Sequence record: MT119360.1
Reading direction: 5' to 3' (one strand)
Source of the DNA: Enterococcus phage nattely
Length of the DNA: 64,000 bases
The notes below the pieces were generated by a model. The model saw nothing but the letters and a program-made list of their open reading frames with translations. It did no database searches and had not been told where the DNA came from. Both the position numbers and the translations under genes were made by a program. Positions 1 to 64,000 of the stretch are shown here, piece after piece. Numbering within the stretch: the stretch's first letter is position 1; each line of letters starts with the position of its first letter.

Positions 1-70
1 GAATTTCGCCTTTTTTCCTGAGGACTGTGCGGGCTATTTCGTCGACCGATGCGGATGGGTTGGTAGCCAT
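1..70 (-). CDS. 5' end of a minus-strand ORF running out of the window (MATNPSASVDEIARTVLRKKGEI...), GC-rich relative to the rest
   Basis: The reverse complement of 1-70 opens with ATG at 68-70 and stays open to the window edge. Local GC (about 55%) is far above the ~30% of the phage genes. Confidence 0.25.
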   Translation of the reverse strand, partial: MATNPSASVDEIARTVLRKKGEI

Positions 71-247
71 TTCACACTCTCAGGACAAAAATAATGAATG
101 ACTGAACACACTTTAATGCATTAATGAATGATGTGATGACACAGCACATATGTTGCACACATAAAGTTGAAGCAAAAAGTAAAAGTGTTTCACTGTCAGT
201 CACTCTCAAGCTGTCTATACTCACTATAGTAGCTATATCCTACATAC

Positions 248-285
248 CCTCAGGACGTCCCTCAGACATACCTCAGACACTACCC
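248..285. repeat. Iteron-like direct repeats CCTCAGGAC / CCTCAGAC (3 copies), with related copies near 18-28 (inverted) and 77-86
   Basis: cccTCAGGACgtcccTCAGACatacCTCAGACac read directly, plus tCCTGAGGAC near 19-28 and cTCAGGAC near 79-86, all in the non-coding left end. Confidence 0.5.
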
Positions 286-329
286 CTGCCTACTATACTC
301 TATATAATACACTACTATGATATAATATA

Positions 330-1000
330 ACAATAATATGTACTATTATGCTGTATATGTACACTATATAATGTACGTATAATGTACACCCTGAGTACAC
401 ATATAATATATATTATATATTTTGTGGTGCATATATGCTGTTATTATATAGCTGATATGCAATATATATAAATGATGTGTACACATTATGTACATTATAG
501 TGATGCAATATTATAATACAACAATATACTAACTTTATATATGATATATAATCTATATACGTGCTATATGGTATAATGGTATACAGCAATATATTTTACC
601 TGATATATATGGCATGTAATATACGGCTATCTATATACGGGTATATACGTGGATATATAGGTACTCTATGGTGTATATGTGCCTATCCTTATAGACGATA
701 TATGGTATATATAATAAGAGGATTATGACCGACTCCATGGAGTAGATAACAGATATTTATTGCATACATTTTTGCGAAGCAAAATGTATGCTCCTTACGT
801 TTTGCGAAGCAAAAACGTAAGGATTGGTAACTGCTTACTATTCTTCTTAAATATACAAATTCCTCTTATTCTAATATAAAATATCAAATAGTCTAATATA
901 TATAATATCTCCCTCTTTGATGTTTACACTTCCATGGTGTATAGTGTAAAATATCAAATATACTAATCTATATATATAGGATTCGGTGTTTTTGTGATTT
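330..1000. repeat. About 670-bp extremely AT-rich non-coding region of degenerate TATA/GTACAC repeats; candidate origin or packaging region
   Basis: No credible ORF. Dense tatata, (a)tgtacac and tataat-like reiterations. Also a near-direct repeat AAAATATCAAATA..CTAAT..TATATAT at about 877-905 and 948-978. Confidence 0.45.
770..830. promoter_or_regulatory. Nested hairpin/palindrome (TTTTGC-GAA-GCAAAA twice, embedded in a 13-bp stem CCTTACGTTTTGC/GCAAAAACGTAAGG)
   Basis: Inverted repeats read directly in tttttgcgaagcaaaatgtatgctccttacgttttgcgaagcaaaaacgtaagg. Confidence 0.4.
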
Positions 1001-1005
1001 TACAG

Positions 1006-1034
1006 TTTACAGTTGACAGTCAGTATGATATAAT
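1006..1034 (+). promoter_or_regulatory. Sigma-A-type promoter: TTTACA(1006-1011)-N17-TGaTATAAT(1029-1034)
   Basis: Consensus -35 and extended -10 with 17-nt spacer upstream of the first gene. RBS GAGGAG at about 1052. Confidence 0.6.
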
Positions 1035-1067
1035 ATAATTATCTTAAATATGAGGAGATGAGCTGAA

Positions 1068-1274
1068 TTGGAATTAGTTAAAGGACGTTTTAAAGTTGGA
1101 GACAGATTTAGACACATTCGTTATGGAAACTTGAATGTATTAAAAATTATAGAAGTCAGAGAATATGAGAGACATTTGCCAAACTATAGAGTGATTAGTG
1201 AAAATAATGGCTATAAATATTTGATTAGTGAAGATGAGTTAGTGAAATATCCAATTATTAGAAACGAGGAATAA
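1068..1274 (+). CDS. Hypothetical small protein (TTG start)
   Basis: ORF follows the promoter and a GAGGAG RBS. It may belong to the small beta-rich K-x-G-D-x-V family seen in several small ORFs here. Confidence 0.4.
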   Translation: MELVKGRFKVGDRFRHIRYGNLNVLKIIEVREYERHLPNYRVISENNGYKYLISEDELVKYPIIRNEE

Positions 1275-1277
1275 ATT

Positions 1278-2876
1278 GTGAAAAAGAATACAAAGGGAGA
1301 AATTGACTTACATTTAATTTTAGGTCAAGCTGGAAGTGGAAAGAGTAGTAAACTATTTAATATGATTGAAACTGAGATGAACGAAGGTAAAATGAGACCG
1401 ATTATCTTATGTAACAAATGGTTATTAGTTCGTTCAACTGAAAAGAAAGTTAGTAAGTTAAATGTCAACCATAATGTTCGTGTGCAAACAGTTCAATCAA
1501 TTACTGAACGAACGATTAATGTGCAGAATCAATTAGCTGGAATTGATACAATTATTTTAGATGAATTTAGTCAAATCGATTATAACACGTTGCTTTCATT
1601 AACAGATGCTTGTAAAAAAGTTGGAATTACAAGAATCGTTGCAGCAGGTGACTTCTTACAAAATGAACCGATTAAAGGTGGAAGTTATAGTCCAATGCGA
1701 TTAATTATTCGTCAATTCTTATTAGGAATTACGTCAAACTTCTTCGCTTCATTGAACTTTTATCCGATTTACGAGTGGCTAAAAGATCAATCACAATATA
1801 ACCATGGAGTGTTGGAAGTTCCTAAGGATTTGCGCACTATGCTAAAATCAATTACTTATGAAGCGCTTTTGGACAATTGGAGACAAAATGGTAAAGTAAC
1901 TATTCGTAATAGTCAAGATATGCGACAATTGTTAGCTGATAATTTATATCTATTTCAATATGATGGTGAATATAAAGATAAATTGAAAAAAGCTATTATG
2001 CGAAAAGATTGGCAGATTATAGTTGCAGATTGGAAGCAAATGGCTGTTGTTAATAAATTTGCGTATGATAATGGTTTAAATGGATGTCAAACTGATTATT
2101 ATATCGACATTCGTGGTTATCAAGATGAAAATTATCGCAACTATTATAAATTGACACAAAAAGGATATAGATTAATTAATGGTCGTGATGATTCAATTAA
2201 AGACGATTTTGAACTGATGCAATGTATTCGTCCGACATTTGCAATTATTGCTGATAGTGCACAAGGATTAGAATTTGACAACGTTATGCTTGTTTCATTA
2301 TTAGATGAAAGTGTAAATAAAGGAAGCAAATATAAAAGTTGGTCAAACTTTTCATTCAACTCATTATATATGGCAATGACTAGACACAAGATTGAAGTTG
2401 ACTTATGTGTTGATGAACATGGATGGAAAGATATGAATCGAACATTAGACATTGTGCCTTATGCGAAAAAAGATATGATTGAAGAAGAGTGGTTACATTA
2501 TTGTGCTCGTGTAAATATGCCAGCATTTGAAGCGTTAGAAATGTATAAGAACAAAAGTCACTATTTTGTGAACAATGGATATTTTGTTTCAAATATCGGT
2601 AATACTGTTGTCCGGTTCGCAAAAGGTACTAAAACGTTTGATATTGGATTAAAACCAGATTATACTCTTTTAAAATTATGGAAACAATATCACCCTAACA
2701 TTATTGATGAAAATGTTGAAAAAACATTGAAAAAAAGTAAAACAAACAATAGTAACACTGTTATTTTAGATTGGATTAATGAAATTGGTAAAGAAAATAT
2801 TGATATGAGTTTATCAGTTCGTAAATTCAAAGCAAAATATGGAAAAACAAAAAGTCAAGTTGAAAAATATTTATAA
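1278..2876 (+). CDS. SF1B DNA helicase (Pif1/Dda/RecD-like P-loop ATPase)
   Basis: Walker A GQAGSGKSS, Walker B IILDEFSQ, and motif III AAGDFLQNEPI (GDFxQLPPV-like). GTG start after RBS GAGGAA. Confidence 0.65.
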   Translation: MKKNTKGEIDLHLILGQAGSGKSSKLFNMIETEMNEGKMRPIILCNKWLLVRSTEKKVSKLNVNHNVRVQTVQSITERTINVQNQLAGIDTIILDEFSQIDYNTLLSLTDACKKVGITRIVAAGDFLQNEPIKGGSYSPMRLIIRQFLLGITSNFFASLNFYPIYEWLKDQSQYNHGVLEVPKDLRTMLKSITYEALLDNWRQNGKVTIRNSQDMRQLLADNLYLFQYDGEYKDKLKKAIMRKDWQIIVADWKQMAVVNKFAYDNGLNGCQTDYYIDIRGYQDENYRNYYKLTQKGYRLINGRDDSIKDDFELMQCIRPTFAIIADSAQGLEFDNVMLVSLLDESVNKGSKYKSWSNFSFNSLYMAMTRHKIEVDLCVDEHGWKDMNRTLDIVPYAKKDMIEEEWLHYCARVNMPAFEALEMYKNKSHYFVNNGYFVSNIGNTVVRFAKGTKTFDIGLKPDYTLLKLWKQYHPNIIDENVEKTLKKSKTNNSNTVILDWINEIGKENIDMSLSVRKFKAKYGKTKSQVEKYL

Positions 2877-2961
2877 AAAATATAGGAGGAAAGTGTTTAC
2901 TTTCTTCCTTTTTCATGATATAATATAAATATAAAATAATAAAAGAAAAAGAGGTAAGAAA

Positions 2962-4926
2962 ATGGACTTTAAAAGATATAATGAAAGAGAGGCAAAGCAG
3001 TATACAGCACACTTGTGTTACCAGTTAGGAATTGTTTACAACATTGCTAAACTGATTGCAGAAGATGAACCAACATTTACTGCATTGAACAAAGCTTATA
3101 AAAACAAAGATGACGAATCATATGATAAGGCATTCAATTTATTAAAACAAATACAAGGTGTTGGACCAAAACGTGCAGCTTTATATTTAGAAAAATATTA
3201 TGAAAATCCATATCGTTCTATCAACTGGGAAATGTTTAATATTTTACAAAAATATCAAAAAGTTACTGGTTGGTCAGATAATCGATTATATGATTTAGCT
3301 CGTCGTATTGATGATCCTTCAAAAATTTGGGACACATTTTTATATGATAGTTCAATCACATTGCCAATTGCTATCGAAATTTATAAAATGACAACTGAAG
3401 ATGATGTTTATTTACAAAACCAAACTATTGAATATTTTTCAAATTTCGTTAAGTTACGCGAAATTCAAAATGGACAAAATCGTCTTACAGTACAGAAATT
3501 CAATATTAACAAAGAATTAAATGAGAAATATGACGTTTTCTTAGAAGTGAAAGATTCAGTTATGTTGAAAAATACCGCTATGGATTATGTTACAATTCTC
3601 AAATATTTTAATGAAAATAAAGATAGTGAATTAATCTTTGAATTAAATGAGGATATTGATGTATCAGATTTTGGATCGGATCAGTTGGTTGCATTTGAGA
3701 AATTAAGATGTAAAAAGACAATGATGTTGACTGGTTTTGCTGGAACGGGTAAAACCTACATGTTAGACAAATATATCAAAAATTTAATTGGCGCGAAGGT
3801 TTACGCTTGTGCACTCGCGGGTAAAGCTGTTAAAAACTTTGTGAATGCAATGAGTCCAGATAGTATGAGAAAAGTTACACAATCCACGGTGGCTGGACTT
3901 CGATATGTTCCAAAGTATCAAAGTGAATTACATGATTCGACTATTGTCATTGTTGATGAAGTCTCCATGGTGTCTATGTCTGATTTAGCATTTATCATTA
4001 GAAACTTAGACGATGAACAAAAGCTCATTTTAATTGGAGATATTAATCAGTTACCAGCTATTGAGTTGGATGTTATGAATTGGTTAGTAAATGATGGAGA
4101 AATTGAATTAGTTACTTTAGACATTCCAAAACGTCAAAGTGCAGATTCCGGAATTTTTAAAGACAGTATGTCTATTATTCGTAAAGAAGTTCCTGATTTT
4201 AACACAGAAGATAGTCAAGTTAGAATTGGTGCAACAACAGTTCAAAAAATTATTTATGAAAATCGTGATGCAGACATTTTTCTAACAACAACGAATCAAG
4301 TGAAGGATATTATTAATGAAGTCAAATCCAATGAGGTTCGTCAAATTCCAAATCATTCCGTATTTAAAAATAAATTATATAAACAAGAAGTCGAATTCCA
4401 CGAAGGTTATCAAATTATGATTGGTAAAAACAATGTTGACACTGGTTTAATGAATGGTGATATTTTTGTTATTAATTACGAAGGACATTTAACCGATCCT
4501 TATACAGGAGAAATCGCAAGAGATTTAGATGGAAAACCTCTTAAAATAGGAGAAAATCGTGATTATGTTGATGCTGGCTTTGGTGGAAAAAGTAATATTA
4601 TCGACACCACGGCACATAACGTTCAAATGGCATTTGCTATTACGACACATAAGAGCCAAGGTTCGACTATGATGAAAGGTGTCACTGTTATGGGTAAAGG
4701 TCCATTAGCTAATCGTAATTTATTATATACAGCTTTAACACGTTTTAAAGAAAAACATGTGTTATACTTACCAGATGAAACTTTATTAGATACAATTTTA
4801 AATACTGATGTAAAATATGAAAAATTATCTAAAGAAGACCAACAATTTTTAACTGAAATTGTTGAATTAGAAAAAAAGAAAGAGGTAGGTACTAATGGTG
4901 CAAATGATACAGCAGAAATTTTTTAA
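2962..4926 (+). CDS. recD: RecD2-like ATP-dependent DNA helicase (SF1B)
   Basis: GFAGTGKTY Walker A, VIVDEVSM Walker B, GDINQLPAI, TTHKSQGST and ALTRFK motifs. N-terminal QGVGPKRAALYL HhH-like segment. Confidence 0.85.
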   Translation: MDFKRYNEREAKQYTAHLCYQLGIVYNIAKLIAEDEPTFTALNKAYKNKDDESYDKAFNLLKQIQGVGPKRAALYLEKYYENPYRSINWEMFNILQKYQKVTGWSDNRLYDLARRIDDPSKIWDTFLYDSSITLPIAIEIYKMTTEDDVYLQNQTIEYFSNFVKLREIQNGQNRLTVQKFNINKELNEKYDVFLEVKDSVMLKNTAMDYVTILKYFNENKDSELIFELNEDIDVSDFGSDQLVAFEKLRCKKTMMLTGFAGTGKTYMLDKYIKNLIGAKVYACALAGKAVKNFVNAMSPDSMRKVTQSTVAGLRYVPKYQSELHDSTIVIVDEVSMVSMSDLAFIIRNLDDEQKLILIGDINQLPAIELDVMNWLVNDGEIELVTLDIPKRQSADSGIFKDSMSIIRKEVPDFNTEDSQVRIGATTVQKIIYENRDADIFLTTTNQVKDIINEVKSNEVRQIPNHSVFKNKLYKQEVEFHEGYQIMIGKNNVDTGLMNGDIFVINYEGHLTDPYTGEIARDLDGKPLKIGENRDYVDAGFGGKSNIIDTTAHNVQMAFAITTHKSQGSTMMKGVTVMGKGPLANRNLLYTALTRFKEKHVLYLPDETLLDTILNTDVKYEKLSKEDQQFLTEIVELEKKKEVGTNGANDTAEIF

Positions 4927-4936
4927 AGGTCAGACC

Positions 4937-5431
4937 ATGGAGGTAGTTGGTGCTCTCAATGACGAAAATTATAACATTTATCTTTTACACATGGGAGATT
5001 TTTGTCAAATTGTAGAAGAATTAGAATATGATAAATATTTAGTGCAATTTGAAAATGGTAAAAAATATGTTTTACGTGGAAAATGTTTATCACCAAGTTC
5101 ATTTCCTTTTATTGATAAATCAACAATTATCATAGCTAATAATATAGGAGATTTTAACAACGTTAAATATGACGCAGATAAAAAAGCTTTCTGTTTTGAA
5201 TTAAAACATTTAGTGGATATTGTTTACTCCACGAAGGATATTCAGAAATTACGTTCAGTCGGATATACTAATTTTTCTACAGTGATCAATGAGAAAATAT
5301 TTGAAATTTGTAGACAGCATGGATTAGAAAATGCCACCATGGAGGAAGCAGCAGAACTCTTTAGTTATTTTATGAAAAAAGATTATGATCGTGCTATTGA
5401 GAAATATGGTGAACTCCATGGAATTCGATAA
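4937..5431 (+). CDS. Hypothetical protein
   Basis: ORF. ATG at 4937 chosen (RBS AAAGG just after the upstream stop) rather than the overlapping 4895 start. Confidence 0.4.
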   Translation: MEVVGALNDENYNIYLLHMGDFCQIVEELEYDKYLVQFENGKKYVLRGKCLSPSSFPFIDKSTIIIANNIGDFNNVKYDADKKAFCFELKHLVDIVYSTKDIQKLRSVGYTNFSTVINEKIFEICRQHGLENATMEEAAELFSYFMKKDYDRAIEKYGELHGIR

Positions 5432-5711
5432 TAAACTCTTATTGGAAAAATATTTTTTAGATATGTGCGATTATGAGTGGCAGAAACAAATAATTAAGAG
5501 AATTTTGGTTGACAAAGAGATAAACTCTTTTGTTATTAAAACTCCACGTAATCGTGGAAAAACCTTGTTTTTTAATACACTTCAGCATATTTGCTTACAA
5601 AATCAATATAATTTACAAAATCGAAAGGTAGGCTATAAATGGACACCATTATCACAAAAATTATTACTTCAATATCAATTGACTCCTTTATCGCCACAAT
5701 TTCTACAATAG
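5385..5711 (+). CDS. Hypothetical protein (start uncertain)
   Basis: ORF overlapping the previous gene. Weak RBS. Confidence 0.3.
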   Translation: MIVLLRNMVNSMEFDNKLLLEKYFLDMCDYEWQKQIIKRILVDKEINSFVIKTPRNRGKTLFFNTLQHICLQNQYNLQNRKVGYKWTPLSQKLLLQYQLTPLSPQFLQ

Positions 5712-5766
5712 GTTTTATAATACTATTTTTAGTATTAGCATACAATGATAAAAAAGATTAAAAAAA

Positions 5767-5792
5767 ATAGGAAAAAATTCCTATTTTTTTTA
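5767..5792 (+). terminator. Rho-independent terminator (TAGGA-AAAAAT-TCCTA plus T-run)
   Basis: Hairpin followed by tttttttt, directly upstream of the next promoter. Confidence 0.5.
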
Positions 5793-5809
5793 ATATTATG
5801 AAAAAACTG

Positions 5810-5838
5810 TTTACAATTGTATCAGTTTGTTATATAAT
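5810..5838 (+). promoter_or_regulatory. Promoter TTTACA(5810-5815)-N17-TATAAT(5833-5838)
   Basis: Consensus elements with the exact 17-nt spacing shared by the other promoters in this window. Confidence 0.6.
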
Positions 5839-5870
5839 ATAAATATAAAATAAAGAACGGAGAGAAGTAA

Positions 5871-6182
5871 ATGTACGAAAAATTAATTAAACATGATAAT
5901 GTTGGAAAATATTATCTAGTGGATAGTGACAGATTTATCTTTAAATTGGATGGAGTTAGTCGACTTCAAGCTTATAATTTTTTAATTGAAATTGGAGTGA
6001 TAAATGAATTTCAAGCATGGAGATGTGGAATTGAAAATTATGTCCAAACAATTGATAAAATTTTAGATGGAACTTTAAGAATTGGACGATTCAAATTTTA
6101 TAGAGTTTCACAACATACAGAGACATTAGATGAACAATTAAAAATTGAACGAAAAAGATCTTGGGAGGTAAGAACAAAATGA
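5871..6182 (+). CDS. Hypothetical protein
   Basis: ORF with RBS GGAGAGAAG. Confidence 0.5.
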   Translation: MYEKLIKHDNVGKYYLVDSDRFIFKLDGVSRLQAYNFLIEIGVINEFQAWRCGIENYVQTIDKILDGTLRIGRFKFYRVSQHTETLDEQLKIERKRSWEVRTK

Positions 6183-6616
6183 ATATTACAAAAGTTGCAA
6201 ATCAAAAAATACATGTATCAGACCATTGTATTGAACGTTATCGAGAACGAATTATGGCACATAGACACTGGAATGAACCAGAAACAAAAACTGAAACAAT
6301 TAAAAAAATTAAACGTGAAATCGATCCACGTAATATTTTAAAAGTTGTGTATTATGGAGATGATTATAAATTTGTATTCACTAAAAAACACACCGAATTT
6401 CGCTTTGAAAAAAGTAATGATAGAAAATTTTGGGTATTAGTAACTTGTGTAAGATACACACGTTTATTAGCTAGTGAAGAACCATGTGATATTGAACAAA
6501 TTCGTGAAGGCCATGTTTATGGAATTAGAACAGCAGTAAAAATTCGTGAAAAAAAGAAAAAAATGTATGAAGAGCATAAATTAAAAGAAAAAGATATGAA
6601 GGAGATTATGGACTAA
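6179..6616 (+). CDS. Hypothetical protein
   Basis: ORF. ATG at 6179 follows RBS GGGAGGTAAG. Confidence 0.5.
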   Translation: MNITKVANQKIHVSDHCIERYRERIMAHRHWNEPETKTETIKKIKREIDPRNILKVVYYGDDYKFVFTKKHTEFRFEKSNDRKFWVLVTCVRYTRLLASEEPCDIEQIREGHVYGIRTAVKIREKKKKMYEEHKLKEKDMKEIMD

Positions 6617-6870
6617 TGAAAAACATTAAAGCTGGAGATATGGTTCGTGTTATAAAAATAACAGATTTTGACATAGAAAGAGGAATTGAACTTGATATGT
6701 TATTAGTTGTTGAAGATAATTCAACAAAAGATTTACGAGGACTTTTTGTTCAAAATCCATTTGACCCACGATTTAAAGGTGTTCCAACAATTAACTACAT
6801 GTTTGAAGATCAAATTGAGTTAGCAATTTCAAAAAGAGATGAAAATGATTTTAAAGAAGGAGTTAAATAA
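6616..6870 (+). CDS. Hypothetical small protein
   Basis: ORF with RBS AAGGAG. N-terminal KAGDMVRV motif. Confidence 0.5.
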   Translation: MKNIKAGDMVRVIKITDFDIERGIELDMLLVVEDNSTKDLRGLFVQNPFDPRFKGVPTINYMFEDQIELAISKRDENDFKEGVK

Positions 6871-6872
6871 CC

Positions 6873-7106
6873 ATGGATATAATGACAAAAATGGCAGAAG
6901 AAAAAGCTAAACAAATTGAAGAACAATGCTTTATGGATGAAGCACAATATTTAATTAAATTATATTTAGATACTGTTAAAGATAGAGAAGAACAAAAAAT
7001 AAAAATTGCAAAATTAGAAAAAGAACTTAGTGATGAAAAACTAAAATTTGATAAATTAAATAACAAAACCCAAGAAATTTTTAGAAAAGTTAAAGATAAA
7101 TTATAA
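6873..7106 (+). CDS. Hypothetical coiled-coil protein
   Basis: ORF with RBS AAGGAG. Confidence 0.5.
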   Translation: MDIMTKMAEEKAKQIEEQCFMDEAQYLIKLYLDTVKDREEQKIKIAKLEKELSDEKLKFDKLNNKTQEIFRKVKDKL

Positions 7107-7137
7107 AATATTATAAAACGAAAAGAGGAAATTATTA

Positions 7138-8424
7138 ATGGAATGGTTTGAAATTTTAGAAGAAGTAAGTTTGGCAAAAGGTAAAGAAAAGATTGAAATA
7201 TTAAAAGAGCATAAAGATAATACGACTCTACCTGTTATTTTAAACTTTTTATATAATCCACGCATTGTAACTGGTATTAGCAAAAAGAAAATGGGTAAAG
7301 AATTAGATTCCATACAAATTGTAAATTTCCATGGAGTAACTAATAGAGTAATTTCAATTATTGAATATTTAACTGAAAATAACACAGGAAAAGATCAAGA
7401 TATTATACGTGTAAAATCATTAATTGAAACAACAGATGATATGAAAGAACGTCAATTTTTGGAATCTTTAGTTGTTAAAGATATGCCAATTGGAATTAGT
7501 GCAAATTCAGTTAACAAAGTATGGCCAAAATTAATTCCAACTTTCAAGTTACAAAAAGGACAATTATTTGAAGGTAAATTTGATGGTCCACAATTAGTAT
7601 CATTAAAATTAGATGGAAATAGTGCAACAGTCTTCAATTTAGAAGAGAAAACTTATATGCTCTCAAGAAGTGGTGCGATTATGGAAGGTTTTGACCATAT
7701 TCTCAATTATTATCGTCGTATTTTGCCTTTCGGATATGTTTATCAAGGTGAATTAATTGCTAAAAATTATAACAATTTAGACCATGGAGAATTATTCCGT
7801 TATTCAAATGGTATTACAAATAGTAAGAAAAATGATGAAAAGACAATGTTGCAACATGTTGTATTTGATGTAATTCCAATTGAGGACTTTGAAAAAGGAA
7901 AGAGTGACATGGTTTATGTTGATAGAATCTCAATTGCGCAGTCTTGCGTTGAGGAATATCAACCTTACGGAGAAACGTATAAAAACGTCTGTGTTGTGCC
8001 TTTCTATTCTCATACGACAAAAATTGAAAATATTATGAATTTAGCAAATGAAGTGATTAAAGATGGATTAGAAGGTTTGATGATTTGTACGTCAGATTCC
8101 AAATATAAAGTTGGTAAACAAAAGTGGCTGCAAAAAGTTAAAGAGTTTAACACAATGGACTTAGAAGTTATTGACATAAAAGAGCACGTTCGTGGTGGGA
8201 AAGTTGGAGCTCTTATTGTAAATTATAAAAATAATGAAATCGGTGTTGGCGGAATTACTGATGAATTAAGAGAAAAATGGTGGAATAATCCGAATGAAAT
8301 CATTGGTAAGATTATTGAAGTAAAATATTTCCGCTCCACGACGGATAAACATGGAAAAGAATCACTCCGTTTTCCTACTTTCGTCCGTGTACGTGAAGAT
8401 AAATTTGAAGAAAGTTTTGACTAA
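7138..8424 (+). CDS. lig: ATP-dependent DNA ligase
   Basis: Motif I KxDG (SLKLDGNSAT), LEGLMIC adenylation-domain motif, C-terminal OB-like region. RBS AAGAGGAA. Confidence 0.8.
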   Translation: MEWFEILEEVSLAKGKEKIEILKEHKDNTTLPVILNFLYNPRIVTGISKKKMGKELDSIQIVNFHGVTNRVISIIEYLTENNTGKDQDIIRVKSLIETTDDMKERQFLESLVVKDMPIGISANSVNKVWPKLIPTFKLQKGQLFEGKFDGPQLVSLKLDGNSATVFNLEEKTYMLSRSGAIMEGFDHILNYYRRILPFGYVYQGELIAKNYNNLDHGELFRYSNGITNSKKNDEKTMLQHVVFDVIPIEDFEKGKSDMVYVDRISIAQSCVEEYQPYGETYKNVCVVPFYSHTTKIENIMNLANEVIKDGLEGLMICTSDSKYKVGKQKWLQKVKEFNTMDLEVIDIKEHVRGGKVGALIVNYKNNEIGVGGITDELREKWWNNPNEIIGKIIEVKYFRSTTDKHGKESLRFPTFVRVREDKFEESFD

Positions 8425-8438
8425 GAAAGGAGATTCTT

Positions 8439-8630
8439 ATGTTTAATTGTGATTATGAAATGGTCATGAAAAGGGAATTTAATTATTTGTTACAAAATGG
8501 AAAATTAAGTGATTGGGCATTAAAAAATTTACCTCCAAGTAAAAAAGAAACATTATTTAATGCACTTGAAGCAAAAATTGATGGCGAAGCAACTGCAAAT
8601 GGACTATCTGAAATAATTGAACACAAATAG
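8439..8630 (+). CDS. Hypothetical protein
   Basis: ORF with RBS AAGGAG. Confidence 0.45.
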   Translation: MFNCDYEMVMKREFNYLLQNGKLSDWALKNLPPSKKETLFNALEAKIDGEATANGLSEIIEHK

Positions 8631-8642
8631 TTTTTTAGTGTT

Positions 8643-8690
8643 TTCGAAAGGTTGACCTTATAACCTTTCGGAAGCACTATTTTAAAATAA
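8643..8690 (+). terminator. Rho-independent terminator (TTCGAAAGGTT / AACCTTTCGGAA hairpin)
   Basis: Inverted repeat followed by a T-rich tract. Confidence 0.5.
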
Positions 8691-8738
8691 AAATTAGATT
8701 TTATTTTAAAAATTTGCATTTTTTTTATTAAAAAACTG

Positions 8739-8809
8739 TTTACAAATCGCAACTTATGTATTATAATAAATATATAATAAATAAACAAATAAAAAATAGA
8801 AAGTAGGAA
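8739..8809 (+). promoter_or_regulatory. Class-B promoter plus conserved leader: CTGTTTACA(8739-8744)-N17-TATAAT(8762-8767), then ATAAATATATAATAAATAAACAAA leader
   Basis: The same roughly 45-nt element recurs at least 9 times in the window. Confidence 0.55.
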
Positions 8810-8815
8810 ATGACA

Positions 8816-9031
8816 ATGGAAAACAAAAAACAAATGATGGAAAACAAAATTAACGAATTAAGAAAAGAAGCTGGTAAATTATATGAAGATTTAGATAAAG
8901 CTTTTGCAGCAAATGACATTAAATTATATGATGAAATTGGTGATGTTATGAGCGCAAAATACGAAGAATCTCGTAAATTAATCGTTGAATTTAATGCAAC
9001 ATTTGGTGAACCACCACATTTAAACTGGTAA
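8816..9031 (+). CDS. Small conserved protein, paralogue of 57588..57797
   Basis: MENKINELRKEAG...GDVMSAKYEE...EFNATFGE is roughly 55-60% identical to the ORF at 57588. Confidence 0.55.
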   Translation: MENKKQMMENKINELRKEAGKLYEDLDKAFAANDIKLYDEIGDVMSAKYEESRKLIVEFNATFGEPPHLNW

Positions 9032-9123
9032 AAAAATAGAGCCAACGGTTTACAAATCAGTAAATCGTTGGTATAATATAAATATAGATGATGATAATAA
9101 AAAAAAAGAAAGAAGAGATAATT

Positions 9124-9327
9124 ATGCTAACACTACTTATAATTTTGACAATTATTTTAAATTTTGTTCAACGTAATAATATTAAAAAATTAATTGAAAA
9201 AGATGATGCAGCTGCAAAAATGGAATTAGTTAAATTAGGACGCCGTGGATGTTTTATCACGAAAAAGAACAAGAATATGGTATTTAACTATTTAGCTGAA
9301 AAGAATTTAGAAGTAAATAACTTTTAA
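9124..9327 (+). CDS. Small membrane protein
   Basis: Hydrophobic N-terminus MLTLLIILTIILNF. ATG at 9124 after RBS AGAAGAG. Confidence 0.4.
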   Translation: MLTLLIILTIILNFVQRNNIKKLIEKDDAAAKMELVKLGRRGCFITKKNKNMVFNYLAEKNLEVNNF

Positions 9328-9345
9328 TTAGAAAGGGAAAATAAC

Positions 9346-9558
9346 ATGACAGAAAAGATGATTAATTGCGAATATGATGATAAATTTTTCATTAATAAAA
9401 GTATAAATTTAGGTGGAGAATATGTTGCTCAATTTCAAATGACAGAAAGTGATGGAAATTGTTATGTCGATCAAGTTAGCCTTAATAAGGAAGCATGTAT
9501 TGATTTAGTTAAATTTTTAAAAAAGGAAATGGAGATAAAAGATGAAGAATTGGTATGA
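9346..9558 (+). CDS. Hypothetical protein
   Basis: ORF with RBS AAGGGAAA. Confidence 0.5.
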   Translation: MTEKMINCEYDDKFFINKSINLGGEYVAQFQMTESDGNCYVDQVSLNKEACIDLVKFLKKEMEIKDEELV

Positions 9559-9952
9559 GGAAAATGATATTTTAATGTCTATTGAAAATAGTCAGAAATA
9601 TATTGTCGCAAAAGCTCCAGATGATGATAATAAATTTTATAAATTAATTCCTTTTAATAGTCGATCTGATTTGAGCAATAAAGAGATTATGCGTTCACAA
9701 TTGAAGATCATTGTTTTACCTAGAGTAGTCCATGGAGAAATGATCATGATTGGTAAAAATGATGATTATTGTCGTATCATTCCGGATCCTCTTAAAGTAA
9801 TTAATGAAAATGGTAAATTCATTCAATTGTCTGTAGATAGAGAAGTCCATGGAAAAATCGAAATAAAAATTGGAAAAGAACGTATCCATTTAGACGAAAA
9901 AGAACTCAATGATTTAATTGATGAAATTGAGGAAATAAAAAAATATCTATAA
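9542..9952 (+). CDS. Hypothetical protein
   Basis: ORF with RBS GGAGATAAAAG. Confidence 0.5.
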   Translation: MKNWYEENDILMSIENSQKYIVAKAPDDDNKFYKLIPFNSRSDLSNKEIMRSQLKIIVLPRVVHGEMIMIGKNDDYCRIIPDPLKVINENGKFIQLSVDREVHGKIEIKIGKERIHLDEKELNDLIDEIEEIKKYL

Positions 9953-9973
9953 AAAGTATTTTAATAAAATAGA

Positions 9974-10010
9974 CCATGGAGTTTACAAATATCCTCAAAT
10001 TTGATATAAT
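9974..10010 (+). promoter_or_regulatory. Promoter with CCATGGAG abutting the -35: CCATGGAG-TTTACA(9982-9987)-N17-TATAAT(10005-10010)
   Basis: Read directly. Same arrangement as at 11434-11472. Confidence 0.55.
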
Positions 10011-10048
10011 ATAAAAATAAACAATAGAAAGAAGAGATGTGTAAAATA

Positions 10049-10597
10049 ATGAATGTAGCAGTTTTTATGGGTTCAAGATTTGGAAAAAATAAAATGCACA
10101 AAATTAATGCTAAAAAATTAGGAAAAATTTTAGCATTAAATGATCATATGTTAATTTATGGTGGTTCTGTTTCAGGATTAATGGGAACAGTAGCAAAATC
10201 TGTTAAAAAATATGATGGAAAAGTAACTGGCGTTTATCCAAAAGGCCATTTTGAAGATGAGAAACCACTTTATGATATTGACTTTTTTATTGAAGTTGAC
10301 AATATGGATGATCGTAAGAGAAAATTGATTGATTTAGCGGATGCTTATGTAATTTTACCTGGCGGAACAGGTACACTTGAGGAATTCGCACAATTACTTT
10401 GTGAAATGATGATTAATATAACTCCATGGAGACCAATTTTTATCCTTAATGAAGATGGTTTCTACAATGGATTAGCTTCACAATTATATACTTTTATTCA
10501 CGAAGGCTTTAGTTATGAAAATGAAAAATTAGCTAAAAATATTTTCATTTGTGATACAGTTGATATTTTACAAGAAAAAATTGAGGGATTATCATGA
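10049..10597 (+). CDS. LOG-family protein (nucleotide 5'-monophosphate N-glycosidase/phosphoribohydrolase-like)
   Basis: YGGSVSGLMG ... ILPGGTGTLEE (PGGxGTxxE signature). Confidence 0.65.
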   Translation: MNVAVFMGSRFGKNKMHKINAKKLGKILALNDHMLIYGGSVSGLMGTVAKSVKKYDGKVTGVYPKGHFEDEKPLYDIDFFIEVDNMDDRKRKLIDLADAYVILPGGTGTLEEFAQLLCEMMINITPWRPIFILNEDGFYNGLASQLYTFIHEGFSYENEKLAKNIFICDTVDILQEKIEGLS

Positions 10598-10782
10598 AAC
10601 AAATTTTAAATGATAGAAAAATACATGTTGAAAGATCATTGTCATTTTTAACCAATATCATACAAATTTATAAAAATAAAGATGATAATGAATCAAAAGA
10701 AAAATTTAAAATTGTAAAATCTTTAATTAAATCATATCAAAAAGAATTAAAAGAAATTAATAGAAAACTGGAGGAAGATTAA
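10594..10782 (+). CDS. Hypothetical protein
   Basis: ORF overlapping the upstream stop by 4 nt. Confidence 0.4.
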   Translation: MKQILNDRKIHVERSLSFLTNIIQIYKNKDDNESKEKFKIVKSLIKSYQKELKEINRKLEED

Positions 10783-10783
10783 G

Positions 10784-11416
10784 TTGACATTATTAGAAAA
10801 AGGTCAAAAAGTTTTTGTAAAAAATAGTTTTAATGGTGGTAAAGAGAAAATTGGTCAAATTGTAGAAATTGATGATCAAGATTCAGAAATGCCATATTTT
10901 GTGCAATATAATGATGGAACAAAATATTGGGAATATGTAGACGAAGTTGAATTATACGATCCACGGCGGAACGTGTATTTAGCCGGACCATTCTTCAGCG
11001 AAAATCAAATTAATATTGTTAATGAACTCCATGGAGCATTAAATGAAAACAAAACTATTAAAAGTGTTTTTGTTCCAATGGAACACCAAATGAATGACGG
11101 AGAATTAGAAGAATTTACAGCTCCTTGGGCTCGAGCAGTTGCAATGAATGATTATGAAAATGTTCGAAATGCAGATATTGTAGTTGCAATTGTCGATTTT
11201 GATGGTCAAGATATGGATAGTGGAACTGCAGCAGAAATTGGATACGCATATGCTATTGGAAAACCAGTTTTCTTGTTTCATAAAGAAAACCACGAAATTA
11301 TGGTTAATTTAATGGTAACAGAGGTTGCTCAAGCATATTTCACAGAATTACAGCAAGTAAAAGATTATAACTTCACTTCTCAGGAAAAAGTTCCTTTCTC
11401 AGGAAATTATCGTTAA
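10784..11416 (+). CDS. Nucleoside 2-deoxyribosyltransferase family protein (NDT / DNPH1-like), with an N-terminal SH3/KOW-like domain
   Basis: YLAGPFF and DSGTAAEIGYAYAIGKPV signatures. TTG start after RBS GGAGGAAG. Confidence 0.6.
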   Translation: MTLLEKGQKVFVKNSFNGGKEKIGQIVEIDDQDSEMPYFVQYNDGTKYWEYVDEVELYDPRRNVYLAGPFFSENQINIVNELHGALNENKTIKSVFVPMEHQMNDGELEEFTAPWARAVAMNDYENVRNADIVVAIVDFDGQDMDSGTAAEIGYAYAIGKPVFLFHKENHEIMVNLMVTEVAQAYFTELQQVKDYNFTSQEKVPFSGNYR

Positions 11417-11433
11417 AAATTAAAAAATATTTG

Positions 11434-11472
11434 CTCCATGGAGTTTACAAAATTCCATGGAGTTGATATAAT
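11434..11472 (+). promoter_or_regulatory. Promoter with two CCATGGAG copies: CTCCATGGAG-TTTACA(11444-11449)-aaatTCCATGGAGttga-TATAAT(11467-11472)
   Basis: Read directly. One palindrome abuts the -35 and a second lies in the spacer. Confidence 0.55.
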
Positions 11473-11506
11473 ATAATTAAATAAATGATTGAAAGAGAGG
11501 AAACTA

Positions 11507-12343
11507 ATGTTGATTACAGCAGCTGGGAAAATTGGAGCTGGAAAAAGTACAATCACTAAATTATTATCAGATGTACTTGAAACAAAAGCAGTATATGAAC
11601 CAATTGAAGAAAATCCACTATTAGAAAAATTTTATGAAGATCGTGGAAAATATGGATTTGTATTTCAAATTGATATGATTAGTCGTCGATTTGAATTAAT
11701 TCAACAAGCACTAATGAAAGATAATTCAGTATTAGATCGTTCTATTTTAGAAGATTCAATTTTTCTTGATCAGTTACATTATGAAGGTTATGTAAATGAT
11801 TTTGAATGGGAAGCATATCATAAATTATTAGATAGAATGATGAAAGAATTAGCGTGTTTACCTAAAAAATTACCAGATTTATTAGTTTATATTGATGTTG
11901 ATTTTGAAACAGAAATTGAACATATTAATAAGCGAGCACGTGAATTTGAAAAAGTAAATAAAGGTGACGAATTATATGAATATTTCAAATTACATTCACA
12001 ATTTTATGATGAATGGATTGAAAATTTTGATTTAACACCTGTTATTAGAATTGATGCAAAACAATATGACTTTGCTAATAATAAAGAAGATCAACAAGAA
12101 GTTTTAGCTCAAATCGTGGCGAAATTAGTTGAAATTCGTGCACTAACATTTAATGAAGCAGTTTTAGCATATTGTAATATTTATGAAGCACAACCAAAAG
12201 ATGTAGCAATTAAATTGTATAATAAAGTGCAAACCCTAATGAATGGCATGCTTGAATACCATAATTTAGCTTTATTATATGATGAAAAATTAGATACAGT
12301 TGAAAAACTGAAAAAACGTATTAAAAACCAAAATAAAAAATAG
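11507..12343 (+). CDS. Deoxynucleoside kinase (dCK/dGK family)
   Basis: P-loop AAGKIGAGKST, YEPIEEN, and DRSILEDSIF (ERS-like) motifs. ATG at 11507 after RBS GAGAGGAAA. Confidence 0.75.
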   Translation: MLITAAGKIGAGKSTITKLLSDVLETKAVYEPIEENPLLEKFYEDRGKYGFVFQIDMISRRFELIQQALMKDNSVLDRSILEDSIFLDQLHYEGYVNDFEWEAYHKLLDRMMKELACLPKKLPDLLVYIDVDFETEIEHINKRAREFEKVNKGDELYEYFKLHSQFYDEWIENFDLTPVIRIDAKQYDFANNKEDQQEVLAQIVAKLVEIRALTFNEAVLAYCNIYEAQPKDVAIKLYNKVQTLMNGMLEYHNLALLYDEKLDTVEKLKKRIKNQNKK

Positions 12344-12364
12344 AAGAAAGTAGGAATTTATTTT

Positions 12365-13120
12365 ATGTTTGCAGCTTTAAAAGGAATTACGAAAAAAGAG
12401 ATTTTAGGAAATATTAAAGAATTATTCACATTACAATATTATAAAGAAGGATTAAGCGGCTGGATGCCAATCACAAAAATTGCATGGTTAATTGGTTTTG
12501 CGATTATCGTTGGTACAGGTGTTCCCCATGGATTCGCAATTACAAATATTATCTCGATTGTTTCAGGATTAATTGGATATACATGTGTTTTAGCAATTAC
12601 TAATGGTAAACGTATTAATGGTTTACTTGGTTTTATTTCAGCAGTTGGTATTGGTGGTATGGCAATTCATGCTGGTAACCCTGCAGATGCTGTTATGCAA
12701 TTAGCATATTTGTTAGCGTTGGATATTCCAGTAATTATCTTTGGTCACCGTTGGACTGCAGCTAAAATCAAAACTTTCGATTTTAATGCTCTAAAAATTA
12801 TTTTAGTAATTGGAATTATTGGTTTTGGATTAATGTACTCAATGGATGCATTTTGGTTACACACTCCACGGCCAATGTTGGATGCATTCGGTGCGACAAT
12901 CGGTTTCATTGGTTCTGGATTAATGTTAGCAAAATATTCAACACAATATTTCTTCTGGAATTTCCAAGGTATTATGAGTTTATTACTATGGGGTGTTACT
13001 GCATACCATGGAGATGCCAACTGGGTATTGTTCGCAACATACGCAATGTATTTAATGAATTCAATGATTGGAGCATTTCATTCTCCATGGGCTGAAGCTC
13101 GTAAAAATAAACATAAATAA
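12365..13120 (+). CDS. pnuC: PnuC-like nucleoside/nicotinamide riboside transporter (7-8 TM)
   Basis: Polytopic membrane protein of about 250 aa. Pattern ISIVSGLIGYTCVLAITNGKRINGL resembles the PnuC core. Lies in the nucleoside-salvage cluster. Confidence 0.45.
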   Translation: MFAALKGITKKEILGNIKELFTLQYYKEGLSGWMPITKIAWLIGFAIIVGTGVPHGFAITNIISIVSGLIGYTCVLAITNGKRINGLLGFISAVGIGGMAIHAGNPADAVMQLAYLLALDIPVIIFGHRWTAAKIKTFDFNALKIILVIGIIGFGLMYSMDAFWLHTPRPMLDAFGATIGFIGSGLMLAKYSTQYFFWNFQGIMSLLLWGVTAYHGDANWVLFATYAMYLMNSMIGAFHSPWAEARKNKHK

Positions 13121-13191
13121 AAAATATAATAATAAGAGAAAAATGTAAAACTCCACGTAATTGTGGAGTTTTTATTGAAAGGAAGAATATT

Positions 13192-13470
13192 ATGGAATTG
13201 AATGAGGGGTTAAGAGACGCGATCGTTTTATTTTTAAATAGTCAAAAATATATTAGTGAAATTGATTTAAATGAAGAAAGAACTGGAGAAAGCGTCATGG
13301 ATGTTATTCATTTTATCAATGGTTTAGGTGATGATGAAGTAGACTTAAGTGAAATGACAACAAATGGTTGGGAATGTGATATTTTTATTCCATTTGAATA
13401 TAATGGAAATAATTTCACGTTATATTTTGAATCTATGTATAATAAAATGAAATTATTTATGGAGGCTTAA
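13192..13470 (+). CDS. Small highly acidic protein (DNA-mimic candidate)
   Basis: About 25% D/E, no motifs. Confidence 0.45.
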   Translation: MELNEGLRDAIVLFLNSQKYISEIDLNEERTGESVMDVIHFINGLGDDEVDLSEMTTNGWECDIFIPFEYNGNNFTLYFESMYNKMKLFMEA

Positions 13471-13473
13471 TAT

Positions 13474-13722
13474 ATGGAAATTAATAGAATCGTGGTTTAT
13501 GGACGCACCAATTGTCCTCAATGTAAAATGACTTGTAAAGTGTTAGAAAAAGAAGGTATTGAATATCGATATATTAACATTGATGAAAATCAACCAGAAA
13601 GATTAAGATTAACACTTTTAGGTTTTCAAACAGTACCAGTTACACGCATTATTTTTGAAAATGGTGAACAAGATCAATATATCACTGGTTTTAGACCAAA
13701 TGAATTGAAAAAATTAAAATAA
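13474..13722 (+). CDS. nrdH: NrdH-like glutaredoxin
   Basis: CPQC redox motif at the N-terminus, thioredoxin-fold length (82 aa), VPV segment. Confidence 0.7.
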   Translation: MEINRIVVYGRTNCPQCKMTCKVLEKEGIEYRYINIDENQPERLRLTLLGFQTVPVTRIIFENGEQDQYITGFRPNELKKLK

Positions 13723-13812
13723 TTAACATGGGGCGTTTACATAACGTCTCTTTTTTGATATAATATAATTATAAAATTATTTCAAGAGAAAAGAAACGTA
13801 GGAGAGATTATA

Positions 13813-14850
13813 ATGGCAGGATACGCAGAAAACACAATGTTTTTTGGTCAAATTGATGGAAAAACATTGAATAGTTTGGGTAAATTAGATAGAAGTGTAA
13901 AAACATTAAAAGACAGATCAAAACAAGTAAATGACATTATTGATTCAACTAATTATTTTGTTGAATATTTATCAAAATATTATAAAGTAAGTATTAATGC
14001 AAATGAAGCAACTAGTGAAGACGTTGATATTTTTAAATATTTAGAAAGAATGGCAACATATTTGTTAAATAGTGATGAATCTATTGCTTTGGATAAAGCT
14101 GAACAAAAAACATATATTTTTCATAATCAAACAATGCAAAAATATTTAGATCGTGAAAAAATTAATGTAAATAACAGTAATGGACAAGAAAATATTGTTG
14201 ACTCCGAAAATGTGGTCCACGCTCTATTAGCAAAAAAACAAAACAGTCGAAAATTAAAAGTTCAAACAATTACAGTTGAGGATTTAAAACGTGACGACAA
14301 AGTTGGCGAAATTTTAAGAGAATATCAATTAATGCTCAATGCCATTGACAAAAAACTTAGTGAACCACAAGATAAAAAATGGGCAATATACACAAGACAA
14401 AAATATTTGGTTAAACAAGATATGGTTGATGCAAAAGATATGTTGCTCGGTGTATGGGGTTACAACACTAATTTTAAAGAATCACATATTCCAGATTTAG
14501 ACATTTTTGATTTTACAGACTTTAAAACAGTTAAATATTTACTAACATTTAATAAGCCAAATGTGTCAGAGAATGAAGACATGTGGTGTGTTTGGCAAGA
14601 CTTTATTGAAACAGTTAAAAAAGCTAATTTAACTCAAGAGGAATTGGAAATTTTTAAGTGTTTACAAGATGGGTGGAAATTACAAGAAATTAGTGATGAG
14701 TTTGGTATTAAATACCATGGACTTTACCAAACAACAATTCCAAGAATCGCTAAAAAGATTATGAAGGTTGGTAACAAATATGATTGTACTGATCCTAAAG
14801 TAAAAGAGAAAATTAATAATCGAAAAGAAAAAGCCAAATCACAAGAGTAG
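13813..14850 (+). CDS. Hypothetical protein with C-terminal sigma-70 region-4-like HTH (possible transcription regulator)
   Basis: The C-terminal LQDGWKLQEISDEFGIKYHGLYQTTIPRIAKKI resembles a sigma region 4 helix-turn-helix. Confidence 0.4.
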   Translation: MAGYAENTMFFGQIDGKTLNSLGKLDRSVKTLKDRSKQVNDIIDSTNYFVEYLSKYYKVSINANEATSEDVDIFKYLERMATYLLNSDESIALDKAEQKTYIFHNQTMQKYLDREKINVNNSNGQENIVDSENVVHALLAKKQNSRKLKVQTITVEDLKRDDKVGEILREYQLMLNAIDKKLSEPQDKKWAIYTRQKYLVKQDMVDAKDMLLGVWGYNTNFKESHIPDLDIFDFTDFKTVKYLLTFNKPNVSENEDMWCVWQDFIETVKKANLTQEELEIFKCLQDGWKLQEISDEFGIKYHGLYQTTIPRIAKKIMKVGNKYDCTDPKVKEKINNRKEKAKSQE

Positions 14851-14879
14851 TTTACAAAACTACTCTTTTTTGATATAAT
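14844..14879 (+). terminator. Fused terminator-promoter unit: AGAGTAG-TTTACAAAA-CTACTCT hairpin (loop is the -35), T-run, then TATAAT at 14874-14879
   Basis: The upstream stop codon sits in the stem. TTTACA is at 14851-14856 and the -10 lies exactly 17 nt downstream. Confidence 0.6.
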
Positions 14880-14909
14880 ATAATTATAAAATTGAAAGGA
14901 AATGGTTTC

Positions 14910-15764
14910 ATGAAATATAATGAATATATTAACGGTTCCGAATGGTTAGAAAAGAGTTCTAGATATTTAGAAATGTATCCAATTTGTGAATTATGTCACA
15001 AATTTCCGTCGACACAAGTTCACCATACTAGTTATGCAAGAATTGGTGAAGAATTACGTAAAGATTTAATGGGAGTTTGTGATCGTTGTCACACGCATTT
15101 GCATTTGTTACCACCAATGATTAAAGATGAAACACGCTTGAAAAAAGCAAATAAATTAATTCGTGATTTTATTAAATATCCTGAAATTAAAACAATCGCA
15201 TTAAATGAATTAATGTTAAAATATTATCCAGGTAAAATTTACATGAAAGAATTAGCAGAAGAAGCTTGTCCAGAAACAGCATTTTTCATGCAAAATGTTA
15301 TGGAAATTTTAGATGCAGATAGTAAAAATCTTAAAGTTGATTTAATTGAAGAATTAACACGTATCGTTTATATGCTAAAAGTTCAAGCGGCAAAAAATGC
15401 TAAAAAGAAAAAAGAAGATGAAAAAATTCGAAAAGAAAAATTTGAAAATGGTGAATTTGATTATCTTTATGATATTGCAGAACAAAGTAAAGCCGAAAAA
15501 GTGAAAGAAAGTACATTGGATGAAATTTTAGAAAATAGACGTAAAAATTTCTGTTTAAATGAATTAAGTTCAAAACCAATTTTGGGAGAAGCAATGCGTT
15601 GGGCAAATAATGAATATTTTAATGGTCAAATGTTCTTTAAGCGTTCCGGAATTGATACTCCAGCTAAATTTTATTTATGTTTATATGAAAAAGGTGCAGC
15701 TGAAGAATTATTCACACATTTAGGTGGTAAGCCAAAAGATTTAGTAGGTGAATTTAATGTTTAA
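14910..15764 (+). CDS. HNH endonuclease domain protein
   Basis: CELCHKF...HH...CDRCHTHLH gives the C-x2-C...H...C-x2-C-H HNH arrangement. ATG at 14910 after RBS GAAAGGAAA. Confidence 0.55.
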   Translation: MKYNEYINGSEWLEKSSRYLEMYPICELCHKFPSTQVHHTSYARIGEELRKDLMGVCDRCHTHLHLLPPMIKDETRLKKANKLIRDFIKYPEIKTIALNELMLKYYPGKIYMKELAEEACPETAFFMQNVMEILDADSKNLKVDLIEELTRIVYMLKVQAAKNAKKKKEDEKIRKEKFENGEFDYLYDIAEQSKAEKVKESTLDEILENRRKNFCLNELSSKPILGEAMRWANNEYFNGQMFFKRSGIDTPAKFYLCLYEKGAAEELFTHLGGKPKDLVGEFNV

Positions 15765-16551
15765 ATCTATTATTAATTTTTTCGAAAGAATTCGGCCTAA
15801 GAATAATCATGAATTAATCATGGAAGCGGAAGTTAACATGATTAATAATAAAATAAGAGAATTAGAAGATGAAATCCAATTAGCTAGTTTTCACTCAAAA
15901 GAACTCAAAGACTCATTTCTTGAATTAAAAAACGATATTGATGGTTTTTCAGAAAAAACCTCAAATAGTGATGTAAATCAAGAGGAAAACGATGATGAAG
16001 AACAATATAAAAGTTTTCCTTCGTTTGAAAGAGGAATTTTGAAAATCTCAATGAATTTGAGTTTAGAATTTATTGACTGCATTAAAAGTGGTTTAACTAA
16101 CTTAAATGGAAAAACCATTTTATATAGTGGAGATATTACAGAAGCAATTTTAAAAAATATCGCACCAAAAGTTGAAGGTTATGATTTATTTAACATAGAG
16201 TTTTTAGACAATGTCTATGAAGGCTCCATGGAGAAAAAAGTTGATTTTTATCTAATTAAAATATTGGATGAATCAATAATTTACGGTGGAGACGTAGAGT
16301 TACAAAGGTATAAAAATTATTTTGGTGGAGTAACTGCAGAAGACATTAAAAAAATATGCAAAATTTTTCGGAGGCATTTAAAAATGATAAAAACAGGTAA
16401 AATTGAAAAAGAAAAAATTGATTTTTCATTGCGTAAAAATGATAAAGGTGAAATTGTGAAAGTGCCTTTAAAAAAGAAAAAAGTTATAAGCCGTCAAGAA
16501 CGAGCTAAAAATAATAAAATTAAAAAAGCTTTGAAAAAACGTAAAAAATAA
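15748..16551 (+). CDS. Hypothetical protein with a lysine-rich basic C-terminal tail
   Basis: ORF. The tail is KKKKVISRQERAKNNKIKKALKKRKK. Confidence 0.45.
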   Translation: MNLMFKSIINFFERIRPKNNHELIMEAEVNMINNKIRELEDEIQLASFHSKELKDSFLELKNDIDGFSEKTSNSDVNQEENDDEEQYKSFPSFERGILKISMNLSLEFIDCIKSGLTNLNGKTILYSGDITEAILKNIAPKVEGYDLFNIEFLDNVYEGSMEKKVDFYLIKILDESIIYGGDVELQRYKNYFGGVTAEDIKKICKIFRRHLKMIKTGKIEKEKIDFSLRKNDKGEIVKVPLKKKKVISRQERAKNNKIKKALKKRKK

Positions 16552-16650
16552 GTTTACAAATTTTAAAATAGTTGATATAATATAAATATAAATAATGATT
16601 AATGAAAATCATTAAAAAATATAAAAGAAAAAGAAAGTAGGAATTTAATT

Positions 16651-17619
16651 ATGGCAGCAAATTCATTGCGAGAAGCGGCAAATGCGATCGAGGTAGTTGG
16701 AACAGTTAAGAAAGTTGAACTTGAAGAAAAAACAAGTCAAAAAACGGGTAAAGAAATGATTATGGGTCACATTTTAGTTGAAGTTAAAGAAAGCGCTGAA
16801 CGTATTCATAATATTAAAGTGAAAGTATTTTCAATGAAGCTTAATAAAAAAGGTGAAGTATCTGGTCTTTATAAAGGTTATAAAACAGTTAAAGATGAAT
16901 GGAAATCTGGTGATCGTGTAAAAATTACGGGTTCAATTGGTTTACAAGAATATTATGCACGTTCTGGAAATTTAGTTTCATTTAATGAAATGAAAGCACT
17001 ATTTTGTAATCGATTAGATGAAGGTGATCAAACACCGGATAAAGCGATTGCGACAGTTGAAATGGTCGTTAAAGGTATGACACCAGAAATTGATGCTGAA
17101 CAAATTCCAACAGGAAACTTGATTGTTGATGCATTTACAGTAGGTTATAATTCAACAATTATTCCATTACAAAACTTAATTATTAATGGTGAATTAGGAC
17201 AACAATTCCAAACTATGTATGCTCCAAATAGTACTGGTAAAATTACAATGAAAATTAATAATTATTCTACAGTAAGTAAAGAAGAAACACCACAAGTGAG
17301 CCATGGTTTCGGCTCAACTGAAGTAGTTGAAGACACAATCGTAAAAGATTATACAAATAATTTAGAAATTATCGGTGGAGATTTACCATATCAAGATGGT
17401 GTTAACAATTACTCAATGGAAGACATTGCACAAGCAGATAAAAATCGCGAGCTTGCATTACAAGAATTACAACAAAATGCTTCGGCAGCACCAACTCCTT
17501 CCGCGTCCGGATTTGGAACAACAGGTGCAACAACAAGTGACCCAATGGCAAGTGCATTTTCAAATGCGCCCGTAAATAATGAAGACCCATTTGCAAATGG
17601 TGGAACACCTGCATTTTAA
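16651..17619 (+). CDS. Putative ssDNA-binding protein (abundant early protein with a Q/A/S-rich linker and acidic DPF-type tail)
   Basis: Strong promoter and the conserved GAAAGTAGGAATTTA initiation context. The C-terminus NNEDPFANGGTPAF resembles SSB acidic tails. No OB-fold motif was verified. Confidence 0.35.
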   Translation: MAANSLREAANAIEVVGTVKKVELEEKTSQKTGKEMIMGHILVEVKESAERIHNIKVKVFSMKLNKKGEVSGLYKGYKTVKDEWKSGDRVKITGSIGLQEYYARSGNLVSFNEMKALFCNRLDEGDQTPDKAIATVEMVVKGMTPEIDAEQIPTGNLIVDAFTVGYNSTIIPLQNLIINGELGQQFQTMYAPNSTGKITMKINNYSTVSKEETPQVSHGFGSTEVVEDTIVKDYTNNLEIIGGDLPYQDGVNNYSMEDIAQADKNRELALQELQQNASAAPTPSASGFGTTGATTSDPMASAFSNAPVNNEDPFANGGTPAF

Positions 17620-17652
17620 TAAATAGACAACACTTCGGTGCTCATGTCGATT

Positions 17653-17686
17653 CTAGAGGAGATGAGTCTCCTCTAGTGATTTTTTC
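17653..17686 (+). terminator. Rho-independent terminator (CTAGAGGAG-atgagt-CTCCTCTAG plus T-run)
   Basis: Perfect 9-bp stem followed by tgattttttc. Confidence 0.65.
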
Positions 17687-17704
17687 AAAAAAGGAGAAAT
17701 ATAC

Positions 17705-18187
17705 ATGGAAAACAAACAAGAATTAACTTTGGAAGAATCATTAAAAAACTTTATTAAAGAAACAAAAATGTCTATTGTTGATAAAGTTGAAGATGCACAA
17801 ACCGATTTAGAAAAAGTTATTATTTTAGAACAAACATATAATGTTATGGTAACACAAGCTGAAGCTTTTATAAAAATTTGTGATTTTACTCAAACATTAC
17901 GTGATGATATTAATAAAAAAAATAAATCACTAGGTGAAAGAAATAATTTAATGGGAATGGTAGAAGTTGGATTATTTACAATGACAGATAATTCTAATAA
18001 TGTTATCGCGGACCCAGAATCACCTTGTTTTGAACAAATTGATTGGGATGCATTAGAAATTCCTTTTGTAAAACGTTTAGCTAATAAATTTATTGAAAAA
18101 TTAGCAGAAAAAGTTGATGGTAATGATTTATTAAATCGTGAAATCACTAGTGATGATATTAATTTAATTGATTGGAGTAAATTTTAA
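17705..18187 (+). CDS. Hypothetical protein
   Basis: ORF with RBS AAGGAGAAA. Confidence 0.5.
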   Translation: MENKQELTLEESLKNFIKETKMSIVDKVEDAQTDLEKVIILEQTYNVMVTQAEAFIKICDFTQTLRDDINKKNKSLGERNNLMGMVEVGLFTMTDNSNNVIADPESPCFEQIDWDALEIPFVKRLANKFIEKLAEKVDGNDLLNREITSDDINLIDWSKF

Positions 18188-18612
18188 TGGATAAAACATT
18201 TTTAGATAATTATAAAGCGGGATTAGAATTATACAAAAGTAGTAGTAAAAAAATTGAAATTTTTGAAAAATATTTAAATAAAGAAAAAAATAAAGATTTA
18301 AAAAAATTATTGAAAAAAGACTTTTCAGATTATGAAGACTATTCAAAATTATTAGAATTAGGCTCCGCAGCTTATGGCAGAATGATGGTTGCTAGAAAAT
18401 TAAGTGAAGCATATCACCAGCAATCAATTGCGTTAAAAATGATCATTTATCCAATTGACGAAGAAATGGTCCGCCATGGAGATGAAGACTTAAAACGTTT
18501 CCGAGAAACTTTATGCGAATCCATTGTGGTCGAATTACAACTCCATGGAGATATTTCCGATAATCGTTTTGTAGAATTAGTAGAAGATGCGATGCGTGAA
18601 AATTTATTATAA
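18187..18612 (+). CDS. Hypothetical protein
   Basis: ORF with TAATG stop/start overlap. Confidence 0.5.
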   Translation: MDKTFLDNYKAGLELYKSSSKKIEIFEKYLNKEKNKDLKKLLKKDFSDYEDYSKLLELGSAAYGRMMVARKLSEAYHQQSIALKMIIYPIDEEMVRHGDEDLKRFRETLCESIVVELQLHGDISDNRFVELVEDAMRENLL

Positions 18613-18685
18613 AATTGTTTACAAAATATAGTTTAATTGATATAATATAAAAGTAAAAAAGAAAAAAGAAAGTAGGAATTTAATT

Positions 18686-19756
18686 ATGATTGATATTTTT
18701 AATGTAGAGCCTGTAAAAGTGAGTGTTAACCCGGCGGATTATTCAACATTTATCTATGGTGTTCCAAAAATTGGTAAAACAACTTTAGCTTATGATTTAT
18801 ACAAAGAACGTGGATTATTTTTAGCAACTGAAGATCGTCACAAAACTTTAGCTGGTGCAAATGTAATTCGTATTACGTCATGGGTTGATTATCTACAAGT
18901 TATGGGGCAATTAAAACAACCAAAAGCGAAAGAATTATATGATGTTATTATTGTTGATACAGTTGAAAATTTATATAATATGTTAGAAAAATTTGTTGCA
19001 GCAAAATATAAAGAAAGCACTGTTGGTGAACGAAATGATTTATGGGGTAAAGACTGGACAGATTTGAAAAATATGTGGAAATCAGGACTAAATATGATCG
19101 GTGAAGCTGGTTTCGTTCCATGTTTTATCGCACACGCCACTGAACAAATGGTACAAATTCCAGCGTCTGGTGTTTTAAAATCAGATTTGGAAGGTGCACA
19201 AGTCGAATTAAAAACTGTAAAAGGTGAAGACGGTGCTAATTTAGAAGTTTATGAATTCCAAAAATATATGCCAGATTTAAAAGATAAAGTTTTTGCTCCA
19301 ATTAATCGAATGGTTGACAATATTTTATTTGCAAATACAACATTGGATGTTACAACTGGTGAAGAGCAGCGTGTACTTTATTTACGTGATACGTTACAAT
19401 GGATGGCTGGTTCAACATTTAAAAATATTGTACCAATTGTAAAATTAAGTGCAGACAGTTATATGAAAGCAGTTGAAGCAGCTTTAGGAACAGTAGATAA
19501 AAAAGACACTAAAAAATCTGAAGAACGTAAAGTTAAACAAGAATTAGATTTTAATACAATTCGAGCAGAAGTGATGAAATATGGTGCTGCATTTAATGAA
19601 GCTAAAAAATTAGAAGTATTAAACAAAATTAGTGCAGATATTTTCGGTATTGGAAATAAAATTACAGATGCTGATGAAAGTCAAGTTGAATTATTAGCAG
19701 CAGCACTTGAGGAAATCAAGAAAAAAGCAAAACAATTAAATATTACAATTAAATAA
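18686..19756 (+). CDS. AAA_24/Sak4-like RecA-fold ATPase (recombination or replication-associated)
   Basis: Walker A YGVPKIGKTT, Walker B DVIIVDTV. Conserved GAAAGTAGGAATTTA initiation context. Confidence 0.55.
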   Translation: MIDIFNVEPVKVSVNPADYSTFIYGVPKIGKTTLAYDLYKERGLFLATEDRHKTLAGANVIRITSWVDYLQVMGQLKQPKAKELYDVIIVDTVENLYNMLEKFVAAKYKESTVGERNDLWGKDWTDLKNMWKSGLNMIGEAGFVPCFIAHATEQMVQIPASGVLKSDLEGAQVELKTVKGEDGANLEVYEFQKYMPDLKDKVFAPINRMVDNILFANTTLDVTTGEEQRVLYLRDTLQWMAGSTFKNIVPIVKLSADSYMKAVEAALGTVDKKDTKKSEERKVKQELDFNTIRAEVMKYGAAFNEAKKLEVLNKISADIFGIGNKITDADESQVELLAAALEEIKKKAKQLNITIK

Positions 19757-19763
19757 ATTCATA

Positions 19764-19820
19764 AAGAGAGATTAATTTCTCTCTTTTTTTGTTTACAAAT
19801 TAAAAAGAATTTGATATAAT
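19764..19820 (+). terminator. Fused terminator-promoter unit (AAGAGAG-attaattt-CTCTCTT hairpin, T-run, TTTACA 19792-19797, TATAAT 19815-19820)
   Basis: Read directly. 17-nt spacer. Confidence 0.6.
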
Positions 19821-19864
19821 ATAAATATGAAATAATAAAAAAAAAAGAAATAGGAGATGTTATA

Positions 19865-20458
19865 ATGGATTTTACTAAAGAAGAAAAGGATATAATTCTT
19901 AATTTAGTTAGTGCGGAAAAAATTACATTTGATAAAAAGAAAAATGAGCTATTAAGCTCAATTGCTCAAAAAATTATTAAAGAAAATAAGCCTAAAGTAA
20001 ACATTTATTTAGTTGGGTCAGTTAGACAAGCAAAAAGACTAGTTGGTGAAACTATTGATAGAATCAATATGTTAGCTGGTCGCAAAATTACACATAAATC
20101 TTACAAAAGTCTTTTAGTTGAACATGTTCCATCAGATTTTAGTCTGAAATATGGACTTGATTATCAATATTCAGTTATAGAATCATTTATTTCAATGAGC
20201 TCAAATTGTCTCGATGGATTAGCTGCTGATAATGTATATATTTTATATGATACTTTCACAAAATTTGATGATGATAAAGTACAACGGGCTTTGTATTTAA
20301 AAAATGAAATTATGGGAAGAAAAAATAATAAAGGCGAAGCAAAAATTGTCAATGGTATTTTTTTATCACCAGAAGCACAAGATGAGTTAAATAATGCTAT
20401 TAAAAACTCAATGGGTGATAATTTTAAAGGAAATAATGAAGAAAGAGGTTTGTTATAA
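19865..20458 (+). CDS. Hypothetical protein
   Basis: ORF with RBS AGGAGATG. Confidence 0.5.
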   Translation: MDFTKEEKDIILNLVSAEKITFDKKKNELLSSIAQKIIKENKPKVNIYLVGSVRQAKRLVGETIDRINMLAGRKITHKSYKSLLVEHVPSDFSLKYGLDYQYSVIESFISMSSNCLDGLAADNVYILYDTFTKFDDDKVQRALYLKNEIMGRKNNKGEAKIVNGIFLSPEAQDELNNAIKNSMGDNFKGNNEERGLL

Positions 20459-20715
20459 TGTTAGGACCAATTGCAGGTGCATTTTTAACAATTTGTGTAT
20501 ATTTAGGCTTTATTGTATTTTTCTTTTTCGTATCATATTTATTTGCAGCTATGATTGCTTCAATGTTTTTCAAATATGATTATAAAATAAATGTGCATTT
20601 ATATATCTGTTTATCTTTTGTTGCAATTGCAATCTGTTTGACAATGATTGCATATGTTTTAGGAGGAGTCGATTGGTTAATTGACTTACGAAATATTGGA
20701 GTTGAGAATTTATGA
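20458..20715 (+). CDS. Small membrane protein (2-3 TM)
   Basis: Hydrophobic throughout. Confidence 0.45.
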   Translation: MLGPIAGAFLTICVYLGFIVFFFFVSYLFAAMIASMFFKYDYKINVHLYICLSFVAIAICLTMIAYVLGGVDWLIDLRNIGVENL

Positions 20716-20921
20716 AAGATTTTTTAATTAGTTTGTTTTTTGTAATTTTACTTTTAGGATATAAGATTTTTGTTATGTGGATCGTTGCTGCGGTTTTTGC
20801 TTATGGATTCTCATTGGTGTTTGGAGTTTATCTTAATGTTCAAGGACTATTCTTGATCATTTTATCATTATATGTTTTGTCAAATACTTTATTAGGAAAA
20901 GTAAAAAAGTATGTTGATTAA
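20712..20921 (+). CDS. Small membrane protein (2 TM)
   Basis: Hydrophobic. Overlaps the neighbouring genes by 4 nt. Confidence 0.45.
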   Translation: MKDFLISLFFVILLLGYKIFVMWIVAAVFAYGFSLVFGVYLNVQGLFLIILSLYVLSNTLLGKVKKYVD

Positions 20922-21651
20922 TGATTATAATTTAAAAAAGTTTAAAGAGAATTTTAATAACAAAAAGCGCACCGATGCTACACCACAAGAAAAATTCAAA
21001 ACCATTAAGAAAGAATTGATTGAATGGTGTCAGTTCGATTCCAATGAGAATTTAAGAGTTTTCAGAGATTTAAGTTTCTATATCGAGGGCTATTCTTTAG
21101 TAATGGAATTCAGAGAAACTACAAACACACAAATGAAAATTCGATTCACATGGAATTTGTCTGAAATTACGCCGTTAGAAGTACAAAACTATGTCACCCA
21201 TTTTTGTAAAGAAATTCTCAATGTGAAAGAGCCACGATTGACAATTACAGAACAATTCATGTATGAAAATTTAGGACTTTATTATCCTGAAGATGAAAAT
21301 TTAGTTATCTCACTCCACTTAATTTATCAACTAAAAAGGGAAACAGTTTTAGCTATTTTACGCCATGAATTAATTCACCATTATTGTTCAGTCAATGGAT
21401 TAGGAGCTAGAGACGTAGACAATGACTTTATTTCATTAATTATCAAATATGATGCATACGTCTCAATGGCTCCTAATGCGCAATATGCATATAAGAAATT
21501 CGTGGCGAATCTCGTAAAAAATGGCTCTGGTTTTGCCTCAGAGGAATTCTCTGAAGACCGTATGGAAGTTTTGTATAAAAAATGGTTGTTAAAAACCAGG
21601 ATTGATGAGGACACATATGGCACAACACCACATTTATACAGCTTATTTTAA
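20911..21651 (+). CDS. SprT-like zinc metalloprotease domain protein
   Basis: HELIHHYC (HExxH) in an SprT-like context. Confidence 0.4.
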   Translation: MLINDYNLKKFKENFNNKKRTDATPQEKFKTIKKELIEWCQFDSNENLRVFRDLSFYIEGYSLVMEFRETTNTQMKIRFTWNLSEITPLEVQNYVTHFCKEILNVKEPRLTITEQFMYENLGLYYPEDENLVISLHLIYQLKRETVLAILRHELIHHYCSVNGLGARDVDNDFISLIIKYDAYVSMAPNAQYAYKKFVANLVKNGSGFASEEFSEDRMEVLYKKWLLKTRIDEDTYGTTPHLYSLF

Positions 21652-21690
21652 TGTTTAAAATATGAATTTTATTTAATAGGAGGACACAAT

Positions 21691-21918
21691 ATGTTAGAAA
21701 AAGCAAGAGAATTATTAAAATCTCTAAATGGATATATATATTATCCAGCTTTCGAAGAGCTAAAAGATTTAGCTGATAAAGATAATAGAAAAACTTTTAC
21801 ACTTACCTGGACATTAGCTTATGATAACCCAGGTTGTGAAGTTTACACTATATCTTTAGCTTATATCGGTGAAGATGGTAAAATAGAATTAGAAACGGCA
21901 GTTAGTTATTCAGTATAG
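21691..21918 (+). CDS. Hypothetical protein
   Basis: ORF with RBS AGGAGGA. Confidence 0.5.
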   Translation: MLEKARELLKSLNGYIYYPAFEELKDLADKDNRKTFTLTWTLAYDNPGCEVYTISLAYIGEDGKIELETAVSYSV

Positions 21919-21930
21919 GAGGGAATATAA

Positions 21931-22173
21931 ATGGAACATGAAAAATTTTTAAAATTAGCAGCAGAAAAAGTTGCAGAAATGATTGGTTGTAGTAAATATG
22001 AAGTGTTTTGCGTTTGGTCTTGTAAAACTCTAAAAAATAGTAAAGCTATTATGTCAGCAAAACCAAAAGCTTCTCCACTTTTTGAAATTACAATGGATGG
22101 AACAAATGGAATCATTTATTTTGATTCTTACCGAAAAACTTCCCAACGAAAAATCTTCTTCAAACCAAAATAG
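21931..22173 (+). CDS. Hypothetical protein
   Basis: ORF with RBS AGGAGGGAA. Confidence 0.5.
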   Translation: MEHEKFLKLAAEKVAEMIGCSKYEVFCVWSCKTLKNSKAIMSAKPKASPLFEITMDGTNGIIYFDSYRKTSQRKIFFKPK

Positions 22174-22185
22174 GAGATAATTAAT

Positions 22186-22413
22186 ATGAAATATAATGGA
22201 AAAGAACAATTTTACAGCAATAATATTTTTATATTATTAGTTGTTTTACTATTCATTTTCTTAGGTGTTAACATTTATTTCGGCACCTTAATGATGCATT
22301 ATCGTGATGAATATATGAATCAAAAGAATTATAACGATATGAGAGAAAGAGTTTGGAATGAAAAGAATCATAAAGAAAATGATATTGAAAATGTTCCAAA
22401 AAGTGTAGCTTAA
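22186..22413 (+). CDS. Small membrane protein (1 TM)
   Basis: ORF with RBS AGGAGA. TM segment IFILLVVLLFIFLGVNIYFG. Confidence 0.45.
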   Translation: MKYNGKEQFYSNNIFILLVVLLFIFLGVNIYFGTLMMHYRDEYMNQKNYNDMRERVWNEKNHKENDIENVPKSVA

Positions 22414-22506
22414 AATAAATGGGTATTTTGTAAAAAAACTGTTTACAAATGCCCATTTTTGGTATATAATAAATATATAAATAAATAAAAGAAAGTAGGA
22501 ATTACA

Positions 22507-22719
22507 ATGAAAAAATTTGAAGATAATCCATTTAACTTTATCGAAGATGGAATTTTTATTGAGCCAATTAAAAATCCATTTTCATGTGAAGCAGCATATG
22601 AAGAAGCTTGTTCTCACGTATTAGGTATTATTAAAGTAAATGAAGAAGTTGGTAATGATGTAACAGTTGAAAAACAAATGATGTCATGGTTAGACAAATT
22701 ATCATATGAATATATTTAA
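22507..22719 (+). CDS. Hypothetical protein
   Basis: Preceded by a class-B promoter/leader (22437-22500). Confidence 0.5.
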   Translation: MKKFEDNPFNFIEDGIFIEPIKNPFSCEAAYEEACSHVLGIIKVNEEVGNDVTVEKQMMSWLDKLSYEYI

Positions 22720-22733
22720 AGGAGGAAATTATA

Positions 22734-23108
22734 ATGGAATTTTTTGGTGGAGAAGAAGTAACACAAGAACAACTTGAAGTATTTTTTAATAAACACAATA
22801 TTGGAGAACCGGGTGACAAGGCAATTTACTGGAGAGCAAAAGGGCAAATTAAAGATTTTGATGAGCGAATTGCAGAATATTTACTTCAAATTAATTTTTT
22901 AGAAAAAGAATATAGTGAAATGAAAAAACGAAAAATTGAACAAGAAAATGATGATAAAATTTCTAAAATGGATTGTGAAGAAGAATGTAAACGTTTAAAT
23001 AAACTAATTTATGCTTATAAAAAATTAGTTTATGTTACTTCTATGCTTAAAGATACTTATAAAAAAGATTTAGACATTAGTTTACATTTAGACGATATAT
23101 TGATATAA
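22734..23108 (+). CDS. Hypothetical protein
   Basis: ORF with RBS AGGAGGAAA. Confidence 0.5.
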   Translation: MEFFGGEEVTQEQLEVFFNKHNIGEPGDKAIYWRAKGQIKDFDERIAEYLLQINFLEKEYSEMKKRKIEQENDDKISKMDCEEECKRLNKLIYAYKKLVYVTSMLKDTYKKDLDISLHLDDILI

Positions 23109-23141
23109 TATAATTATAAAATTTTATAAGGAGTTGAGTAA

Positions 23142-23645
23142 ATGGCAAGATTGGTCAAATGTTATGGTGAAGCATGTGAAAGCATTGGAAAAAAATGGGA
23201 AAAAGACATGTTAGTAAAATATAAAAATAAAAATTATTGTCCACAATGTGCAGAAATTGAAAAGAAAAATGATGATGACCGTCAGTTATTATATAATTTA
23301 ATTTCTGAGTTGTATAAAATTCCATTTCCAAATGGGTTAATGCTTCGTCAAATTAAACAATTTAAAGAACAACGAAAATATTCATATGAAAATATTCGTA
23401 AAGCATTATTATATGCAAATTATGTTCAACATGTAAATTTTAGTCCAAAATATGGGTTGGGAATAGTTCCATATGTAATTGACGAAGCAATTCGTTATCA
23501 TGATGATCAAGTGAAAAAAGCCAAAGAAATGGAAGGCAAACAAGTGGTCACAACGAAGACAACGGTTCGTAAAAATTTTAACTCTTATGATAGAGATGAA
23601 AAAATGAAAAAGAAAATGATTGATTTGGAGGATATTGAATTATGA
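23142..23645 (+). CDS. Zinc-ribbon protein directly upstream of the replicative helicase (possible helicase loader/initiator)
   Basis: CYGEAC...CPQC. The loader role is inferred from position only. Confidence 0.35.
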   Translation: MARLVKCYGEACESIGKKWEKDMLVKYKNKNYCPQCAEIEKKNDDDRQLLYNLISELYKIPFPNGLMLRQIKQFKEQRKYSYENIRKALLYANYVQHVNFSPKYGLGIVPYVIDEAIRYHDDQVKKAKEMEGKQVVTTKTTVRKNFNSYDRDEKMKKKMIDLEDIEL

Positions 23646-25222
23646 GCACCATGGAGTTAACATTAAATCCGACAAGAGCGATTTATAATTTTTTTGGCTC
23701 TGTAATGAAATCACCGGAAATTTTGAAAGCACCTGAAATTATTTTAGGTGACCGTGATTTTGTTCAATCATTTCATAAAATTGTTTATGCAGCATTGAAT
23801 AACATTATTTTTAGTAATAGAGATAATATTAGTGATATTAGTCCAATTGATGTGGATAATTATCTTGCTAAGTATCCAAACTATTATCGAGTTTGGGAAG
23901 AAAATAATGGTGTTGAATATTTAAATAATGCAAAACAAGTTTCAAACACTCAAATTGCGACAAAAGACTATGAAACAATTAAAAAATTTAGTTTATTAAG
24001 AAACTATGTTGAAAATGGTATTGATGTTTCAGATATTTATGAATATGATAGCAATGATTTAGGAGCATTAACAGAGAGTAATAAAGTATTAGAAAATACA
24101 AGTATCAACGAAATTATTGAACATTTCACACAAAAAGCAATTGAGATTCGAAATGAGTGGAATGTTGATGATGGGAAAGTTAAAGATTTTAAAGCTGGTG
24201 ATGACTTAGATGGACTTTTGGATCGTTTAGTTGAGAACCCAGATTTAGGTTTTCCATTTCAGAACTTAATGTATAATACACTTTTTCGTGGAATGCGCAA
24301 AGAGAAATTTATGTTGAGATCGGGTGCAACGGGTACTGGTAAAACTAGACAAGCAATAAGAGATATGGTATCAATTGCTTGTGATAAAATTTGGGTCACA
24401 GGATTAGGTTGGAAAAGTTTGGGTCCTTCATTTCCAGCATTGTTTATATCAACCGAAATTGAACAAGAAGAATTACAAACAATTATGTTAGCATATTTAA
24501 CTGGAATTCCAGACTCTGATATTAAAAATGGTAACTATGATACGGCAACACGTAAGAGATTAGAAGAGGCAATTGAGATTTTGAAGAAAGCGCCTTTATT
24601 CATGACTTACATTGAGGACTTCTCAATCAGTGATATTGAAATGAAAATTGAAGAGTATATTGTCAAAGAAAACGTACAATATGTTGCATTTGACTATGTT
24701 CAAATGACGCCAAAATTGAGTAAAACAATGAATGATAATTTTGGAACAACTTTGCGTGAAGATCAAATTTTAGTTCATTTTTCGTCAGCATTAAAAGGTA
24801 TTGCTGGTCGTTATGGAATTTTTCTTGAAAGTAGTACACAATTAAATAGAGGTAGTAAAGAAATCGAAAATCGTGATGCATCTTCACTTCGTGGAGGTTT
24901 AGCGACAGCTGATAAGGTCGATTATGGTATTTTAACATTTAAAGTTTCTCAGAAAGAAAAAGATGGATTAAAACATATTTTGCAGCAAGGTTTTGGTGGA
25001 GATATTCAAAAAACACCGGATTTTTCACATTGGGTTTATAAAAATCGTGCTGGTTTAGACCATGTTGTAATTTGGACAAAAATGAATTTGGGAACAATGC
25101 GTGAAGAAGTATTATTTGTAACTGATTATGATTTTAATTTAATTGAGATAAATGGAACTGAAATTGAATTTGAAAGTGTTGATACAATGCCAGAAGAAAT
25201 TGAAAATGTTCCAGTATTTTAG
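23642..25222 (+). CDS. dnaB: DnaB-like replicative DNA helicase
   Basis: About 520 aa, C-terminal RecA-fold with Walker A GATGTGKT and FDYVQM, N-terminal helical domain. 4-nt overlap with the upstream gene. Confidence 0.7.
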   Translation: MSTMELTLNPTRAIYNFFGSVMKSPEILKAPEIILGDRDFVQSFHKIVYAALNNIIFSNRDNISDISPIDVDNYLAKYPNYYRVWEENNGVEYLNNAKQVSNTQIATKDYETIKKFSLLRNYVENGIDVSDIYEYDSNDLGALTESNKVLENTSINEIIEHFTQKAIEIRNEWNVDDGKVKDFKAGDDLDGLLDRLVENPDLGFPFQNLMYNTLFRGMRKEKFMLRSGATGTGKTRQAIRDMVSIACDKIWVTGLGWKSLGPSFPALFISTEIEQEELQTIMLAYLTGIPDSDIKNGNYDTATRKRLEEAIEILKKAPLFMTYIEDFSISDIEMKIEEYIVKENVQYVAFDYVQMTPKLSKTMNDNFGTTLREDQILVHFSSALKGIAGRYGIFLESSTQLNRGSKEIENRDASSLRGGLATADKVDYGILTFKVSQKEKDGLKHILQQGFGGDIQKTPDFSHWVYKNRAGLDHVVIWTKMNLGTMREEVLFVTDYDFNLIEINGTEIEFESVDTMPEEIENVPVF

Positions 25223-25233
25223 AGGTGAAATAA

Positions 25234-26283
25234 GTGGACGCTAAAAAAGTTGTAGAAATGTTAAATGATCGAGACATATTTGATCTTCTTGAGGAATTGG
25301 GTGGACAACCAATCGAAAGAGGAAATACAATTGATGCGTTGACAATTTGCCATGGTGGACATAAACATAAATTGACTTATTATAAAGAAAGTAAATCATT
25401 TCAATGTTGGACAAATTGCGGCCATATGTCAATTTTTGATATGGTCGCAAAAGTTATTGATGGTGAATTTATAGATGCTTTAAGATTTATAGTAAAAAAA
25501 TATAATTTACATGATAATGATTATCAAATTGGTTTTACATTTGAAAAAGTAGAAGATCCTGGTAAAAAATTATTAGAAAAAATGAAAGGAGTAGAAATGC
25601 CAACTTTCATGAAATTAAATTCTGATATTTTAAAAGATTTTTATCCATTTTATCACCAACTTTGGATAAATGATGGAATTTCTATAGAATCAATGAAAAA
25701 ATATAAAATTAAATATTCCATTGAGAATAATCAAATAATCATTCCACACTTTGATAAAAATGGAAATTTAATTGGAGTTCGAGCACGTAATTTGAATAAA
25801 AAAGAAATTGATGAAGGTAAAAAATATATGCCGATATTCCACGACGGAAAAGTTCTAAAACATATGACTGGAGCTAATTTGTATGGTCTTTATGAAAACA
25901 GAGAAAATATTGAAAAAGATAAAAAATTAATATTATTCGAATCAGAAAAAAGCGTTTTGCAATTAAATAGTATGTTGCCTGAGCATTCAATAGGTGTGTG
26001 TGTTTCTGGATCGTCATTAACACAATATCAACTTGAATTAATTAAGGAACTTAATATAGATGAAGTAATTATTGGTGTTGATAAAGAATTCAGTGAAGTT
26101 GGAACTGAAAAAGAGAAATTGTATGCTGAAAAAATATTAAGAGTTTTTAAGAGAAAATTAGCACCATATGTAAGAGTGTCAGTTTTATGGGATTTGGAAA
26201 ACGACATTGAGGAAAAAGATAGTCCAACGGATAAAGGAAAAGAAATATTTTTAAAATTATTTAAAAATAGAATATATATTTAG
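25234..26283 (+). CDS. dnaG: DnaG-like DNA primase (zinc-binding domain plus TOPRIM)
   Basis: CHGGHKHKLTYYKESKSFQCWTNCG zinc ribbon. TOPRIM residues ILFESEKS and IIGVDKEF. GTG start after RBS AGAGGTGA. Confidence 0.65.
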   Translation: MDAKKVVEMLNDRDIFDLLEELGGQPIERGNTIDALTICHGGHKHKLTYYKESKSFQCWTNCGHMSIFDMVAKVIDGEFIDALRFIVKKYNLHDNDYQIGFTFEKVEDPGKKLLEKMKGVEMPTFMKLNSDILKDFYPFYHQLWINDGISIESMKKYKIKYSIENNQIIIPHFDKNGNLIGVRARNLNKKEIDEGKKYMPIFHDGKVLKHMTGANLYGLYENRENIEKDKKLILFESEKSVLQLNSMLPEHSIGVCVSGSSLTQYQLELIKELNIDEVIIGVDKEFSEVGTEKEKLYAEKILRVFKRKLAPYVRVSVLWDLENDIEEKDSPTDKGKEIFLKLFKNRIYI

Positions 26284-26293
26284 GAGAGATTTG

Positions 26294-28120
26294 ATGGAAT
26301 TCACAGAGAAAAATTTGTTTAACCCAGGAAAAAATTCGTTTGTTAAGGATGTATTAGAACAAAATGGAGTTAATCCAGAAATGTTTTTAAATGGAAAAAA
26401 TTATGAAGATGAAATCGTAAGTCGTCCAAATTTGTATTTTAACATGTTTAAAGCTGTAAATTTAGTTAATAAACATGTGGCAACTAATTCTTCAATTGGA
26501 ATTTTAGTTGATGATGATGCTGATGGAATGACTTCAGCTTCTGCCATGGCGCGCGTGTTATTTAAGATGGGTCACCATGGAGCTAAATTCATTTTACACG
26601 ATGAGAAAGGACATGGACTCCATGGAGAAGTTGAAAAAATCATTGAACAGAAAATTGATTTTTTAATTGTGCCAGACGCGGGCTCAAATGATTTTGAAGA
26701 TCAAAAATCTGTGTTAGAAGCTGGGATCGACTTATTAATTCTTGATCACCATGATATGGATAATGAAAGACCAATTTTAGAATTGGAAGCATTATATGAT
26801 GGTTATGTATTAGTAAATAATCAATTATCTTATAATATCAAAGGTGTTAATAAAAATTTAGTTGGTGCAGGAATGGTGTATAAATTTGCACAAGCCGCTG
26901 ATGAAGAATTTGAAACAGATAAATTTTCGAAAGATATTGTTGATTTAGTTGCGGTTGGACAAATTGGAGATTCTAGTGACGTGTCCGATCTTGAAGTTCA
27001 ATTAATTGTGCGAGAAGGATTGGATAATTTAAAAAATCCACTATTAGTTGAAGCTTTAAAAAATCGTATTGTAAAAGGTCAAAAAATTGCTCCAATTAAT
27101 ATGTCGTTTGACATTATTCCATATATTAATGCAGTTACGCGTGTTGGTAAAAAAGAAGAGAAAATTGAATTAATAAAAGGATTAATTGGTTTTTGGCCAG
27201 CGGATGAAACTGTAATTATTCAAAAGAGAAGAAAAAATAAATTAACGAAAAAATTCGAAATTCGTGAAGAACCATGGACTCACTATGGAATCTTAATGGA
27301 TAATTTAACAAAAATAAAAGCTCGTCAAAACAAAGAAATTGACAAAGTTCTCAAAAAAATTGAGGATCCTTATAATGAAAACATTGTAATAGCGGCCCTC
27401 AATGAAGATGAGATTGAATATCGGTCCATTACCGGTCTCATTGCTAACAAATTGGTTTCTCAATATAATAAACCGGCTCTTGTATTAATTTCTGAAAATA
27501 ATGGAACGAAATTTAGTGGTTCAGCTCGTGGACATGAAAAAACTGTTTCTTCATTTAGGCAATGGTGTTTAAACACAGAATTATTTGAATTAGCACAAGG
27601 TCACGACAATGCATTTGGTGTTATTATTGATGATTTAAAATTAGAAAAATTAATGGAGAATAGTGCTTTAGAAACTGTAGTAAATGAAGTGACATACGAA
27701 GTTAATAAAATCTATGAAAATGAAACAAACATTGAGGAAATTAAAATGATCAATGATAACGCATGGATTTTTGGTGGCTCCATGGCGGCACCCAAATTCG
27801 GATATAAAAACTTAGTGATTGGACGTAATTGTGTATCACAAAGAGGTTCTGTTGTAACATTCTTCGACCATGGTCTAGAATTTATTATGTATAAACAACC
27901 AGCTGGTTTAGTTGATTCATTTTTAGAAAAAATGGGATTTGAACAAAAATTAGTTGTGAACCTTGTCGGACACGCAAGTAGAAATGAATGGAATGGTAGA
28001 GTAAAAGAACAAGTTGTTTTAGATGATTTTGAAATGATGACATTAGCAGAAAGTGGAATTGAAGATAAGGCACCAACTTTCGATCCTAACTTTGATGACG
28101 ATGGAAATTTAGTTTTTTAA
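26294..28120 (+). CDS. recJ: RecJ-like DHH-family ssDNA exonuclease
   Basis: DHH motifs ILVDDDADGMTS and LILDHHD, plus a DHHA1-like C-terminal region. Confidence 0.55.
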   Translation: MEFTEKNLFNPGKNSFVKDVLEQNGVNPEMFLNGKNYEDEIVSRPNLYFNMFKAVNLVNKHVATNSSIGILVDDDADGMTSASAMARVLFKMGHHGAKFILHDEKGHGLHGEVEKIIEQKIDFLIVPDAGSNDFEDQKSVLEAGIDLLILDHHDMDNERPILELEALYDGYVLVNNQLSYNIKGVNKNLVGAGMVYKFAQAADEEFETDKFSKDIVDLVAVGQIGDSSDVSDLEVQLIVREGLDNLKNPLLVEALKNRIVKGQKIAPINMSFDIIPYINAVTRVGKKEEKIELIKGLIGFWPADETVIIQKRRKNKLTKKFEIREEPWTHYGILMDNLTKIKARQNKEIDKVLKKIEDPYNENIVIAALNEDEIEYRSITGLIANKLVSQYNKPALVLISENNGTKFSGSARGHEKTVSSFRQWCLNTELFELAQGHDNAFGVIIDDLKLEKLMENSALETVVNEVTYEVNKIYENETNIEEIKMINDNAWIFGGSMAAPKFGYKNLVIGRNCVSQRGSVVTFFDHGLEFIMYKQPAGLVDSFLEKMGFEQKLVVNLVGHASRNEWNGRVKEQVVLDDFEMMTLAESGIEDKAPTFDPNFDDDGNLVF

Positions 28121-28128
28121 TAAAAATG

Positions 28129-28168
28129 TGGAGAATGTTGTTTACATTCTCCTTTTTTATGATATAAT
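28129..28168 (+). terminator. Fused terminator-promoter unit (GGAGAATG-ttgttta-CATTCTCC, T-run, TATAAT 28163-28168)
   Basis: TTTACA at 28141-28146 lies in the loop/3' arm. Confidence 0.6.
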
Positions 28169-28215
28169 ATAAATATAAATAAAAAAAAAAAGAAAAAAGA
28201 AAGTAGGAATTTATT

Positions 28216-28824
28216 ATGGCAAAAGTAAAATATTCAAAATATGATGTATATTCATTCTTAGATGACAAACAGGTTGAAATCACTGATAAAAAATTGAAAC
28301 CAATTCAAGATGATATTAAAAAATTAAAAGAAAATTATTTAGTAGAAAAATTTCCAAAAGAACAAATTGAAAAAATTAAAGTAGCACTAATTAATTATGT
28401 AGAAGCAACGCGTGACGTTCAATTTGATTATTCAACATATGCATCAAAAGTATATGATTCGTCTTCAGTTCTTGTAAATTTATTCAATACAGCTAAAGGC
28501 AGCAACCGCGCATTAGAAGATCAAATTATGCTTGATATTACAAGCACAGTTGATTGGTCCGATTGTCCAGATTTAGAACAATTAAAAAGTGTTGAGCGAA
28601 CGACTCGGAGCGAAATTCGTGAAGAATTTCAAAAATTAGAAGCGATGGTAAAAAGATGTAAAGATGGAGCACAAGCAGTTTTACAATTACAAAAATTAGG
28701 ATTCGATACTTCATCAATTAAATCAACATCGGGCGACACGTCAGTATTGGTATTAAATTTAAATAATGATTTACTAGGTTTGCCTGAAGAAAATTCTGAA
28801 GTCGTAGAAAATTCTCAATTTTAA
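28216..28824 (+). CDS. Hypothetical protein (likely abundant)
   Basis: Strong promoter and GAAAGTAGGAATTTA context. Confidence 0.5.
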   Translation: MAKVKYSKYDVYSFLDDKQVEITDKKLKPIQDDIKKLKENYLVEKFPKEQIEKIKVALINYVEATRDVQFDYSTYASKVYDSSSVLVNLFNTAKGSNRALEDQIMLDITSTVDWSDCPDLEQLKSVERTTRSEIREEFQKLEAMVKRCKDGAQAVLQLQKLGFDTSSIKSTSGDTSVLVLNLNNDLLGLPEENSEVVENSQF

Positions 28825-28837
28825 TGGAGGTTCTACA

Positions 28838-29224
28838 ATGATTGAAAATAATAAAATTGAAGATAGTAAAGTTGAGAAAATAGTAGATTTAATTGAATCA
28901 TTATTAATTGTTAGTGAAATTAATGAAGAAACAGAAGTGTGGATTGAAACACTAACTCCTTCGCATGGACAATGTCACTTACCGGTTACTGGTCTTTCCA
29001 TGGACGGTGAAAATGATCTCTTCTTACTGTTGGATATTGATAAAGACCATGGAGTGAAAGTTCCACAACTGCTTAAACATTTACAAAAATATATTGATGA
29101 GAATGAAGTAGAAGAATTATGGTATTGGAGTGGAATTAACGAACCTTTTACAGTTGATTCATATTATATTATGGAAGATAACACTTTAGTTTTTAGTGAT
29201 TATAATGGTGAACGTGATGAATAG
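28838..29224 (+). CDS. Hypothetical protein
   Basis: ORF with RBS GGAGG. Confidence 0.5.
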   Translation: MIENNKIEDSKVEKIVDLIESLLIVSEINEETEVWIETLTPSHGQCHLPVTGLSMDGENDLFLLLDIDKDHGVKVPQLLKHLQKYIDENEVEELWYWSGINEPFTVDSYYIMEDNTLVFSDYNGERDE

Positions 29225-29687
29225 AAGAATTGAAGGTCCATTAAAACATATTATTGATGATAAAAATAGGTATCTTGCACGAGATGTAAATTTTGTTCCA
29301 AAATTAAAAGATGAATTAATTAAGACATTTAGGCTGCTTTGTGATGGTGATGATAATGTTAGATTAGTTTATGATACTCATTTTAAACAATCATATATTT
29401 TTCATGCTCGAAAAGATGGAAATTTAATTTTTCCAATATTAGGTTTTTCTTTACAACAAAATGAAGATGAAATATGTGAAACCATTTTCGACCCATATAA
29501 AATGAGATATAACTATAACGTGTATATTATTGTTCATATTTTTGGTGAAGAAATATATCAATTGTCTATTGACCAAATATCAGTTTTTCATGATGAAAAA
29601 GGTGAAGAAATACCTATAGAGATTAAATTTTTAAATGGTAACACAAGAGAATTTAGTCGTTACAACAAACTATTAGATTTATTTTAA
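29217..29687 (+). CDS. Hypothetical protein
   Basis: ORF. Start ambiguous between 29196 and 29217. Confidence 0.45.
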   Translation: MNRRIEGPLKHIIDDKNRYLARDVNFVPKLKDELIKTFRLLCDGDDNVRLVYDTHFKQSYIFHARKDGNLIFPILGFSLQQNEDEICETIFDPYKMRYNYNVYIIVHIFGEEIYQLSIDQISVFHDEKGEEIPIEIKFLNGNTREFSRYNKLLDLF

Positions 29688-29699
29688 AAAATGAGACTT

Positions 29700-29776
29700 T
29701 GTAAAAAAACTATTTACAAAGTCTCATTTTTTATGTATAATAAATATATAATAAATAAACGAATAGAGGTAAGAAA
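29700..29776 (+). promoter_or_regulatory. Terminator hairpin (ATGAGACTTTGTAAA...TTTACAAAGTCTCAT) fused to a class-B promoter and conserved leader
   Basis: Read directly. Confidence 0.55.
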
Positions 29777-29908
29777 ATGCTTAATGAACAATCACCTTTA
29801 ACTGTAGAAGAAGAAGAAATTGAATTACAAATTCAATCAATAGAGATGATTATGGAAATTGAAGAAATAATTGATAAAAATGGAAAAATTTATGGAAAAA
29901 CTTTATAA
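29777..29908 (+). CDS. Very small acidic protein (43 aa)
   Basis: Own class-B promoter and RBS GAGGTAAGAAA. Not in the ORF track (under 60 aa). Confidence 0.35.
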   Translation: MLNEQSPLTVEEEEIELQIQSIEMIMEIEEIIDKNGKIYGKTL

Positions 29909-29911
29909 AAA

Positions 29912-29977
29912 CTGTTTACAAAACATAAAAGTTAATGTATAATAAATATATAATAAATAAACAAAAGAAAGTAGGAA
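29912..29977 (+). promoter_or_regulatory. Class-B promoter plus leader (CTGTTTACAAAA...AATGTATAATAAATATATAATAAATAAACAAAAGAAAGTAGGAAATGACA)
   Basis: Identical arrangement to 8739-8815. Confidence 0.55.
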
Positions 29978-30178
29978 ATGACAATGATGAAAAATTTAGA
30001 AAAATTCAGTTTAAACGCAGGAGATAAAGTATTAATTGATGGTGATGTATATTTAATCTTAGATAGAAAAATTACTCCATACAACATTGGAATGTATCAA
30101 TTACAAGATCCAACTGATGAAAAACATAGATTTTGGCAAGCTGCTCAAATCACAGAACAAATTTCAACAAAATTATAA
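29978..30178 (+). CDS. Hypothetical small protein
   Basis: ORF. AGDKVLIDGDVYLI motif. Confidence 0.5.
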   Translation: MTMMKNLEKFSLNAGDKVLIDGDVYLILDRKITPYNIGMYQLQDPTDEKHRFWQAAQITEQISTKL

Positions 30179-30202
30179 AAAAAAAGAAAGAGGTAAATAA
30201 AA

Positions 30203-30349
30203 ATGAAAAAACAATACCAATCTAAAGAACAAGAAATTTTAAACCAAGCTAAAACAGTATCAAAATTAGAAAGCTTGAGTGCAAAAGAAAAAATTGCAGT
30301 ATTAAAATTTTTAGAAAAGAAACATGTAAACATGGGAGGAAATTGGTAA
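30203..30349 (+). CDS. Very small protein (48 aa)
   Basis: RBS AGAGGTAAA. Not in the ORF track. Confidence 0.3.
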   Translation: MKKQYQSKEQEILNQAKTVSKLESLSAKEKIAVLKFLEKKHVNMGGNW

Positions 30350-30350
30350 C

Positions 30351-30551
30351 ATGAAAGAAAAATTAGAATCAGGAATGGCAGTAATGGTTAATGTGGACGA
30401 TGGTCAAACTTTAATCAAGGATAAAATTGGAATTATTACAGAAGTTTTTCCTCAAAAATATACAGCATTAACTGGTTTTCATTATGAAGTTTCACTTTTA
30501 AATTGTGGAACTGTTGTTAGATGTAATAAAAAAGAAATTAAGAAAATGTAG
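30351..30551 (+). CDS. Hypothetical small protein
   Basis: ORF with RBS GGGAGGAAA. Confidence 0.5.
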   Translation: MKEKLESGMAVMVNVDDGQTLIKDKIGIITEVFPQKYTALTGFHYEVSLLNCGTVVRCNKKEIKKM

Positions 30552-30622
30552 ACCGATAGGTTTACATTTTCACTATTTATTGATATAATATATTTATAAA
30601 ATAAATTAAATTGGAGGTATTT

Positions 30623-31138
30623 ATGAATTTAGTTATTGAGGGTCCTAAAGCAAGTGGAAAAAGCACAATTTCTCACCACTTTATTGAAAAATATTTAACG
30701 ACATATGACCATATGAGCTCCGATAGCGATAACTCATTAAAAGGACATTTAAATTTATTAAAAGGCAAAAAAGGTGAATCATTAAATCATGTAATAGATC
30801 GTTTTTCAGTTGGGGAAATGATTTATCCTAATTTATATGGCCGTGAAGGAAAATTAAATTTAGATGAGTTTAATGTCACAATGAGTTCAGAAAACACATT
30901 ATACGTTATTCTTTATTCTTCGTCTGATCAATTATTATTTGATCGAATTGAATGGAGAGGAAGAAACACTGATGATGAAGATCATGATTTAGTGTCAAAA
31001 TCAAATTTTGCATTTAAAATGATTGGTGAATCATTGAAATATCGTGAAAATGTATTATTATTTGATGTTGCAAAAGTAGGATTAAAAGAAATTATTAAAA
31101 TAATTGAAGATAAATTGGAGGAGTTAAACAGATGTTAA
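30623..31138 (+). CDS. Thymidylate-kinase-like dNMP kinase (candidate hm-dCMP/dTMP kinase)
   Basis: P-loop VIEGPKASGKST. DRF motif (VIDRFSVGEMIYPNLYG) corresponds to the TMPK DRY/DRF motif. RBS GGAGG. 7-nt overlap with the next gene. Confidence 0.5.
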   Translation: MNLVIEGPKASGKSTISHHFIEKYLTTYDHMSSDSDNSLKGHLNLLKGKKGESLNHVIDRFSVGEMIYPNLYGREGKLNLDEFNVTMSSENTLYVILYSSSDQLLFDRIEWRGRNTDDEDHDLVSKSNFAFKMIGESLKYRENVLLFDVAKVGLKEIIKIIEDKLEELNRC

Positions 31139-31977
31139 AATTTAAAAATGTAAATGATGCATGGATTCATTTGGCAAAAAATGTCGTTTATAAAGGTGAT
31201 GTTGTTGGAAATACAAAAGAATTAACAAATGTATCATTCCAAATTGAAAATCCATTAGATAACATTGTAAAAAGCCGTCACAATTTTTCATTAACATATT
31301 ATTTAGGTGAAACTGTATGGTATGGTGCTGGTAAAGACGATGTTGAATTTATTAGTAAATTTGGCCGTATTTGGAATCATTTAACAGATAATGGAATTTA
31401 TAACAATAGTGCTTATGGTTATATCTTAAAAAATAAGCATGGTTTTGACCAAATCGAAAAAGCAATTGAATTATTACGTGGAGATCAATATAGCCGACGA
31501 GCAGTGTTAAATATTAATATTCCACGGCGTGATGTTATTGAAACAAAAGATGAAATGTGCACAATTGCATTACAGTTTTTAATTCGCGATGGAAAATTAA
31601 ATATGACTGGAATTATGCGTTCAAATGATTTATGGACTGGTACTCCATATGATATTTTTTATTTCACAACATTACAACGATATGTTGCATATAAATTAAA
31701 TATTGATATGGGAACATATACGCATTTTGCAACTTCTTTACATTGTTATTTACGTGATGAAGAAAAATTAATTAAATCTTTTGAAAATGATGCAAATAAT
31801 ATTTATGCTGGTATCGATATTAATGGAATGCGTTTATTATTACAAGCTGAAGAATTATATTATACAACACGTAAAGAAGAAAATGCAAAATTAGAATTAG
31901 TTAAATTATGTAAAGAACGTAATATTATTAAAGGAAAAGAAGTTGAAAAAACTATTGAAAAACTATCTGCTATTTAG
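31132..31977 (+). CDS. Deoxycytidylate 5-hydroxymethyltransferase (ThyA family; T4 gp42-like)
   Basis: ThyA-fold motifs SRRAVL, DEMCTIALQFLIRDGKLN and IMRSNDLWTGTPYDIF. MCT, LIRD and MRSND match T4 dCMP hydroxymethylase rather than ThyA. Asp in GTPYD replaces the ThyA Asn of the PFNI motif that dictates uracil specificity. Confidence 0.65.
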   Translation: MLKFKNVNDAWIHLAKNVVYKGDVVGNTKELTNVSFQIENPLDNIVKSRHNFSLTYYLGETVWYGAGKDDVEFISKFGRIWNHLTDNGIYNNSAYGYILKNKHGFDQIEKAIELLRGDQYSRRAVLNINIPRRDVIETKDEMCTIALQFLIRDGKLNMTGIMRSNDLWTGTPYDIFYFTTLQRYVAYKLNIDMGTYTHFATSLHCYLRDEEKLIKSFENDANNIYAGIDINGMRLLLQAEELYYTTRKEENAKLELVKLCKERNIIKGKEVEKTIEKLSAI

Positions 31978-32005
31978 CAGATAGTTTGTATAAAGGAGAA
32001 GAGTT

Positions 32006-32422
32006 ATGAAAATTAAAATTAATATGTTTAGTGATGAAGAAATTTATCAACCAAAAAGAGCACATTATAATGACGCAGGAGCCGATGTTCGCTCAACAGA
32101 AGAAATGTTAATTTGGCCAGGAGAAACTCGAAAAATTCCACTAGGTTTTGGATTAGAATTACCAGATGGATATATGGGAGTTATGATGAGTCGTTCAGGA
32201 TTAGCTTCAAAAGGATTAGTTTCACAAAATGCACCGGTTGATTCTGGATATAAAGGTCAAGTTCACGCAATTATGACAAATGTATCAGATGAAGTTATTA
32301 AAATTGAAAAATATGATAGAATCGCACAATTAGTAATTATTCCAGTTATGGTTGCAGATTTTGTCACAGAAACAGGTAGTGAAAGAACCAGTGATGGTTT
32401 TGGAAGTACAGGTTTAAAATAG
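32006..32422 (+). CDS. dut: Trimeric dUTPase-family dNTP pyrophosphatase (dUTPase and/or dCTPase)
   Basis: All five dUTPase motifs are present: AGADV, SRSGLA, PVDSGYKGQV, RIAQL and RTSDGFGSTG. Confidence 0.8.
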   Translation: MKIKINMFSDEEIYQPKRAHYNDAGADVRSTEEMLIWPGETRKIPLGFGLELPDGYMGVMMSRSGLASKGLVSQNAPVDSGYKGQVHAIMTNVSDEVIKIEKYDRIAQLVIIPVMVADFVTETGSERTSDGFGSTGLK

Positions 32423-32431
32423 GAGGATTAT

Positions 32432-33490
32432 ATGGAAATTTTATTATTGAATGTCGCAAATAACATTACGGATTTTCGAACAGTATCAAGTGGGGAAACA
32501 GTTTATCTAAAACAAATGTTAGAACAGTTAGGCCATGGAGTTACAATTGCTTCAAATAAGAATGGTGAATATGCGGTTGCATTTGAGGAAATTGAGGATA
32601 TTAACAATTTTGACAAAGTAGTTGTTTTACCTGCTTCACTGAACTTTTTCGGTGGTGTAGAAAACCCGACAATTATTAAAAATTATAAATTATTAGCAAA
32701 ATATAATGGAACTATTAATATTTTGCAAACTGACGCACGTTTGCCATTTAAGCAGTTGTGGCCAGCAATTGAGAAGCGGGGATGGGGATATAAAAAAGAA
32801 GAAGTTTGGATTAATGCCCCAATTAAAGTAATTGCACAATCAAAAAATTTAGATGAAGTTAAAACACAATATGAAAAAGAAATTTTCAATAACATTGAGT
32901 TTACACATTTTCCAATTGAGCGTTATGCTGGCATTGTGGCGCTAATGAATCCAATTGATGAAGTCGAAGAAAAAGAACATGATTTAGTTTATTATGGTTC
33001 ATTCCGTGGAGGCAATCGTGCTGCTAAAATGGCAGAATTTTTATGTGGAAACATTGTAGAAAAATTAGATGTCCACGTATTTGGAACAATTCGAGAAAAA
33101 CAATTAGCTAAAAGTAGCGATGGTCCATTTCCTTCGTTTGGTAAAAAGATGAAAATGAATGAAATTAGACAAGAGGTTAGCAAAAGTTTCTCAACTTTAA
33201 TTATTGGTGAAAAATTTTATAATAATGCAATGTTGACAGTGAGGGTTTGGGAAACATTAAGTAGCGACGCAGTAGTTCTCATTGACAACGATTTTGACTC
33301 TTACCATAATTTATTTCCTAATTCGCCATGGCGGTATGTTGAAAAAGAAGAAGATCTTATCGAAGTAGTAAAATCTCTTAAAGATGATGAAAATAAGAGA
33401 AAATTAGCGATTCAAGAGCAAAAAGAAGTGTTAGAAAAAATGATTGATTCTTCTCAATGGTTAAGAGATTTTGAAAATATTTTAGCTTAA
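32432..33490 (+). CDS. bgt: DNA beta-glucosyltransferase (T4 BGT homologue)
   Basis: Collinear similarity over about 350 aa to T4 beta-glucosyltransferase as recalled: MEILLLNVANNITDFRTVSSGETVYL, NFFGG, DARLPFKQLWP, APIKVIAQSKNLD, EFTHFPIERY, YYGSFRGGNRAAKMAEFL, VFGTIREKQL, LIIGEKFYNNAMLTVRVWETLSSDAVVLIDNDFD. Same length (352 vs 351 aa). Confidence 0.7.
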   Translation: MEILLLNVANNITDFRTVSSGETVYLKQMLEQLGHGVTIASNKNGEYAVAFEEIEDINNFDKVVVLPASLNFFGGVENPTIIKNYKLLAKYNGTINILQTDARLPFKQLWPAIEKRGWGYKKEEVWINAPIKVIAQSKNLDEVKTQYEKEIFNNIEFTHFPIERYAGIVALMNPIDEVEEKEHDLVYYGSFRGGNRAAKMAEFLCGNIVEKLDVHVFGTIREKQLAKSSDGPFPSFGKKMKMNEIRQEVSKSFSTLIIGEKFYNNAMLTVRVWETLSSDAVVLIDNDFDSYHNLFPNSPWRYVEKEEDLIEVVKSLKDDENKRKLAIQEQKEVLEKMIDSSQWLRDFENILA

Positions 33491-33522
33491 CGGTTTACGT
33501 TAAGCTTTTTTTATGATATAAT
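33484..33522 (+). terminator. Fused terminator-promoter unit (AGCTTAACG-gttta-CGTTAAGCT, T-run, TATAAT 33517-33522)
   Basis: Perfect 9-bp stem that includes the upstream stop codon. TTTACg -35 in the loop. 17-nt spacer. Confidence 0.65.
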
Positions 33523-33561
33523 ATAACTATAAATAAATTAGAAAGAAATGGAGAGAAATTT

Positions 33562-34086
33562 ATGACGGTTCAGTTTAAAGCGAAAGGACATGAAGATAAC
33601 ATTATTCACTTATATTCAGATGGTGGTTGTCGGTCAACTGCTAAAAAAGGTGAAACTATAAAAGAAACAGATAAAAGTGCTTATGCATTCTTCTTAAAAC
33701 AAGGTGGAAATGAAAAATTAGATGGGCAAGCAAGTTATGGTAAAACAAATAATAATCAAGAAATTATGGGATTATTAATGGGCTTACGCGCTATTAAACG
33801 CCCAGAATTTCCAGTTGTTGCATATTTAGATTCAGCTTATGTTGTTAACTGTTTACAAGCTGGCTGGTGGAAGAAGTGGAAAGCTAATGGATGGACGAAA
33901 AAAGGTGGATTAGCAAATGCTAAAGAATGGAAAGAATTAATTGAAGAATTAGAACGTTTTCCATTTTTTAGAATTGAAAAAGTTAAAGGACACAGTGGCT
34001 TTGCAGATTATAATGATTTAGTTGATAAACACTTAAATAAATTAATGGATGAATTACCTGAAATTGGAAAGGGAAATGTTTTATGA
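33562..34086 (+). CDS. rnhA: Ribonuclease HI
   Basis: LYSDGGC, EIMGLLMGL, LDSAYVVNCL, W-x-x-WKANGW and VKGHSGFADYNDLVD motifs. Confidence 0.75.
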   Translation: MTVQFKAKGHEDNIIHLYSDGGCRSTAKKGETIKETDKSAYAFFLKQGGNEKLDGQASYGKTNNNQEIMGLLMGLRAIKRPEFPVVAYLDSAYVVNCLQAGWWKKWKANGWTKKGGLANAKEWKELIEELERFPFFRIEKVKGHSGFADYNDLVDKHLNKLMDELPEIGKGNVL

Positions 34087-35045
34087 TATATTATGGAGAG
34101 CCATATTTTGAACTATTTTCATATGAGGCGACTGATAAAGCAAGAAATGACACTTGTAAAATATTAAACTCCATGGGGTATTCACCTTTAAAATTATCTT
34201 GTTTTTCAGACGTGAACATTGAGAAAGCTGATGAAGAATTAGCTAACATTGAGGAAAATGACATAATTCTCTTACAATATCCAACTTACAGTGGAGCAGA
34301 TTATGAAAAGAGATTAATTGAAATTTCTCATAAGAAAAAAGCAAAAATCTGTGCAATTGTTCACGACTTAGAATCAATAAGATTCTATGGAAATGATAGT
34401 GACATTGAGATTTTGAATGGTTTCGATATTATATCTCTTCCCTCCATGGAGATGTATAAAAAACTCTTAAAACAAGGACTAAAAACAAAAGTAAAGATAC
34501 AGTTAATTTGGGATTTTCTCGCCATGGATAATCAACAATGGTATGATACAAATTCGGACATTGTCTTTGCTGGAAATTTAACAATGGAAAAGAGTAAATG
34601 GATAATGGATGTAGATTTTCCTATGTTGGTGTATGGCGACAATATAAATAATTTAATTTTTAATGATGATGTAAAATATTGTGGTAAAAAGAATGATTTG
34701 GAATTAGTAAAAGAAATTGGTGGACAAATTGGATTATTATGGGAAGAAGGATTATATAAAGATTATTTAAAATATAATTTATCGTTTAAGCCTTCTTTAT
34801 ATCTTGCAGCAAATTGTCCGATTATTGTTCCAGAAAAAACCCATATTGGAAATATTGTAAAAACATACAAAATAGGCGTAACTGTTAAAGATATTAAAAG
34901 ACAAACAATGTTGGATGCTGTTATTAAATTAAAAGATAATTTAAACTTTTATCAAGAACGTGTTTCAACATTTGGAGAAACAATTAGAAATGGGCAAAAT
35001 ATGAAAACGTTAGTTGAAAGTATGGTGAGAGAAATTGAAAATTGA
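34083..35045 (+). CDS. Hypothetical protein (320 aa) adjacent to the glucosyltransferase; candidate second sugar-transferase
   Basis: No recognisable motif. Position within the modification module only. Confidence 0.4.
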   Translation: MIYYGEPYFELFSYEATDKARNDTCKILNSMGYSPLKLSCFSDVNIEKADEELANIEENDIILLQYPTYSGADYEKRLIEISHKKKAKICAIVHDLESIRFYGNDSDIEILNGFDIISLPSMEMYKKLLKQGLKTKVKIQLIWDFLAMDNQQWYDTNSDIVFAGNLTMEKSKWIMDVDFPMLVYGDNINNLIFNDDVKYCGKKNDLELVKEIGGQIGLLWEEGLYKDYLKYNLSFKPSLYLAANCPIIVPEKTHIGNIVKTYKIGVTVKDIKRQTMLDAVIKLKDNLNFYQERVSTFGETIRNGQNMKTLVESMVREIEN

Positions 35046-35292
35046 AATGTATGTTTTTGATAAAGTTGAGGTCGATTATGAAAATTTCACTAATACTGAA
35101 TATGGAGAACAATGCAAAATTTATCGATTCTCGCTAGTTGGGTTAAATTCAGAAATAAAATCAAAAATTTATTCAATTAAATTTAGAAAATTATTAAAAT
35201 ATCAATGGTATGTTGATTTACAAATTTGGATTATGAAAATGAGAAAGAAAACATTTGTGCAAAATGTATTAGGAAGGGAATACTATGGATGA
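35035..35292 (+). CDS. Hypothetical protein
   Basis: ORF. Confidence 0.4.
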   Translation: MKIEMYVFDKVEVDYENFTNTEYGEQCKIYRFSLVGLNSEIKSKIYSIKFRKLLKYQWYVDLQIWIMKMRKKTFVQNVLGREYYG

Positions 35293-35476
35293 AAAAACTA
35301 GACTAATTAATAGGCAAGAAGAATTATCAGCACGATTAGAAGGTTTAAAATTTGCGGAAAAATGGATAAAAATTTTTGGACCTCTAAATGAAGATAATGT
35401 TCAAAAAGAAATTAAAACAACTATGGAGTTAATGGATGATAATTTAGCTAAATTGGAGGAAATTATATATGGTTGA
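35285..35476 (+). CDS. Hypothetical protein
   Basis: ORF. Confidence 0.4.
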   Translation: MDEKTRLINRQEELSARLEGLKFAEKWIKIFGPLNEDNVQKEIKTTMELMDDNLAKLEEIIYG

Positions 35477-35577
35477 AATATTAATTGATTTTTTATTGGT
35501 TTTTCCAGCGATAATTCTTATTATTTTATTTGCGGCTATCTTAGCAATTATTAGTGAAATTTAAAGGAGAATGAAAA

Positions 35578-36186
35578 ATGGCAAAATTTACATTTATGTA
35601 TGGAACTATGAAAAGCGGAAAAAGTATGGAGTTAATTAAAACTTATACAAATTATTTAGTAAAAGATCAAAAACCATTGGTGTTAAAAAGTGCAATTGAT
35701 ACACGTGACTCCAATACAGTTGCTACACGACTAGGCTCTGCAATTACATGTCAGCTATTAGGACAAAATCAAAATATTGCAGATTTTTTACAACAAGATG
35801 GTCGTAATAATCCTCCTGTTATTTTGATTGATGAAGCACAATTTTTAACAAAATCACAAGTTATCGAATGTGGTGTTCTAGTTGATACGCAAAATATTGA
35901 TGTAATATGCTTTGGTTTGAAAACTGATTTTACTAATCATTTATTCGAAGGAAGTAAAGCTTTAATTGAAGAAGCTGATAAATTAGTGGAAATTAAAACA
36001 TTATGCGCTTTTTGTAATAAAAAAGCAACCCATAATTTATTAACTGAATTAAGAGAAGATGGTTATCGTTATGCTGTTGATTCAGAAAATGTTGATGGAA
36101 ATATTGTGATTGGTGATGAAGACTTTTTCCAATGCTGCAGAAAACATTATTATTTTTATGGAACTCAAACAAGGAAAGTGCAATAA
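35578..36186 (+). CDS. tdk: Thymidine kinase (TK1 type)
   Basis: GTMKSGKSMEL P-loop, ILIDEAQFL, and C-terminal zinc ribbon CAFCNKK...CC. RBS AAAGGAGAA. Confidence 0.8.
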   Translation: MAKFTFMYGTMKSGKSMELIKTYTNYLVKDQKPLVLKSAIDTRDSNTVATRLGSAITCQLLGQNQNIADFLQQDGRNNPPVILIDEAQFLTKSQVIECGVLVDTQNIDVICFGLKTDFTNHLFEGSKALIEEADKLVEIKTLCAFCNKKATHNLLTELREDGYRYAVDSENVDGNIVIGDEDFFQCCRKHYYFYGTQTRKVQ

Positions 36187-36187
36187 T

Positions 36188-36430
36188 ATGAAAATAGAAA
36201 AAGATAAATTACAAAATATTGTTAAAAAATTAGAATATGAAGTTGAGTTTAATTCTCCAATTCCAGGAATAATCAATAATGAAAATATTGTTATTGATTG
36301 GGAAGATATAATGGAAGATAGCGAAGAAGATTTATGTGAAATTTGTGGTTGTGAACATATTGATTCGTGGGAAGCAGGCGCATGTTGGTCTTCACACAAC
36401 GATCCTGATTATGACCCATTCGACATTTAG
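36188..36430 (+). CDS. Small Cys-rich protein (CEICGCEH)
   Basis: ATG at 36188 directly after the thymidine-kinase stop. The upstream part of track ORF 36110 overlaps thymidine kinase. Confidence 0.4.
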   Translation: MKIEKDKLQNIVKKLEYEVEFNSPIPGIINNENIVIDWEDIMEDSEEDLCEICGCEHIDSWEAGACWSSHNDPDYDPFDI

Positions 36431-36440
36431 GAGGAATATT

Positions 36441-36656
36441 ATGAAAGCATTAGTGATGCAAGTGTTAGGATTATTAGAAAGAATTGATGAAGATAATAAA
36501 TATGTAATTTTTGATGAAATTGGTAGAATTGTCTCAGGAAATGAAAAATATCTATCTTTTAAAGTCGATTATCATATTAATTTTCCCGATTATTATTCAT
36601 TTGTTTATGTAGACGATGATGGTAACTTGAAACAAGAAACTGGAATAGTTTATTAA
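36441..36656 (+). CDS. Hypothetical small protein
   Basis: ATG at 36441 after RBS TTAGGAGGAATATT. Confidence 0.45.
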   Translation: MKALVMQVLGLLERIDEDNKYVIFDEIGRIVSGNEKYLSFKVDYHINFPDYYSFVYVDDDGNLKQETGIVY

Positions 36657-36756
36657 AAAATGTAAAAAAACTGTTTACAAACAGATCTGCTTAGTGTATA
36701 ATATATTTATAGTTAATAAACAAACTAAAATATTTTAACAAGAAAGAGGTAGTATT

Positions 36757-36945
36757 ATGTTAGAAACAGTTGAAGAGATCGTAGAATATTTATGGAAAAA
36801 GGTTGATCAATACGAAAAAGAAATTGAAGTTATTAAAAAGAAAATTTCTGTTTCGGGTGAAAACGAAAAAGATTTAGCAAATCTAAAAGGTTATCGATGG
36901 ATTTTAGCTGACACGATGGAATTAATTTCATCAATTAAAAAATAA
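36757..36945 (+). CDS. Hypothetical small protein
   Basis: Class-B-variant promoter upstream. RBS AAGAAAGAGGTAG. Confidence 0.5.
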   Translation: MLETVEEIVEYLWKKVDQYEKEIEVIKKKISVSGENEKDLANLKGYRWILADTMELISSIKK

Positions 36946-36959
36946 TATTTTTAGAAAAA

Positions 36960-36994
36960 AGACTGTTTACAAAACAGTCTTTTTTTGATATAAT
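36960..36994 (+). terminator. Fused terminator-promoter unit (AGACTGT-ttacaaa-ACAGTCT, T-run, TATAAT 36989-36994)
   Basis: TTTACA at 36966-36971 is in the loop. 17-nt spacer. Confidence 0.65.
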
Positions 36995-37027
36995 ATAAAT
37001 ATAAATTAATAGAAATGAGGTAAATTA

Positions 37028-40000
37028 ATGAGTTGGTTTAGTATTCACAATCATTCGCATTTTAGTAATTTTCGTTTAAGAGATGCAACCAATGCGCCAC
37101 AAGATATTTTAAGAGTCGCAAATGAAAAGGGATTGAAAGGAATTGTATTATCAGATCACGAGACTATTGCGGGTGCACCTACATTTTTAGATAATGCTAA
37201 AAAAATGAAAGAAGAAGGTAAATTACCAGAAGATTTTGTTGCAGCAATTGGTAATGAAGCATATTTAATTGATCGTAAATATGAGGAACCAATGAAAAAC
37301 CAAGAAAAAGTTAGATATTTTCATTTTTTAATGGTAGCAAAAAATCAACGTGGTTTTGAATTTTTGAAAAAACAAACAGCTAAAGCATGGGAAAATAGCA
37401 CATACTCAAGAGGTATGGAACGTGTTCCAACATTTAAAGATGATTTACAAGAATTAATGAAAGAATATAAAGGTGATGTAATTGCATCAACTGCGTGTAT
37501 TGGTGGCGAACTTCCGCAATTAATCCTTAAGTTAGAAGAATTTCAAAAATCAGGTGATGCGTTACGTATTGAAACAACAAAACGAGAGATACATTATTTC
37601 ATTCAATTTTTAGTTGAAACTTTTGGCCACGATAATGTATTTTTTGAATTACAACCATCAAAACAAAATGAACAATTGATTGTCAACAAATGGTTACCAA
37701 AAATTGCAAAAGCGTATAATATCAAATGTATCGTCACAACAGATGCTCACTATCTTACATTAGAACAGCAAGAATTTCATAAACAATATTTACAGGCATC
37801 TGAAGGTGAGCGTGAAGTTGAATCTTTTTATGCAACAACATATATTTTCTCATATGATGAATTATTGGAATATTTCGATAAAGAATTATTAGATGAATTA
37901 TGTGAAAACACATTGATTATTCGTGATATGGTTAATAATGAATTAAAATATAAACATGAGACAGTTATTCCACGATCACATATTCCACATTTTGAACAAG
38001 ATGAAAATGTGATGCAAAAAATTGATGAGACAAAATATCCGAACATTTATAAGATGATGAGATCTTCGGTTATTGAAGATAGATATTATCATTTTAAAGT
38101 TATGAAAGGTTTTGTTGAAAAAGAACAAGAATTTAATGATGAAAATTTAAGTAGAATTGATTTAGAATATAGTGAACTTCAAGCAATTAGTGAACAATTA
38201 AATCAACCGATGACGTCGTACTTTTTGGCAATGACAGAATTTGTTGATATTATGTGGGAATATTCATTAGTTGGGGTTGGACGTGGTTCTGCAGTATGTT
38301 ATTATACAAATTATTTATTAGATATTGTTCAATTAAATCCAATTAAATATGATTTACCATATTGGAGATTTTTATCTCGTGAATATGTTGGAGAATTTCC
38401 AGATATTGACGTTGATGCTCAAGGTAGTGAACGTGCAAATATTATTGAAGGTGTAAAAGAAAAATTTGGACATGAAAATGTGTTAAATATTGGAACTTAC
38501 ACAACTGAGGGACCTCGAGCAGCATCATTAACCGCATGTCGTGCATTCGGTTTAGATCCGGATACAGCACAAAATATCACAAATGCAATTCCGAGTGACA
38601 AGGGGTTCGCTTGGCCATTACAAGACGCATTTTTCGGAAATGAAAAAGAACACAGAAAACCAGATAAGCAATTTATTTATATGGTAAATGAATATCCAGG
38701 ACTGCAGGAGTTAATGTTACAATCTCAAGGTTTAGTAAGTGGACGTGGACAACATGCTTCAGGTGTTGTTGTTTTTCCAGACGGATATACTTCTTTAAAC
38801 ACAATGATGAAGACAAGTAAAGGGTTGCCAATCACTCAGTGGGATGCACATACAACTGAGGTCGCTGGTGGAATTAAATATGACTTTTTATCAATTAATG
38901 CACTAGATAGAATTAGAGCCGCAATTGATATGTTGTTAAAAGATGGTAAAATTGAATGGCAAGGATCATTACAAGAAACTTTCAATAAATATTTTCACCC
39001 GGACGTTTTAGATATGGAAAGTCAAGAAATGTTTGATATGCTATTTAATGGAGAAATTATTTCAGCTTTTCAGTTTGAAGCAAAAACAGGTAGACAAGCA
39101 TTAGAAAAAATTAATGCGCGTACATTCGATCAATTAGTTGCTGCAAATTCATTAATGCGTTTATCTTCAGATGGAGAACAGCCAATTGATAAATACATTC
39201 GTTATAAAAATGATTTAAACGAATGGGAAAAAGATATGGACGAATATAATTTAACTGAAGATGAAAAAGCAGTTATGCACGAATTATTAGATAAAAAATT
39301 TGGTGTGTGTGAAGTTCAAGAATCAATTATGAAAATTGCAATGCATGAAAAAGTAGCAAAATATAATTTGAGAGAAGCAAAAGGATTACGTAAAGCTTCA
39401 GCGAAAAAAGACCCAACAATTCAAGTTAAACAAAAAGAATTATTCTTTAAAAAAGGTAGAGAAAATGGAACTAGTGATAATTTATTAAATTATATTTGGA
39501 ATGAATGTTATGTTCCAACATTTGGTTATTCATTTTCAGAACCTCACGTAGCAGCATATACAATGATTTTAATGATTGAAATGAATATTGCTTATAGATA
39601 TGGGGTTCATTATTGGAAAGCAGCATGTTTGAATGTTGATGCGGGAATTATCGGAGAACTTGAAGCGGGGACAAAATACGGTAAAGTCGCAAAAGCATTA
39701 TCAAATTTCCGAGAAGATGTTATTCCACCGTCAGTTAATAAAAGCGATATTGGTTTTACACCGGATCAAAATACAGGCAAAATTATGTATGGATTAAAAC
39801 CAATTGTTGGTATGAATAGTAAATTAGCAAAACAAATTATTGAAGGTCGTCCATATAAAAATATGCAACATTTTATTGATCATAATGTTATAAATGGTGA
39901 TTTAACAAATACAAAAATGGTAACATTAATTAAAAGTGGATTATTTGATGAATTATATCCAAATAGGAAACAATTAATGGTAAATTTTGTTATGTATGTA

Positions 40001-40882
40001 GAACCATTTAAACAAAAATTGTCAACTTCAGTGATTCCAAAAATTGCACATTTAATTCCAGATAAATATAAAGATGCAAAAGAAGCATATTTCTTTTTGA
40101 AAGAAATTAAAAGTAAAAAAGTTCATGATGAATATACGGAATATTTCTTTAATAATTTTAAAGAAGATTGTGATAAAAAAGTAACTAAAAAATATCCAGA
40201 ATCATATACCTATAATGATAATGGGAATTTTATAATTGAAATTAAAGTTTTAGAAAAAGTTGTAAAAGATAGAATGGAAAAATTAAAAGAATGGTTACAA
40301 ACAGAAGACGCACTAAAAGCTGAAGCTTCACTAAGAAGAAGTGCATATTGGCAAAAATATTGTTTAGGAACAATATCTCACTGGGAAATGGAATCAATCA
40401 CATTCTATATTTCACAACATGAGTTAGAAGAATATCCAATTCATTCATTTTTCGAATTATCTAATTTCAATGAATTACCGAGAGAGCCAGAAGTTGATGG
40501 TTGGAATAATGGACGTGGTGGTAAAAAATGGCCAAAATATAAAAGTCATGTAATTGCGGGAACGGTAATTGACACACTTCCACAAAAAGGTATAGTTACT
40601 TTAATCACCAAAGACGGTGTTGTTGATGTTCGTGTTGGAAAAGGAAAATATCAATATTATAATAAAAAGATCATGATTGGACAAGGTAAAGAACGTGTTA
40701 ATATTGATGATACATGGTGGAAACGCGGAAATATGGTAGTTGTTGTTGGTTACCGTAGAGAAAATGATTTTTATGCTAATGCAAAAAATAGTGCATATCA
40801 ACATTCAGTTATGTTAATTAAAGGACATGATGGAGAAAAAATATTTTTACAACAAGAAAAAAGAAAAGTTGAAGAAGATTAA
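37028..40882 (+). CDS. dnaE: DNA polymerase III alpha subunit-like replicative polymerase (DnaE type, N-terminal PHP domain)
   Basis: PHP motifs (HNHSHFS, LSDHETIAG). Palm region GRGSAVCYYTNYLLDIVQLNPIKYDLPYWRFLSRE...PDIDVD matches the DnaE catalytic core. 1284 aa. Confidence 0.85.
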   Translation: MSWFSIHNHSHFSNFRLRDATNAPQDILRVANEKGLKGIVLSDHETIAGAPTFLDNAKKMKEEGKLPEDFVAAIGNEAYLIDRKYEEPMKNQEKVRYFHFLMVAKNQRGFEFLKKQTAKAWENSTYSRGMERVPTFKDDLQELMKEYKGDVIASTACIGGELPQLILKLEEFQKSGDALRIETTKREIHYFIQFLVETFGHDNVFFELQPSKQNEQLIVNKWLPKIAKAYNIKCIVTTDAHYLTLEQQEFHKQYLQASEGEREVESFYATTYIFSYDELLEYFDKELLDELCENTLIIRDMVNNELKYKHETVIPRSHIPHFEQDENVMQKIDETKYPNIYKMMRSSVIEDRYYHFKVMKGFVEKEQEFNDENLSRIDLEYSELQAISEQLNQPMTSYFLAMTEFVDIMWEYSLVGVGRGSAVCYYTNYLLDIVQLNPIKYDLPYWRFLSREYVGEFPDIDVDAQGSERANIIEGVKEKFGHENVLNIGTYTTEGPRAASLTACRAFGLDPDTAQNITNAIPSDKGFAWPLQDAFFGNEKEHRKPDKQFIYMVNEYPGLQELMLQSQGLVSGRGQHASGVVVFPDGYTSLNTMMKTSKGLPITQWDAHTTEVAGGIKYDFLSINALDRIRAAIDMLLKDGKIEWQGSLQETFNKYFHPDVLDMESQEMFDMLFNGEIISAFQFEAKTGRQALEKINARTFDQLVAANSLMRLSSDGEQPIDKYIRYKNDLNEWEKDMDEYNLTEDEKAVMHELLDKKFGVCEVQESIMKIAMHEKVAKYNLREAKGLRKASAKKDPTIQVKQKELFFKKGRENGTSDNLLNYIWNECYVPTFGYSFSEPHVAAYTMILMIEMNIAYRYGVHYWKAACLNVDAGIIGELEAGTKYGKVAKALSNFREDVIPPSVNKSDIGFTPDQNTGKIMYGLKPIVGMNSKLAKQIIEGRPYKNMQHFIDHNVINGDLTNTKMVTLIKSGLFDELYPNRKQLMVNFVMYVEPFKQKLSTSVIPKIAHLIPDKYKDAKEAYFFLKEIKSKKVHDEYTEYFFNNFKEDCDKKVTKKYPESYTYNDNGNFIIEIKVLEKVVKDRMEKLKEWLQTEDALKAEASLRRSAYWQKYCLGTISHWEMESITFYISQHELEEYPIHSFFELSNFNELPREPEVDGWNNGRGGKKWPKYKSHVIAGTVIDTLPQKGIVTLITKDGVVDVRVGKGKYQYYNKKIMIGQGKERVNIDDTWWKRGNMVVVVGYRRENDFYANAKNSAYQHSVMLIKGHDGEKIFLQQEKRKVEED

Positions 40883-40919
40883 GAGAAGTGTTTACACTTC
40901 TCTTTCTTTTTGATATAAT
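40882..40919 (+). terminator. Fused terminator-promoter unit (AGAGAAGTG-ttta-CACTTCTCT, T-run, TATAAT 40914-40919)
   Basis: 9-bp stem overlapping the dnaE stop codon. TTTACA at 40891-40896. 17-nt spacer. Confidence 0.65.
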
Positions 40920-40951
40920 ATAAATATAAAATTAATGAAAGAGGTTAGAAC

Positions 40952-41227
40952 ATGGATAAGAAAGAACATGAGTTATTATCTAAACAATTGAGGGATAGCT
41001 ATGAAGCGTACAATATTTCTCTAAATGATATTGTCCGTAAAGAAAGAGAAATTAATAAAATGGATTTAGAAATTAGTAGATTATCAGCTCAAATTGATGG
41101 AATAAAAGCAGAAAAACGCAAAGAAGAACAATTATTATTATTAGATAAAGCAGATAGTGAGCGTTATAAAGAACAATTAGAAAAAATTAAAGATAAAATT
41201 TTTGAAGGGATGTTAAATAATGGATGA
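40952..41227 (+). CDS. Hypothetical coiled-coil protein
   Basis: ORF with RBS AAGAGG. Confidence 0.5.
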   Translation: MDKKEHELLSKQLRDSYEAYNISLNDIVRKEREINKMDLEISRLSAQIDGIKAEKRKEEQLLLLDKADSERYKEQLEKIKDKIFEGMLNNG

Positions 41228-41489
41228 TAAAAAAGTAGCATTAATATTATTTAAAGCAAAAAATCATTTATCTAAAGACGAATTATTTGCTTTAGGATAT
41301 TTATTTGGTCATGTTGATGGAGCAATTGGTGCAGCAAAATCTATTAATAATTTATCAACGGAAGATGCACAAGAATTAGCAGACGACATTTTTGATTTAA
41401 AACGATTAGAAAGTGATTGGGATAAATTAGTTGAGAAATTAAATATTAAAGCACGAAGCTTTGAGGAAATTGTCGTAATATTTAAATAA
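41220..41489 (+). CDS. Hypothetical protein
   Basis: ORF overlapping the upstream gene by 8 nt. Confidence 0.5.
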   Translation: MDDKKVALILFKAKNHLSKDELFALGYLFGHVDGAIGAAKSINNLSTEDAQELADDIFDLKRLESDWDKLVEKLNIKARSFEEIVVIFK

Positions 41490-41562
41490 TAAAGAGGTGA
41501 CTAGTTCACCTTTTTATTTTCTCAACTTAAAGTAAAAATTTGATAAAAAATGGGAGTGATGG

Positions 41563-41591
41563 TTTACAAACACTTTTTCTCTTGATATAAT
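41563..41591 (+). promoter_or_regulatory. Promoter TTTACA(41563-41568)-N17-TATAAT(41586-41591) driving a roughly 125-nt non-coding, hairpin-rich transcript
   Basis: Consensus elements. No ORF of 60 aa or more before the next promoter at 41724-41752. Confidence 0.5.
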
Positions 41592-41597
41592 ATTAAT

Positions 41598-41723
41598 ATG
41601 CGCGATAAAGAGATACATGAATAAAAATAAACAACTCGGAAACTTCCTTGAAGTTGACGAAGGTGCAACGTTCCGTTGCAACCTTACTTAGCGAAAATTA
41701 TGCAAACTTTTTGCATTTTACTG
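41598..41723 (+). ncRNA. Candidate small RNA or structured leader (three hairpins; only a possible 24-aa micro-ORF)
   Basis: Hairpins AACTTC-ctt-GAAGTT, GGTGCAACG-ttc-CGTTGCAACC and ATGCAAA-ctt-TTTGCAT, then a T-rich tract. Locally GC-richer than the surroundings. Confidence 0.3.
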
Positions 41724-41790
41724 TTTACATATTGCTCAAGATAGTATATAATAAATATATAATAAATAAACAAAAGAAAGAGTGATTATA

Positions 41791-41973
41791 ATGGAGTATA
41801 ATGAACTATTAGACTTTGATGACATGTTAGACCTTGATGAACTATTAGACAGTGAAGAATTTAAAAAAGAAATGGATAATCTTAATCATGTCCCTCAAAT
41901 GCAACCACAATCACACACAAGTAATACATTAGCAGATACTGGACGCTATCCAGATAAATATATAATCAATTAG
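41791..41973 (+). CDS. Small very acidic protein (DNA-mimic candidate)
   Basis: MEYNELLDFDDMLDLDELLDSEEF. Class-B promoter/leader upstream. ATG at 41791 is preferred over the GTG at 41782. Confidence 0.5.
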   Translation: MEYNELLDFDDMLDLDELLDSEEFKKEMDNLNHVPQMQPQSHTSNTLADTGRYPDKYIIN

Positions 41974-41985
41974 GAGGAAACAACG

Positions 41986-42183
41986 ATGATGAAAAAACTA
42001 AACAATCTATCATATTTAGATGGTGTAGACATTTACAAATATCTCACTAAGACACATGGTAAGAAAAATGTAGAACGCAAATTACGTAAACATACAACTG
42101 ACATTTATTTATGTGGAAAATACTTTGACACGTATGATAATGAAGGAGAAGAACAAGGTTATAAATTAGTAGCAATAAATTAG
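41986..42183 (+). CDS. Hypothetical small protein
   Basis: RBS TTAGGAGGAAA. Confidence 0.5.
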   Translation: MMKKLNNLSYLDGVDIYKYLTKTHGKKNVERKLRKHTTDIYLCGKYFDTYDNEGEEQGYKLVAIN

Positions 42184-42196
42184 AGGAGGAACTTAT

Positions 42197-42505
42197 ATGT
42201 CATATTATGATTATATACACAAACAGGAAGAGATTGATCGAATGGTTGACCAACTACAATTATTAGATTTAACAATTGGTTGGTCGACTGATAATAAAGA
42301 CTTAGGATACGCAACACTAATTATCGAATCAGGTGATTTTAGAATGTGCTTTAATGTCGACTATTTTGCTTATATGGGTAAAGATCTTAAAAGCACTGAA
42401 GATAGAACTAAAATCATTGATTATAGCATTAATAAATTTAAGAGAGCATATGTACAATATAAATATAATTTAAAAGAAATAGGAGAGATCAATCATGTTA
42501 TTTAG
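42197..42505 (+). CDS. Hypothetical protein
   Basis: RBS AGAGGAGGAA. Confidence 0.5.
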   Translation: MSYYDYIHKQEEIDRMVDQLQLLDLTIGWSTDNKDLGYATLIIESGDFRMCFNVDYFAYMGKDLKSTEDRTKIIDYSINKFKRAYVQYKYNLKEIGEINHVI

Positions 42506-43040
42506 AGAAAATGAAAGAGCACAAAGATTAAAAAATAATCACATTAATTTACAAGGTGCAATCCAAGACGCAGGATATGATGCACAAAATATGTTTCCAG
42601 TAATGGTTCAGTTTAAAACTAATGATGGCCTTTGGAGTAAAAATGAATATTGTTATTTGTTTGACATTCAATGTGGAGTTAAAGTAATTTTAAGAGATGA
42701 TATTGTTGTCGTTCAAGCAAAACGGCCTGGTAATTATGAAATTGCTCGTATTTCAAAAATTCCTGACGATATTGTGAATAATAATAATTTAATGCAAAAA
42801 TTTATTGACATCATCGAAGATGGTGAACATCCATTAAGAGTAGTTGTCACAAATATTCAGCATCATATTGATCAGTATGAAAAAACTGAGCGAGATAAAG
42901 CTGAAGCAGAAAAATTAAAAATGCAATTAGAAGAAGAATTTGAAAAAGCAAATAAGATTGCACTATATGAACAGCTTGCTGAAAATAATCCTAAATTTAA
43001 GGAAAAATTAGATCGTATTAAAGAACTTGGAGGACTATAA
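42495..43040 (+). CDS. Hypothetical protein with coiled-coil C-terminus
   Basis: ORF with RBS AGGAGAG. Confidence 0.5.
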   Translation: MLFRENERAQRLKNNHINLQGAIQDAGYDAQNMFPVMVQFKTNDGLWSKNEYCYLFDIQCGVKVILRDDIVVVQAKRPGNYEIARISKIPDDIVNNNNLMQKFIDIIEDGEHPLRVVVTNIQHHIDQYEKTERDKAEAEKLKMQLEEEFEKANKIALYEQLAENNPKFKEKLDRIKELGGL

Positions 43041-43041
43041 T

Positions 43042-43329
43042 ATGAAATTTGAAAAAGGTAAATTATATATTGTTCGTGAAGATGAAAATAACTATATTTT
43101 CAAAGTAAAGAAAGAGCCAAATCCAGGACATATTATCGCTGAAAATGCAGTACGTATTGACAAAGTTTTTGGACAAGAGCAAATTTTAGTATTTTTACAT
43201 GATAATGAAATGCTAATGCAGCTTTTTAAAAATGGCGCAGAAGAAGTTACTGATGATTATGAAAAAGAAAAATATTATGATTTAATTAATGTGCATACAC
43301 AAATGTATAACACAAATTTAGGAAGATAA
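43042..43329 (+). CDS. Hypothetical small protein
   Basis: ATG after RBS GGAGGA. Confidence 0.45.
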   Translation: MKFEKGKLYIVREDENNYIFKVKKEPNPGHIIAENAVRIDKVFGQEQILVFLHDNEMLMQLFKNGAEEVTDDYEKEKYYDLINVHTQMYNTNLGR

Positions 43330-43346
43330 TATAGGAGGAATTAAAA

Positions 43347-43625
43347 ATGGAGCAAAATAATAAAGAAGTAATAGAAGAATTACAGAAAATTATTAATAAA
43401 TTATATAGTGAAGAAATTTATGCTATAGCTTTTTTACAAGGTGCGATTAGTGGATCACTACAATCAATTAAAATATTAGAAAATTTAACAGATGAACAAT
43501 TAGAAATTACAAGAAATAATATTTTCACTGATGAATATTTTGAAAATAAATGGAAAGAACTTAGTGATAAATATCAACTTGAATTACGTCCTTTTTCTAA
43601 AATAGCTGAAATTATTGGTGAATAA
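43347..43625 (+). CDS. Hypothetical protein
   Basis: RBS AGGAGGAA. Confidence 0.5.
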   Translation: MEQNNKEVIEELQKIINKLYSEEIYAIAFLQGAISGSLQSIKILENLTDEQLEITRNNIFTDEYFENKWKELSDKYQLELRPFSKIAEIIGE

Positions 43626-43688
43626 CTATTTACAGTTATATAAGTTTATGATATAATATAAACATAAATAAAGAAAGAGAGTGATTAT

Positions 43689-43910
43689 ATGACATTTGAT
43701 GAAGCATTTGCAACAGTTTCTAAAAATCGTAATGTATATATGGCATTACCAACGTGGAAAGATGATGTAAAAATTTTCTGTCAATTTCCAGATGAAAAAA
43801 GCAAAATGACACATAAATATTTATATGTGGATTCGCGTTTTGGTCGCGTACCATGGTTACCGACCCAAGTTGAATTATTTAGTGATAAATGGAAGGTGGC
43901 AGCAATCTAA
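43689..43910 (+). CDS. Hypothetical small protein
   Basis: Promoter at 43630-43665. RBS AGAGAGTGA. Confidence 0.5.
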   Translation: MTFDEAFATVSKNRNVYMALPTWKDDVKIFCQFPDEKSKMTHKYLYVDSRFGRVPWLPTQVELFSDKWKVAAI

Positions 43911-44611
43911 TGGAAAGAAAATTTGAAAAAGTAAGTGGATATGAAGATGTAAATATCCCATTAAGAGCGACTCGTTTTTCGGCCGGTTACGATTTTGAAG
44001 CGGCGGAAGATATTACAATTCCTTCGTTGGTGATTGGAATTGACCAATACACAGAAAATATCAAACGAAAAATTGATGCAACAGATGATGTATCTATCAC
44101 TGAAGATCAATTTGAAAAACTTAATAATATTAATAGTGAATTTGAAGATAATTCAATTTACACTCAAGCTGATGAAAAAAATTATTTGGACGTATTAACA
44201 ATTATGAATGATATTTTAGATGAAGATGTGGATGCTGATACTGTTTTAGACCATTTGAATCAATTTAAAAATACATTCAAACCAACTTTAGTTCCAACTG
44301 GTATTAAAGCAAAAATGCCAAGTGATGAAATGTTATTATTATATAATCGTTCTTCAAATCCATTAAAACGTTTCTTGTTTTTAGCAAATGGTGTTGGAGT
44401 TATTGACAGTGATTATTATAATAATGAAGGAAATGAAGGTCACATTATGTTCCAATTTATTAATTTAGGTCCCACACCGATCACTATTAAAAAAGGTGAA
44501 CGAATTGGCCAAGGAATTTTCCAAAAGTTCTTATTAACGACAGATGTTGAAATTACACAAGACGTTGAACGAACTGGTGGTTTTGGTTCGACTAATAAGG
44601 AGGAACAATAA
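43910..44611 (+). CDS. Second dUTPase-family protein carrying a roughly 100-aa acidic insertion (dCTP/dUTP pyrophosphatase or deaminase-like)
   Basis: Motifs ATRFSAGYDF, ANGVGVIDSDYYNNEGNEGHI, GERIGQG and RTGGFGST, with a long D/E-rich insert between motifs II and III. TAATG overlap with the upstream gene. Confidence 0.6.
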   Translation: MERKFEKVSGYEDVNIPLRATRFSAGYDFEAAEDITIPSLVIGIDQYTENIKRKIDATDDVSITEDQFEKLNNINSEFEDNSIYTQADEKNYLDVLTIMNDILDEDVDADTVLDHLNQFKNTFKPTLVPTGIKAKMPSDEMLLLYNRSSNPLKRFLFLANGVGVIDSDYYNNEGNEGHIMFQFINLGPTPITIKKGERIGQGIFQKFLLTTDVEITQDVERTGGFGSTNKEEQ

Positions 44612-44904
44612 TGGAACGTAAAGTTATTCATGTGTTTTATGACAAAAATCATACAACAGACTTAGCTGTCTTGAATGTTATTGAAGAAATTGAAAGCAAA
44701 TTTGATTCAAAATTAAATTTAATTATTCAACCATTAGAAGTTGAGCAAGATATTGTTATGACAAATGCATATGGTATTCCTTTATCTTTTGAAGGTGTTT
44801 ATATTATTGTATTAGATAAAGATAATAATCAAGAGCAATGTATTCATGCAAAAACAAAAATTCAAGCTTTATCTAAATTGAAAGGAACGAGCGTTTATAA
44901 ATGA
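44611..44904 (+). CDS. Hypothetical protein
   Basis: ORF with TAATG overlap. Confidence 0.45.
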   Translation: MERKVIHVFYDKNHTTDLAVLNVIEEIESKFDSKLNLIIQPLEVEQDIVMTNAYGIPLSFEGVYIIVLDKDNNQEQCIHAKTKIQALSKLKGTSVYK

Positions 44905-45527
44905 AATTGACTAAGCCAATATTTGTTCTTGCTGGAAAAACACTTTCTGGTAAGACAACATTATTAAATTATTTAATTGATGAATGCCATATGAATAATC
45001 ATAAAAAAGTAGAAAAAGTTGTAACAATCACGACACGCCCCAAACGCCCGGGCGAAATGGATGGCAAAGATTATTACTTTATTACTAATGATCAATTTGA
45101 TAAAATGGTAAAAGAAAATAAGATTATTGCTCCACGGGAATACCATGTTGCGACAGGAGAAGTGTGGAAATATGGAATTGAAAAAGGTTTTGAAAATGAA
45201 TATGAAATTCCAGTTGTTGTAACAGATGTTCAAGGAATTAAAGATTTGAAAAAAGAATTTGGAGCACATAATGTAATTGTATTTTATAAAGAAATTTCAA
45301 CTATTTTACAATTAAAAAGAGCGATGAGTCGCAAAGAAAATAGTCGTGACGAACAAATTCGTCGCATTATCTCAGATGATGAAGATTTTAAACATATTTG
45401 GGAATGGGCAGATTATATTCTAGATGATGAAGAAAGTAATATGCCTGATGATGCTGGTTTTATGTTAAATCAAGTGGATTATGAAATTGACCAATTCAAT
45501 GATCCTGACCGTGACATTTATATCTAA
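44901..45527 (+). CDS. gmk: Guanylate-kinase-like nucleoside monophosphate kinase
   Basis: P-loop VLAGKTLSGKTT and TTRPKRPGEMDGKDYYFIT, matching the GMP-kinase signature. Confidence 0.6.
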   Translation: MKLTKPIFVLAGKTLSGKTTLLNYLIDECHMNNHKKVEKVVTITTRPKRPGEMDGKDYYFITNDQFDKMVKENKIIAPREYHVATGEVWKYGIEKGFENEYEIPVVVTDVQGIKDLKKEFGAHNVIVFYKEISTILQLKRAMSRKENSRDEQIRRIISDDEDFKHIWEWADYILDDEESNMPDDAGFMLNQVDYEIDQFNDPDRDIYI

Positions 45528-46102
45528 TGTCAAAATCAATTAAGATAGTTCTGCCAATTCCACCTTCAGTTAATGGATATTTATACGCGAAGATGATTCG
45601 TGTAGGAGGAAGAATGATTGGTAGATTGGCAGAAACTATCGAGTCTAAAGAATATAAGGCTCATGTTATTAATATTATTAAGAAAAGAATGAAGGAAGAG
45701 AATTGGGAAGCTCCAAAATCGGGTAAGTTCTTAAATGTTAAAGTTGATTATTTTTTCCCACGAAAAAGAATGGACCCTTCAAATTATGTAAAAATTCCAT
45801 ATGATGCGTTTACAGCAGCAGGATTGTGGAATGATGATGATATGGCAAAGCCACAAACCGGAATGGTTATAATTGATAAATTCGATCCACGAATGGAGTT
45901 TACAATTTACGAAAGTGAACAAATTGGAATTTTTCATTCTGAAAAAGATCGAAATAGATTTATTAATAAATATAGCGAGCGAATGCCTAAAAGATCATTT
46001 GATGCACTGATGAAAAAACTAGATGAAGGGCGTTTAACTGAAAAAGTTTATTTAAATAAAAATATGAAAGTAGAGATAAAAAATGAATTTCTTAAAGCAT
46101 AA
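45527..46102 (+). CDS. rusA: RusA-like Holliday junction resolvase
   Basis: LPIPPSVNGY...GGR...DPSNYVKIPYDAFTAAGLWNDD matches the RusA pattern. Confidence 0.55.
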   Translation: MSKSIKIVLPIPPSVNGYLYAKMIRVGGRMIGRLAETIESKEYKAHVINIIKKRMKEENWEAPKSGKFLNVKVDYFFPRKRMDPSNYVKIPYDAFTAAGLWNDDDMAKPQTGMVIIDKFDPRMEFTIYESEQIGIFHSEKDRNRFINKYSERMPKRSFDALMKKLDEGRLTEKVYLNKNMKVEIKNEFLKA

Positions 46103-46412
46103 CTTTAAAGAAGTTATATTATTTGCTCTTTTAGCTATGACTGCATCTCTGATTATTAAAAATAATAATCTAGAGGTGTCAGTTAAAACTTTAAAAGATA
46201 AAAATGAAACATATCAAAACGTAATTAAAACAGTAAATGAAAATAAACGTTTTGTTTCAGATTCAAAATATGGCAATCCAAATTGGCAAGTAGTTGGACA
46301 TGATTATTTTGATGGAAAATCAATGACAATTATAAAAGATAGTAAAAACAATACTGAATATATCGTTATTGAAAATGGTAAAGCTTTAGGTGTAACACAG
46401 CGTATAAAATAG
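46083..46412 (+). CDS. Membrane-anchored hypothetical protein
   Basis: N-terminal TM segment ILFALLAMTASLII. Confidence 0.45.
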   Translation: MNFLKHNFKEVILFALLAMTASLIIKNNNLEVSVKTLKDKNETYQNVIKTVNENKRFVSDSKYGNPNWQVVGHDYFDGKSMTIIKDSKNNTEYIVIENGKALGVTQRIK

Positions 46413-46492
46413 TACCATTTTACTATCAAATATCTTTATGATATAATATAATTATAGAAGAGTTAGAAATATATAGAAAGAAGGAAACTATA

Positions 46493-47041
46493 TTGAAAAA
46501 ATTTTTATTAGGAATTTTATTAGTTTCAGGTTTAGTTATAGTTGGTTGTCAAAATAAATATGAAAATAAAGACAATAAAACTTCAGAATCAACAGTTGTT
46601 TCAACTACGAAAGAAACAACTAATAAAACTGAAGAAACAACGACAATCACCGAGGAAAATAGCGCTGAACCATCGGTTACGAAAACTTCAAAACAGTTAG
46701 AGGAAAAACGTAAAGATGAAGCAAAACCTGATTATGAGGGAAAAATTGATAAAGAAACATATGATCAATTATATCGATTAAATCAATATTTAACTTCATT
46801 TAAAGTTTATGTATCTGCTGGAGATATGGATTCATTAATTGCTGAAGCTGGCGTTTGGGACGATCAATTTTTAAAAGATCCTAAACTAAAAGATATTTAT
46901 GCACAATTAGTAACTTTAACTGACGAAACAAATGAATTATATTTGAACAAACAATTAACACCAGAAAAACAAAAAGAAGCTTTAGATAAAGTGGATAAAA
47001 TGATTGAACAAGTTCGTGAGATGTCGAACGGTTCAATGTAA
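46493..47041 (+). CDS. Lipoprotein (superinfection-exclusion candidate)
   Basis: Signal peptide with lipobox LVIVGC. TTG start after RBS GAAAGAAGGAAA. Promoter at 46410-46450. Confidence 0.5.
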   Translation: MKKFLLGILLVSGLVIVGCQNKYENKDNKTSESTVVSTTKETTNKTEETTTITEENSAEPSVTKTSKQLEEKRKDEAKPDYEGKIDKETYDQLYRLNQYLTSFKVYVSAGDMDSLIAEAGVWDDQFLKDPKLKDIYAQLVTLTDETNELYLNKQLTPEKQKEALDKVDKMIEQVREMSNGSM

Positions 47042-47064
47042 AAAAATAAAAAAAATATATAAAA

Positions 47065-47150
47065 GGCTGTTTACAAACAGCCTTTTTTGGTTTATAATAT
47101 ATTTATAGTTAATTAATAAATAAATAAATAAACGAAATGAGGAATTTACA
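47065..47150 (+). terminator. Fused terminator (GGCTGTTT-ac-AAACAGCC), class-B-variant promoter (TATAAT 47093-47098) and conserved leader
   Basis: TTTACA at 47070-47075 is inside the palindrome. 17-nt spacer. Confidence 0.6.
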
Positions 47151-47342
47151 ATGACAATCAATCAATTTTTACAAATCACAGAACGCGGAATTAAAGTAGT
47201 TATCAATTTTGAAAATGGCGAAACTGCTTCATTTAATTATTTTAGTTCATTCGAAAAAAATGATGTATACCAAGCAAACAAAGATAAAGAAATCGTGTTA
47301 GTCCAACCTGCTGCAGGAGCAATCTTTCTAACGGTTAAATAA
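47151..47342 (+). CDS. Hypothetical small protein
   Basis: RBS GAGGAA. Confidence 0.5.
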   Translation: MTINQFLQITERGIKVVINFENGETASFNYFSSFEKNDVYQANKDKEIVLVQPAAGAIFLTVK

Positions 47343-47444
47343 AAAAATAAATAAATTGTAAAAACTGTTTACAAATTACAAAAGTTAATGTATAATAAAT
47401 ATATAATAAATAAACAAATAAAAAACAGAAAGAGGAGATACAAA

Positions 47445-47594
47445 ATGACAAAAGAACAACAAATCAAAATGACAGAAGAAATGCTAAAAGGTTTGAGAGA
47501 TTCATTATTAGAAGCAAAAGATGAAACAACTAAACGAGGTATTCAATCATTGATTGATATGGCAGTTAAAAATATCGAAGAATTAAAAAAATAA
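47445..47594 (+). CDS. Small protein (49 aa)
   Basis: ATG after RBS AAAGAGGAGA. The track ORF start at 47388 would translate the promoter/leader. Confidence 0.45.
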   Translation: MTKEQQIKMTEEMLKGLRDSLLEAKDETTKRGIQSLIDMAVKNIEELKK

Positions 47595-47696
47595 TTTTAA
47601 AAAATATCATAAAGGCTGTTTACTTTTCAGCCTTTATGATATATAATAAATACATGATAAACAAACAAAACAAAAAATAGAAAGTAGGAAATTAAA

Positions 47697-48044
47697 ATGA
47701 CAAACTTATTAAACGAAAACGAAACTCTAGCAGTGAAAATCTTACGAGATAATTTACTTTATGATTATCAAGGATTAGTAAATGGAATTAATGATGGTGA
47801 AATTGAAATGCAAGAATGGTTAGATAATTTCGATTATAAAATTTTAATTCAATCAGCAGAACAAGAATTTAATAAAGCATACAAAAATGGATATTTAACA
47901 AACAATATGAATGGTACTACACTTGAAATTAAACATATTAATTTCTCTGGTAAAGATAAGAAAAAATTAATTTTTGAAACCGCGGCTGCACTAGCATTTA
48001 TCAAACTTGATAATAATTGGAAAATTGGAAATTTATTCTTCTAA
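47697..48044 (+). CDS. Hypothetical protein
   Basis: Class-B-like promoter. GAAAGTAGGAAATTA context. Confidence 0.5.
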   Translation: MTNLLNENETLAVKILRDNLLYDYQGLVNGINDGEIEMQEWLDNFDYKILIQSAEQEFNKAYKNGYLTNNMNGTTLEIKHINFSGKDKKKLIFETAAALAFIKLDNNWKIGNLFF

Positions 48045-48057
48045 AATGTTTACAATC

Positions 48058-48095
48058 TACTGTGGATATGATATAATATATCCACAGTAGTAATT
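48058..48095 (+). promoter_or_regulatory. Promoter whose -10 (GATATAAT) is the loop of a 13-bp perfect hairpin CTACTGTGGATAT / ATATCCACAGTAG
   Basis: Read directly. TTTACA lies upstream at about 48050. Confidence 0.5.
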
Positions 48096-48121
48096 AATCA
48101 AAATGAATGGAGCGTATATTA

Positions 48122-48757
48122 ATGAACAAATTATTTTTATTAAACACAGAAAACGGTATTAAAAAAATTAGCATGTCGTACAACGATCTTTATGATCATT
48201 TTTTCAATATGATTCAAAATGAAACTTGGAAAATCACTAGAGTTTATTCTAATAGTATTGATAGAGATGAAGTAGAGCAGCAGTTCACAATCGAGTTATG
48301 GTACGCATTTGAAAATTATGATATTTCAACTGGTAACTGTATTTCAACATATATCTTCCACAGATTTAAAAAAGCAAAACGCGATTTATTATATCCTGTT
48401 CTGCAATCTAAACGCAATAAATGGAAAAATTCAAATGTTTCTTCATTAAATGTAAAATTAAGTGAAGACGATAAATATGATTCTTCAAATAAAAAATTTG
48501 AAAATGATGAAACATATCAACAAATGGAGAGCAATGGCGCAGAAGCTTTATTAAATGATGAAGCATTGGTTGATTTAATTTTATCACATTTTAAAACTGA
48601 TTCAGAATTAGATTTAATTAGAATTTTAATAGATAAGAAAAATTTTAGTGTTGTAAAATATGCAGAAAAATATTCAATTTCACGCGTGGCGGCAAATAAT
48701 CGAGTTAAAAAAATGAAAGAAAAAATGGCAGAAATTTTAATAAATGAATGGTTATAG
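48122..48757 (+). CDS. Sigma-70-family RNA polymerase sigma factor-like protein
   Basis: Region 2-like segment ELWYAFENYD...CISTYIFHRFKKAKRD and a C-terminal region 4-like HTH (VVKYAEKYSISRVAANNRVKKMKEK). Confidence 0.5.
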   Translation: MNKLFLLNTENGIKKISMSYNDLYDHFFNMIQNETWKITRVYSNSIDRDEVEQQFTIELWYAFENYDISTGNCISTYIFHRFKKAKRDLLYPVLQSKRNKWKNSNVSSLNVKLSEDDKYDSSNKKFENDETYQQMESNGAEALLNDEALVDLILSHFKTDSELDLIRILIDKKNFSVVKYAEKYSISRVAANNRVKKMKEKMAEILINEWL

Positions 48758-48772
48758 TGGAGGATAAGTAAT

Positions 48773-48985
48773 ATGAAATACAAATGGATAGAAAAAGGAA
48801 CTCGCTTCAACAATAAAGATTATTTGTTTTCAATAGAGGAATCTGACTATTACAACGCCGTTTTAGTTACGTGTCAGTATGGCTCTTATGTAACGCAAGC
48901 ATTAGTAGAACCATCACAAGAAGCTTATTGGTCTGAAACTTTAGACGAGATGAAAGAATTATTATATAATAAAAATTATAATTAA
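48773..48985 (+). CDS. Hypothetical small protein
   Basis: RBS GGAGGATAAG. Confidence 0.5.
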   Translation: MKYKWIEKGTRFNNKDYLFSIEESDYYNAVLVTCQYGSYVTQALVEPSQEAYWSETLDEMKELLYNKNYN

Positions 48986-48998
48986 AAGAGGGATAAAT

Positions 48999-49160
48999 AT
49001 GACAGTAGAAGAATTATACAATAAATTAGGCGAAATGCTAAAATCAGAAGAAGTTTACAATCATTCACGTGTTTGGATTGATCGCGGAACAAACACTTAT
49101 GATACACTTGAAAGAGCGACGTCTGATATCGATAATGATTTAATATTAATAGTAGATTAA
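48999..49160 (+). CDS. Small protein, member of a tandem paralogue trio (MTVEELYNKLGEML...)
   Basis: RBS AGAGGGATAAAT. N-terminal motif shared with 49183 and 49652. Not in the ORF track. Confidence 0.4.
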   Translation: MTVEELYNKLGEMLKSEEVYNHSRVWIDRGTNTYDTLERATSDIDNDLILIVD

Positions 49161-49182
49161 AAAAATAAAAGAGGGAAAATAA

Positions 49183-49380
49183 ATGACTGTAGATGAATTA
49201 TATAAAAAATTAGGTGAAATATTAGAAAAAGGTGAAGTGAGAGAAAGTTCGCCAGTTTGGTTTATTGGTGGTGATGATGAATTAGTGTCTGTTGAAAATT
49301 TAGAAATTGATAATGATGGAGATATAATTTTAACTATGTGGACTAAAGAAGGACTATATAAAAGTAAAAGAATGGTATAA
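49183..49380 (+). CDS. Small protein, member of the tandem paralogue trio (MTVDELYKKLGEIL...)
   Basis: RBS AGAGGGAAAATAA. Confidence 0.5.
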   Translation: MTVDELYKKLGEILEKGEVRESSPVWFIGGDDELVSVENLEIDNDGDIILTMWTKEGLYKSKRMV

Positions 49381-49392
49381 GGAGAGAATGAA

Positions 49393-49602
49393 ATGATCTT
49401 AAAAAGCTTTTTAATCACAGTTTGCATATTTTTATTTGTTGGTTTAATTATTGGTTTAGTTGAAGGATATGATAGATTGCAAAGATATATTAAATGGCGT
49501 TGGAATTTTGATATTGGGCCCTGGTTTTTATTTTTAATAATTTTCTTAGGATTTTGGTTCTTAATATATGGAATTGTTCAAAGTGGCGGGTTTACATTTT
49601 AG
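49393..49602 (+). CDS. Small membrane protein (2 TM)
   Basis: Hydrophobic. RBS AAGGAGAG. Confidence 0.45.
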   Translation: MILKSFLITVCIFLFVGLIIGLVEGYDRLQRYIKWRWNFDIGPWFLFLIIFLGFWFLIYGIVQSGGFTF

Positions 49603-49651
49603 TCCTTATATGATATAATATAAAAAAGATATAAAGAAAGAGGTAATATAA

Positions 49652-49813
49652 ATGAAAGCAATGGATTTGTATCGTAAGCTAGACAAACTAATTAAAGATA
49701 AAAAAATTGATGAATTAAGTAATGTATATTTTCTTGACACTCCGGGAATATACGCAGAAATGGAAAAAGTAAAAGTTGATGAAGATAAAGATTTGATTTT
49801 GGAGGAATTTTAG
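49652..49813 (+). CDS. Small protein, third member of the paralogue trio (MKAMDLYRKLDKLIKDKKIDEL...)
   Basis: Own promoter (TATAAT near 49618). RBS AAAGAGG. Ends at the topoisomerase start. Confidence 0.4.
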   Translation: MKAMDLYRKLDKLIKDKKIDELSNVYFLDTPGIYAEMEKVKVDEDKDLILEEF

Positions 49814-51742
49814 ATGGCTGATAAAATTAAAAAATTAGATGATCGCGCACAAGCTAGGGAAAAACTGAGCATATGGTATGGCTCACGTGATAATTTTTAT
49901 CACGGTGTAAAGGAGCTTATTGCAAACGCTGCAGATGAACTTAGAAATCACTCTAGTGAACCTGGTAAAATCGAAGTTACTTTATCCAATAATAATAAAA
50001 GAATTATGGTTAGTGATAATGGTAGAGGCATTCGTATTGGTGGCGAAACAGACGGTGAAAAAAATTATGACTTATTATTCCGTACACTATTTGCAGGAAC
50101 AAAATATGATGTTACCGAAAATGTGACAACCGGAACTAATGGAGTTGGAACAACCGTATTAAATTATACTTCAAAATTATTTGCTGTTATGTCACATTAT
50201 GATAACAAAGTTCATAAAGTACGTTTCATTAATGGTGGAGAACTAGATGGTGAATATATGGAAAAAGATATGAGTGAAATTGAAAATGCTCACGGTTCAA
50301 CTTTTGTTGTTGAACTTGACGAAACAATTTACACACATACTCAATTTGACCCTAATCATATCAAAGAAATTGTCAAACATTTTGCTGTGGCTTCACCAGG
50401 TATCGAATATCGTTTTGTTCATGATGAAACAGTTACAAAATTTAAATATGAAGGTATTCGCGATCGTTTTGATGAATTAATTGGAACAACTACAACGTCA
50501 GGTATTTTCACACTGGGCGAAGTAGAAAATACTAGTGAGGTTCCACAAATTGACGGGGAGGTAGTAGTTGAAAAAAACAAATATAATATTGTATTAACAA
50601 CCTCACCGGACACGCATCAAGAATCATATTTGAATATGACATGGTTAGAAGAAGGTGGCGCAATTAATGACGGGGTTTTAGATGGTGTTCGTTTATATAT
50701 GAATAAATATTGTCGAGCTAAAAAATTATTCCCTAAAAAAGTGACTGCTTTTAATAAAGAAGACATTGAAAATTCACTATCGTTTATCACTGTGGTTGAA
50801 TCAAACATTGTTGAATTTAGTAACCAAACAAAATTAAGTACAAATAAGAAAAAATATAAAGATGAAGTAAAAGTATATATTGAAAATTTATTAACAGCAA
50901 TGGAAGCACAACAGCCGAAAGAATTCAATAAATTTGTTGATCATTTGTTAACTGTCCAAAAGGCAAATGGCGCAAACGATCGTGCTCGTCAAAAATTGAA
51001 AAAACAATTGACGGAAAAAGTGACTGGAATTGGCAATAAGATTGAAAAATTAATTGATTGTGAAATTCATGGATTAGATGCGGAACTATTTTTAACAGAA
51101 GGTGATTCAGCGAATGGATCGATTGTTGATAGTCGGGATGATCATTTTCAAGCTGCATTTCCATTGCGTGGCAAAGTGTTAAATGTTTTACGCGCTTCAC
51201 CTGAAGATATTTTCAAAAATAAAGAAATTGTAAATATGATCAAAATTATTGGAACTGGAATTCAATTTGGTAAAAAAGATGATTTTGATATTGATAACTT
51301 ACGTTTTGGAAAAATTATTATTACAACAGACGCAGATGCAGATGGTGGACATATTATGTCACTATTAGTTGCATTTATTTATCGGTTTATGAAACCATTA
51401 TTGGAAAAAGGACATGTGTACGTTGCACAAACACCATTATATGAATTGAAATTTAGTGATGATTCAGTAGTTTACTTTTTAACTGAAGATGAAAAAAATA
51501 AAAATATTGGCAAATATGAAGGTCAAAAATATACTATTAATCGTCTAAAAGGATTAGGTGAAGTTGATGCTGAAACAATGGAAGCAACAACTATGAATCC
51601 AAAAACCCGTAATCTTATTCAATTAACAACAGAAAAAGCAGAAGATTTTCTAATGATTGATAAATGGATGAACGATGATGTTGAACCCAGAAAAGAAATG
51701 ATTAATAATCAACTTGCAAATTATGTTCACGACATTGATTAG
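49814..51742 (+). CDS. Type IIA DNA topoisomerase large subunit (ATPase plus TOPRIM; GyrB/ParE/T4 gp39-like)
   Basis: GHKL ATPase N-terminus. TOPRIM ELFLTEGDSA, PLRGKVLNV and ITTDADADGGHI. QTPLYE. Confidence 0.85.
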   Translation: MADKIKKLDDRAQAREKLSIWYGSRDNFYHGVKELIANAADELRNHSSEPGKIEVTLSNNNKRIMVSDNGRGIRIGGETDGEKNYDLLFRTLFAGTKYDVTENVTTGTNGVGTTVLNYTSKLFAVMSHYDNKVHKVRFINGGELDGEYMEKDMSEIENAHGSTFVVELDETIYTHTQFDPNHIKEIVKHFAVASPGIEYRFVHDETVTKFKYEGIRDRFDELIGTTTTSGIFTLGEVENTSEVPQIDGEVVVEKNKYNIVLTTSPDTHQESYLNMTWLEEGGAINDGVLDGVRLYMNKYCRAKKLFPKKVTAFNKEDIENSLSFITVVESNIVEFSNQTKLSTNKKKYKDEVKVYIENLLTAMEAQQPKEFNKFVDHLLTVQKANGANDRARQKLKKQLTEKVTGIGNKIEKLIDCEIHGLDAELFLTEGDSANGSIVDSRDDHFQAAFPLRGKVLNVLRASPEDIFKNKEIVNMIKIIGTGIQFGKKDDFDIDNLRFGKIIITTDADADGGHIMSLLVAFIYRFMKPLLEKGHVYVAQTPLYELKFSDDSVVYFLTEDEKNKNIGKYEGQKYTINRLKGLGEVDAETMEATTMNPKTRNLIQLTTEKAEDFLMIDKWMNDDVEPRKEMINNQLANYVHDID

Positions 51743-51826
51743 AATTTTGGGAAAAGTAGTTTACTTTTCCCCATTTTCTTGATATAATATAAACATAGAT
51801 ATTAATAGAAATGAGGAATATAAATT

Positions 51827-52039
51827 ATGTTGGACGTTTTAAATTATCAATCTAGATTAGCTATGATTAAACAACAAATGAATGCTAATATGGATATTAT
51901 TATTTTTTTAAGTTGTAAACAAACATTGGAAAAAGAAGAAATTGATGAGCTACAAAGTAGATTAAAAGCACATTATAGTTTGGCTCATAAATTTCAAGCT
52001 ATTGTTGAAAAACGTATTAAAATGGAGGAAGATAAATGA
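51827..52039 (+). CDS. Small protein between the two topoisomerase subunits
   Basis: RBS ATGAGGAATA. Promoter at 51760-51795. Confidence 0.45.
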   Translation: MLDVLNYQSRLAMIKQQMNANMDIIIFLSCKQTLEKEEIDELQSRLKAHYSLAHKFQAIVEKRIKMEEDK

Positions 52040-54024
52040 TTAATAAAGTTGGTTTAGGCGAACAATTAAACGATGCAATGATGGGAATGAGTGCATACAC
52101 TATTTTACAACGTGCAATCCCTGATTTTCGTGATGGTTTTAAACCAGTAAATAGACGTATTATTACATCAATGCTTTTAAATAAGACTTTTAATTTCACC
52201 AAAAGTGCAACAGTTGAAGGCCGCGTAATGCAATTGCATCCACATGGAGGATCATATGGTTCAATCGTTGGATTAGTTCAAAAAGATCGAAATAGTCTTC
52301 CATTTTTAACTGGAAAAGGAAGTTGGGGTCAATATACATCAAGTGACCAACAACCAGCTGCTGCTCGATACACTGAAGTAAAATTAGGTAAAAACGCACT
52401 TGAAGTAACAAAAGAGTTAAAAGAAAAAAGTGTTGATTATGTACCAAATTATGATGGCACAATTAATGTCCCCGAAGTTTTACCTGTGACATATCCATCA
52501 ATTTTAACTCAATCACAAAGTGGTATCGCAAATGGTTTTGCAACTTCTATTTTATCATATAATATTCATGAATTATATGATATGATTGATGATATTTTAA
52601 TGTTACGTGGAAGGACAAAACCAATTTATCCAGATTTTCCAACAGGTGCAACGATCATAAAAGATGATGAGGAAGCACTTAATGTAATTAGAACTGGGCG
52701 TGGTTCATTTACAATGAGAGCAAAAATTGAAATTGATAATAATAAATTAATTGTAACTGAAATTCCTTATGGTGTAAAACGTGAACAAATCATTAAAAAA
52801 ATTATTGAGTTGAATAAACGTGGAACACTAAAAGAAGTTACAGATGTTCGTGATGGTACGTCATTTAAAGGTATGAAAATTGTAATTACAGCTAAGAAAA
52901 ATACAGATATGAAAGAATTAATTGTAAAACTGTATAAGCTTACTCCACTTCAAGCGAAAGTTAGTGCTAATATGAACGTATTAATTGATGGTAGATTAGA
53001 AGTTTTAGGAGTAGAAGAATTATTATTAAATTGGATTAAATGGCGTGTATCTGTAATTAAACGTGGATTAAATAATAAATTAACAAACATGAAAAAAGAT
53101 TTACACATTTTAGAAGGTTTGCGTAAAATTGCTTCAGTTGATGAAGTTATTCGTATCGTTCGTTTCGAAGATGATGATAAAGTTGATCAATTGTTAATGG
53201 AAGCATTTAATTTAACAGAAGAACAAGCAGAATATATCGGTAAAATGACATTACGCTCATTAAATGAAAAACGTATCCAAAATAGATTAAAAGATATTGA
53301 AGATTTGGAAAGTAGAATTAAAGATTTAGAAGAAACAATTGATAATGATGGATTATTAAAAGTTATTTTGCAACGTCGTATGATGGAAACAATGAAAGAA
53401 ATTGATGCTCCAAAACGTAAAACTGAAATTATCACAATTGATGAAGAAAAAGAAAAAGAAGTTCATAAGATTGTAAAAGTAAAAGAAGTAGATAATGCTA
53501 AATATTTTGTGTGCTTCACCAAAAATGGATGGTTATTAAAAGGTAAAAATAAAAATGATATGGAATCACAATTAATTTTAGGTGATGAAATTGTTCAATA
53601 TTGGGAAGTACAAAATGATAAAAATATTGTTCTATTTATGAAAGATAAATCAGTTAGAAACATTAAAGTAAAACAAATTAAAGATAAAGAATTTGTTGGA
53701 AATGATGCTTTATTTGCTGAATGTAATGTTGATGAAAGTGCATTAGTTTTATTAGTCTTTGATGAAGGACATATCGTAAAAATTCCAATTGATGCATTTG
53801 TGAAAAATCGTCAAATTATGGAAAAAGGATATTTTGATGGTGAAAACTTAATTTACGTAAAACAATTAAATGGTGAAAAATTAATCAATATTTTCATTGG
53901 TGATAAACAAAAACCAAAAACAATTGAAGTTGAAACTATCAATATTAAAAAGAACCGTTTAGCGCGTGGTCAAAAACTATTTAATAATAAAAAATTAGAA
54001 AAAGTGAATGTCACTCTGGGTTAA
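52036..54024 (+). CDS. Type IIA DNA topoisomerase subunit A (GyrA/ParC/T4 gp52-like)
   Basis: DGFKPVNRRII motif and the active-site tyrosine region AARYTEVKL. Confidence 0.85.
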   Translation: MINKVGLGEQLNDAMMGMSAYTILQRAIPDFRDGFKPVNRRIITSMLLNKTFNFTKSATVEGRVMQLHPHGGSYGSIVGLVQKDRNSLPFLTGKGSWGQYTSSDQQPAAARYTEVKLGKNALEVTKELKEKSVDYVPNYDGTINVPEVLPVTYPSILTQSQSGIANGFATSILSYNIHELYDMIDDILMLRGRTKPIYPDFPTGATIIKDDEEALNVIRTGRGSFTMRAKIEIDNNKLIVTEIPYGVKREQIIKKIIELNKRGTLKEVTDVRDGTSFKGMKIVITAKKNTDMKELIVKLYKLTPLQAKVSANMNVLIDGRLEVLGVEELLLNWIKWRVSVIKRGLNNKLTNMKKDLHILEGLRKIASVDEVIRIVRFEDDDKVDQLLMEAFNLTEEQAEYIGKMTLRSLNEKRIQNRLKDIEDLESRIKDLEETIDNDGLLKVILQRRMMETMKEIDAPKRKTEIITIDEEKEKEVHKIVKVKEVDNAKYFVCFTKNGWLLKGKNKNDMESQLILGDEIVQYWEVQNDKNIVLFMKDKSVRNIKVKQIKDKEFVGNDALFAECNVDESALVLLVFDEGHIVKIPIDAFVKNRQIMEKGYFDGENLIYVKQLNGEKLINIFIGDKQKPKTIEVETINIKKNRLARGQKLFNNKKLEKVNVTLG

Positions 54025-54131
54025 CCAGGGTGCTCGTTCATTTTATAGTAATATAATTAATTGAATGAATTAATTAAGCATCATGTATAATTGTTAAAAT
54101 TGACAACATTATGATATAATTATTATAAGAA

Positions 54132-54148
54132 GATGATCAATGATCATC
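54132..54148. promoter_or_regulatory. 17-bp perfect palindrome GATGATCAaTGATCATC just downstream of an atypical promoter (operator candidate)
   Basis: Read directly. Promoter TTGTTA-N18-TATAAT immediately upstream. Confidence 0.5.
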
Positions 54149-54175
54149 AAAAAGGAAGAATGGAGATAGATATTT

Positions 54176-54337
54176 ATGGATAAAAATATCGAACCAAAAA
54201 GAGAAGTATTAGAAAATGGCGACATCAAAGTAAATGTTGGTGATAATCAAATTTTAGTTACTCATGTTTCCGATGAAATTCCTGTTGATCAAATTGTGAC
54301 AACTCAAACGACTAAAAATCATAATAGTGTTAATTAG
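54176..54337 (+). CDS. Small protein (53 aa)
   Basis: RBS AAAGGAAGAATGGAG. Not in the ORF track. Confidence 0.35.
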   Translation: MDKNIEPKREVLENGDIKVNVGDNQILVTHVSDEIPVDQIVTTQTTKNHNSVN

Positions 54338-54402
54338 AAGAAAAATAGTGTATAATAATAATATAGCCTTTGGGCTAACAAATATATTTGGAGAGTGATA
54401 TC

Positions 54403-54591
54403 ATGGTTCAAGTAGCAAAAGTAGCATATACTGGTGAAGAACAAGATTTACCATTAGATGTAACGGAGAAAAATTTATTCGCCGGCGCTGTAACAAAATC
54501 AACAGTTAAAGAAGCTATTGATGAAGCAGCAGCTTTGGATAAAAAAGAATTACACCCAACGACAACAACTACGACGACAGTTGGTGGTTAA
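54403..54591 (+). CDS. Small protein with a C-terminal poly-Thr tract
   Basis: ATG at 54403 after RBS GGAGAGTGA. Confidence 0.45.
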   Translation: MVQVAKVAYTGEEQDLPLDVTEKNLFAGAVTKSTVKEAIDEAAALDKKELHPTTTTTTTVGG

Positions 54592-54597
54592 TTTAAA

Positions 54598-54628
54598 AGA
54601 TAGGACTTCGGTCCTATTTTTTTTACAT
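54598..54628 (+). terminator. Rho-independent terminator (TAGGAC-ttcg-GTCCTA plus T8)
   Basis: Classic GNRA-like tetraloop hairpin with a T-run. Confidence 0.7.
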
Positions 54629-54745
54629 TAATATTACTAAAATTACATTGGTGAAATACTGTTTACTTCTATTAGTTAACATGATATAATATACCTATAA
54701 TCAATTAATGATTATAAAAAAATATAGAAAAGAGAGTGAATTATT

Positions 54746-55453
54746 TTGCTAAAAGGAACTATCACGAAAGGTACAATTTTATTATTAGCTACTGTTGGTT
54801 TATCCGGATTCGCATACCAATCGAACCAGGAGAATATTAAAGAACAACAGGAGAAGCAGCAAAAACTTGAAAAGGAATTCTTCGAATATCAGGCAAAACA
54901 AGATAAGAAAATGATCATTCGCAATCAAAAGCAAAAAGCTCAATTGGCGAAAATGTCTGTTGATTTTAAAAAGAAAATTGCAGAAGAAAAGAAAAAAATT
55001 GCCGAACAAAAACAAGCAGAATACGAAGCGACTTTAACTAGACAAGCTGAAGAAAAGCGGAAACAAGAAGAAGAATTTGCGGCTTGGCAAGCAGAAATTG
55101 CTCATCAAGAAAAAATTAAAAAAGAACAAGAAGCAGCAGCTCAAGCAGCTCAAATTGCACAACAAGAACAACAAGTTCAACAACAGGTTCAACAAACACA
55201 AATTCAGCAACAACAAGAACAAGCTCCTGCACAATCGAGTGATGCAAAAAGTCAAATTGCTATGATTGAAAGCACGAATAATTACAATGCGACTAATGGA
55301 AAATATATTGGTAAATATCAACTAGATGCAGCGTATTTAAATGGAGATCATTCTCCGGCAAATCAAGAAGCGACAGCAGACCGTTACGTGGCGGAACGTT
55401 ATGGATCATGGGAAGCAGCCCTGGCATTCCATCAAGCAAATGGTTGGTACTAA
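54746..55453 (+). CDS. Secreted/membrane-anchored coiled-coil protein with a C-terminal IsaA/SceD-type transglycosylase-like domain
   Basis: N-terminal TM/signal segment, Q/E/K-rich coiled coil, and C-terminal IAMIESTNNYNATNGKYIGKYQL...HQANGWY resembling ES-x-NY-x-A-x-G-KYQ-x-TW transglycosylase-like domains. TTG start. Confidence 0.5.
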   Translation: MLKGTITKGTILLLATVGLSGFAYQSNQENIKEQQEKQQKLEKEFFEYQAKQDKKMIIRNQKQKAQLAKMSVDFKKKIAEEKKKIAEQKQAEYEATLTRQAEEKRKQEEEFAAWQAEIAHQEKIKKEQEAAAQAAQIAQQEQQVQQQVQQTQIQQQQEQAPAQSSDAKSQIAMIESTNNYNATNGKYIGKYQLDAAYLNGDHSPANQEATADRYVAERYGSWEAALAFHQANGWY

Positions 55454-55581
55454 ATAAAAAATAAATTTTATTTAAAATAATTGTACTTTGTGAGCAAAAA
55501 CTGTTTACAGAGTACAATTTCTAATGTATAATAAATATATAATAAATAAACAAATAAAAAATAAAGAAAAGAGGAAATGAA

Positions 55582-55800
55582 ATGATTGAAACAACTCTAT
55601 TTATGACAGGTAAAGAAAATGAAGAACAGTTAGCAGATTTTAACAAAAAGAGAGCGTTAGCATTGAACTTAATGGGATATGTTATTATTAAAACACCGGA
55701 GTTCAACAAAATGCTTATCAGAAAAGGTTTAGAATTAACATCGGATAAAATGATTGAGTTTATAAATGAATATAAATTAGACTTAATTGAAGTAGCTTAA
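55582..55800 (+). CDS. Hypothetical small protein
   Basis: Class-B promoter/leader at 55498-55578. Confidence 0.5.
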   Translation: MIETTLFMTGKENEEQLADFNKKRALALNLMGYVIIKTPEFNKMLIRKGLELTSDKMIEFINEYKLDLIEVA

Positions 55801-55868
55801 AATAAAAAAATGTACACCTATATAAAAATATAGGTGTACATAAATAAAAATGAAAAGAGGAAAATAAG

Positions 55869-56279
55869 ATGGAATACACAATAAAAGACATTAAAGAAGG
55901 CATGAAATTAATTTGTACAAATGACGGTGATTGGACATTTTGGACGAAAGATAAAATATATGTTGTTAAAAAGACAGATAGTGGAACATTATATATTAAA
56001 AATGATGATGGTAAAATGCGTTTCGTAACTAATATAGTAACATATTTAAATAATAAAGGTGATAGACGCGTAGTTAGTTTAGAAGTTATGGACACAGAAG
56101 AAAATAAAATTATAAATAAAGAAGAAGAAAACATTAAAAAATTAGAAGTTAAATGTTTTACAAGTTTAGAAAATTTAAATGATTTTTTAGATTCTTTAAA
56201 ACCAGGTGAAAAAATTATTTCACATGCTATAGGGCAATTTAATTTTCATTATATTATTTATGAAAAAATAGTTGGTTAA
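55869..56279 (+). CDS. Hypothetical protein
   Basis: RBS AAAGAGGAAAATAAG. Confidence 0.5.
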   Translation: MEYTIKDIKEGMKLICTNDGDWTFWTKDKIYVVKKTDSGTLYIKNDDGKMRFVTNIVTYLNNKGDRRVVSLEVMDTEENKIINKEEENIKKLEVKCFTSLENLNDFLDSLKPGEKIISHAIGQFNFHYIIYEKIVG

Positions 56280-56362
56280 AATAAAAAAAAACTATTTACA
56301 ATATCTTTATTATATGATATAATTATTTATGTAAAACAAATAATAAATCGGAGGAATTTAAA

Positions 56363-56575
56363 ATGACATTAGAAAAATTATTAGAAGTAATGGAATATGG
56401 TAAAAGAGTAATGATCACTATTGGAGAAACAGGTGCCACTTCAGCTTGGATGCATAATGAACGTTCAAAAATGATTTTAAACTATAAAGAAAATAAAGAC
56501 CGTAATGTATTATCATTTACACCGTCTACAAACGGTATTGAAATTGTTTTAGAAGGTGATAAAGATGAAAATTAA
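56363..56575 (+). CDS. Hypothetical small protein
   Basis: Promoter at 56285-56325. RBS CGGAGGAAT. Confidence 0.5.
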   Translation: MTLEKLLEVMEYGKRVMITIGETGATSAWMHNERSKMILNYKENKDRNVLSFTPSTNGIEIVLEGDKDEN

Positions 56576-56969
56576 TAAATATTTCTTAAGTAGTGATAAC
56601 CCAGCAGAATATGCTGATGAATTACGTTCATTAAATAAGACAATGAAAGACGTAAGATTTGAAGATAACTTCAATTACCGTCATCCTTATGTTTTAATTG
56701 AAGTTAAAGATGACAAAAAGAAAAAGAATAATAATAAAAAAATTAAATATTTTGTTATTCTTCCAGGACTTCCTAATTCTAAAAAATATTTAATTAAAGA
56801 TCAATCTTCAGGCAATATCGAATTCGGCTCTAAAAATGGTATTATGGAAAATTTAAATAAAGGCCAAGTTCTTTTCACAATTGATGAAATTAATTTAATC
56901 GATCCATTATATTTAAACTTTAGAAAAATTGCATTTAATTTTAAAGGAGAAGAAATTGATTATGACTAA
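56556..56969 (+). CDS. Hypothetical protein
   Basis: ORF overlapping the neighbouring genes. Confidence 0.45.
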   Translation: MIKMKINKYFLSSDNPAEYADELRSLNKTMKDVRFEDNFNYRHPYVLIEVKDDKKKKNNNKKIKYFVILPGLPNSKKYLIKDQSSGNIEFGSKNGIMENLNKGQVLFTIDEINLIDPLYLNFRKIAFNFKGEEIDYD

Positions 56970-57168
56970 AAAAGATAAGTTAGAAAACACTATAATGATG
57001 TGTATTGATTTGGATACGGGGCAATATTTTAAAAGAGAAAATACAGAAATTAAAACTGGTGTTGTTGAAGATCTTATTATTGATTTAGAAAAAATGACTA
57101 GTCAAATGATCGATTTATGTAGACAATTGTGTGAAGAAGAGGAGCTAAAAAATGAAGGATTGGATTAA
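56962..57168 (+). CDS. Hypothetical small protein
   Basis: ATG after RBS AAGGAGAAG. Confidence 0.45.
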   Translation: MTKKDKLENTIMMCIDLDTGQYFKRENTEIKTGVVEDLIIDLEKMTSQMIDLCRQLCEEEELKNEGLD

Positions 57169-57388
57169 AGCTATATTTTTAGGAGTATTTCAAGTTATGT
57201 TATTTATAATTGTGCCAACAATATTCCTAGGATTAATGGCAGGTTTTATGTATTTATTTATTATTTATGCCCTTATTCCAATTAAAGAATATATGCCCAC
57301 AATTCTATTGTCCATTTTATCAATAGCTGTTTTCATTATTGTTCTATTATCTGTAGTTGATGCACATGATAGAATGAAAAATAACTAA
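57152..57388 (+). CDS. Small membrane protein (2 TM)
   Basis: Hydrophobic. Confidence 0.45.
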   Translation: MKDWIKAIFLGVFQVMLFIIVPTIFLGLMAGFMYLFIIYALIPIKEYMPTILLSILSIAVFIIVLLSVVDAHDRMKNN

Positions 57389-57587
57389 AAAATAATAAAA
57401 AAATGAGCATTTACTGTTTACAAATGCTCATTTTTGGTTTATAATATATTTATAGTTAATTAATAAATATTCTTCCATAAAGAAAAAAACTTTTAAAAAT
57501 ATTTTAAAAAACTATTTACAAATTACAAGTAATAATGTATAATAAATATATAATAAATAAACAAATAAAAGAAAAGAGGAAATTAAA

Positions 57588-57797
57588 ATGACTAAACAAA
57601 CTATGGAAAACAAAATCAATGAATTAAGAAAAGAAGCTGGATTAATGTACGGTGACTTAGATAAAGCATTAGCTGAAGGAAACTATGATTTATATGAAGA
57701 ACTTGGTGATATTATGAGCGCTAAATATGAAGAAGCTCGTCAATTGATTATTGAATTTAACGAAACATTTGGAGAAACTCCAAACTTACTTTTCTAA
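57588..57797 (+). CDS. Small conserved protein, paralogue of 8816..9031
   Basis: MENKINELRKEAG...GDIMSAKYEEARQLIIEFNETFGE. Class-B promoter/leader at 57507-57585. Confidence 0.55.
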   Translation: MTKQTMENKINELRKEAGLMYGDLDKALAEGNYDLYEELGDIMSAKYEEARQLIIEFNETFGETPNLLF

Positions 57798-57829
57798 TAA
57801 AAAATATAAAATGAAATGAGGAATATAAA

Positions 57830-58036
57830 ATGCAAGAAAATTACAAATACGCAGTGAACATCTTAAATGCAAAACACGAAAGTGATAGAGAATGGTTACA
57901 AAAATTATTTGATGAATCAATTCCTAAAACAAAAACTATTTTTGAATTTGATACAGAAGAAGAAGCTGATGAGTTTGAAAAGAAATTAAATAAAGATGGA
58001 CATAAAACTTTTAGAAATAGAATCATTCATTTTTAA
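57830..58036 (+). CDS. Hypothetical small protein
   Basis: RBS ATGAGGAATA. Confidence 0.5.
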   Translation: MQENYKYAVNILNAKHESDREWLQKLFDESIPKTKTIFEFDTEEEADEFEKKLNKDGHKTFRNRIIHF

Positions 58037-58119
58037 AAATATTTACAAAATGTTCTCACTATGATATAATATTATCATAGTGAGATATAAATAAAAAAAA
58101 AAGAAAAGAGGAACATATA

Positions 58120-58281
58120 ATGAATAAATTAATTTTAGTAGTGGGATTATTAGTAGCTTGGTTTTTTGTAGTAACAAACGTTACATTATCTTCTCAATTT
58201 TTACAAACGCTTATGGTTGGAACTTTAACAGTTTTTATTGGTATTTTAGAAATTGGAGTTTTAGTTGGAGGTAAAAAATAA
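58120..58281 (+). CDS. Small membrane protein (53 aa, 2 TM)
   Basis: Promoter at 58040-58080. RBS AAAAGAGGAAC. TAATG overlap with the next gene. Not in the ORF track. Confidence 0.35.
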   Translation: MNKLILVVGLLVAWFFVVTNVTLSSQFLQTLMVGTLTVFIGILEIGVLVGGKK

Positions 58282-58841
58282 TGGAAAAATTTACATGTTT
58301 TAATTATAATCCTACTAAAGCCCGAATTGGTGATTGTGTATTAAGAGCTATTACCGCGTTTGAATATGTTGAAAGAAAATTAAAAAATGTTGAACAAATT
58401 TCTAGTGAAGAATTATATGAAAAAGTGAAATTAGGAATTACAAGTTATGGAGATTATACATTACAACGTTATTTTGAAAAATATTTGAGTGAACATGGTT
58501 ATGTTAGAGTAGAAGCATTTAATTATATTGATAATATTAGAATAAGAACAGAAAATCAGTTAGCTATGTTTTGTAAAAATTTTAATGTTATGGCTTTAGC
58601 ACTTTCAAATACGCATATGGCTTATGTCGACCCGATTTTAGGAGTTGTCGATACATGGGATAGCAGAAGAAAAAGATTGGAATATTTTTATATAAAAGAG
58701 GAAGATGTTGAAAGATTAGAATTAAAATTAACGGAAGATGTAGATGGAAATACTAATATTAAACGTGTAAGTACAAAAGAAAATACTATTGGTTATAATA
58801 AGATTAATGGTAAATCTCCAATACAAATGGGATTAAAATAA
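58281..58841 (+). CDS. Hypothetical protein; last plus-strand gene
   Basis: ORF followed by the bidirectional terminator. Confidence 0.5.
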   Translation: MEKFTCFNYNPTKARIGDCVLRAITAFEYVERKLKNVEQISSEELYEKVKLGITSYGDYTLQRYFEKYLSEHGYVRVEAFNYIDNIRIRTENQLAMFCKNFNVMALALSNTHMAYVDPILGVVDTWDSRRKRLEYFYIKEEDVERLELKLTEDVDGNTNIKRVSTKENTIGYNKINGKSPIQMGLK

Positions 58842-58885
58842 AAAAAATAGGAGCCAATCGGTTAAGATTGACTCCTATTTTTATT
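58840..58885. terminator. Bidirectional rho-independent terminator at the convergence point (A8-ATAGGAG..CAATC-ggttaa-GATTG..CTCCTAT-T5)
   Basis: Hairpin flanked by an A-run upstream and a T-run downstream, lying between convergent genes. Confidence 0.65.
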
Positions 58886-59861
58886 ATATCCCAAATGCTT
58901 CAAAGAGAATTTCTTCACTTCTGTCCATTAGGTAAGATTCAGTAGTTGATACATCCTCATGATGAGCGATTAATTTTAATACTTTTAAATCTAATTGGTC
59001 TTTGCCTAATTCTTTTAACACATGATGAGTTCCGTTAGAATAATTATCTAATGATGAATGGCGGAAACAGTGTGGATTAATATCTACAACTTCTCCAGTT
59101 TTCAATTCTAAAACTTTTCTGAAATATAGACAAAAATTATATAATGATTCATATGATCTTGCTCTAATATTTTCGCCTTTTCCAGCAACCCATAAAGAGT
59201 CAATATTATCATTTCCGCGTTGATCAAACCATAATTTTGCTATTTCTCTAGTGCGATCAAAATATAAAAGTTGGAATTTTTTACCACGTTTACCAATAAC
59301 TTCATTAGTCATTTTCGATTCTAAGAAATTTTGTTTTTTAACTTGTAGAATTTCATTACGACGAGCAGCACTATCATATGATAAAGATAAATATAAAGCC
59401 ATTTCATATTTTTCTTCTTCTAATAAATGTTCTAAAATAATATCAATTTGCTCATCAGTTAGAAAAACAATATCTCTAACTTTTTCACCTTGAATTCCTT
59501 TAATTGCACGCATAACATTTTTATCATAATCATATTCATCTTCATCATCTTCAGCAAAAGCTAATAAATTTCGAATTGAACTTTGAAAACGATTAATTCT
59601 AGCTGCGCTCGTGCCCATTTCTTGCATTGATAAGAAAAATGTTCGAAACATGCGTTTCTTAAGGTCTAATATTGATTTATTTCCTGCATTTTGAGCTATC
59701 CAACAGAAAAAGCCTTTAATGTCGGCAGTATATTGGTAAATAGTTTTTTCAGCTCGACCTTTACTTTTAAGTTCTAAAATATAATCTTCTAATAACATTT
59801 TGTTTTCCGCATTAACTTCTTCCCATATTTTTTCATCAAATAAATTATTGCGTTTTGCCAT
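58884..59861 (-). CDS. int: Tyrosine recombinase / phage integrase family protein
   Basis: Catalytic-domain signatures AARRNEIL (Arg), HCFRHS (H-x-x-R-H) and LIAHHEDVSTTESYL (His...Tyr nucleophile). N-terminal SAM-like core-binding domain. Confidence 0.7.
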   Translation of the reverse strand: MAKRNNLFDEKIWEEVNAENKMLLEDYILELKSKGRAEKTIYQYTADIKGFFCWIAQNAGNKSILDLKKRMFRTFFLSMQEMGTSAARINRFQSSIRNLLAFAEDDEDEYDYDKNVMRAIKGIQGEKVRDIVFLTDEQIDIILEHLLEEEKYEMALYLSLSYDSAARRNEILQVKKQNFLESKMTNEVIGKRGKKFQLLYFDRTREIAKLWFDQRGNDNIDSLWVAGKGENIRARSYESLYNFCLYFRKVLELKTGEVVDINPHCFRHSSLDNYSNGTHHVLKELGKDQLDLKVLKLIAHHEDVSTTESYLMDRSEEILFEAFGI

Positions 59862-59890
59862 ATCAATTTCTCCATTCTTTATTAAATATA

Positions 59891-59920
59891 TGTAAAAAGG
59901 AGAGCGTTAACTCTCCTTAA
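59891..59920 (-). terminator. Rho-independent terminator downstream of the endolysin (AAGGAGAG-cgttaa-CTCTCCTT plus T-run on the minus strand)
   Basis: 8-bp perfect stem. A plus-strand A-run is a T-run on the minus strand. Confidence 0.6.
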
Positions 59921-59928
59921 TTTTACAA

Positions 59929-61071
59929 TTAAAATCCCCATCCCCAGGTATTAGCTGGATTATTATCGTTAGGGCCAATTGCTACATAGCTACGTCCACC
60001 ACCATAGTTAATATATGTTAACCATACATAACCATTAGCAACAACGTAACCATCATATGTGAACGACATTCCTGCATTATAGTAGTCTAATGCTGGGCTG
60101 TTTGGATCGACATCACCAGAAACTGGTAATTGGATAGATGTTGTGAAAGTTCCGTAAGCAGGATAAATAGTTGCAGTATTTTGACTTGGCACTGCTGGTT
60201 TATTTGGGTTCCAAATTTCAGCGATGTCGCCATCATTTGCATATCCTAATAATTTACCACTGTTACGAATTTCATACAAGTTTTTACGTCCATCTAACTT
60301 CTTAGTGATTGTTCCAACTTGTGTCCATAATGTATCTGCATTGATGTGTTGGCCAATTGGTGCATCTGGGTTTTTGTAGATTGTTGTGAAACGAACGTTG
60401 TCTCCGACTTTATATCGAGGTTTATTCGGTTTAGCAGGTTGATCAGGTTTGTTTGGCACATTAGCTGTAGAATCACTAGAAACTCCATTTGCCAAATCTT
60501 GTGCTAATTGTGCTTTACTAATACCCATTTCAGCTAAATATCCATAAGGATCTTGGTGATCGCCCCAAATATTGTCAGAAACCCATTTATGTGTTTTAAT
60601 ACCATTTCCAGGTTGGTCCAACGTCAATGGAATACCAAAATAATTAGCGGCATCACGAGCTAAAGAGATATATGCTTTATAGTTCTTTTTAAATAAAGCA
60701 GGATCATGGGTGTGTTGTAATTCAATTTGAACTGGAGCATATGGATTGGCATTACCCGCTCCCCAACTTACGATTCCCCATTGACCAACACGATAATCAA
60801 TTCCACCATCACCGATGATGTCTGTTGTATATGCGTTAAACCAATTTCTTTTCATGTAAGTCGCTTCATTTCGGCCAGTTGCTGTCTCATTTGCTGTTTC
60901 GTGTAAAATGATATAGTTTGGTGAAGCTGCATATCCGGCGCCCTCACCTGGAGCTAAATTAAATTCATTGTTAATGGTATAATCTGCAGCTTCAGCTTTA
61001 TCTACTGCTCCAAAACCTAATCCAATCATTAAAGTTCCAGCAATTGCCATAAATAATTTACTTGCTTTCAT
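59929..61071 (-). CDS. Endolysin: secreted N-acetylmuramoyl-L-alanine amidase (Amidase_2/PGRP-like) with C-terminal SH3b-like cell-wall-binding repeats
   Basis: N-terminal signal peptide MKASKLFMAIAGTLMIGLGFGAVDKAEA. Amidase region YIILHETANE...QIELQHTH. C-terminal YKVGDNVRF..W..G and GY-rich repeats. Confidence 0.7.
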   Translation of the reverse strand: MKASKLFMAIAGTLMIGLGFGAVDKAEAADYTINNEFNLAPGEGAGYAASPNYIILHETANETATGRNEATYMKRNWFNAYTTDIIGDGGIDYRVGQWGIVSWGAGNANPYAPVQIELQHTHDPALFKKNYKAYISLARDAANYFGIPLTLDQPGNGIKTHKWVSDNIWGDHQDPYGYLAEMGISKAQLAQDLANGVSSDSTANVPNKPDQPAKPNKPRYKVGDNVRFTTIYKNPDAPIGQHINADTLWTQVGTITKKLDGRKNLYEIRNSGKLLGYANDGDIAEIWNPNKPAVPSQNTATIYPAYGTFTTSIQLPVSGDVDPNSPALDYYNAGMSFTYDGYVVANGYVWLTYINYGGGRSYVAIGPNDNNPANTWGWGF

Positions 61072-61151
61072 TTCATTACCTCTTTCGAATAATATTTATT
61101 TATAATAACATTTATCCCAAATGTTCTTGGCCAAACACTTGGGAAAAATGA

Positions 61152-61517
61152 TTATTTATCTTTCTTTTTATTACTTTCGTTTAATTGTCCGTCATCTAAA
61201 AGATCTTCAATATTATCCCAATCTTTAATTTTACCACTTAAAATTGCTGCCACAATTTTAATTAAATCTTTACCTCCAGCTGCAATCAAACCAGCTAAAA
61301 AACCGTCATAAACACCGATTGCAATGGAGTTACCTGTGATCCATGTTGCGAAAATACCAATTACTACACCAGTTGTCACGGCAATAATCGGTAATAATCT
61401 ATTGTCGATTTTCTCAACATTTTTAAACAAGTATGTCACTAAAAATACTCCAGCACCAATCATTAAAATATAATTATTGTGCAGAGCTGCTGTTGCATTT
61501 GCGATCATTTCTAACAT
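61152..61517 (-). CDS. Holin-like membrane protein (2-3 TM, charged C-terminus)
   Basis: TM segments ILMIGAGVFLVTYLF and IAVTTGVVIGIFATWITG. Lysine/acidic tail. Lies adjacent to the lysin. Confidence 0.5.
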   Translation of the reverse strand: MLEMIANATAALHNNYILMIGAGVFLVTYLFKNVEKIDNRLLPIIAVTTGVVIGIFATWITGNSIAIGVYDGFLAGLIAAGGKDLIKIVAAILSGKIKDWDNIEDLLDDGQLNESNKKKDK

Positions 61518-61531
61518 ACAAAATTCCTCCT

Positions 61532-61876
61532 TTATAATTTACTTTCTACTAACTTAGTCAATCGTTCAATTTCTTCATCTTTCTCATCTAACAACTCATA
61601 CATCTCTTTTTCTTTTTTTTCTAACTTCTCCAATAAATCTTGAGATTGGTCTAATTGAAGTCGTAACTTTTCGGCTAATTCTTCTAGGCGAGAGATTTCT
61701 TTATCCTTATCCGCGTTTTGGGCTTTCAGTTCGCTAATAATAGCTCTAATTTCAGTTGTGTAAATTCCAACTGTATCAGATTTGCTTTTTCTAGCGACAC
61801 CGAGATAAGTCATATAACCGCCGAATACAGCGGTTATAAGACCAATAAACACCTCATTTGTCCATAGTTCTTTCAT
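61532..61876 (-). CDS. Single-TM coiled-coil protein in the lysis cassette (antiholin or spanin-like candidate)
   Basis: N-terminal TM segment VFIGLITAVFGGYMTYLGV followed by a long coiled coil. Confidence 0.4.
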   Translation of the reverse strand: MKELWTNEVFIGLITAVFGGYMTYLGVARKSKSDTVGIYTTEIRAIISELKAQNADKDKEISRLEELAEKLRLQLDQSQDLLEKLEKKEKEMYELLDEKDEEIERLTKLVESKL

Positions 61877-62252
61877 AAAGCCATCTATCTCCTTTGTACC
61901 TTATAGCGAAAATAAGGATAAAAAATAGCGTATATAATAATATCCATGTAATATTTTGATAACCATTCATGGCTCTTATTGCATACACTGTTCCAAGGGA
62001 GAAATACAATGAACCTAAGGCAACGACAGAGAATTGCTGAAGTGAGATACGCTTGGCCAAGAAAGCATATCCCATTATTAAAGCAAAACCAACAATCACA
62101 GCTCCAGTAACATTGTCATCAATCCATTGAAAACTTTTCGGCCATTTATCTAATCCATATCTAGCTAAATAATCATCATTGATGATTTGAAATACACCGA
62201 TTATAAAGGTTGAAATAGTCAGAGTAAAAGCCATTGACCTTTTCATGATCAT
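61854..62252 (-). CDS. Four-TM membrane protein (holin-like)
   Basis: Four hydrophobic helices. Overlaps the downstream gene by 23 nt. Confidence 0.45.
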   Translation of the reverse strand: MIMKRSMAFTLTISTFIIGVFQIINDDYLARYGLDKWPKSFQWIDDNVTGAVIVGFALIMGYAFLAKRISLQQFSVVALGSLYFSLGTVYAIRAMNGYQNITWILLYTLFFILIFAIRYKGDRWLYERTMDK

Positions 62253-62298
62253 ACATATCGGCTCCTTTTTAAATATTTGACCTTACGGTCATTTTATA

Positions 62299-63870
62299 TT
62301 AAGGAAGTTCATCATATGAACCATCCGCATTTCGTTTAGTAATATAAACCGTTCCACCGTCAAGAGAGCCAGCTGAAGGGAACGGGTCTTTTGTGAAAAA
62401 TGTAGCTTGTAAATAATGGTTTCCATTTTTATTACTTGCCCAACGAACATCATTATTACTTTGTTCCACAATTCCGGCATATTGGATAAGAGCTGTATTG
62501 TGAAAAGAATATTGAGTAGTATTCACAGGAATATTGTAAATTGTACCAGCCATATCAAAGAATGGTCTAAACCCAACTGGGAACCAATAAAACTTCGGCA
62601 TACTATTTTCAAATTTAGTATTGTCTTTTACGTTTACACGCCAGTTAGCGACAATAGTGTTACCTTGTCTAAATAACTCCACTTTAGACTCAGCATCGTT
62701 TATTGCATCTTTTGCTTTTTGTTCCCATTGCGTGGTATCAAGCGATGATCTACGATACCGATAAAGAATCGCTTCATCTTCATTTAAAATAATTTTATCA
62801 TTGTTTGTGATTATTCCAGTAAAGTTTAATGGAGTACTAACATTTATTTTTGATGTTCCCGCTTTTGGAATAGCACCAACTTGATCTGCTGTAACGCCAT
62901 GTGGATTATTTTTATCATTTTTATGTGTTTGCAACTCATTTTTTACTGGTAAAATTTCAGCAGTAACTTCATCTCTTGTTGGATAATTTGATAAATCGGG
63001 TGACTGGATTTTCCATGCAGTCCATTGATTACCATAAAATGAACGAGTATAAATTTGTCCAGAGCTATGAGTGAAACGTTGAATAATTAATGAAGTTTGA
63101 TTAAATACCTCTAAAGTACCGGATGAATAATCTGCCATAGGGCGATTTACACCTGTTGCTTTATTCACTTGATAAAAACCAGACTCTTTAATAGTATTCC
63201 AGTCTTCACTTGAGATTTGACCTTTAATCAACATTACTTCATCTTTCATTGCGGCACCATTATTTTCTAGTGCCGCCATTCTTTTTTCAAAATCACTAAT
63301 CGTGCTTTGGATTGTATCTAATCTTCCATTTAAAGTATCAACTCTAAGTGCTTCAGCGTCAATCTTTTTCGCTAATTCATCAATGTGTTGTTTACTTAAT
63401 TCATCATAATCATTTAATGCTTTTTTGTAAGCATCATTTAATTTATCAATCAATTTATTGTATTCTGTTATAATTGTTTCTGCTTCTTTTGCAGTTATGT
63501 CTGCAACTTCTAAGACAGAAATTTGGAAATTTGAAGTCGTGCTTCTTTGTCTTGATTCAGTTTCTGTGATTGAAAAATAAGCTCTTTCATAATCTCCAGG
63601 AACTCCAAAAGCCATATTTGGAAAAATATAATCAAATTTACCATTTTTATCATCACGATTTACAACACCTTCTGTGTCCATCACGACTGTAGCATTTCCG
63701 TTTGTCATTCCTTCAAATGTGATTATATATCCAGTTAAATCAATTGGCTCATCATTTAAGGTGAGATAGACGGTAACTTTTTGAACGCTACCGTCACCAA
63801 CTCTCCCGTAAATGATAGGCGTTAATCTTGGCTGTTTAGATAAATCAAAATTCATTTCTCTATTTGCCAT
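62299..63870 (-). CDS. Baseplate/receptor-binding protein with a BppU-like N-terminal domain, coiled coil and C-terminal head domain
   Basis: The N-terminal roughly 120 aa follow the BppU_N pattern (FDLSKQ...GRVGD...ITFEG...AYFSI). Central heptad repeats. RBS GGAGTGATAGG. Confidence 0.5.
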   Translation of the reverse strand: MANREMNFDLSKQPRLTPIIYGRVGDGSVQKVTVYLTLNDEPIDLTGYIITFEGMTNGNATVVMDTEGVVNRDDKNGKFDYIFPNMAFGVPGDYERAYFSITETESRQRSTTSNFQISVLEVADITAKEAETIITEYNKLIDKLNDAYKKALNDYDELSKQHIDELAKKIDAEALRVDTLNGRLDTIQSTISDFEKRMAALENNGAAMKDEVMLIKGQISSEDWNTIKESGFYQVNKATGVNRPMADYSSGTLEVFNQTSLIIQRFTHSSGQIYTRSFYGNQWTAWKIQSPDLSNYPTRDEVTAEILPVKNELQTHKNDKNNPHGVTADQVGAIPKAGTSKINVSTPLNFTGIITNNDKIILNEDEAILYRYRRSSLDTTQWEQKAKDAINDAESKVELFRQGNTIVANWRVNVKDNTKFENSMPKFYWFPVGFRPFFDMAGTIYNIPVNTTQYSFHNTALIQYAGIVEQSNNDVRWASNKNGNHYLQATFFTKDPFPSAGSLDGGTVYITKRNADGSYDELP

Positions 63871-63887
63871 TTACCTATCACTCCTAA

Positions 63888-64000
63888 TCTAATTTAAACA
63901 TTTAACATGTACATCTCGTAAATCAGCTTGTAATAATGTTTTACCCGATTCCAAATCAACAGACATAGCCATTGATTCACCAGCTTTCATCGAAATAATT
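63888..64000 (-). CDS. 3' end of an upstream late (structural) gene, partial
   Basis: Open minus-strand frame (...SVDLESGKTLLQADLRDVHVKCLN*) running in from the window edge. Confidence 0.3.

Follow-up and report, generated by a model that had tools for sequence, protein, structure and literature searches.

The six consecutive genes found between positions 30623 and 35045 of Enterococcus phage nattely (record MT119360.1) raise the question whether they specify a pathway replacing cytosine in the phage DNA by a glycosylated base, as was proposed in an initial annotation of this region, and which step of such a pathway each gene may account for. The coordinates of these genes and of the signals accompanying them, within the window (viz. 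the whole stretch of 64,000 nucleotides that was analysed), are listed in Table 1. Based on the results described here, there is a probability of about 85% that this cluster serves for DNA hypermodification, by which cytosine is replaced with glycosylated 5-hydroxymethylcytosine (hmC) in two stages. In the first of these, the ThyA-family enzyme, as its residues and homology suggest, would form 5-hydroxymethyl-dCMP from dCMP and methylene-tetrahydrofolate, the neighbouring P-loop kinase would convert it to the diphosphate and a host NDP kinase to the triphosphate, which the DnaE-type polymerase of the phage would then incorporate, with the dUTPase serving for uracil exclusion and dUMP supply. 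In the second stage, which would take place on the DNA polymer, the T4-type beta-glucosyltransferase (BGT) would glucosylate the hydroxymethyl group with UDP-glucose as the donor, and a Gtf3/WbbI-like transferase may, with roughly even odds, attach a further sugar, for which O6 of the glucose is by analogy the likeliest site. T4 shares this logic, as 5hm-dCMP is made there by a ThyA homologue before replication and glucosylation follows after it, and the hydroxymethylase and BGT genes lie near each other in T4 as in this phage. However, BGT alone is closely related to its T4 counterpart, and while T4 has both alpha- and beta-glucosyltransferases, this phage lacks an alpha-glucosyltransferase.

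Table 1. Genes and putative signals of the modification cluster
Feature	Position	Strand	Evidence or remarks
Putative promoter, TTTACA-17-TATAAT with TG	30561..30589	+	directly 5' of kinase gene; 11/12 consensus; intergenic
171-aa P-loop (d)NMP kinase, thymidylate-kinase/deoxynucleoside-kinase fold	30623..31138	+	profile, AF2 model, fold matches
281-aa ThyA-superfamily enzyme, predicted dCMP 5-hydroxymethylase (5hm-dCMP synthase)	31132..31977	+	Pfam, PDB, residues
138-aa trimeric dUTPase	32006..32422	+	Pfam dUTPase 1e-22
352-aa DNA beta-glucosyltransferase, T4 BGT homologue	32432..33490	+	Pfam, PHROG, PDB
Putative terminator hairpin, then T run	33484..33506	+	overlaps BGT stop codon
Putative promoter, TTTACG-17-TATAAT with TG	33494..33522	+	5' of RNase H gene; 10/12 consensus
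174-aa RNase H	33562..34086	+	Pfam RNase_H 1.5e-17; phrog_531 1e-30
320-aa GT-B glycosyltransferase, Gtf3/GtfC/WbbI family, candidate second sugar transferase	34083..35045	+	PDB, NCBIfam

The ORFs listed in the initial annotation were all recovered on the + strand at the coordinates it gave, and the motifs which it cited for the kinase, the ThyA homologue and BGT are all found in the translations. The database matches of BGT, the ThyA homologue and the dUTPase given here greatly exceed what chance would produce. However, the run of four to five genes that it described consists of six on the same strand (viz. kinase, ThyA-family enzyme, dUTPase, BGT, RNase H and the 320-aa glycosyltransferase), as RNase H was missed, and the 320-aa ORF said to follow directly after BGT is separated from it by this gene. 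RNase H is syntenic in all relatives, its position being identical in VPE25, 9183 and metagenomic relatives, and its role is probably in replication rather than in a modification step. The same order of the six genes is retained in a relative whose BGT is just 60% identical, and the dUTPase gene is found alongside that for the hydroxymethylase in all related contexts examined, except L019. A terminator-like hairpin (30542-30571) comes before the promoter-like site of the kinase gene, and the hexamer pair of this site occurs again at 29713, 29915, 36674 and 36966; across the region, the count of promoter-like sites is not above that in shuffles. The hairpin at the end of the BGT gene has a stem of 9 bp with 4 GC pairs, directly followed by TTTTTTT, and the second promoter-like site lies in the 71 nt that separate the BGT gene from that of RNase H.

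Experimental indications come from sister phages in the genus Vipetofemvirus (subfamily Andrewesvirinae), viz. VPE25, VFW and vB_EfaS_140, which have the same module gene order. Over positions 30600-35100, the DNA shares about 98% identity with vB_EfaS_140 and about 91% with VPE25/VFW, and in comparison with the VPE25 proteins, BGT and the dUTPase are each 98.6% and the Gtf3-like protein 95% identical, the VPE25 allele of the hydroxymethylase being just 75% identical to the one found here. In the work by Duerkop et al. (2016, mBio, PMC4999554), cytosines in VPE25/VFW DNA were resistant to bisulfite, EcoRI and MspI failed to cut this DNA, and it was cut, incompletely, by PvuRts1I, cited by these authors as a cleaver of glucosyl-hmC DNA. 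They also named the BGT, about 40% identical to that of T4, and proposed a second transferase as a glycan extender. The DNA of vB_EfaS_140, for which a BGT was likewise reported in 2021, withstands several restriction enzymes (PMC7820071). Thus, the expectation that the modified DNA cannot be cut by most restriction enzymes is borne out in these sister phages. However, the module should not be interpreted as unusual or new, as the initial annotation had it, since experiments demonstrated the glycosylation of cytosine in 2016 and both BGT and a 'nucleotide sugar synthetase-like' gene are already annotated in the GenBank records of VPE25, VFW and vB_EfKM29. That a Gram-positive siphophage obtains DNA with glucosylated 5-hmC through a dCMP hydroxymethylase and a T4-type BGT is supported by each of the sequence tests made here and by these experiments, and already known. 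What the papers on VPE25/VFW and vB_EfaS_140 did not identify is the hydroxymethylase, which was annotated as a thymidylate synthase, and the route from 5mC to 5hmC given in them receives no support from the gene content. The annotation of the whole genome of vB_EfKM29, a relative, includes neither a cytosine methyltransferase nor a TET-like dioxygenase, and no other route to 5hmC is apparent from it. No nucleoside mass spectrometry on phages of this group was found in the literature searched, so that the base and its glycan are predicted rather than chemically defined.

The 320-aa protein, described initially as an unknown that could be a second sugar transferase, is not without known relatives, as it matches the solved structures of Gtf3 (PDB 3qkw/3rhz; 8.5e-20, residues 20-310), 'Glucosyltransferase 3' (9hu9; 1.7e-19) and a GtfC-type enzyme (4w6q; 8e-15), and also NCBIfam models for WbbI-type beta-1,6-galactofuranosyltransferases (1e-37, yet below their cut-offs, 129.7 vs 529). 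Further, Pfam Gtf3_N/Gtf3_C domains are present in its orthologues. The Gtf3/GtfC enzymes, which act in glycosylation of serine-rich-repeat adhesins, and the WbbI-type enzymes align with it end to end, and they extend a hexose that is already attached; Gtf3, for example, glucosylates a sugar acceptor to form Glc1-6GlcNAc (PMC5207161). The suggested role as a second sugar transferase is plausible from these relationships, as the family adds sugar onto sugar. However, this protein is encoded in a phage DNA-modification operon, and action on DNA is not known for members of the Gtf3/GtfC/WbbI family. All of its characterised relatives work on glycoproteins or O-antigen, and it is a serious possibility, somewhat short of an even chance, that the enzyme acts on a protein or cell-wall polymer and that each hmC carries a single glucose. 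In accordance with this, the gene is missing from some otherwise syntenic relatives which have BGT, and Denvervirus retains an orthologue with 48% identity even though its first-sugar cassette differs and BGT is replaced, which would be odd if the enzyme must recognise the first sugar. In favour of an action on DNA, the gene occupies the same slot of a nucleotide/DNA-modification operon in two genera and in metagenomic relatives, and among phage genomes its range is narrow, being limited to Enterococcus Andrewesvirinae, some Lactobacillus myophages and two uncultured human-faecal phage contigs, with no homologue in any Straboviridae record. Members of the family join a sugar to the O6 of a hexose already in place, which is also the chemistry needed for extending glucosyl-hmC, and in one relative the slot after BGT contains a different putative transferase together with a UDP-galactopyranose mutase, which points to a second sugar on DNA.

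For the preceding transferase, similarity to T4 BGT extends over the full length (42% identity), and the searches gave strong matches to Pfam PF09198 (2e-61), phrog_7922 (2e-98) and PDB 1bgt (8e-74, spanning residues 1-347). The collinearity with T4 BGT that had been noted before is confirmed, as the blocks NFFGG, DARLPF, PIKVI, FPIE, YGSFRGGNR, REKQ, LIIGEK and RVWET..SDAV.LID are all present. The catalytic D100 and the UDP-binding residues are retained, and E22, D100, S189, R191, R195, Y261, R269 and E272 of T4 BGT, among them those contacting UDP-glucose in the T4 BGT structure, are all conserved. It is unlikely that the enzyme uses a donor other than UDP-glucose, making the first sugar another hexose: at 42% identity the specificity could differ, and 'likely glucose' is the furthest that Duerkop et al. 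go (PMC4999554), but the conserved contact residues argue against it, and BGT is here not accompanied by sugar-nucleotide synthesis genes, unlike the Denvervirus cassette.

The glucosylation of hmC by this enzyme presupposes the formation of hmC, for which the ThyA homologue is the predicted source. It matches Pfam PF00303 (7e-21) and is under the cut-off of every NCBIfam thymidylate-synthase model; its best PDB match is the CMP hydroxymethylase MilA (9e-26, as against 4e-8 for T4 dCH), and MilA is also the top fold match (TM 0.76) for its AF2 model (pLDDT 94). The motifs on which its reading as a dCMP hydroxymethylase was based (MCT, LIRD, MRSND and GTPYD) are present, and its diagnostic residues are C143 (Ec C146), D140 (Ec L143), D166 (Ec D169, kept) and D174 (Ec N177), of which C143, D166 and D174 do not vary among 63 homologues. 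T4 gp42 and MilA have the same Asp/Asp/Asp at Ec 143/169/177, and in the same alignment N is found at Ec 177 in the enzymes from SPO1-like, ViI-like and M6-like phages, which are dUMP hydroxymethylases. According to earlier work on these positions, D at Ec N177 signifies cytosine, D at Ec L143 a hydroxymethyl product and D at Ec D169 an enzyme other than a 5-hydroxylase (PMC13326640). The similarity to MilA (PDB 5b6d/5jnh; mildiomycin biosynthesis) includes its C-terminal helical extension; however, where Ala176 and Lys133 confer a preference for CMP on MilA, Ser and Arg take these places in the phage enzyme, as in dCMP/dUMP enzymes, its S164 and R122/R123 agreeing with those that prefer deoxynucleotides. 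Due to its far greater closeness to MilA than to T4 gp42, the label T4-type given to the module holds for BGT but not for the hydroxymethylase.

An activity as dCMP 5-hydroxylase, with the sugar ether-linked to 5-hydroxycytosine as in RB69 and DLP3, is very improbable: phage ThyA homologues that combine Asp at Ec177 with Asp/Glu at Ec143 can be 5-hydroxy-dCMP synthases, and the sister genus has UDP-arabinose-type genes known from 5-hydroxycytosine systems, but all tested synthases of this kind have Asn in place of the invariant Asp at Ec D169, the partner transferase is closely homologous over its full length to T4 BGT, an hmC-acting enzyme, and sister-phage DNA is cut by the glucosyl-hmC cleaver PvuRts1I (PMC4999554). 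Least probable of all is the use of dUMP, by a thymidylate synthase or dUMP hydroxymethylase, with BGT modifying hmU or being unrelated, as the GenBank label (thymidylate synthase) and the inclusion of SPO1-like, ViI-like and M6-like phages, with Asn at Ec177, among the nearest non-Enterococcus cultured-phage homologues (tblastn) are outweighed by the Asp at the pyrimidine-specificity position, the profile scores, the closest solved relative being a cytidylate hydroxymethylase, the protection of cytosines rather than thymines in the sister phages, and a phage-encoded thymidine kinase that covers dTMP supply.

The remaining steps of hmC formation would be served by enzymes that differ from those of T4. 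In place of the T4 gp56 dCTPase/dUTPase, the phage has a trimeric dUTPase, which keeps the residues aligned with E. coli Dut around AGADV, RSG, VDSGYKGQ, RIAQLV and GFGSTG, and a second dUTPase paralogue is located at 43889-44611. The assignment of the former to the dUTPase family stands; the removal of dCTP also ascribed to it is only a guess, because its score with the NCBIfam model of an ordinary dUTPase is above the cut-off (NF001862; 106.6 vs 103), and either of the two dUTPases may or may not act on dCTP as well. The pathway also cannot be called complete, as no homologue of a gp56-type dCTPase or of the gp1-type dNMP kinase was found in the window. In contrast to T4 gp1, the phage kinase is of the TMPK/dNK type, as its DRF motif had suggested. 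It matches phrog_761 thymidylate kinase (1e-6), and for its AF2 model (pLDDT 88.7) the best Foldseek matches are YorR of B. subtilis SPbeta (TM 0.8), deoxynucleoside kinases and thymidylate kinases. Its start is placed at ATG 30623, as in the VPE25 annotation, with TTG 30611 as an alternative, and its stop overlaps the start of the ThyA homologue by 7 nt. A role as 5-hm-dCMP kinase is predicted from this fold, the adjacency and gene fusion, as metagenomic proteins in which a kinase is fused to a hydroxymethylase have an N-terminal domain that shares 33-36% identity with the phage kinase, the P-loop, DRF and the lid Arg being the same in all of them. On one metagenomic contig, such a fusion is directly followed by a gene of the T4 alpha-glucosyltransferase family and a dUTPase.

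The six ORFs of the module are tightly packed on the + strand between 30.6 and 35.0 kb, and their coordinates, along with those of other genes and putative signals in the window, are collected in the table below. All of the motifs quoted in the initial annotation, where this region was read as a T4-type glucosyl-hydroxymethylcytosine module, are found in ORFs of the window and the genes listed there are real, but the RNase H gene, which lies between the genes for the beta-glucosyltransferase (BGT) and the 320-aa protein, had been overlooked.

Coordinates of the module genes, of selected genes downstream of them, and of putative transcription signals in the window
Feature	Coordinates	Strand	Remarks
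Promoter-like site	30561-30589		strong (consensus scan)
P-loop kinase	30623-31138	+	171 aa; ORF extendable to TTG 30611
ThyA-family protein	31132-31977	+	281 aa; start overlaps stop of kinase gene
dUTPase	32006-32422	+	138 aa
T4-type BGT	32432-33490	+	352 aa
Hairpin and T-run	33484-33506		directly after BGT gene (consensus scan)
Promoter-like site	33494-33522		consensus scan
RNase H	33562-34086	+	174 aa
Gtf3-like protein	34083-35045	+	320 aa
Thymidine kinase	35578-36186		downstream of the six-ORF run
DnaE-type polymerase	37028-40882		downstream of the six-ORF run
Second trimeric-dUTPase-family gene	43889-44611		240 aa; insertion of ~100 residues before conserved core
Guanylate-kinase-like gene	44901-45527		208 aa; two genes downstream of second dUTPase

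The claim that one of these genes encodes a homologue of T4 BGT is borne out, as the protein scores 207 bits (2e-61) against the Pfam family PF09198 (T4-Gluco-transf), for which the cut-off is 27, matches the solved structure 1bgt over its residues 1-347 (E 8e-74) and phrog_7922 at 2e-98, and shows 42% pairwise identity to the T4 enzyme. In the pairwise alignment with T4 BGT, the residues D101, E22, S190, R192, R196, Y263, R271 and E274 are retained, and they correspond to D100, E22, S189, R191, R195, Y261, R269 and E272 of T4 BGT, of which we take D100 to be the catalytic base and the others to be involved in the binding of UDP-glucose. The only difference from the wild-type protein seen in the printed alignment for the structure 1nzd is an Ala at the position of D100. 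The close homology, the conserved active site and the enzyme-sensitivity data for related phages argue strongly that this protein glucosylates 5-hmC in DNA. Among cultured phages the BGT family is found nearly exclusively in T4-like myophages, the exceptions being seven Enterococcus records, one Lactobacillus phage and one uncultured phage, and a search of 1.84 billion representative proteins with the BGT gave just 266 matching clusters at E <=0.001.

A megablast search with the region 30600-35100 matched ten Enterococcus phage records, of which the closest was vB_EfaS_140 (97.9%), with VPE25, VFW, vipetofem and vB_EfKM29 at ~91%. These relatives are ~86 kb siphophages of the genus Vipetofemvirus (subfamily Andrewesvirinae), and in their records the genes carry the labels 'b-gt beta glucosyl transferase', 'nucleotide sugar synthetase-like protein', 'thymidylate synthase' and dUTPase. 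It was reported earlier for VPE25 and VFW that their cytosines resist bisulfite conversion, that their DNA withstands EcoRI and MspI but is partly digested by PvuRts1I, and that they encode a BGT ~40% identical to that of T4 as well as a second ORF ('nucleotide sugar synthetase-like') with 28% identity to beta-1,6-galactofuranosyltransferase, which might further modify the DNA (Duerkop et al. 2016, PMC4999554). Restriction-refractory DNA and a BGT gene were also described in 2021 for vB_EfaS_140 (PMC7820071). Because both the modified DNA and the BGT have been published for these phages, the finding of a glycosylated-hmC module is correct but not new: the observation is confirmed and its interpretation supported, and both are already known for this phage group. 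Our search of the literature found no mass-spectrometric or other chemical nucleoside analysis of the DNA of the group. Glycosylated hmC in DNA blocks most restriction enzymes, and it makes the genomes of phages under development against vancomycin-resistant enterococci harder to sequence, clone and edit.

What is added here is a corrected pathway, in which the protein labelled 'thymidylate synthase' in GenBank is re-read as a MilA-like 5hm-dCMP synthase (MilA being the CMP 5-hydroxymethylase of mildiomycin biosynthesis). The ThyA homologue matches PF00303 at 7e-21, and its C143 aligns with the catalytic Cys of E. coli ThyA (Ec C146) and of the T4 dCMP hydroxymethylase gp42 (C148). However, none of the seven NCBIfam thymidylate-synthase models reaches its cut-off (the best score being 89.8 bits against 174.55), and these scores, together with an Asp at Ec 177, rule against a canonical thymidylate synthase. 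Among solved structures its best relative by sequence is MilA (9e-26), with the T4 enzyme at 4e-8, and an AlphaFold (AF2) model of the protein (pLDDT 94) likewise has MilA as its top fold match (TM 0.76), which is followed by the T4 enzyme and thymidylate synthases. In a recent study (Lee et al., NAR 2026, PMC13326640), the change N177D (Ec numbering) was found to mark a cytosine substrate, an acidic residue at Ec L143 to provide water access leading to a hydroxymethyl product, and D169N to mark the newly found dCMP 5-hydroxylases, viz. 5-hydroxy-dCMP synthases. Our alignment places D174 of the window enzyme at Ec N177 (T4 D179), D140 at Ec L143 and D166 at Ec D169, which is the same pattern as in T4 gp42 and MilA, and the homologues from SPO1-like, ViI-like and M6-like phages have an Asn at Ec 177. 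The preference of MilA for CMP has been ascribed to Ala176 and Lys133 (PMC5175136); at these positions the window enzyme has Ser164 (in MRSND) and Arg122/Arg123 (in YSRRAV), like the deoxynucleotide enzymes. The family has 863 metagenomic matches at E <=1e-10, and the catalytic Cys and the specificity Asp (D174) are invariant in the 63 members that were aligned. From the diagnostic residues, the closest structure and these invariant positions, the product of the enzyme is most likely 5-hydroxymethyl-dCMP, and the dCMP hydroxymethylase call of the initial annotation has thus withstood the profile and structure checks. With the cytosine protection seen in related phages also taken into account, the case for a step from dCMP to 5hm-dCMP is a strong one.

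The ThyA homologue is in addition a local divergence hotspot. Its identity to the VPE25 protein (locus L001, 6533-7378) is 75%, and the corresponding values are 94.7% for the kinase, 98.6% for both the dUTPase and BGT, 98.9% for RNase H, 95.0% for the Gtf3-like protein and 100% for thymidine kinase. The pattern suggests that this one enzyme has undergone allele exchange or is under diversifying selection.

In the earlier work on VPE25 and VFW, phage 5hmC was described as the hydroxylation product of 5mC (PMC4999554). No cytosine methyltransferase or TET-type dioxygenase is annotated in one complete relative, and this, together with the presence of a ThyA-type hydroxymethylase, points to a pre-replicative synthesis of the base and not to methylation followed by oxidation. 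With a 5hm-dCMP synthase of MilA type, the base would be made before replication. The GenBank label 'thymidylate synthase' is probably a misannotation throughout the records of this phage group, and the identification of a hydroxymethylase is absent from both PMC4999554 and PMC7820071.

The kinase, whose gene is adjacent, is barely placed by sequence profiles: it matches a phrog of thymidylate kinase at 1e-6 and has no match by sequence among the solved structures in PDB. Because it falls short of the Pfam and NCBIfam models, it is to be regarded as a divergent member of the thymidylate-kinase/deoxynucleoside-kinase (TMPK/dNK) fold. In 13 homologues the P-loop, the DR(F/Y) motif and the lid arginines are invariant, and in Foldseek searches a model predicted on these homologues (pLDDT 88.7) matched YorR of the SPbeta prophage (TM 0.8) as well as dNK and TMPK proteins (E 1e-6 to 1e-7). 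Three metagenomic proteins are fusions of such a kinase domain with a hydroxymethylase, and their kinase domain, which is 33-36% identical to the window kinase, shows the same invariant P-loop, DRF motif and lid arginines. The gene fusion is good evidence that the two enzymes share one pathway, and with the fold and the adjacency of the genes it supports with moderate confidence 5hm-dCMP as the kinase substrate. One such fusion, of 438 aa, is found in an unrelated small phage-like contig (Logan SRR24925836, L011 7001-9930), where it is directly followed by a 414-aa member of the T4 alpha-glucosyltransferase (AGT) family PF11440 and a 135-aa dUTPase, i.e. the same pathway logic with AGT replacing BGT.

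In the pathway that we propose, the ThyA homologue would convert dCMP to 5hm-dCMP, the adjacent kinase would form the diphosphate and host NDP kinase the triphosphate, which would be incorporated by the phage polymerase, the last two steps being established for T4-type pathways. The BGT homologue would then glucosylate hmC in the DNA and, more speculatively, the Gtf3-like enzyme would add a second sugar.

The description of these genes as a complete pathway was, however, too strong, because no gene can be assigned to the exclusion of dCTP. The 138-aa protein is a dUTPase by Pfam (1e-22) and by the NCBIfam dUTP diphosphatase equivalog NF001862 (106.6 against a cut-off of 103), and its motif blocks align with those of E. 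coli Dut, a comparison which offers no discriminator of dCTP from dUTP specificity. In tblastn searches of the whole window no homologue was found of the T4 dCTPase/dUTPase gp56 or dNMP kinase gp1 (best E 0.6), and these steps are either carried out by non-orthologous proteins or missing. Two dUTPase paralogues in one phage are unusual, and one of those in the window could be the missing dCTPase. Between the second dUTPase-family gene and the guanylate-kinase-like gene there is a 97-aa ORF.

The 320-aa protein, which the initial annotation had suggested as a second sugar transferase, has no match in Pfam and PHROGs profile searches. It aligns end to end (residues 20-310) with the Gtf3/GtfC glucosyltransferase structure 3qkw at 8.5e-20, the Pfam domains Gtf3_N and Gtf3_C are present in its orthologues, and it matches the NCBIfam beta-1,6-galactofuranosyltransferase (WbbI) models at 1e-37 with 129.7 bits, which does not pass the equivalog cut-off of 529. 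On these similarities it is placed as a member of the Gtf3/GtfC/WbbI family and not as a beta-1,6-galactofuranosyltransferase equivalog. A counterpart of the T-even beta-glucosyl-HMC-alpha-glucosyltransferase, which adds the second glucose in T2/T6, is not supported, as tblastn searches of 50,697 phage records revealed no Straboviridae homologue; the homologues found were limited to Enterococcus Andrewesvirinae, some Lactobacillus myophages and two faecal contigs. To our knowledge, the Gtf3/WbbI family was not previously known to act on DNA. Gtf3 transfers glucose onto protein-attached GlcNAc, producing Glc1-6GlcNAc (PMC5207161), and thus the family acts on a hexose that is already attached, in keeping with a second sugar on glucosyl-hmC. 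The evidence from related phages is mixed, as the position of the gene is kept in a relative whose BGT is just 60% identical, the gene is missing from another syntenic relative, and Denvervirus, a sister genus with other genes in place of the BGT, has an orthologue with 48% identity. We consider the odds of a role in DNA modification to be roughly even, leaning slightly in its favour, and the specific proposal that this enzyme adds a second sugar to glucosyl-5hmC, giving a disaccharide-modified cytosine, is a tentative one with a chance somewhat short of even. In the record of vB_EfaS_140 (CAJCJZ010000002.1, 49072-50032) this gene is matched in two pieces under two 'hypothetical protein' features, which suggests a frameshift or sequencing error, unlike in the window, where it is intact.

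Across the relatives, the core of kinase, hydroxymethylase and dUTPase is constant and the sugar genes differ; one sugar cassette seems to have been exchanged for another among sister phages, with the core conserved. In Denvervirus (Enterococcus phage 9183, NC_055907.1, 5404-11935, and also L009 6482-13533) the core and the pair of RNase H and Gtf3-like genes are kept, and the slot of the BGT is occupied by genes for a 114-aa HAD phosphatase, a 544-aa bifunctional nucleotidyltransferase-kinase and a 406-aa transferase-like protein, the last of which shows no similarity to BGT. The 544-aa protein has ~25% identity over 85% of its length (E ~1e-14) to proteins of RB69-like coliphages and Acinetobacter myophages, and RB69 itself gives a partial match (ORF052c/053c, E 3e-7). 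It is a homologue of the AfhE-like proteins of RB69/DLP type and represents the AfhE/AfhF type of the UDP-arabinose route; no arabinose-5-phosphate isomerase was found in the cassette. The Denvervirus ThyA homologue has the signature of a hydroxymethylase (Asp at Ec169) and not of a 5-hydroxylase, and in combination with the arabinose-type cassette this predicts a pentosyl (arabinosyl?) 5hmC, of which we found no description.

In two metagenome contigs from ENA (L019 4177-7376 and L020 816-4054), a BGT homologue with 48% identity is followed by a 355-aa protein, which has no similarity to the Gtf3-like protein of the window, and by a bona fide UDP-galactopyranose mutase, which scores 376 bits with TIGR00031 (cut-off 304); these genes suggest that galactofuranose is placed on top of glucosyl-hmC in that phage. 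In another relative (L021/L022), BGT is the only sugar gene. If the proposed second-sugar activity is true, the subfamily would represent a natural set of swappable glycan cassettes on one 5hm-dCMP core, viz. BGT alone, BGT with the Gtf3-like enzyme, BGT with a galactofuranose route, and an arabinose-type cassette. A hydroxymethylase-family member with the Asp/Asp/Asp pattern in a further contig (ENA TONG22 scaffold_245, L012 6245-10353) is flanked by a class I SAM methyltransferase on one side and by SAM synthetase, LuxS and ThyX on the other, with no glycosyltransferase nearby, and it may represent a different cytosine modification.

The promoter-like sites and the hairpin in the module would suggest two transcription units. 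The promoter scan gave no more sites than shuffled sequence did, and for this reason the list is restricted to the best intergenic ones, which are putative. An identical hexamer pair, TTTACA-17-TATAAT, is present at 29713-29741, 29915-29943, 30561-30589, 36674-36702 and 36966-36994, all in intergenic gaps of the early/middle region, and probably represents the phage's own promoter class.

Elsewhere in the window, a nucleotide-salvage cluster (10037-13120) encodes a LOG/'lysine decarboxylase'-family protein, a nucleoside 2-deoxyribosyltransferase with an N-terminal DUF1918-like extension, a deoxynucleoside kinase and a membrane protein, which is a PnuC-like transporter according to the annotation of relatives. 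The deoxyribosyltransferase homologue (10784-11416) was considered as a MilB-like hmCMP hydrolase that would partner the MilA-like enzyme, but its similarity is to true N-deoxyribosyltransferases (2e-20), with MilB/BlsM matched only at ~4e-3, and it is most likely a salvage enzyme. Further, in the region ~58000-64000 both GC skew and AT skew are reversed at around 58-60 kb and the GC content increases to ~0.35, changes that are consistent with a switch to the divergently transcribed structural/lysis module known from relatives.

Follow-up and report, generated by a model that had tools for sequence, protein, structure and literature searches.

Moonlighting dUTPases have been described from staphylococcal phages, and the Duts compared here are those of 80alpha and phi11, the anti-repressors of the SaPIbov1 Stl. 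Trimeric Duts of staphylococcal phages are highly similar to one another save for a segment between motifs III and IV, motif VI (residues 95-127 of Dut80alpha). Catalysis does not require this segment, but binding of the SaPI repressor Stl does (PMC4914113). Variants of dut are selected under satellite pressure (PMC4619825). A further reference group is formed by the YncF/YosS-type trimeric dUTPases, including the S. mutans enzyme 3H6X and B. subtilis YncF (4AOZ) and YosS (2XX6). T4 gp56, a dCTPase-dUTPase, belongs to the all-alpha dimeric dUTPase/MazG-like superfamily. Our literature search found nothing specific on dUTPase insertions or dCTPases in VPE25-type phages, nor on dUTPase-triggered defence outside staphylococci.

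Here, we analyzed a stretch of 64,000 nucleotides from Enterococcus phage nattely (MT119360.1), referred to below as the window. All features discussed lie on its + strand. The region of interest shares 97% nucleotide identity with Enterococcus phage vB_EfaS_140 and 87-88% with VPE25, VFW, vipetofem and vB_EfKM29 (Andrewesvirinae). Within the window, a complete open reading frame at 43910-44611 encodes a protein of 233 aa plus stop, assigned as an insert-bearing dUTPase from the ORF call, Pfam, PHROG and the alignment with 3H6X. Its ATG at 43910 shares the sequence TAATG with the stop of the upstream gene and is preceded by a Shine-Dalgarno-like GGAAGGTGG stretch, and the start position is identical in the homologues. 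All Enterococcus phages of the Andrewesvirinae (VPE25, VFW, vipetofem) have kept the ORF. The dN/dS of its core is 0.08-0.28, and this value, together with conservation spanning two phage genera, indicates a genuine gene and not a frame open by chance.

The upstream gene (43689-43910) is translationally coupled through the TAATG overlap and encodes a Tad2-like protein of 73 aa (PF11195, 5.6e-8). Downstream, a conserved 97-aa ORF with no family assignment (orf97, 44611-44904) separates dut from a gene for a guanylate-kinase-like dNMP kinase (GK; 44901-45527; PF00625, 1e-19; PHROG 1815, 1.2e-40). The order Tad2-like, dut, orf97, GK-like, resolvase is kept across genera, and the linkage of dut, GK and resolvase is also present in the group of Enterococcus phage H1. 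The C-terminus of the kinase differs between phages.

The 233-aa protein consists of a core in two parts. The N-terminal part (residues 1-39, nt 43910-44026) contains motif I, S24-AGYDF-29 (nt 43979-43996), and the C-terminal part (residues 125-233, nt 44282-44608) contains motif II, N146-RSSNPLK (nt 44345-44368), motif III, G161-VGVIDSDYY (nt 44390-44446), motif IV, E197-RIGQGIF (nt 44498-44521), and motif V, R221-TGGFGST (nt 44570-44593). The catalytic-type residues are found as D28, R147/S148, D166/Y169, R198/Q201 and R221-TGGFGST. The sequence-only reading had described a protein with all dUTPase motifs; these are indeed all present, and R147, S148, D166, D168, Q201, R221, G224, G226 and S227 are invariant among the 72 homologues aligned.

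Profile and structure comparisons agree with a dUTPase assignment. Pfam PF00692 (dUTPase) matches the protein with E=1.8e-14 and 54.1 bits (cut-off 22), the alignment covering only residues 123-228 against profile positions 29-128, and PHROG 135 (dUTPase) matches with 5.5e-38. Among solved structures, S. mutans dUTPase 3H6X comes closest (E=7e-31); to it, residues 3-37 and 126-229 align at residues 5-40 and 46-147, respectively. When the modelled core was compared with 3H6X, Foldseek returned E=1.6e-13 and a target-normalised TM-score of 0.94. The five motifs are common to the 233-aa protein and the YncF/YosS-type enzymes, as is an extended motif III, GVIDxDYYNNxxNEGHI, and the folds agree. 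The top curated model, NCBIfam NF010561 (YncF-type dUTP diphosphatase), matches in two stretches with 140.4 bits, which is below its equivalog cut-off of 223 bits because the match is broken up by the insert. With the chromosomal dUTPases of Vagococcus and Enterococcus, the core shares 67-75% identity. From these sequence and model comparisons, the protein is likely to be an active dUTPase to which an accessory domain without a catalytic role has been added; its enzymatic activity, dUTP specificity and trimer formation are predicted. In GenBank records of related phages, this gene and that of a second, 138-aa paralogue are both labelled dUTPase, and Pfam matches for both bear out the earlier proposal that the phage has two genes of the dUTPase superfamily.

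The split alignment with 3H6X places the extra segment at approximately residues 40-124 (nt 44027-44281), between motif I (S24-AGYDF) and the strand K124-PTLVPTG that leads to motif II (N146-RSS), where it stands in place of a short hairpin at residues 40-46 of the S. mutans enzyme. The segment had been read from the sequence as a 100-aa acidic insert between motifs II and III. Its acidity is confirmed, whereas its length is about 85 aa and both the 3H6X and Pfam alignments put it between motifs I and II. It contains 21 D/E and 7 K/R in 85 residues, giving a net charge of -14, and the net charge ranges from -7 to -14 across insert types despite their 17-30% identity. Relative to 85-aa windows in the ORFs of this window, the charge lies about 2.6 SD under the mean, so that the acidity is only moderate (z ~ -2.6) and could simply be explained by a solvent-exposed helical domain.

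To visualize the segment, a full-length AlphaFold2 model of the monomer was built from the 72-sequence alignment (mean pLDDT 89, pTM 0.82). The insert is predicted to fold as a domain of four helices (residues 40-60, 65-79, 89-102 and 112-122) with pLDDT values of ~81-95 in this block. Modelled alone, the insert keeps its four helices and the pLDDT falls to 69.5. In the fold comparison, no solved dUTPase covers the insert region, and the TM-score normalised to the query is ~0.5. The insert-only model gave no significant fold match against the PDB, the best being an anti-CRISPR protein with E=1.6 and probability 0.21. When nine insert sequences were combined into a profile and compared with 1.84 billion representative proteins, the dUTPase cluster to which they belong was recovered and nothing else, and searches of Pfam at a lax threshold, NCBIfam and PADLOC returned nothing meaningful for the insert. 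With no family or fold match in any of these searches, the insert is an orphan domain, which is a new result of this analysis. Given the mediocre insert-only model and the lack of fold relatives, the nature of any interaction it makes is a guess. The insert would be dispensable for catalysis.

The insert differs sharply from the rest of the gene in its variability. Between the window and VPE25, amino acid identity is 87% in the N-terminal core and 89% in the C-terminal core, whereas it is 19% in the insert; nucleotide identity is 45-57% over 44002-44284 and ~85-100% in most of the flanks. A metagenomic phage contig (L013, encoding protein P0004) shows the same pattern in a closer relative, with flanks of 97-100% nucleotide identity to the window, 28-63% over 44025-44290, and sharp identity boundaries near 44025 and 44290. 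In this pair, the Nei-Gojobori estimates are dS 0.075 and dN 0 for the C-terminal core, and dS 0.77 and dN 0.81 for the insert. The insert therefore has another and much older ancestry than its flanks, which means that recombination took place and that fast local evolution is not the whole cause.

Pairwise identity matrices of core and insert are likewise discordant. The homologues P0001 and P0004 have cores that are 99% identical and inserts that are 23% identical, and the insert of P0004 is nearest to that of P0006 (52%), followed by P0005 (48%). Within a single insert type, represented by the window and P0002 (76% insert identity), the insert dN/dS is 0.17 and that of the core 0.09-0.14, indicating that the insert is a constrained, functional domain. 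The saturated dS and the hypervariability reflect old, diverged insert types plus recombination; positive selection is not demonstrated. In these sequence comparisons, the insert behaves as an exchangeable cassette, a feature newly recognized here.

Variation at the same position extends well beyond this phage genus. In the top 120 homologues, GYD in motif I and TG in the strand that follows are separated by as few as 28 and as many as 137 residues, with the bacterial chromosomal forms clustering at 50. At the insertion site, the smallest homologues, of 152 aa, have ~8 aa and the chromosomal dut products of Vagococcus and Enterococcus (167-174 aa) ~28 aa. The long-insert proteins (207-265 aa) have about 55-115 extra residues, the insert of the phage forms measuring 80-115 aa. 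In the alignment these inserts are nested, the bacterial ~28-aa insert lining up with the first helix of the phage insert and with its last, and the short insert is nearly invariant among many Vagococcus fluvialis entries. Every inspected contig encoding a long-insert protein is a phage. These phages have in common a PolIII-alpha, TK, RecJ and gyrase module, usually carry a guanylate-kinase-like gene, and have a RusA- or RuvC-type resolvase gene adjoining dut. Enterococcus phage H1, an isolate of 138 kb, encodes a 265-aa version in the same neighbourhood. In BFVD, the dUTPases of Lactobacillus phages 521B (213 aa) and 3-521 (282 aa) overlap the window model somewhat past the core (TMq 0.58-0.63). 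The motif I-II loop is thus, on alignment evidence, an insertion hot spot of the Lactobacillales-type dUTPase subfamily, which likewise emerges here for the first time.

We propose that the 233-aa protein belongs to the homotrimer-type dUTPases of the Firmicutes YncF/PRK13956 kind and is competent in catalysis, and that it would serve as the resident dUTPase of a broad Lactobacillales phage lineage with the PolIII-alpha, TK, RecJ and gyrase replication module. Nested in a surface beta-hairpin between motifs I and II, the 85-residue acidic four-helix domain may be an enlarged form of the ~28-residue two-helix insert of the chromosomal Vagococcus/Enterococcus dUTPases, and it would act as a modular surface element outside the catalytic machinery. 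Several deeply diverged insert types are moved by recombination among otherwise near-identical phages, each type being kept under purifying selection. The most likely role for such an element would be protein-protein interaction in phage-host or phage-satellite conflict, in which a factor of the host or of a satellite would recognise the insert, or the insert would itself bind a variable factor. In either case, the role would be convergent in function with that of motif VI in the staphylococcal phage Duts.

On the whole, we consider it probable that the protein is an active dUTPase whose insert is an interaction module shaped by conflict and convergent with the staphylococcal motif VI, the function itself being inferred. 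For the narrower claim that the insert domain mediates a conflict-related protein interaction, the balance is nearly even and tips slightly against. More tentative still, and on present evidence rather unlikely in this exact form, is the idea that the dUTPase scaffold presents the insert three times over as a swappable conflict module, which would either be sensed by an enterococcal defence system or satellite, or act as an inhibitor or decoy of a variable host factor. The phage group looks lytic, and a PICI or prophage-repressor target is therefore not obviously expected. If the swappable-module reading is true, Lactobacillales phages would have independently reinvented the staphylococcal moonlighting Dut at another loop and with a new orphan fold, and modules of this kind would have a general platform in the hot spot of this subfamily. 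Where a housekeeping enzyme bears a surface domain that recombines and is hypervariable, conflict of the phage with its host or with a satellite is likely, and VPE25-type phages serve as models in work on phage resistance and on phage therapy against enterococci.

The second paralogue lies in a different context. The compact 138-aa dUTPase (32006-32422), which the sequence-only reading took as the canonical enzyme, is a genuine family member (Pfam dUTPase, 9.5e-23, 80.8 bits, cut-off 22) with FIV dUTPase as its top PDB match. It directly follows a gene of the thymidylate synthase (TS) family at 31132-31977 and precedes a gene for a T4-like beta-glucosyltransferase at 32432-33490 (PF09198, 2e-61; PHROG 7922, 2.2e-98). 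The TS-like protein, a pyrimidine hydroxymethylase of the cytosine type, has the CMP 5-hydroxymethylase MilA as its top PDB match (9.3e-26) and carries Asp (GTPYDIF) at the position of E. coli ThyA Asn177. Asp at this position marks the cytosine type, as in T4 gp42. DNA of VPE25 and VFW contains bisulfite-resistant cytosines, from which glucosyl-hydroxymethylcytosine was inferred (PMC4999554). Together, the MilA-like Asp-type TS gene, the glucosyltransferase and these bisulfite data uphold the earlier view that the window phage makes modified cytosine, through what we refer to as the hydroxymethylcytosine (hmC) cassette, to which the 138-aa dut belongs.

The association of the compact dUTPase with the hydroxymethylase recurs in other phages. 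Homologues of the 138-aa protein (55-63% identity) are encoded directly 3' of a TS-family gene in contigs L006, L018 and L019, and in L020 a dut of this type lies ~0.7 kb 3' of the TS-family gene, with three small ORFs between. These four contigs represent three different phage architectures, and Asp is kept in all TS-like proteins paired with a dut of the 138-aa clade (window and all four contigs). The pairing of a compact dUTPase clade with cytosine-type hydroxymethylases, as suggested by gene order and sequence, is also new here; we found no published description of it, of the insertion hot spot or of the cassette-like hypervariability.

This context lends some weight to a division of labour in which the 233-aa protein would be an ordinary dUTPase and the hmC pathway would depend on the 138-aa protein. 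As a dCTPase or dCTPase/dUTPase with a function like that of T4 gp56, the latter would clear dCTP and supply the adjacent hydroxymethylase with dCMP. The location of the clade 3' of Asp-type TS-family genes speaks for it, as do the 98.6-100% conservation of the 138-aa protein in the genus and the fact that no MazG-like protein or dCMP deaminase, as another dCTPase candidate, is annotated in vB_EfKM29, where many genes are hypothetical. However, the 138-aa protein scores 106.6 bits against the NCBI dUTP-diphosphatase equivalog, over the cut-off of 103, and stays far under the cut-offs of the dCTP-deaminase models (TIGR02274, 42.1 bits against 92.8; NF002598, 34.9 bits against 130). Its sequence points the same way, since a search for specificity-changing residues found no clade-specific change that predicts cytosine binding. 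Base recognition in the trimeric dUTPase fold takes place via main-chain atoms, a textbook property that also weighs against this division.

One candidate sign of cytosine specificity was rejected. The motif III loop of the 138-aa clade is two residues shorter than that of the Aquifex and Mycobacterium Dut (NAP-VD / PPID versus NxPGTID), and PPID also occurs in Dulem virus 37, the closest outgroup at 49% identity. Its dut adjoins ThyX and dCMP deaminase genes, an ordinary dUMP context, and the shortened motif III is thus no evidence for cytosine specificity. On balance, we consider the division of labour a reasonable but clearly minority prospect. It is compatible with the conflict-module explanation of the insert. 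If either paralogue serves the hmC pathway, the context favours the 138-aa protein, and because of this gene context it is the better gp56-like candidate for clearing dCTP. The pairing thereby nominates a candidate dCTP-clearing enzyme of Gram-positive hmC phages.

Two other readings concern the insert itself, and both appear improbable, to a similar degree. The insert could be a docking element to a phage nucleotide-synthesis or replication complex, for example to the GK-like kinase or the 97-aa protein, comparable to the T4 dNTP-synthetase complex. The synteny around dut across genera, the dut-GK-resolvase linkage in the H1 group and the varying kinase C-terminus would fit such a role, but the insert does not co-vary with its neighbours. 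In L013 it has been replaced while orf97 and GK remain 90-100% identical to the window at the nucleotide level, which disfavours docking, and one would not expect a partner from within the phage to accommodate insert types with only 17-30% identity.

Alternatively, three copies of the insert on the trimer might form an acidic DNA mimic or decoy that inhibits a DNA-binding host enzyme, for example uracil-DNA glycosylase or a restriction enzyme of type IV or type I, which would be a specific version of the conflict hypothesis. The net charge of -14 and the acidity kept across the diverged types speak for it. Mimics of the Ocr or ArdA kind are more strongly acidic than the insert, whose modest charge counts against this role. 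Nor did the fold search with the insert-only model, itself of low confidence, show similarity to any solved protein, and uracil-DNA glycosylase is too conserved to account for the hypervariability. A precedent exists in related enterococcal phages, where TifA, an electronegative small protein, counters type IV restriction (PMC11322646).

The weakest alternative is that the insert-bearing protein is itself a dCTPase or dCTP deaminase adapted by its insert, as the sequence-only reading had suggested. A second superfamily member in a modified-cytosine phage and a weak Pfam DCD match (E=1.7e-4, below cut-off) are consistent with it, but it is very unlikely given the housekeeping-like core, a score of 20.3 bits on the dCTP-deaminase model TIGR02274 (cut-off 92.8, which neither paralogue reaches, NF010561 being the best model for the 233-aa protein), the agreement of the uracil-pocket region near motif III (N160, GVGVIDSDYYNN..NEGHI) with the solved S. 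mutans dUTPase, and the constancy of the hmC genes in phages whose inserts vary without restraint. Furthermore, three long-insert contigs (L010, L011 and L012, ~20 kb examined in each) show no TS-like gene, beta-glucosyltransferase or 138-aa dut. H1-group phages are absent among the TS-like matches at E<=1e-10, as inferred from organism counts, and the group appears to lack a TS-like gene. The core, the model scores and the contigs without an hmC cassette together suggest that the 233-aa enzyme looks like the resident dUTPase of its phage lineage.

Both paralogues match only beta-type dUTPase/DCD families and have the beta-rich fold of the trimeric type, in contrast to the all-alpha T4 gp56, which may be a functional analogue of one of them in clearing dCTP and supplying dCMP. 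Where the YncF/YosS-type enzymes have a hairpin turn of ~7 residues between motifs I and II, the 233-aa protein has its 85-aa four-helix domain. The chromosomal Vagococcus/Enterococcus dUTPases have the subfamily and the insertion site in common with it, their insert being short, and the H1/EF1 group and metagenomic homologues have the same core and insertion site. Lactobacillus phages 521B and 3-521 also share the core and, like the H1/EF1 proteins, are labelled simply dUTPase; the inserts of H1/EF1, 521B and 3-521 have no detectable sequence homology to that of the window, and their structural overlap is partial.

The comparison with the staphylococcal Duts bears on the earlier suggestion of a moonlighting domain of the kind described there. 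In its general form this suggestion fits best, since the insert is hypervariable and exchanged as a cassette, and the 233-aa dUTPase, like the staphylococcal enzymes, consists of a conserved core with a single hypervariable insertion that differs among close phages. The site and the domain are different. Motif VI comprises ~30 aa between motifs III and IV, whereas the insert of phage nattely is all-helical, about three times larger and located between motifs I and II. In addition, the core of the 233-aa protein belongs to another dUTPase subfamily than the staphylococcal Duts, and the Dut of 80alpha/phi11 is nearer to the 138-aa paralogue. The other loop, the larger all-helical domain and the other subfamily argue for a convergent variant outside the staphylococcal motif VI group. 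If convergent, the principle of the moonlighting dUTPase would extend beyond staphylococci, having arisen at another loop of the enzyme.

Immediately upstream of dut, the gene for the insert-bearing dUTPase, lies a gene for a 73-aa protein resembling Thoeris anti-defence 2 (Tad2-like; 43689-43910, plus strand; PF11195, E=5.6e-8), the end of which overlaps the dut start (TAATG). The 3' half of this gene (43720-43824) shares 60-72% nucleotide identity with phage VPE25, forming a second local patch of divergence between the window and that phage. Local nucleotide divergence from VPE25 is also found in the C-terminal part of the guanylate-kinase-like gene (45305-45484, plus strand), where identity amounts to 58-78%, compared with 92-100% in the surroundings. 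Over these positions, the metagenomic phage contig L013 shows 100% identity to the window, indicating that variation here is independent of variation in the dut insert.

Between dut and the kinase gene, a 97-aa ORF without a family match (44611-44904, plus strand) is retained in the Andrewesvirinae phages examined; members of the genus share 95-96% identity in it. A nucleoside 2-deoxyribosyltransferase-like gene (PF05014) takes its place in the related contig L008.

Sequence comparison further identifies the cytosine-type hydroxymethylase gene (31132-31977, plus strand) as a further mosaic patch, located within the hydroxymethylcytosine cassette. Compared with VPE25, VFW, and vipetofem, its product shares only ~75% amino acid identity with the counterparts, against ~98.6% for the 138-aa dUTPase and beta-glucosyltransferase on either side.

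A second, Gtf3-like glycosyltransferase, annotated as 'nucleotide sugar synthetase-like', is encoded in phage vB_EfKM29 (contig L001, 6584-7546) after RNase H and downstream of the beta-glucosyltransferase gene, and a counterpart in the window is expected near 34.1-35.1 kb. Contig L006 carries the Gtf3-like gene, and a T4-type beta-glucosyltransferase was not seen there. The occurrence of the Gtf3-like gene may point to other or further kinds of sugar modification.

In two related metagenomic phages, HNH and GIY-YIG homing-endonuclease genes break the PolIII-alpha gene into three pieces (L011, 3412-9071; L012, 1665-7346). In vB_EfKM29, the polymerase gene is intact, and a GIY-YIG gene is located just upstream.

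The motif III loop of the 138-aa dUTPase (residues 73-82 of the product of 32006-32422, plus strand) contains a proline two residues ahead of the catalytic aspartate in nearly all of 120 homologues. Compared with the Dut enzymes of Aquifex and Mycobacterium, the loop in the clade of this compact paralogue is two residues shorter, reading NAP-VD or PPID instead of NxPGTID.

Follow-up and report, generated by a model that had tools for sequence, protein, structure and literature searches.

Introduction

The recombinase examined here has close counterparts in two described elements and more distant ones in several others. The closest are the 'site-specific integrase' WP_020846125 of the plasmid prophage pBS32 (B. 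subtilis NCIB 3610; gene at NC_021809.1 12998-13975) and the recombinase of GR1. Both are true orthologs of 325 aa, with 64% and 63% full-length identity, respectively, to the recombinase of Enterococcus phage nattely (MT119360.1), of which we analysed one stretch of 64,000 nucleotides (the window, to which all positions refer). The pBS32 and GR1 genes occupy the same place as in the window, after the lysis genes and where the arms of a syntenic genome converge. Unlike the window, the two elements carry actin-like partition and replication-protein genes (alfA/alfB and repN in pBS32) and are without the beta-glucosyltransferase/hydroxymethylase set; moreover, pBS32 lives as a plasmid, whereas the window phage is lytic and has no plasmid module.

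The outgroup nearest in sequence, which aligns over 96% of the length with about 40% identity, comprises the Xer recombinases of Bacillus cereus-group plasmid prophages (Waukesha92/phiS58/pBMB46 and BMBtp3, with the related BtCS33 and TP21-T), together with 45-58 kb B. thuringiensis plasmids. [quoted passage not shown] Unlike the window phage, they are temperate, measure 42-58 kb and have partition systems, and the resolvase role is likewise an inferred one for them.

Cre/loxP of phage P1 is alike in being a single two-domain tyrosine recombinase associated with a plasmid lifestyle, that of the phage itself in P1 and of phage relatives here. The job we propose for the recombinase, resolving multimers of the phage's DNA or cyclising it, would also be alike. 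The two proteins share 12-13% identity in a structural alignment. The recombinase lineage is cos-type, unlike P1 with its headful packaging and terminal redundancy, and late expression is not, to our knowledge, a known feature of P1 cre.

The chromosomal Xer systems (XerC/XerD-dif, XerS-difSL, XerH-difH and archaeal XerA) have the same domain architecture but differ in that no dif-like site was found beside the window recombinase and no FtsK link is evident for it. In Tyroviruses (Bacillus phages Thrax and Tsamsa), the tyrosine recombinase gp50 is co-oriented with the late/structural genes, a sequence-conserved 11-6-11 dyad lies immediately past its stop codon, and the authors argue against a role in lysogeny. 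The likeness is one of description; Tyroviruses have 160-170 kb genomes with three recombinases, and the dyad in the window is variable and terminator-like. Lambda-type integrases, finally, share superfamily and catalytic chemistry with our recombinase, and the Int core aligns with it structurally, but the arm-binding N-terminal domain, Xis, attP/attB, intact integrated copies and early expression of that type were not found here.

The gene has already been annotated and published, and several papers call its role unclear or the gene a temperate relic. What is new here is its conservation rank, selection, late expression, upstream element and plasmid-prophage kinship, together with a search that met no intact copy in a chromosome.

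Results

The recombinase gene lies at the end of the late arm

The window shares 96% identity over 8 kb with Enterococcus phage vB_EfaS_140, and its identity to VPE25, VFW and vipetofem is 88-90%. These matches identify it as a VPE25/vipetofem-type Enterococcus phage with a predicted glucosyl-hmC gene set. A preliminary description had portrayed a virulent-looking phage that hypermodifies its DNA, a portrait that agrees with the following genes and with the modified DNA described for VPE25 (Duerkop 2016):

31132-31977, thymidylate-synthase-like gene
32006-32422, dUTPase/dCTP-deaminase-like gene
32432-33490, T4 beta-glucosyltransferase homolog (E 2e-61)

Among the phage's own genes are those for a replisome, a ligase and TopoIV; Sak4, RecJ and RusA functions are also encoded by these phages. 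The recombinase locus contains the following features:

58843-58882, both strands, bidirectional intrinsic terminator with a 17-bp stem between A and T runs (dG -26.4 / -23.2 kcal/mol, z ~ -6.6)
58884-59861, minus strand, tyrosine recombinase gene, 325 aa, ATG start (ORF list, Pfam, ortholog alignment, AF2 model)
59862-59928, minus strand, recombinase upstream control region: endolysin terminator hairpin, TACATA box and GGAG Shine-Dalgarno
59889-59894, minus strand, TACATA box, starting 33 nt before the recombinase ATG
59897-59918, hairpin and T-run, endolysin terminator (dG -15.8 kcal/mol, z -3.7)
59929-61071, minus strand, endolysin with Amidase_2 and SH3_5 domains (Pfam), directly upstream of the recombinase
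61152-61517, minus strand, holin (Phage_holin_5_2, E 3.7e-6, 27.5 bits, cut-off 29.2; Phage_holin_5_1, E 7.5e-4, 20.3 bits, cut-off 22.4)
62299-63870, minus strand, BppU baseplate protein (Pfam)

The recombinase gene therefore directly follows the endolysin and its terminator, as had been noted from the letters alone. The bidirectional terminator sits downstream of it, where the late (-) and early (+) arms converge. The order of lysis genes followed by recombinase at the late-arm end was found in all genera examined (Planchet, pBS32, 6ec, GR1 and a Pediococcus element). On the far side of the terminator, four small plus-strand ORFs (57588-58841) have no known function in PHROGs, and Pfam likewise returned nothing for 58281-58841.

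The protein has two domains and intact catalytic residues

Pfam places an N-terminal SAM-like core-binding domain (Phage_int_SAM_1) at residues 25-104 (E 4.5e-8) and Phage_integrase (PF00589) at residues 133-313 (E 1.7e-8; 34.9 bits against a cutoff of 27.1). Catalytic residues were assessed in an alignment of 17 orthologs with 60-86% identity, in which R167, K191, H264-x-x-R267-H268, H301 and Y310 are invariant, so that ORF, Pfam and alignment together uphold the original call of a complete recombinase. From R167 to Y310 the residues are spaced as in XerD, except for 11 residues inserted ahead of H301.

The AlphaFold2 model (pLDDT 84.6) has a two-domain tyrosine-recombinase fold, which Foldseek matched to XerA, IntI, XerH, the lambda Int core and Cre with probability 1.0 each; XerA, XerH and IntI are among the top structural matches, in a fold search that does not separate the Xer, Cre, Int and IntI subfamilies. 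Searching the PDB by sequence gave a single weak, uninformative match. Against curated families, the best scores were those for XerC (76 bits), XerA (58.3) and XerD (47.3); these are far under the respective equivalog cutoffs (335, 220 and 329.6 bits), and the recombinase is therefore not an equivalog of any of them. No arm-type N-terminal DNA-binding domain was found by Pfam or in the model, about 20 residues preceding the SAM-like domain, which starts at residue 23-25. The gene most likely encodes a catalytically intact, 'simple' Cre/Xer-type two-domain tyrosine site-specific recombinase, with its activity predicted from these features.

The recombinase is strongly conserved and is transcribed late

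The recombinase is about 100% identical to the VPE25 protein. In eight pairwise genome comparisons its identity ranked first or second, level with TerL, and the ranking held for members from Enterococcus, Staphylococcus, Bacillus and Geobacillus of a siphovirus lineage with genomes of 75-97 kb. Between the window and pBS32, identity is 64% for the recombinase, 53% for DnaB, 49% for TopoIV-B and 47% for PolIII-alpha; between Planchet and pBS32 it is 63.1% for the recombinase and 62.5% for TerL. The gene differs from that of VPE25 by 75 synonymous changes and 1 non-synonymous change (dN/dS 0.002). Within the lytic VPE25 group dN/dS is 0.002-0.008, and against Denvervirus it is 0.06, while endolysin and holin give 0.15-0.23. 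At least 80% of the recombinase length was aligned in 94 of 96 phage records. These data show that the recombinase is under purifying selection inside the lytic Enterococcus group. Judged by sequence comparison, it is a core backbone gene of the 75-97 kb cos-type siphovirus lineage of Bacillota and not a leftover integrase.

The recombinase is transcribed late in VPE25 infection. Row-scaled RNA-seq expression of VPE25 orf_105 rose from -1.21/-0.79 at 10 min through -0.34/0.04 at 20 min to 0.90/1.40 at 40 min, a profile that resembles that of the endolysin. Upstream of the gene, 58 nt (59862-59919) are 100% the same as in VPE25, whereas the bases of the gene itself differ by 7.8%. TACATA is present upstream of recombinase orthologs at 16 of 25 loci, with 1.1 expected. 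The arrangement of hairpin and TACATA is also found ahead of other late genes in VPE25 and Planchet, with one further occurrence in the window at 55837, and it is therefore better read as a regulatory element; as it is not recombinase-specific, we rejected it as a recombination site or dif mimic. The 8-mer TTTACATA, also upstream of the recombinase, was considered as the -35 element of a SigN-type promoter and rejected, since no -10 element lies at the right spacing and the candidates overlap the Shine-Dalgarno.

Relatives of the phage live as plasmids or carry plasmid-type genes

The phages of Enterococcus (10 and 10 records), Staphylococcus, Leuconostoc and Geobacillus and the large ones of Lactobacillus that a TerL search returned were also those returned with the recombinase. 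Lineage members include VPE25 and 9183 (Enterococcus), 6ec and SEP9 (Staphylococcus), Ldl1 and Lenus (Lactobacillus), GR1 (Geobacillus) and the B. subtilis plasmid prophage pBS32. In pBS32, which is syntenic with the window phage, alfA/alfB and repN lie between the sigma factor and TopoIV-B, an interval of only about 1 kb in the window. GR1, an isolated phage, has genes for an actin-like partition protein and a replication protein at the position of the pBS32 module, in addition to the recombinase. No AlfA, ParM or Rep homologs were found in the window or in VPE25, so the recombinase of the window phage would belong with Cre-like plasmid resolvases by ancestry and not by the phage's own lifestyle. 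A recombinase homolog occurs on 73 plasmid records, all non-mobilizable, and in pBS32 a cargo toxin/immunity pair adjoins the recombinase gene. One Pediococcus 'plasmid' was considered as a sign of plasmid carriage in Lactobacillales and set aside, since the record is linear and scrambled.

This kinship raises the alternative that the recombinase matters only in an unrecognised natural plasmid-prophage or carrier state, where it would resolve dimers, and has no lytic role. The close relatives pBS32 and GR1 and the outgroup are plasmid prophages or carry plasmid-maintenance genes, strong selection shows function but not which lifestyle it serves, and a phage with its own replisome, ligase and TopoIV could in principle self-replicate. 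We nevertheless consider this alternative unlikely, given the missing partition and replication homologs and a rising late transcription that, with the late-gene-type upstream box, points to the lytic programme. Southern blots, PCR and read mapping found no lysogens, glucosyl-hmC DNA is a poor fit with long-term carriage, and the exact protein is confined to phage or metagenome contigs of at most 86 kb.

Intact integrated copies were not found

The integrase-family assignment by both Pfam and PHROGs fits a true integrase, which would insert the phage into the bacterial chromosome in some other host or condition. So does the position of the gene, as temperate siphoviruses commonly have their integration cassette where the structural/lysis arm ends. 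We searched for the copies that such an enzyme would leave. A pattern-based scan covering 185,579 species, each represented by one genome, gave two loci, neither an intact prophage: an 89.6-kb MAG contig and a truncated recombinase fragment in the Bacillus testis chromosome, the only chromosomal match. Among the 120 best clusters, the longest contig with a recombinase homolog was 101 kb, and no contig above 200 kb carried the exact VPE25-type or pBS32-type protein. A 226-kb IMG/VR contig, UViG_3300006456_000001, has an ortholog near its end; with this single recombinase copy, the contig was rejected as a concatemer. No intact integrated copy was recognised in the best clusters, exact-protein contigs and species representatives searched.

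The truncated B. testis copy and the 226-kb contig can be counted in favour of integration, which is nonetheless very unlikely and already disfavoured. Published Southern and PCR tests were negative, the gene is expressed late and not early, and the DNA is hypermodified. The protein lacks an arm-binding domain; no repressor, Xis or antirepressor was found near the gene by Pfam and PHROGs on the neighbours or in the VPE25 and Planchet annotations; and the 64-kb window holds no tRNA gene and, in its repeat list, no att-like repeat. The preliminary description had remarked on the missing repressor, antirepressor and attP and had doubted a classical integrase, and on both counts our results agree. 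Its suggested search for att-like direct repeats and host prophage copies yielded no such repeat and no intact prophage, and its other option, a temperate phage that modifies DNA only in the lytic cycle, gained no support.

Candidate recombination sites

The terminator at 58843-58882 can be parsed as an 11-6-11 dyad, the sole such dyad near the recombinase, and therefore resembles a recombinase core site. We rejected it as a lox- or dif-like site on account of its strong bidirectional terminator fold and its variability. Its stem differs, with compensatory changes, between phages whose recombinases are identical or 86% identical, it is unrelated in Denvervirus, and none of the conserved non-coding blocks falls in this region. 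Dyads with 11-nt arms and a 6-8 nt spacer shared by the window, Planchet, pBS32, GR1 and 6ec were terminator-like matches only, and long palindromes compared genome by genome included none common to the genomes. The non-coding segments of the window matched the four other genomes (blastn-short) in promoter motifs only. No lox-like 13-8-13 site emerged from the dyad and palindrome scans, and no dif-like site was found beside the recombinase. Twin GCGAAGC-tipped hairpins at 762-823 were also rejected, as they have a 3-nt loop, are absent in sequence from Planchet and look more like ssDNA or origin structures.

The 8-mer TTTACATA, which we take to resemble the XerD arm of Firmicute dif, bears on a further alternative, in which the recombinase acts on host DNA or in non-recombination catalysis, for example by host dif-like cleavage or topoisomerase-like nicking in takeover or late DNA metabolism. 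Conservation of all catalytic residues would fit such a role. In our own comparison with dif, the resemblance is confined to TTTACATA, and only 8 of 28 dif positions match. The neighbouring TACATA box also precedes other late genes, and no precedent was found in the literature, leaving this alternative very improbable.

A shufflon- or integron-like role, inverting segments or exchanging cassettes of the phage genome, would find a possible substrate in the adjoining hypervariable block. Just downstream of the recombinase (~55.5-58.8 kb), a variable array of small ORFs lies between repeated hairpin-plus-promoter units; metagenome contigs break in this block, IntI is among the top structural matches, and the pBS32 recombinase has its toxin/immunity cargo alongside. 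However, the hairpin-promoter units are present all along the early arm and not just beside the recombinase, relatives are collinear over the region with no inversions, and fold matches do not discriminate subfamilies. A homology break considered as the scar of site-specific exchange was rejected: VPE25/vipetofem homology is continuous through the recombinase, and the break falls at 57592-58031. Genome inversion and excision of a mobile cassette had both been raised at the outset; there is no orientation polymorphism among relatives, the repeat and palindrome lists show no inverted repeat that stands out as a candidate pair of sites, and the recombinase position is fixed and syntenic in every genus. 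We regard a reshuffling role as scarcely probable.

Several genome papers see the gene as the decaying remnant of a temperate ancestor, now without function. This view is effectively refuted by the selection data (dN/dS 0.002-0.06 and top-ranked conservation across genera), alongside the alignment over at least 80% of the length in nearly all phage records, the perfectly conserved 58-nt upstream region and transcription of the gene.

Discussion

We infer the substrate, reaction and physiological role of the recombinase from this comparative evidence. Our preferred reading, to which we give slightly less than an even chance, is a Cre/Xer-like enzyme that acts on the phage's own circular DNA, descends from a phage-plasmid ancestry and is still required in the late lytic phase. 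Recombination between two copies of a single short site would turn monomeric circles into multimeric ones and back. In plasmid-prophage members, this would provide Cre-like multimer resolution alongside AlfA/Rep-driven plasmid inheritance. The lytic Enterococcus phages, with glucosyl-hmC and no plasmid module, have kept the recombinase and transcribe it late from its own TACATA-box unit, and there the enzyme would presumably process replication products near the time of cos packaging. The Cre/XerD-like role in dimer or concatemer resolution suggested at first is thus favoured by the pBS32 and GR1 orthologs, the Xer-like outgroup, the Xer scores, the lack of an arm-binding domain and late expression.

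Several considerations weigh against the preferred reading. The dyad, palindrome and conservation scans described above returned no recombination site. A cos phage packages from concatemers, which leaves multimer resolution without obvious benefit to a phage that only grows lytically; the late-lytic role is a rationalisation that we propose. Late glucosyl-hmC DNA could hinder site recognition, unless the site were A+T-only, and the Sak4/RecJ/RusA functions could make or resolve multimers by homologous recombination. A literature search found no experiments on any member of this recombinase family.

A bolder version, which we think rather doubtful, extends the Cre/Xer-like reading to the whole virulent Bacillota siphovirus lineage. 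The recombinase would be a required late-lytic enzyme, working alongside the co-conserved cos terminase and turning theta-replicated monomer circles into or out of multimers for packaging, on glucosyl-hmC DNA. If true, a site-specific recombinase would be essential in a strictly lytic cycle and not an accessory of lysogeny or plasmid maintenance.

Phage-therapy screens routinely take any 'integrase' as a sign of a temperate phage, and this gene is present in therapy candidates of the VPE25, 9183 and 6ec types. A core gene that is conserved, selected and expressed late, and for which no intact chromosomal integration was seen, changes how that 'integrase' flag should be read. It also raises the question of what job a Cre/Xer-like enzyme has in the lytic cycle and whether it can act on hypermodified DNA. 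The link between lytic Enterococcus, Staphylococcus and Lactobacillus phages and the phage-plasmids pBS32 and GR1 offers a tractable model in the B. subtilis ortholog.

The recombinase gene and its surroundings

The window represents a VPE25/VFW/vipetofem/vB_EfaS_140-type Enterococcus phage (Andrewesvirinae; 88-96% identity in the 8 kb tested) and is collinear with the VPE25 record starting at the first base. Its tyrosine recombinase is 100% identical in protein sequence to the VPE25 counterpart, orf_105, whose best hit in the VPE25 supplementary table is a B. subtilis protein. The gene and its puzzle are already known, and the protein is functionally uncharacterised. In VPE25 the gene was first remarked on by Duerkop et al. 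(2016), whose Southern blots showed no phage integration and who proposed descent from a prophage. Canfield et al. reported likewise for phage 9183, the Planchet paper used the term "ex temperate" for such phages, and the announcement of 6ec, a cos phage shown by experiment to be lytic, mentions an integrase.

The preliminary description had proposed a complete recombinase gene directly after the endolysin and its terminator, at the end of the late minus-strand arm. Both points were confirmed. The reading frame starts with ATG and encodes 325 aa, with two Pfam domains above threshold (an N-terminal SAM-like core-binding domain, residues 25-104, and the catalytic Phage_integrase domain, residues 133-313), and R167, K191, H264, R267, H301 and Y310 were invariant in an alignment of 17 orthologs (60-86% identity). 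The placement was borne out by the reading frames and the hairpin at 59897-59918.

Features around the recombinase gene (window coordinates)
minus strand, upstream of the recombinase: BppU baseplate protein
minus strand, upstream of the recombinase: two small membrane or coiled-coil proteins
minus strand, upstream of the recombinase: holin
minus strand, upstream of the recombinase: endolysin, Amidase_2+SH3_5
59897-59918, 3' of the endolysin: hairpin and T-run
58884-59861, minus strand: recombinase
58843-58882, 3' of the recombinase, at the junction of the late arm and the plus-strand early arm: bidirectional terminator, 17-bp stem

Cumulative GC skew peaked exactly at this junction. Small plus-strand ORFs within 57588-58841 had no recognisable function in PHROGs, nor in Pfam for the part covered there (58281-58841), and no tRNA genes were found in the window. 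The segment 57592-58031 is hypervariable, without homology to VPE25 or vipetofem, and several metagenome/Logan contigs with an identical recombinase stop at its edge, ~1.33 kb downstream of the gene (~window 57.55 kb).

An AlphaFold2 model (mean pLDDT 84.6) matched XerA, IntI, Tn1549 Int, XerH, the lambda Int core and Cre with probability 1.0, at only 12-20% identity, so that the fold confirms the recombinase class and not the subfamily. The best NCBIfam curated models were XerC (76 bits), XerA (58) and XerD (47), all far under their cut-offs, and unlike lambda Int the protein has no arm-binding domain. By sequence it is classed as Xer-like but not as an Xer equivalog.

The label of a DNA-hypermodifying phage was likewise supported. 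Window genes specify a homolog of T4 beta-glucosyltransferase (E 2e-61) as well as thymidylate-synthase-like and dUTPase/dCTP-deaminase-like enzymes, and VPE25 DNA is restriction-resistant (Duerkop et al. 2016).

Selection and late expression

Compared with its VPE25 counterpart, the window gene shows 75 synonymous differences and a single non-synonymous one (dN/dS 0.002); dN/dS was 0.008 against VFW, vipetofem and metagenomic copies. Against Denvervirus it was 0.06, lower than for endolysin (0.15-0.16) or holin (0.21-0.23). In eight genome-pair comparisons the recombinase ranked first or second in conservation, equal to the large terminase (TerL) and above DnaB, primase, TopoIV and PolIII-alpha. 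In published VPE25 RNA-seq the orf_105 transcript climbs steadily at 10, 20 and 40 min, as that of the endolysin does. The selection data contradict the literature view of a decaying relic; judged from conservation and transcription, the recombinase is functional in the lytic phages.

Over the 58 nt 5' of the gene, conservation with VPE25 is 100%, against 7.8% divergent bases within the gene. At 16 of 25 ortholog loci (1.1 expected), TACATA directly after a hairpin lies 24-45 nt 5' of the start codon, and a 17-nt stretch, TTTACATATATTTAATA, is identical to pBS32 38162-38178. Coding sequences hardly contain TACATA in the coding-strand orientation. The VPE25 late arm has four coding-strand copies, of which three are intergenic; these precede the post-capsid gene, the recombinase and a small gene that lies upstream of TerL. 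In Planchet TACATA precedes the post-capsid gene, endolysin and recombinase. The element is therefore not recombinase-specific.

Hairpin and TACATA sites, 28-52 nt before start codons
window: 59889-59894, 55837-55842
VPE25 record: 84069, 77826, 60705
Planchet: 10113, 29806, 31044

It is probably a late promoter or RNA processing element that marks a few late-arm genes, and on our reading it allows late expression of the recombinase as a separate unit beyond the terminator of the endolysin.

Distribution and kinship with plasmid prophages

The 120 best protein clusters were all recombinase homologs (58-100% identity), with longest contigs mostly of 75-101 kb and none >101 kb. Isolated-phage records with the gene numbered 96 (43 Staphylococcus, 20 Bacillus, 18 Lactobacillus, 10 Enterococcus, plus Geobacillus, Leuconostoc and others), the match covering at least 80% of its length in 94. 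Since a search with the lineage's TerL retrieved the same Enterococcus, Staphylococcus, large Lactobacillus, Leuconostoc and Geobacillus phages, the recombinase behaves as a core gene inside the 75-97 kb group. It follows the lysis genes at the late-arm end in every genome inspected (Planchet, 6ec, GR1, pBS32 and a Pediococcus element). The last, P. pentosaceus NZ_CP118742.1, is labelled a plasmid, yet is linear and scrambled, with TerL and capsid gene fragments out of order; its HTH regulator and ImmA/IrrE protease pair hint at a possible temperate lifestyle for some of the Lactobacillales members.

Homologs also occurred in 73 plasmid records, all non-mobilizable, 42 of them at 60-80% identity. 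All 30 plasmids listed were 82.9-85.8 kb Bacillus plasmids, mostly labelled B. subtilis, including the plasmid prophage pBS32 of NCIB 3610. pBS32 and the Enterococcus phages share synteny: HNH-TerS-TerL, tail, lysin and recombinase follow one another in one arm, and the converging arm carries PolIII-alpha, dUTPase, guanylate kinase, RusA, sigma factor, TopoIV-B/A and Rho_N.

Window genes compared with pBS32
48107-48757: SigN-like sigma factor, 29% identity to SigN, the pBS32 sigma factor
49814-51742 and 52036-54024: TopoIV/gyrase-like B and A subunits, 49% and 40% identity

A SigN homolog in VPE25 was noted earlier by Burton et al. More than 25 early promoters in the window share one design, a terminator hairpin with GTTTACA in its loop or 3' arm and, ~17 nt later, TGATATAATATAA. 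These units are perfectly conserved in VPE25, recur in Planchet and 6ec, and resemble the published SigN consensus (TTTACGTTT ... AGATATAA).

Early promoter examples (window)
13734-13768
14851-14891
36946-37015
40883-40935
47061-47118

A purely cryptic plasmid lifestyle would accord with this kinship, but we rank it lower. Between sigma factor and TopoIV-B, pBS32 carries alfA/alfB, tk and repN, whereas the interval in the window spans only ~1 kb; comparison with pBS32 revealed neither an AlfA nor a Rep homolog in the window. GR1, an isolated Geobacillus phage, has actin-like partition and replication-protein genes at the alfA/repN position, plus the recombinase. The next-nearest recombinases (~40% identity) were those of Waukesha92, BtCS33, BMBtp3, TP21-T and 45-58 kb B. 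thuringiensis plasmids; the literature counts both BMBtp3 and the Waukesha92/phiS58/pBMB46 group as plasmid prophages that pair a ParM-like protein with an Xer-family recombinase, the latter "believed" to act in dimer resolution. A second, short "integrase" gene (~180 aa) lies near the early-arm start of pBS32 (44718-45275) and GR1 (3545-4090); BLAST found no counterpart in the window.

Integration and target site

Chromosomal integration is also ranked lower, and no evidence for it was found. No contig >200 kb carried an exact VPE25-type or pBS32-type protein, and a scan by sequence pattern of genomes from 185,579 species, each represented once, gave no intact integrated copy. Its only two matches were an 89.6-kb MAG contig and a truncated Bacillus testis copy (NZ_LN851186.1, 5992-6690; aa 3-228, 65% identity), which stands alone among chromosomal housekeeping genes (GNAT, HAD, NUDIX, CstA, SelO, AmtB); no other trace of the family was observed in a chromosome. 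The 226,865-bp "viral" contig IMGVR_UViG_3300006456_000001 has a single 6ec-like ortholog 3 kb from its end. The contig is over-long for one lineage genome and does not represent a concatemer; possible readings are a chimeric sequence, some larger element or integration of the ortholog.

No target site was found. Searches for a dyad common to five genomes, long palindromes and conserved non-coding blocks returned only terminator-like or promoter-like sequences. The downstream dyad, parsed as 11-6-11, was rejected as a target: phages whose recombinases are identical differ in its sequence through compensatory changes, and it is a terminator. Homology with close relatives runs uninterrupted through the gene, with no mosaic break there. 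Inversion or cassette shuffling ranks lower as well.

Window positions 1-1060 are non-coding. The first ~100 nt are G+C-rich, followed by arrays of TATATAC/ATGTAC-type short repeats; because the window begins where the VPE25 record begins, this start is probably the cos end. At 762-823 two adjoining perfect hairpins with GCGAAGC tips are 100% conserved in VPE25, and Planchet has twin hairpins of other sequence at the equivalent place. They may be an origin, a single-strand initiation structure or an operator.

A proposed role on the phage's own DNA

The best supported reading is a Cre/Xer-like recombinase whose substrate would be the circular DNA of the phage itself. The enzyme would have been inherited from a phage-plasmid ancestor, in which multimer resolution goes with plasmid partition, and its lytic descendants would keep it under strong selection and with late expression. 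For a cos phage, whose packaging starts from concatemers, one plausible rationale is that a replisome with its own TopoIV may produce monomer circles through theta replication, and that the recombinase may join them site-specifically, supplying or tidying a multimeric substrate for the terminase. Co-conservation with TerL, TerS and HNH would fit this rationale. Host-directed activity, the last alternative, is ranked lower. The preliminary description thus stands as to what it observed and in part as to what it proposed: a Cre/XerD-like action on phage concatemers or dimers is retained as the favoured proposal, and inversion or cassette excision is not favoured. The long-noted puzzle of the recombinase in these lytic phages is now directly testable.
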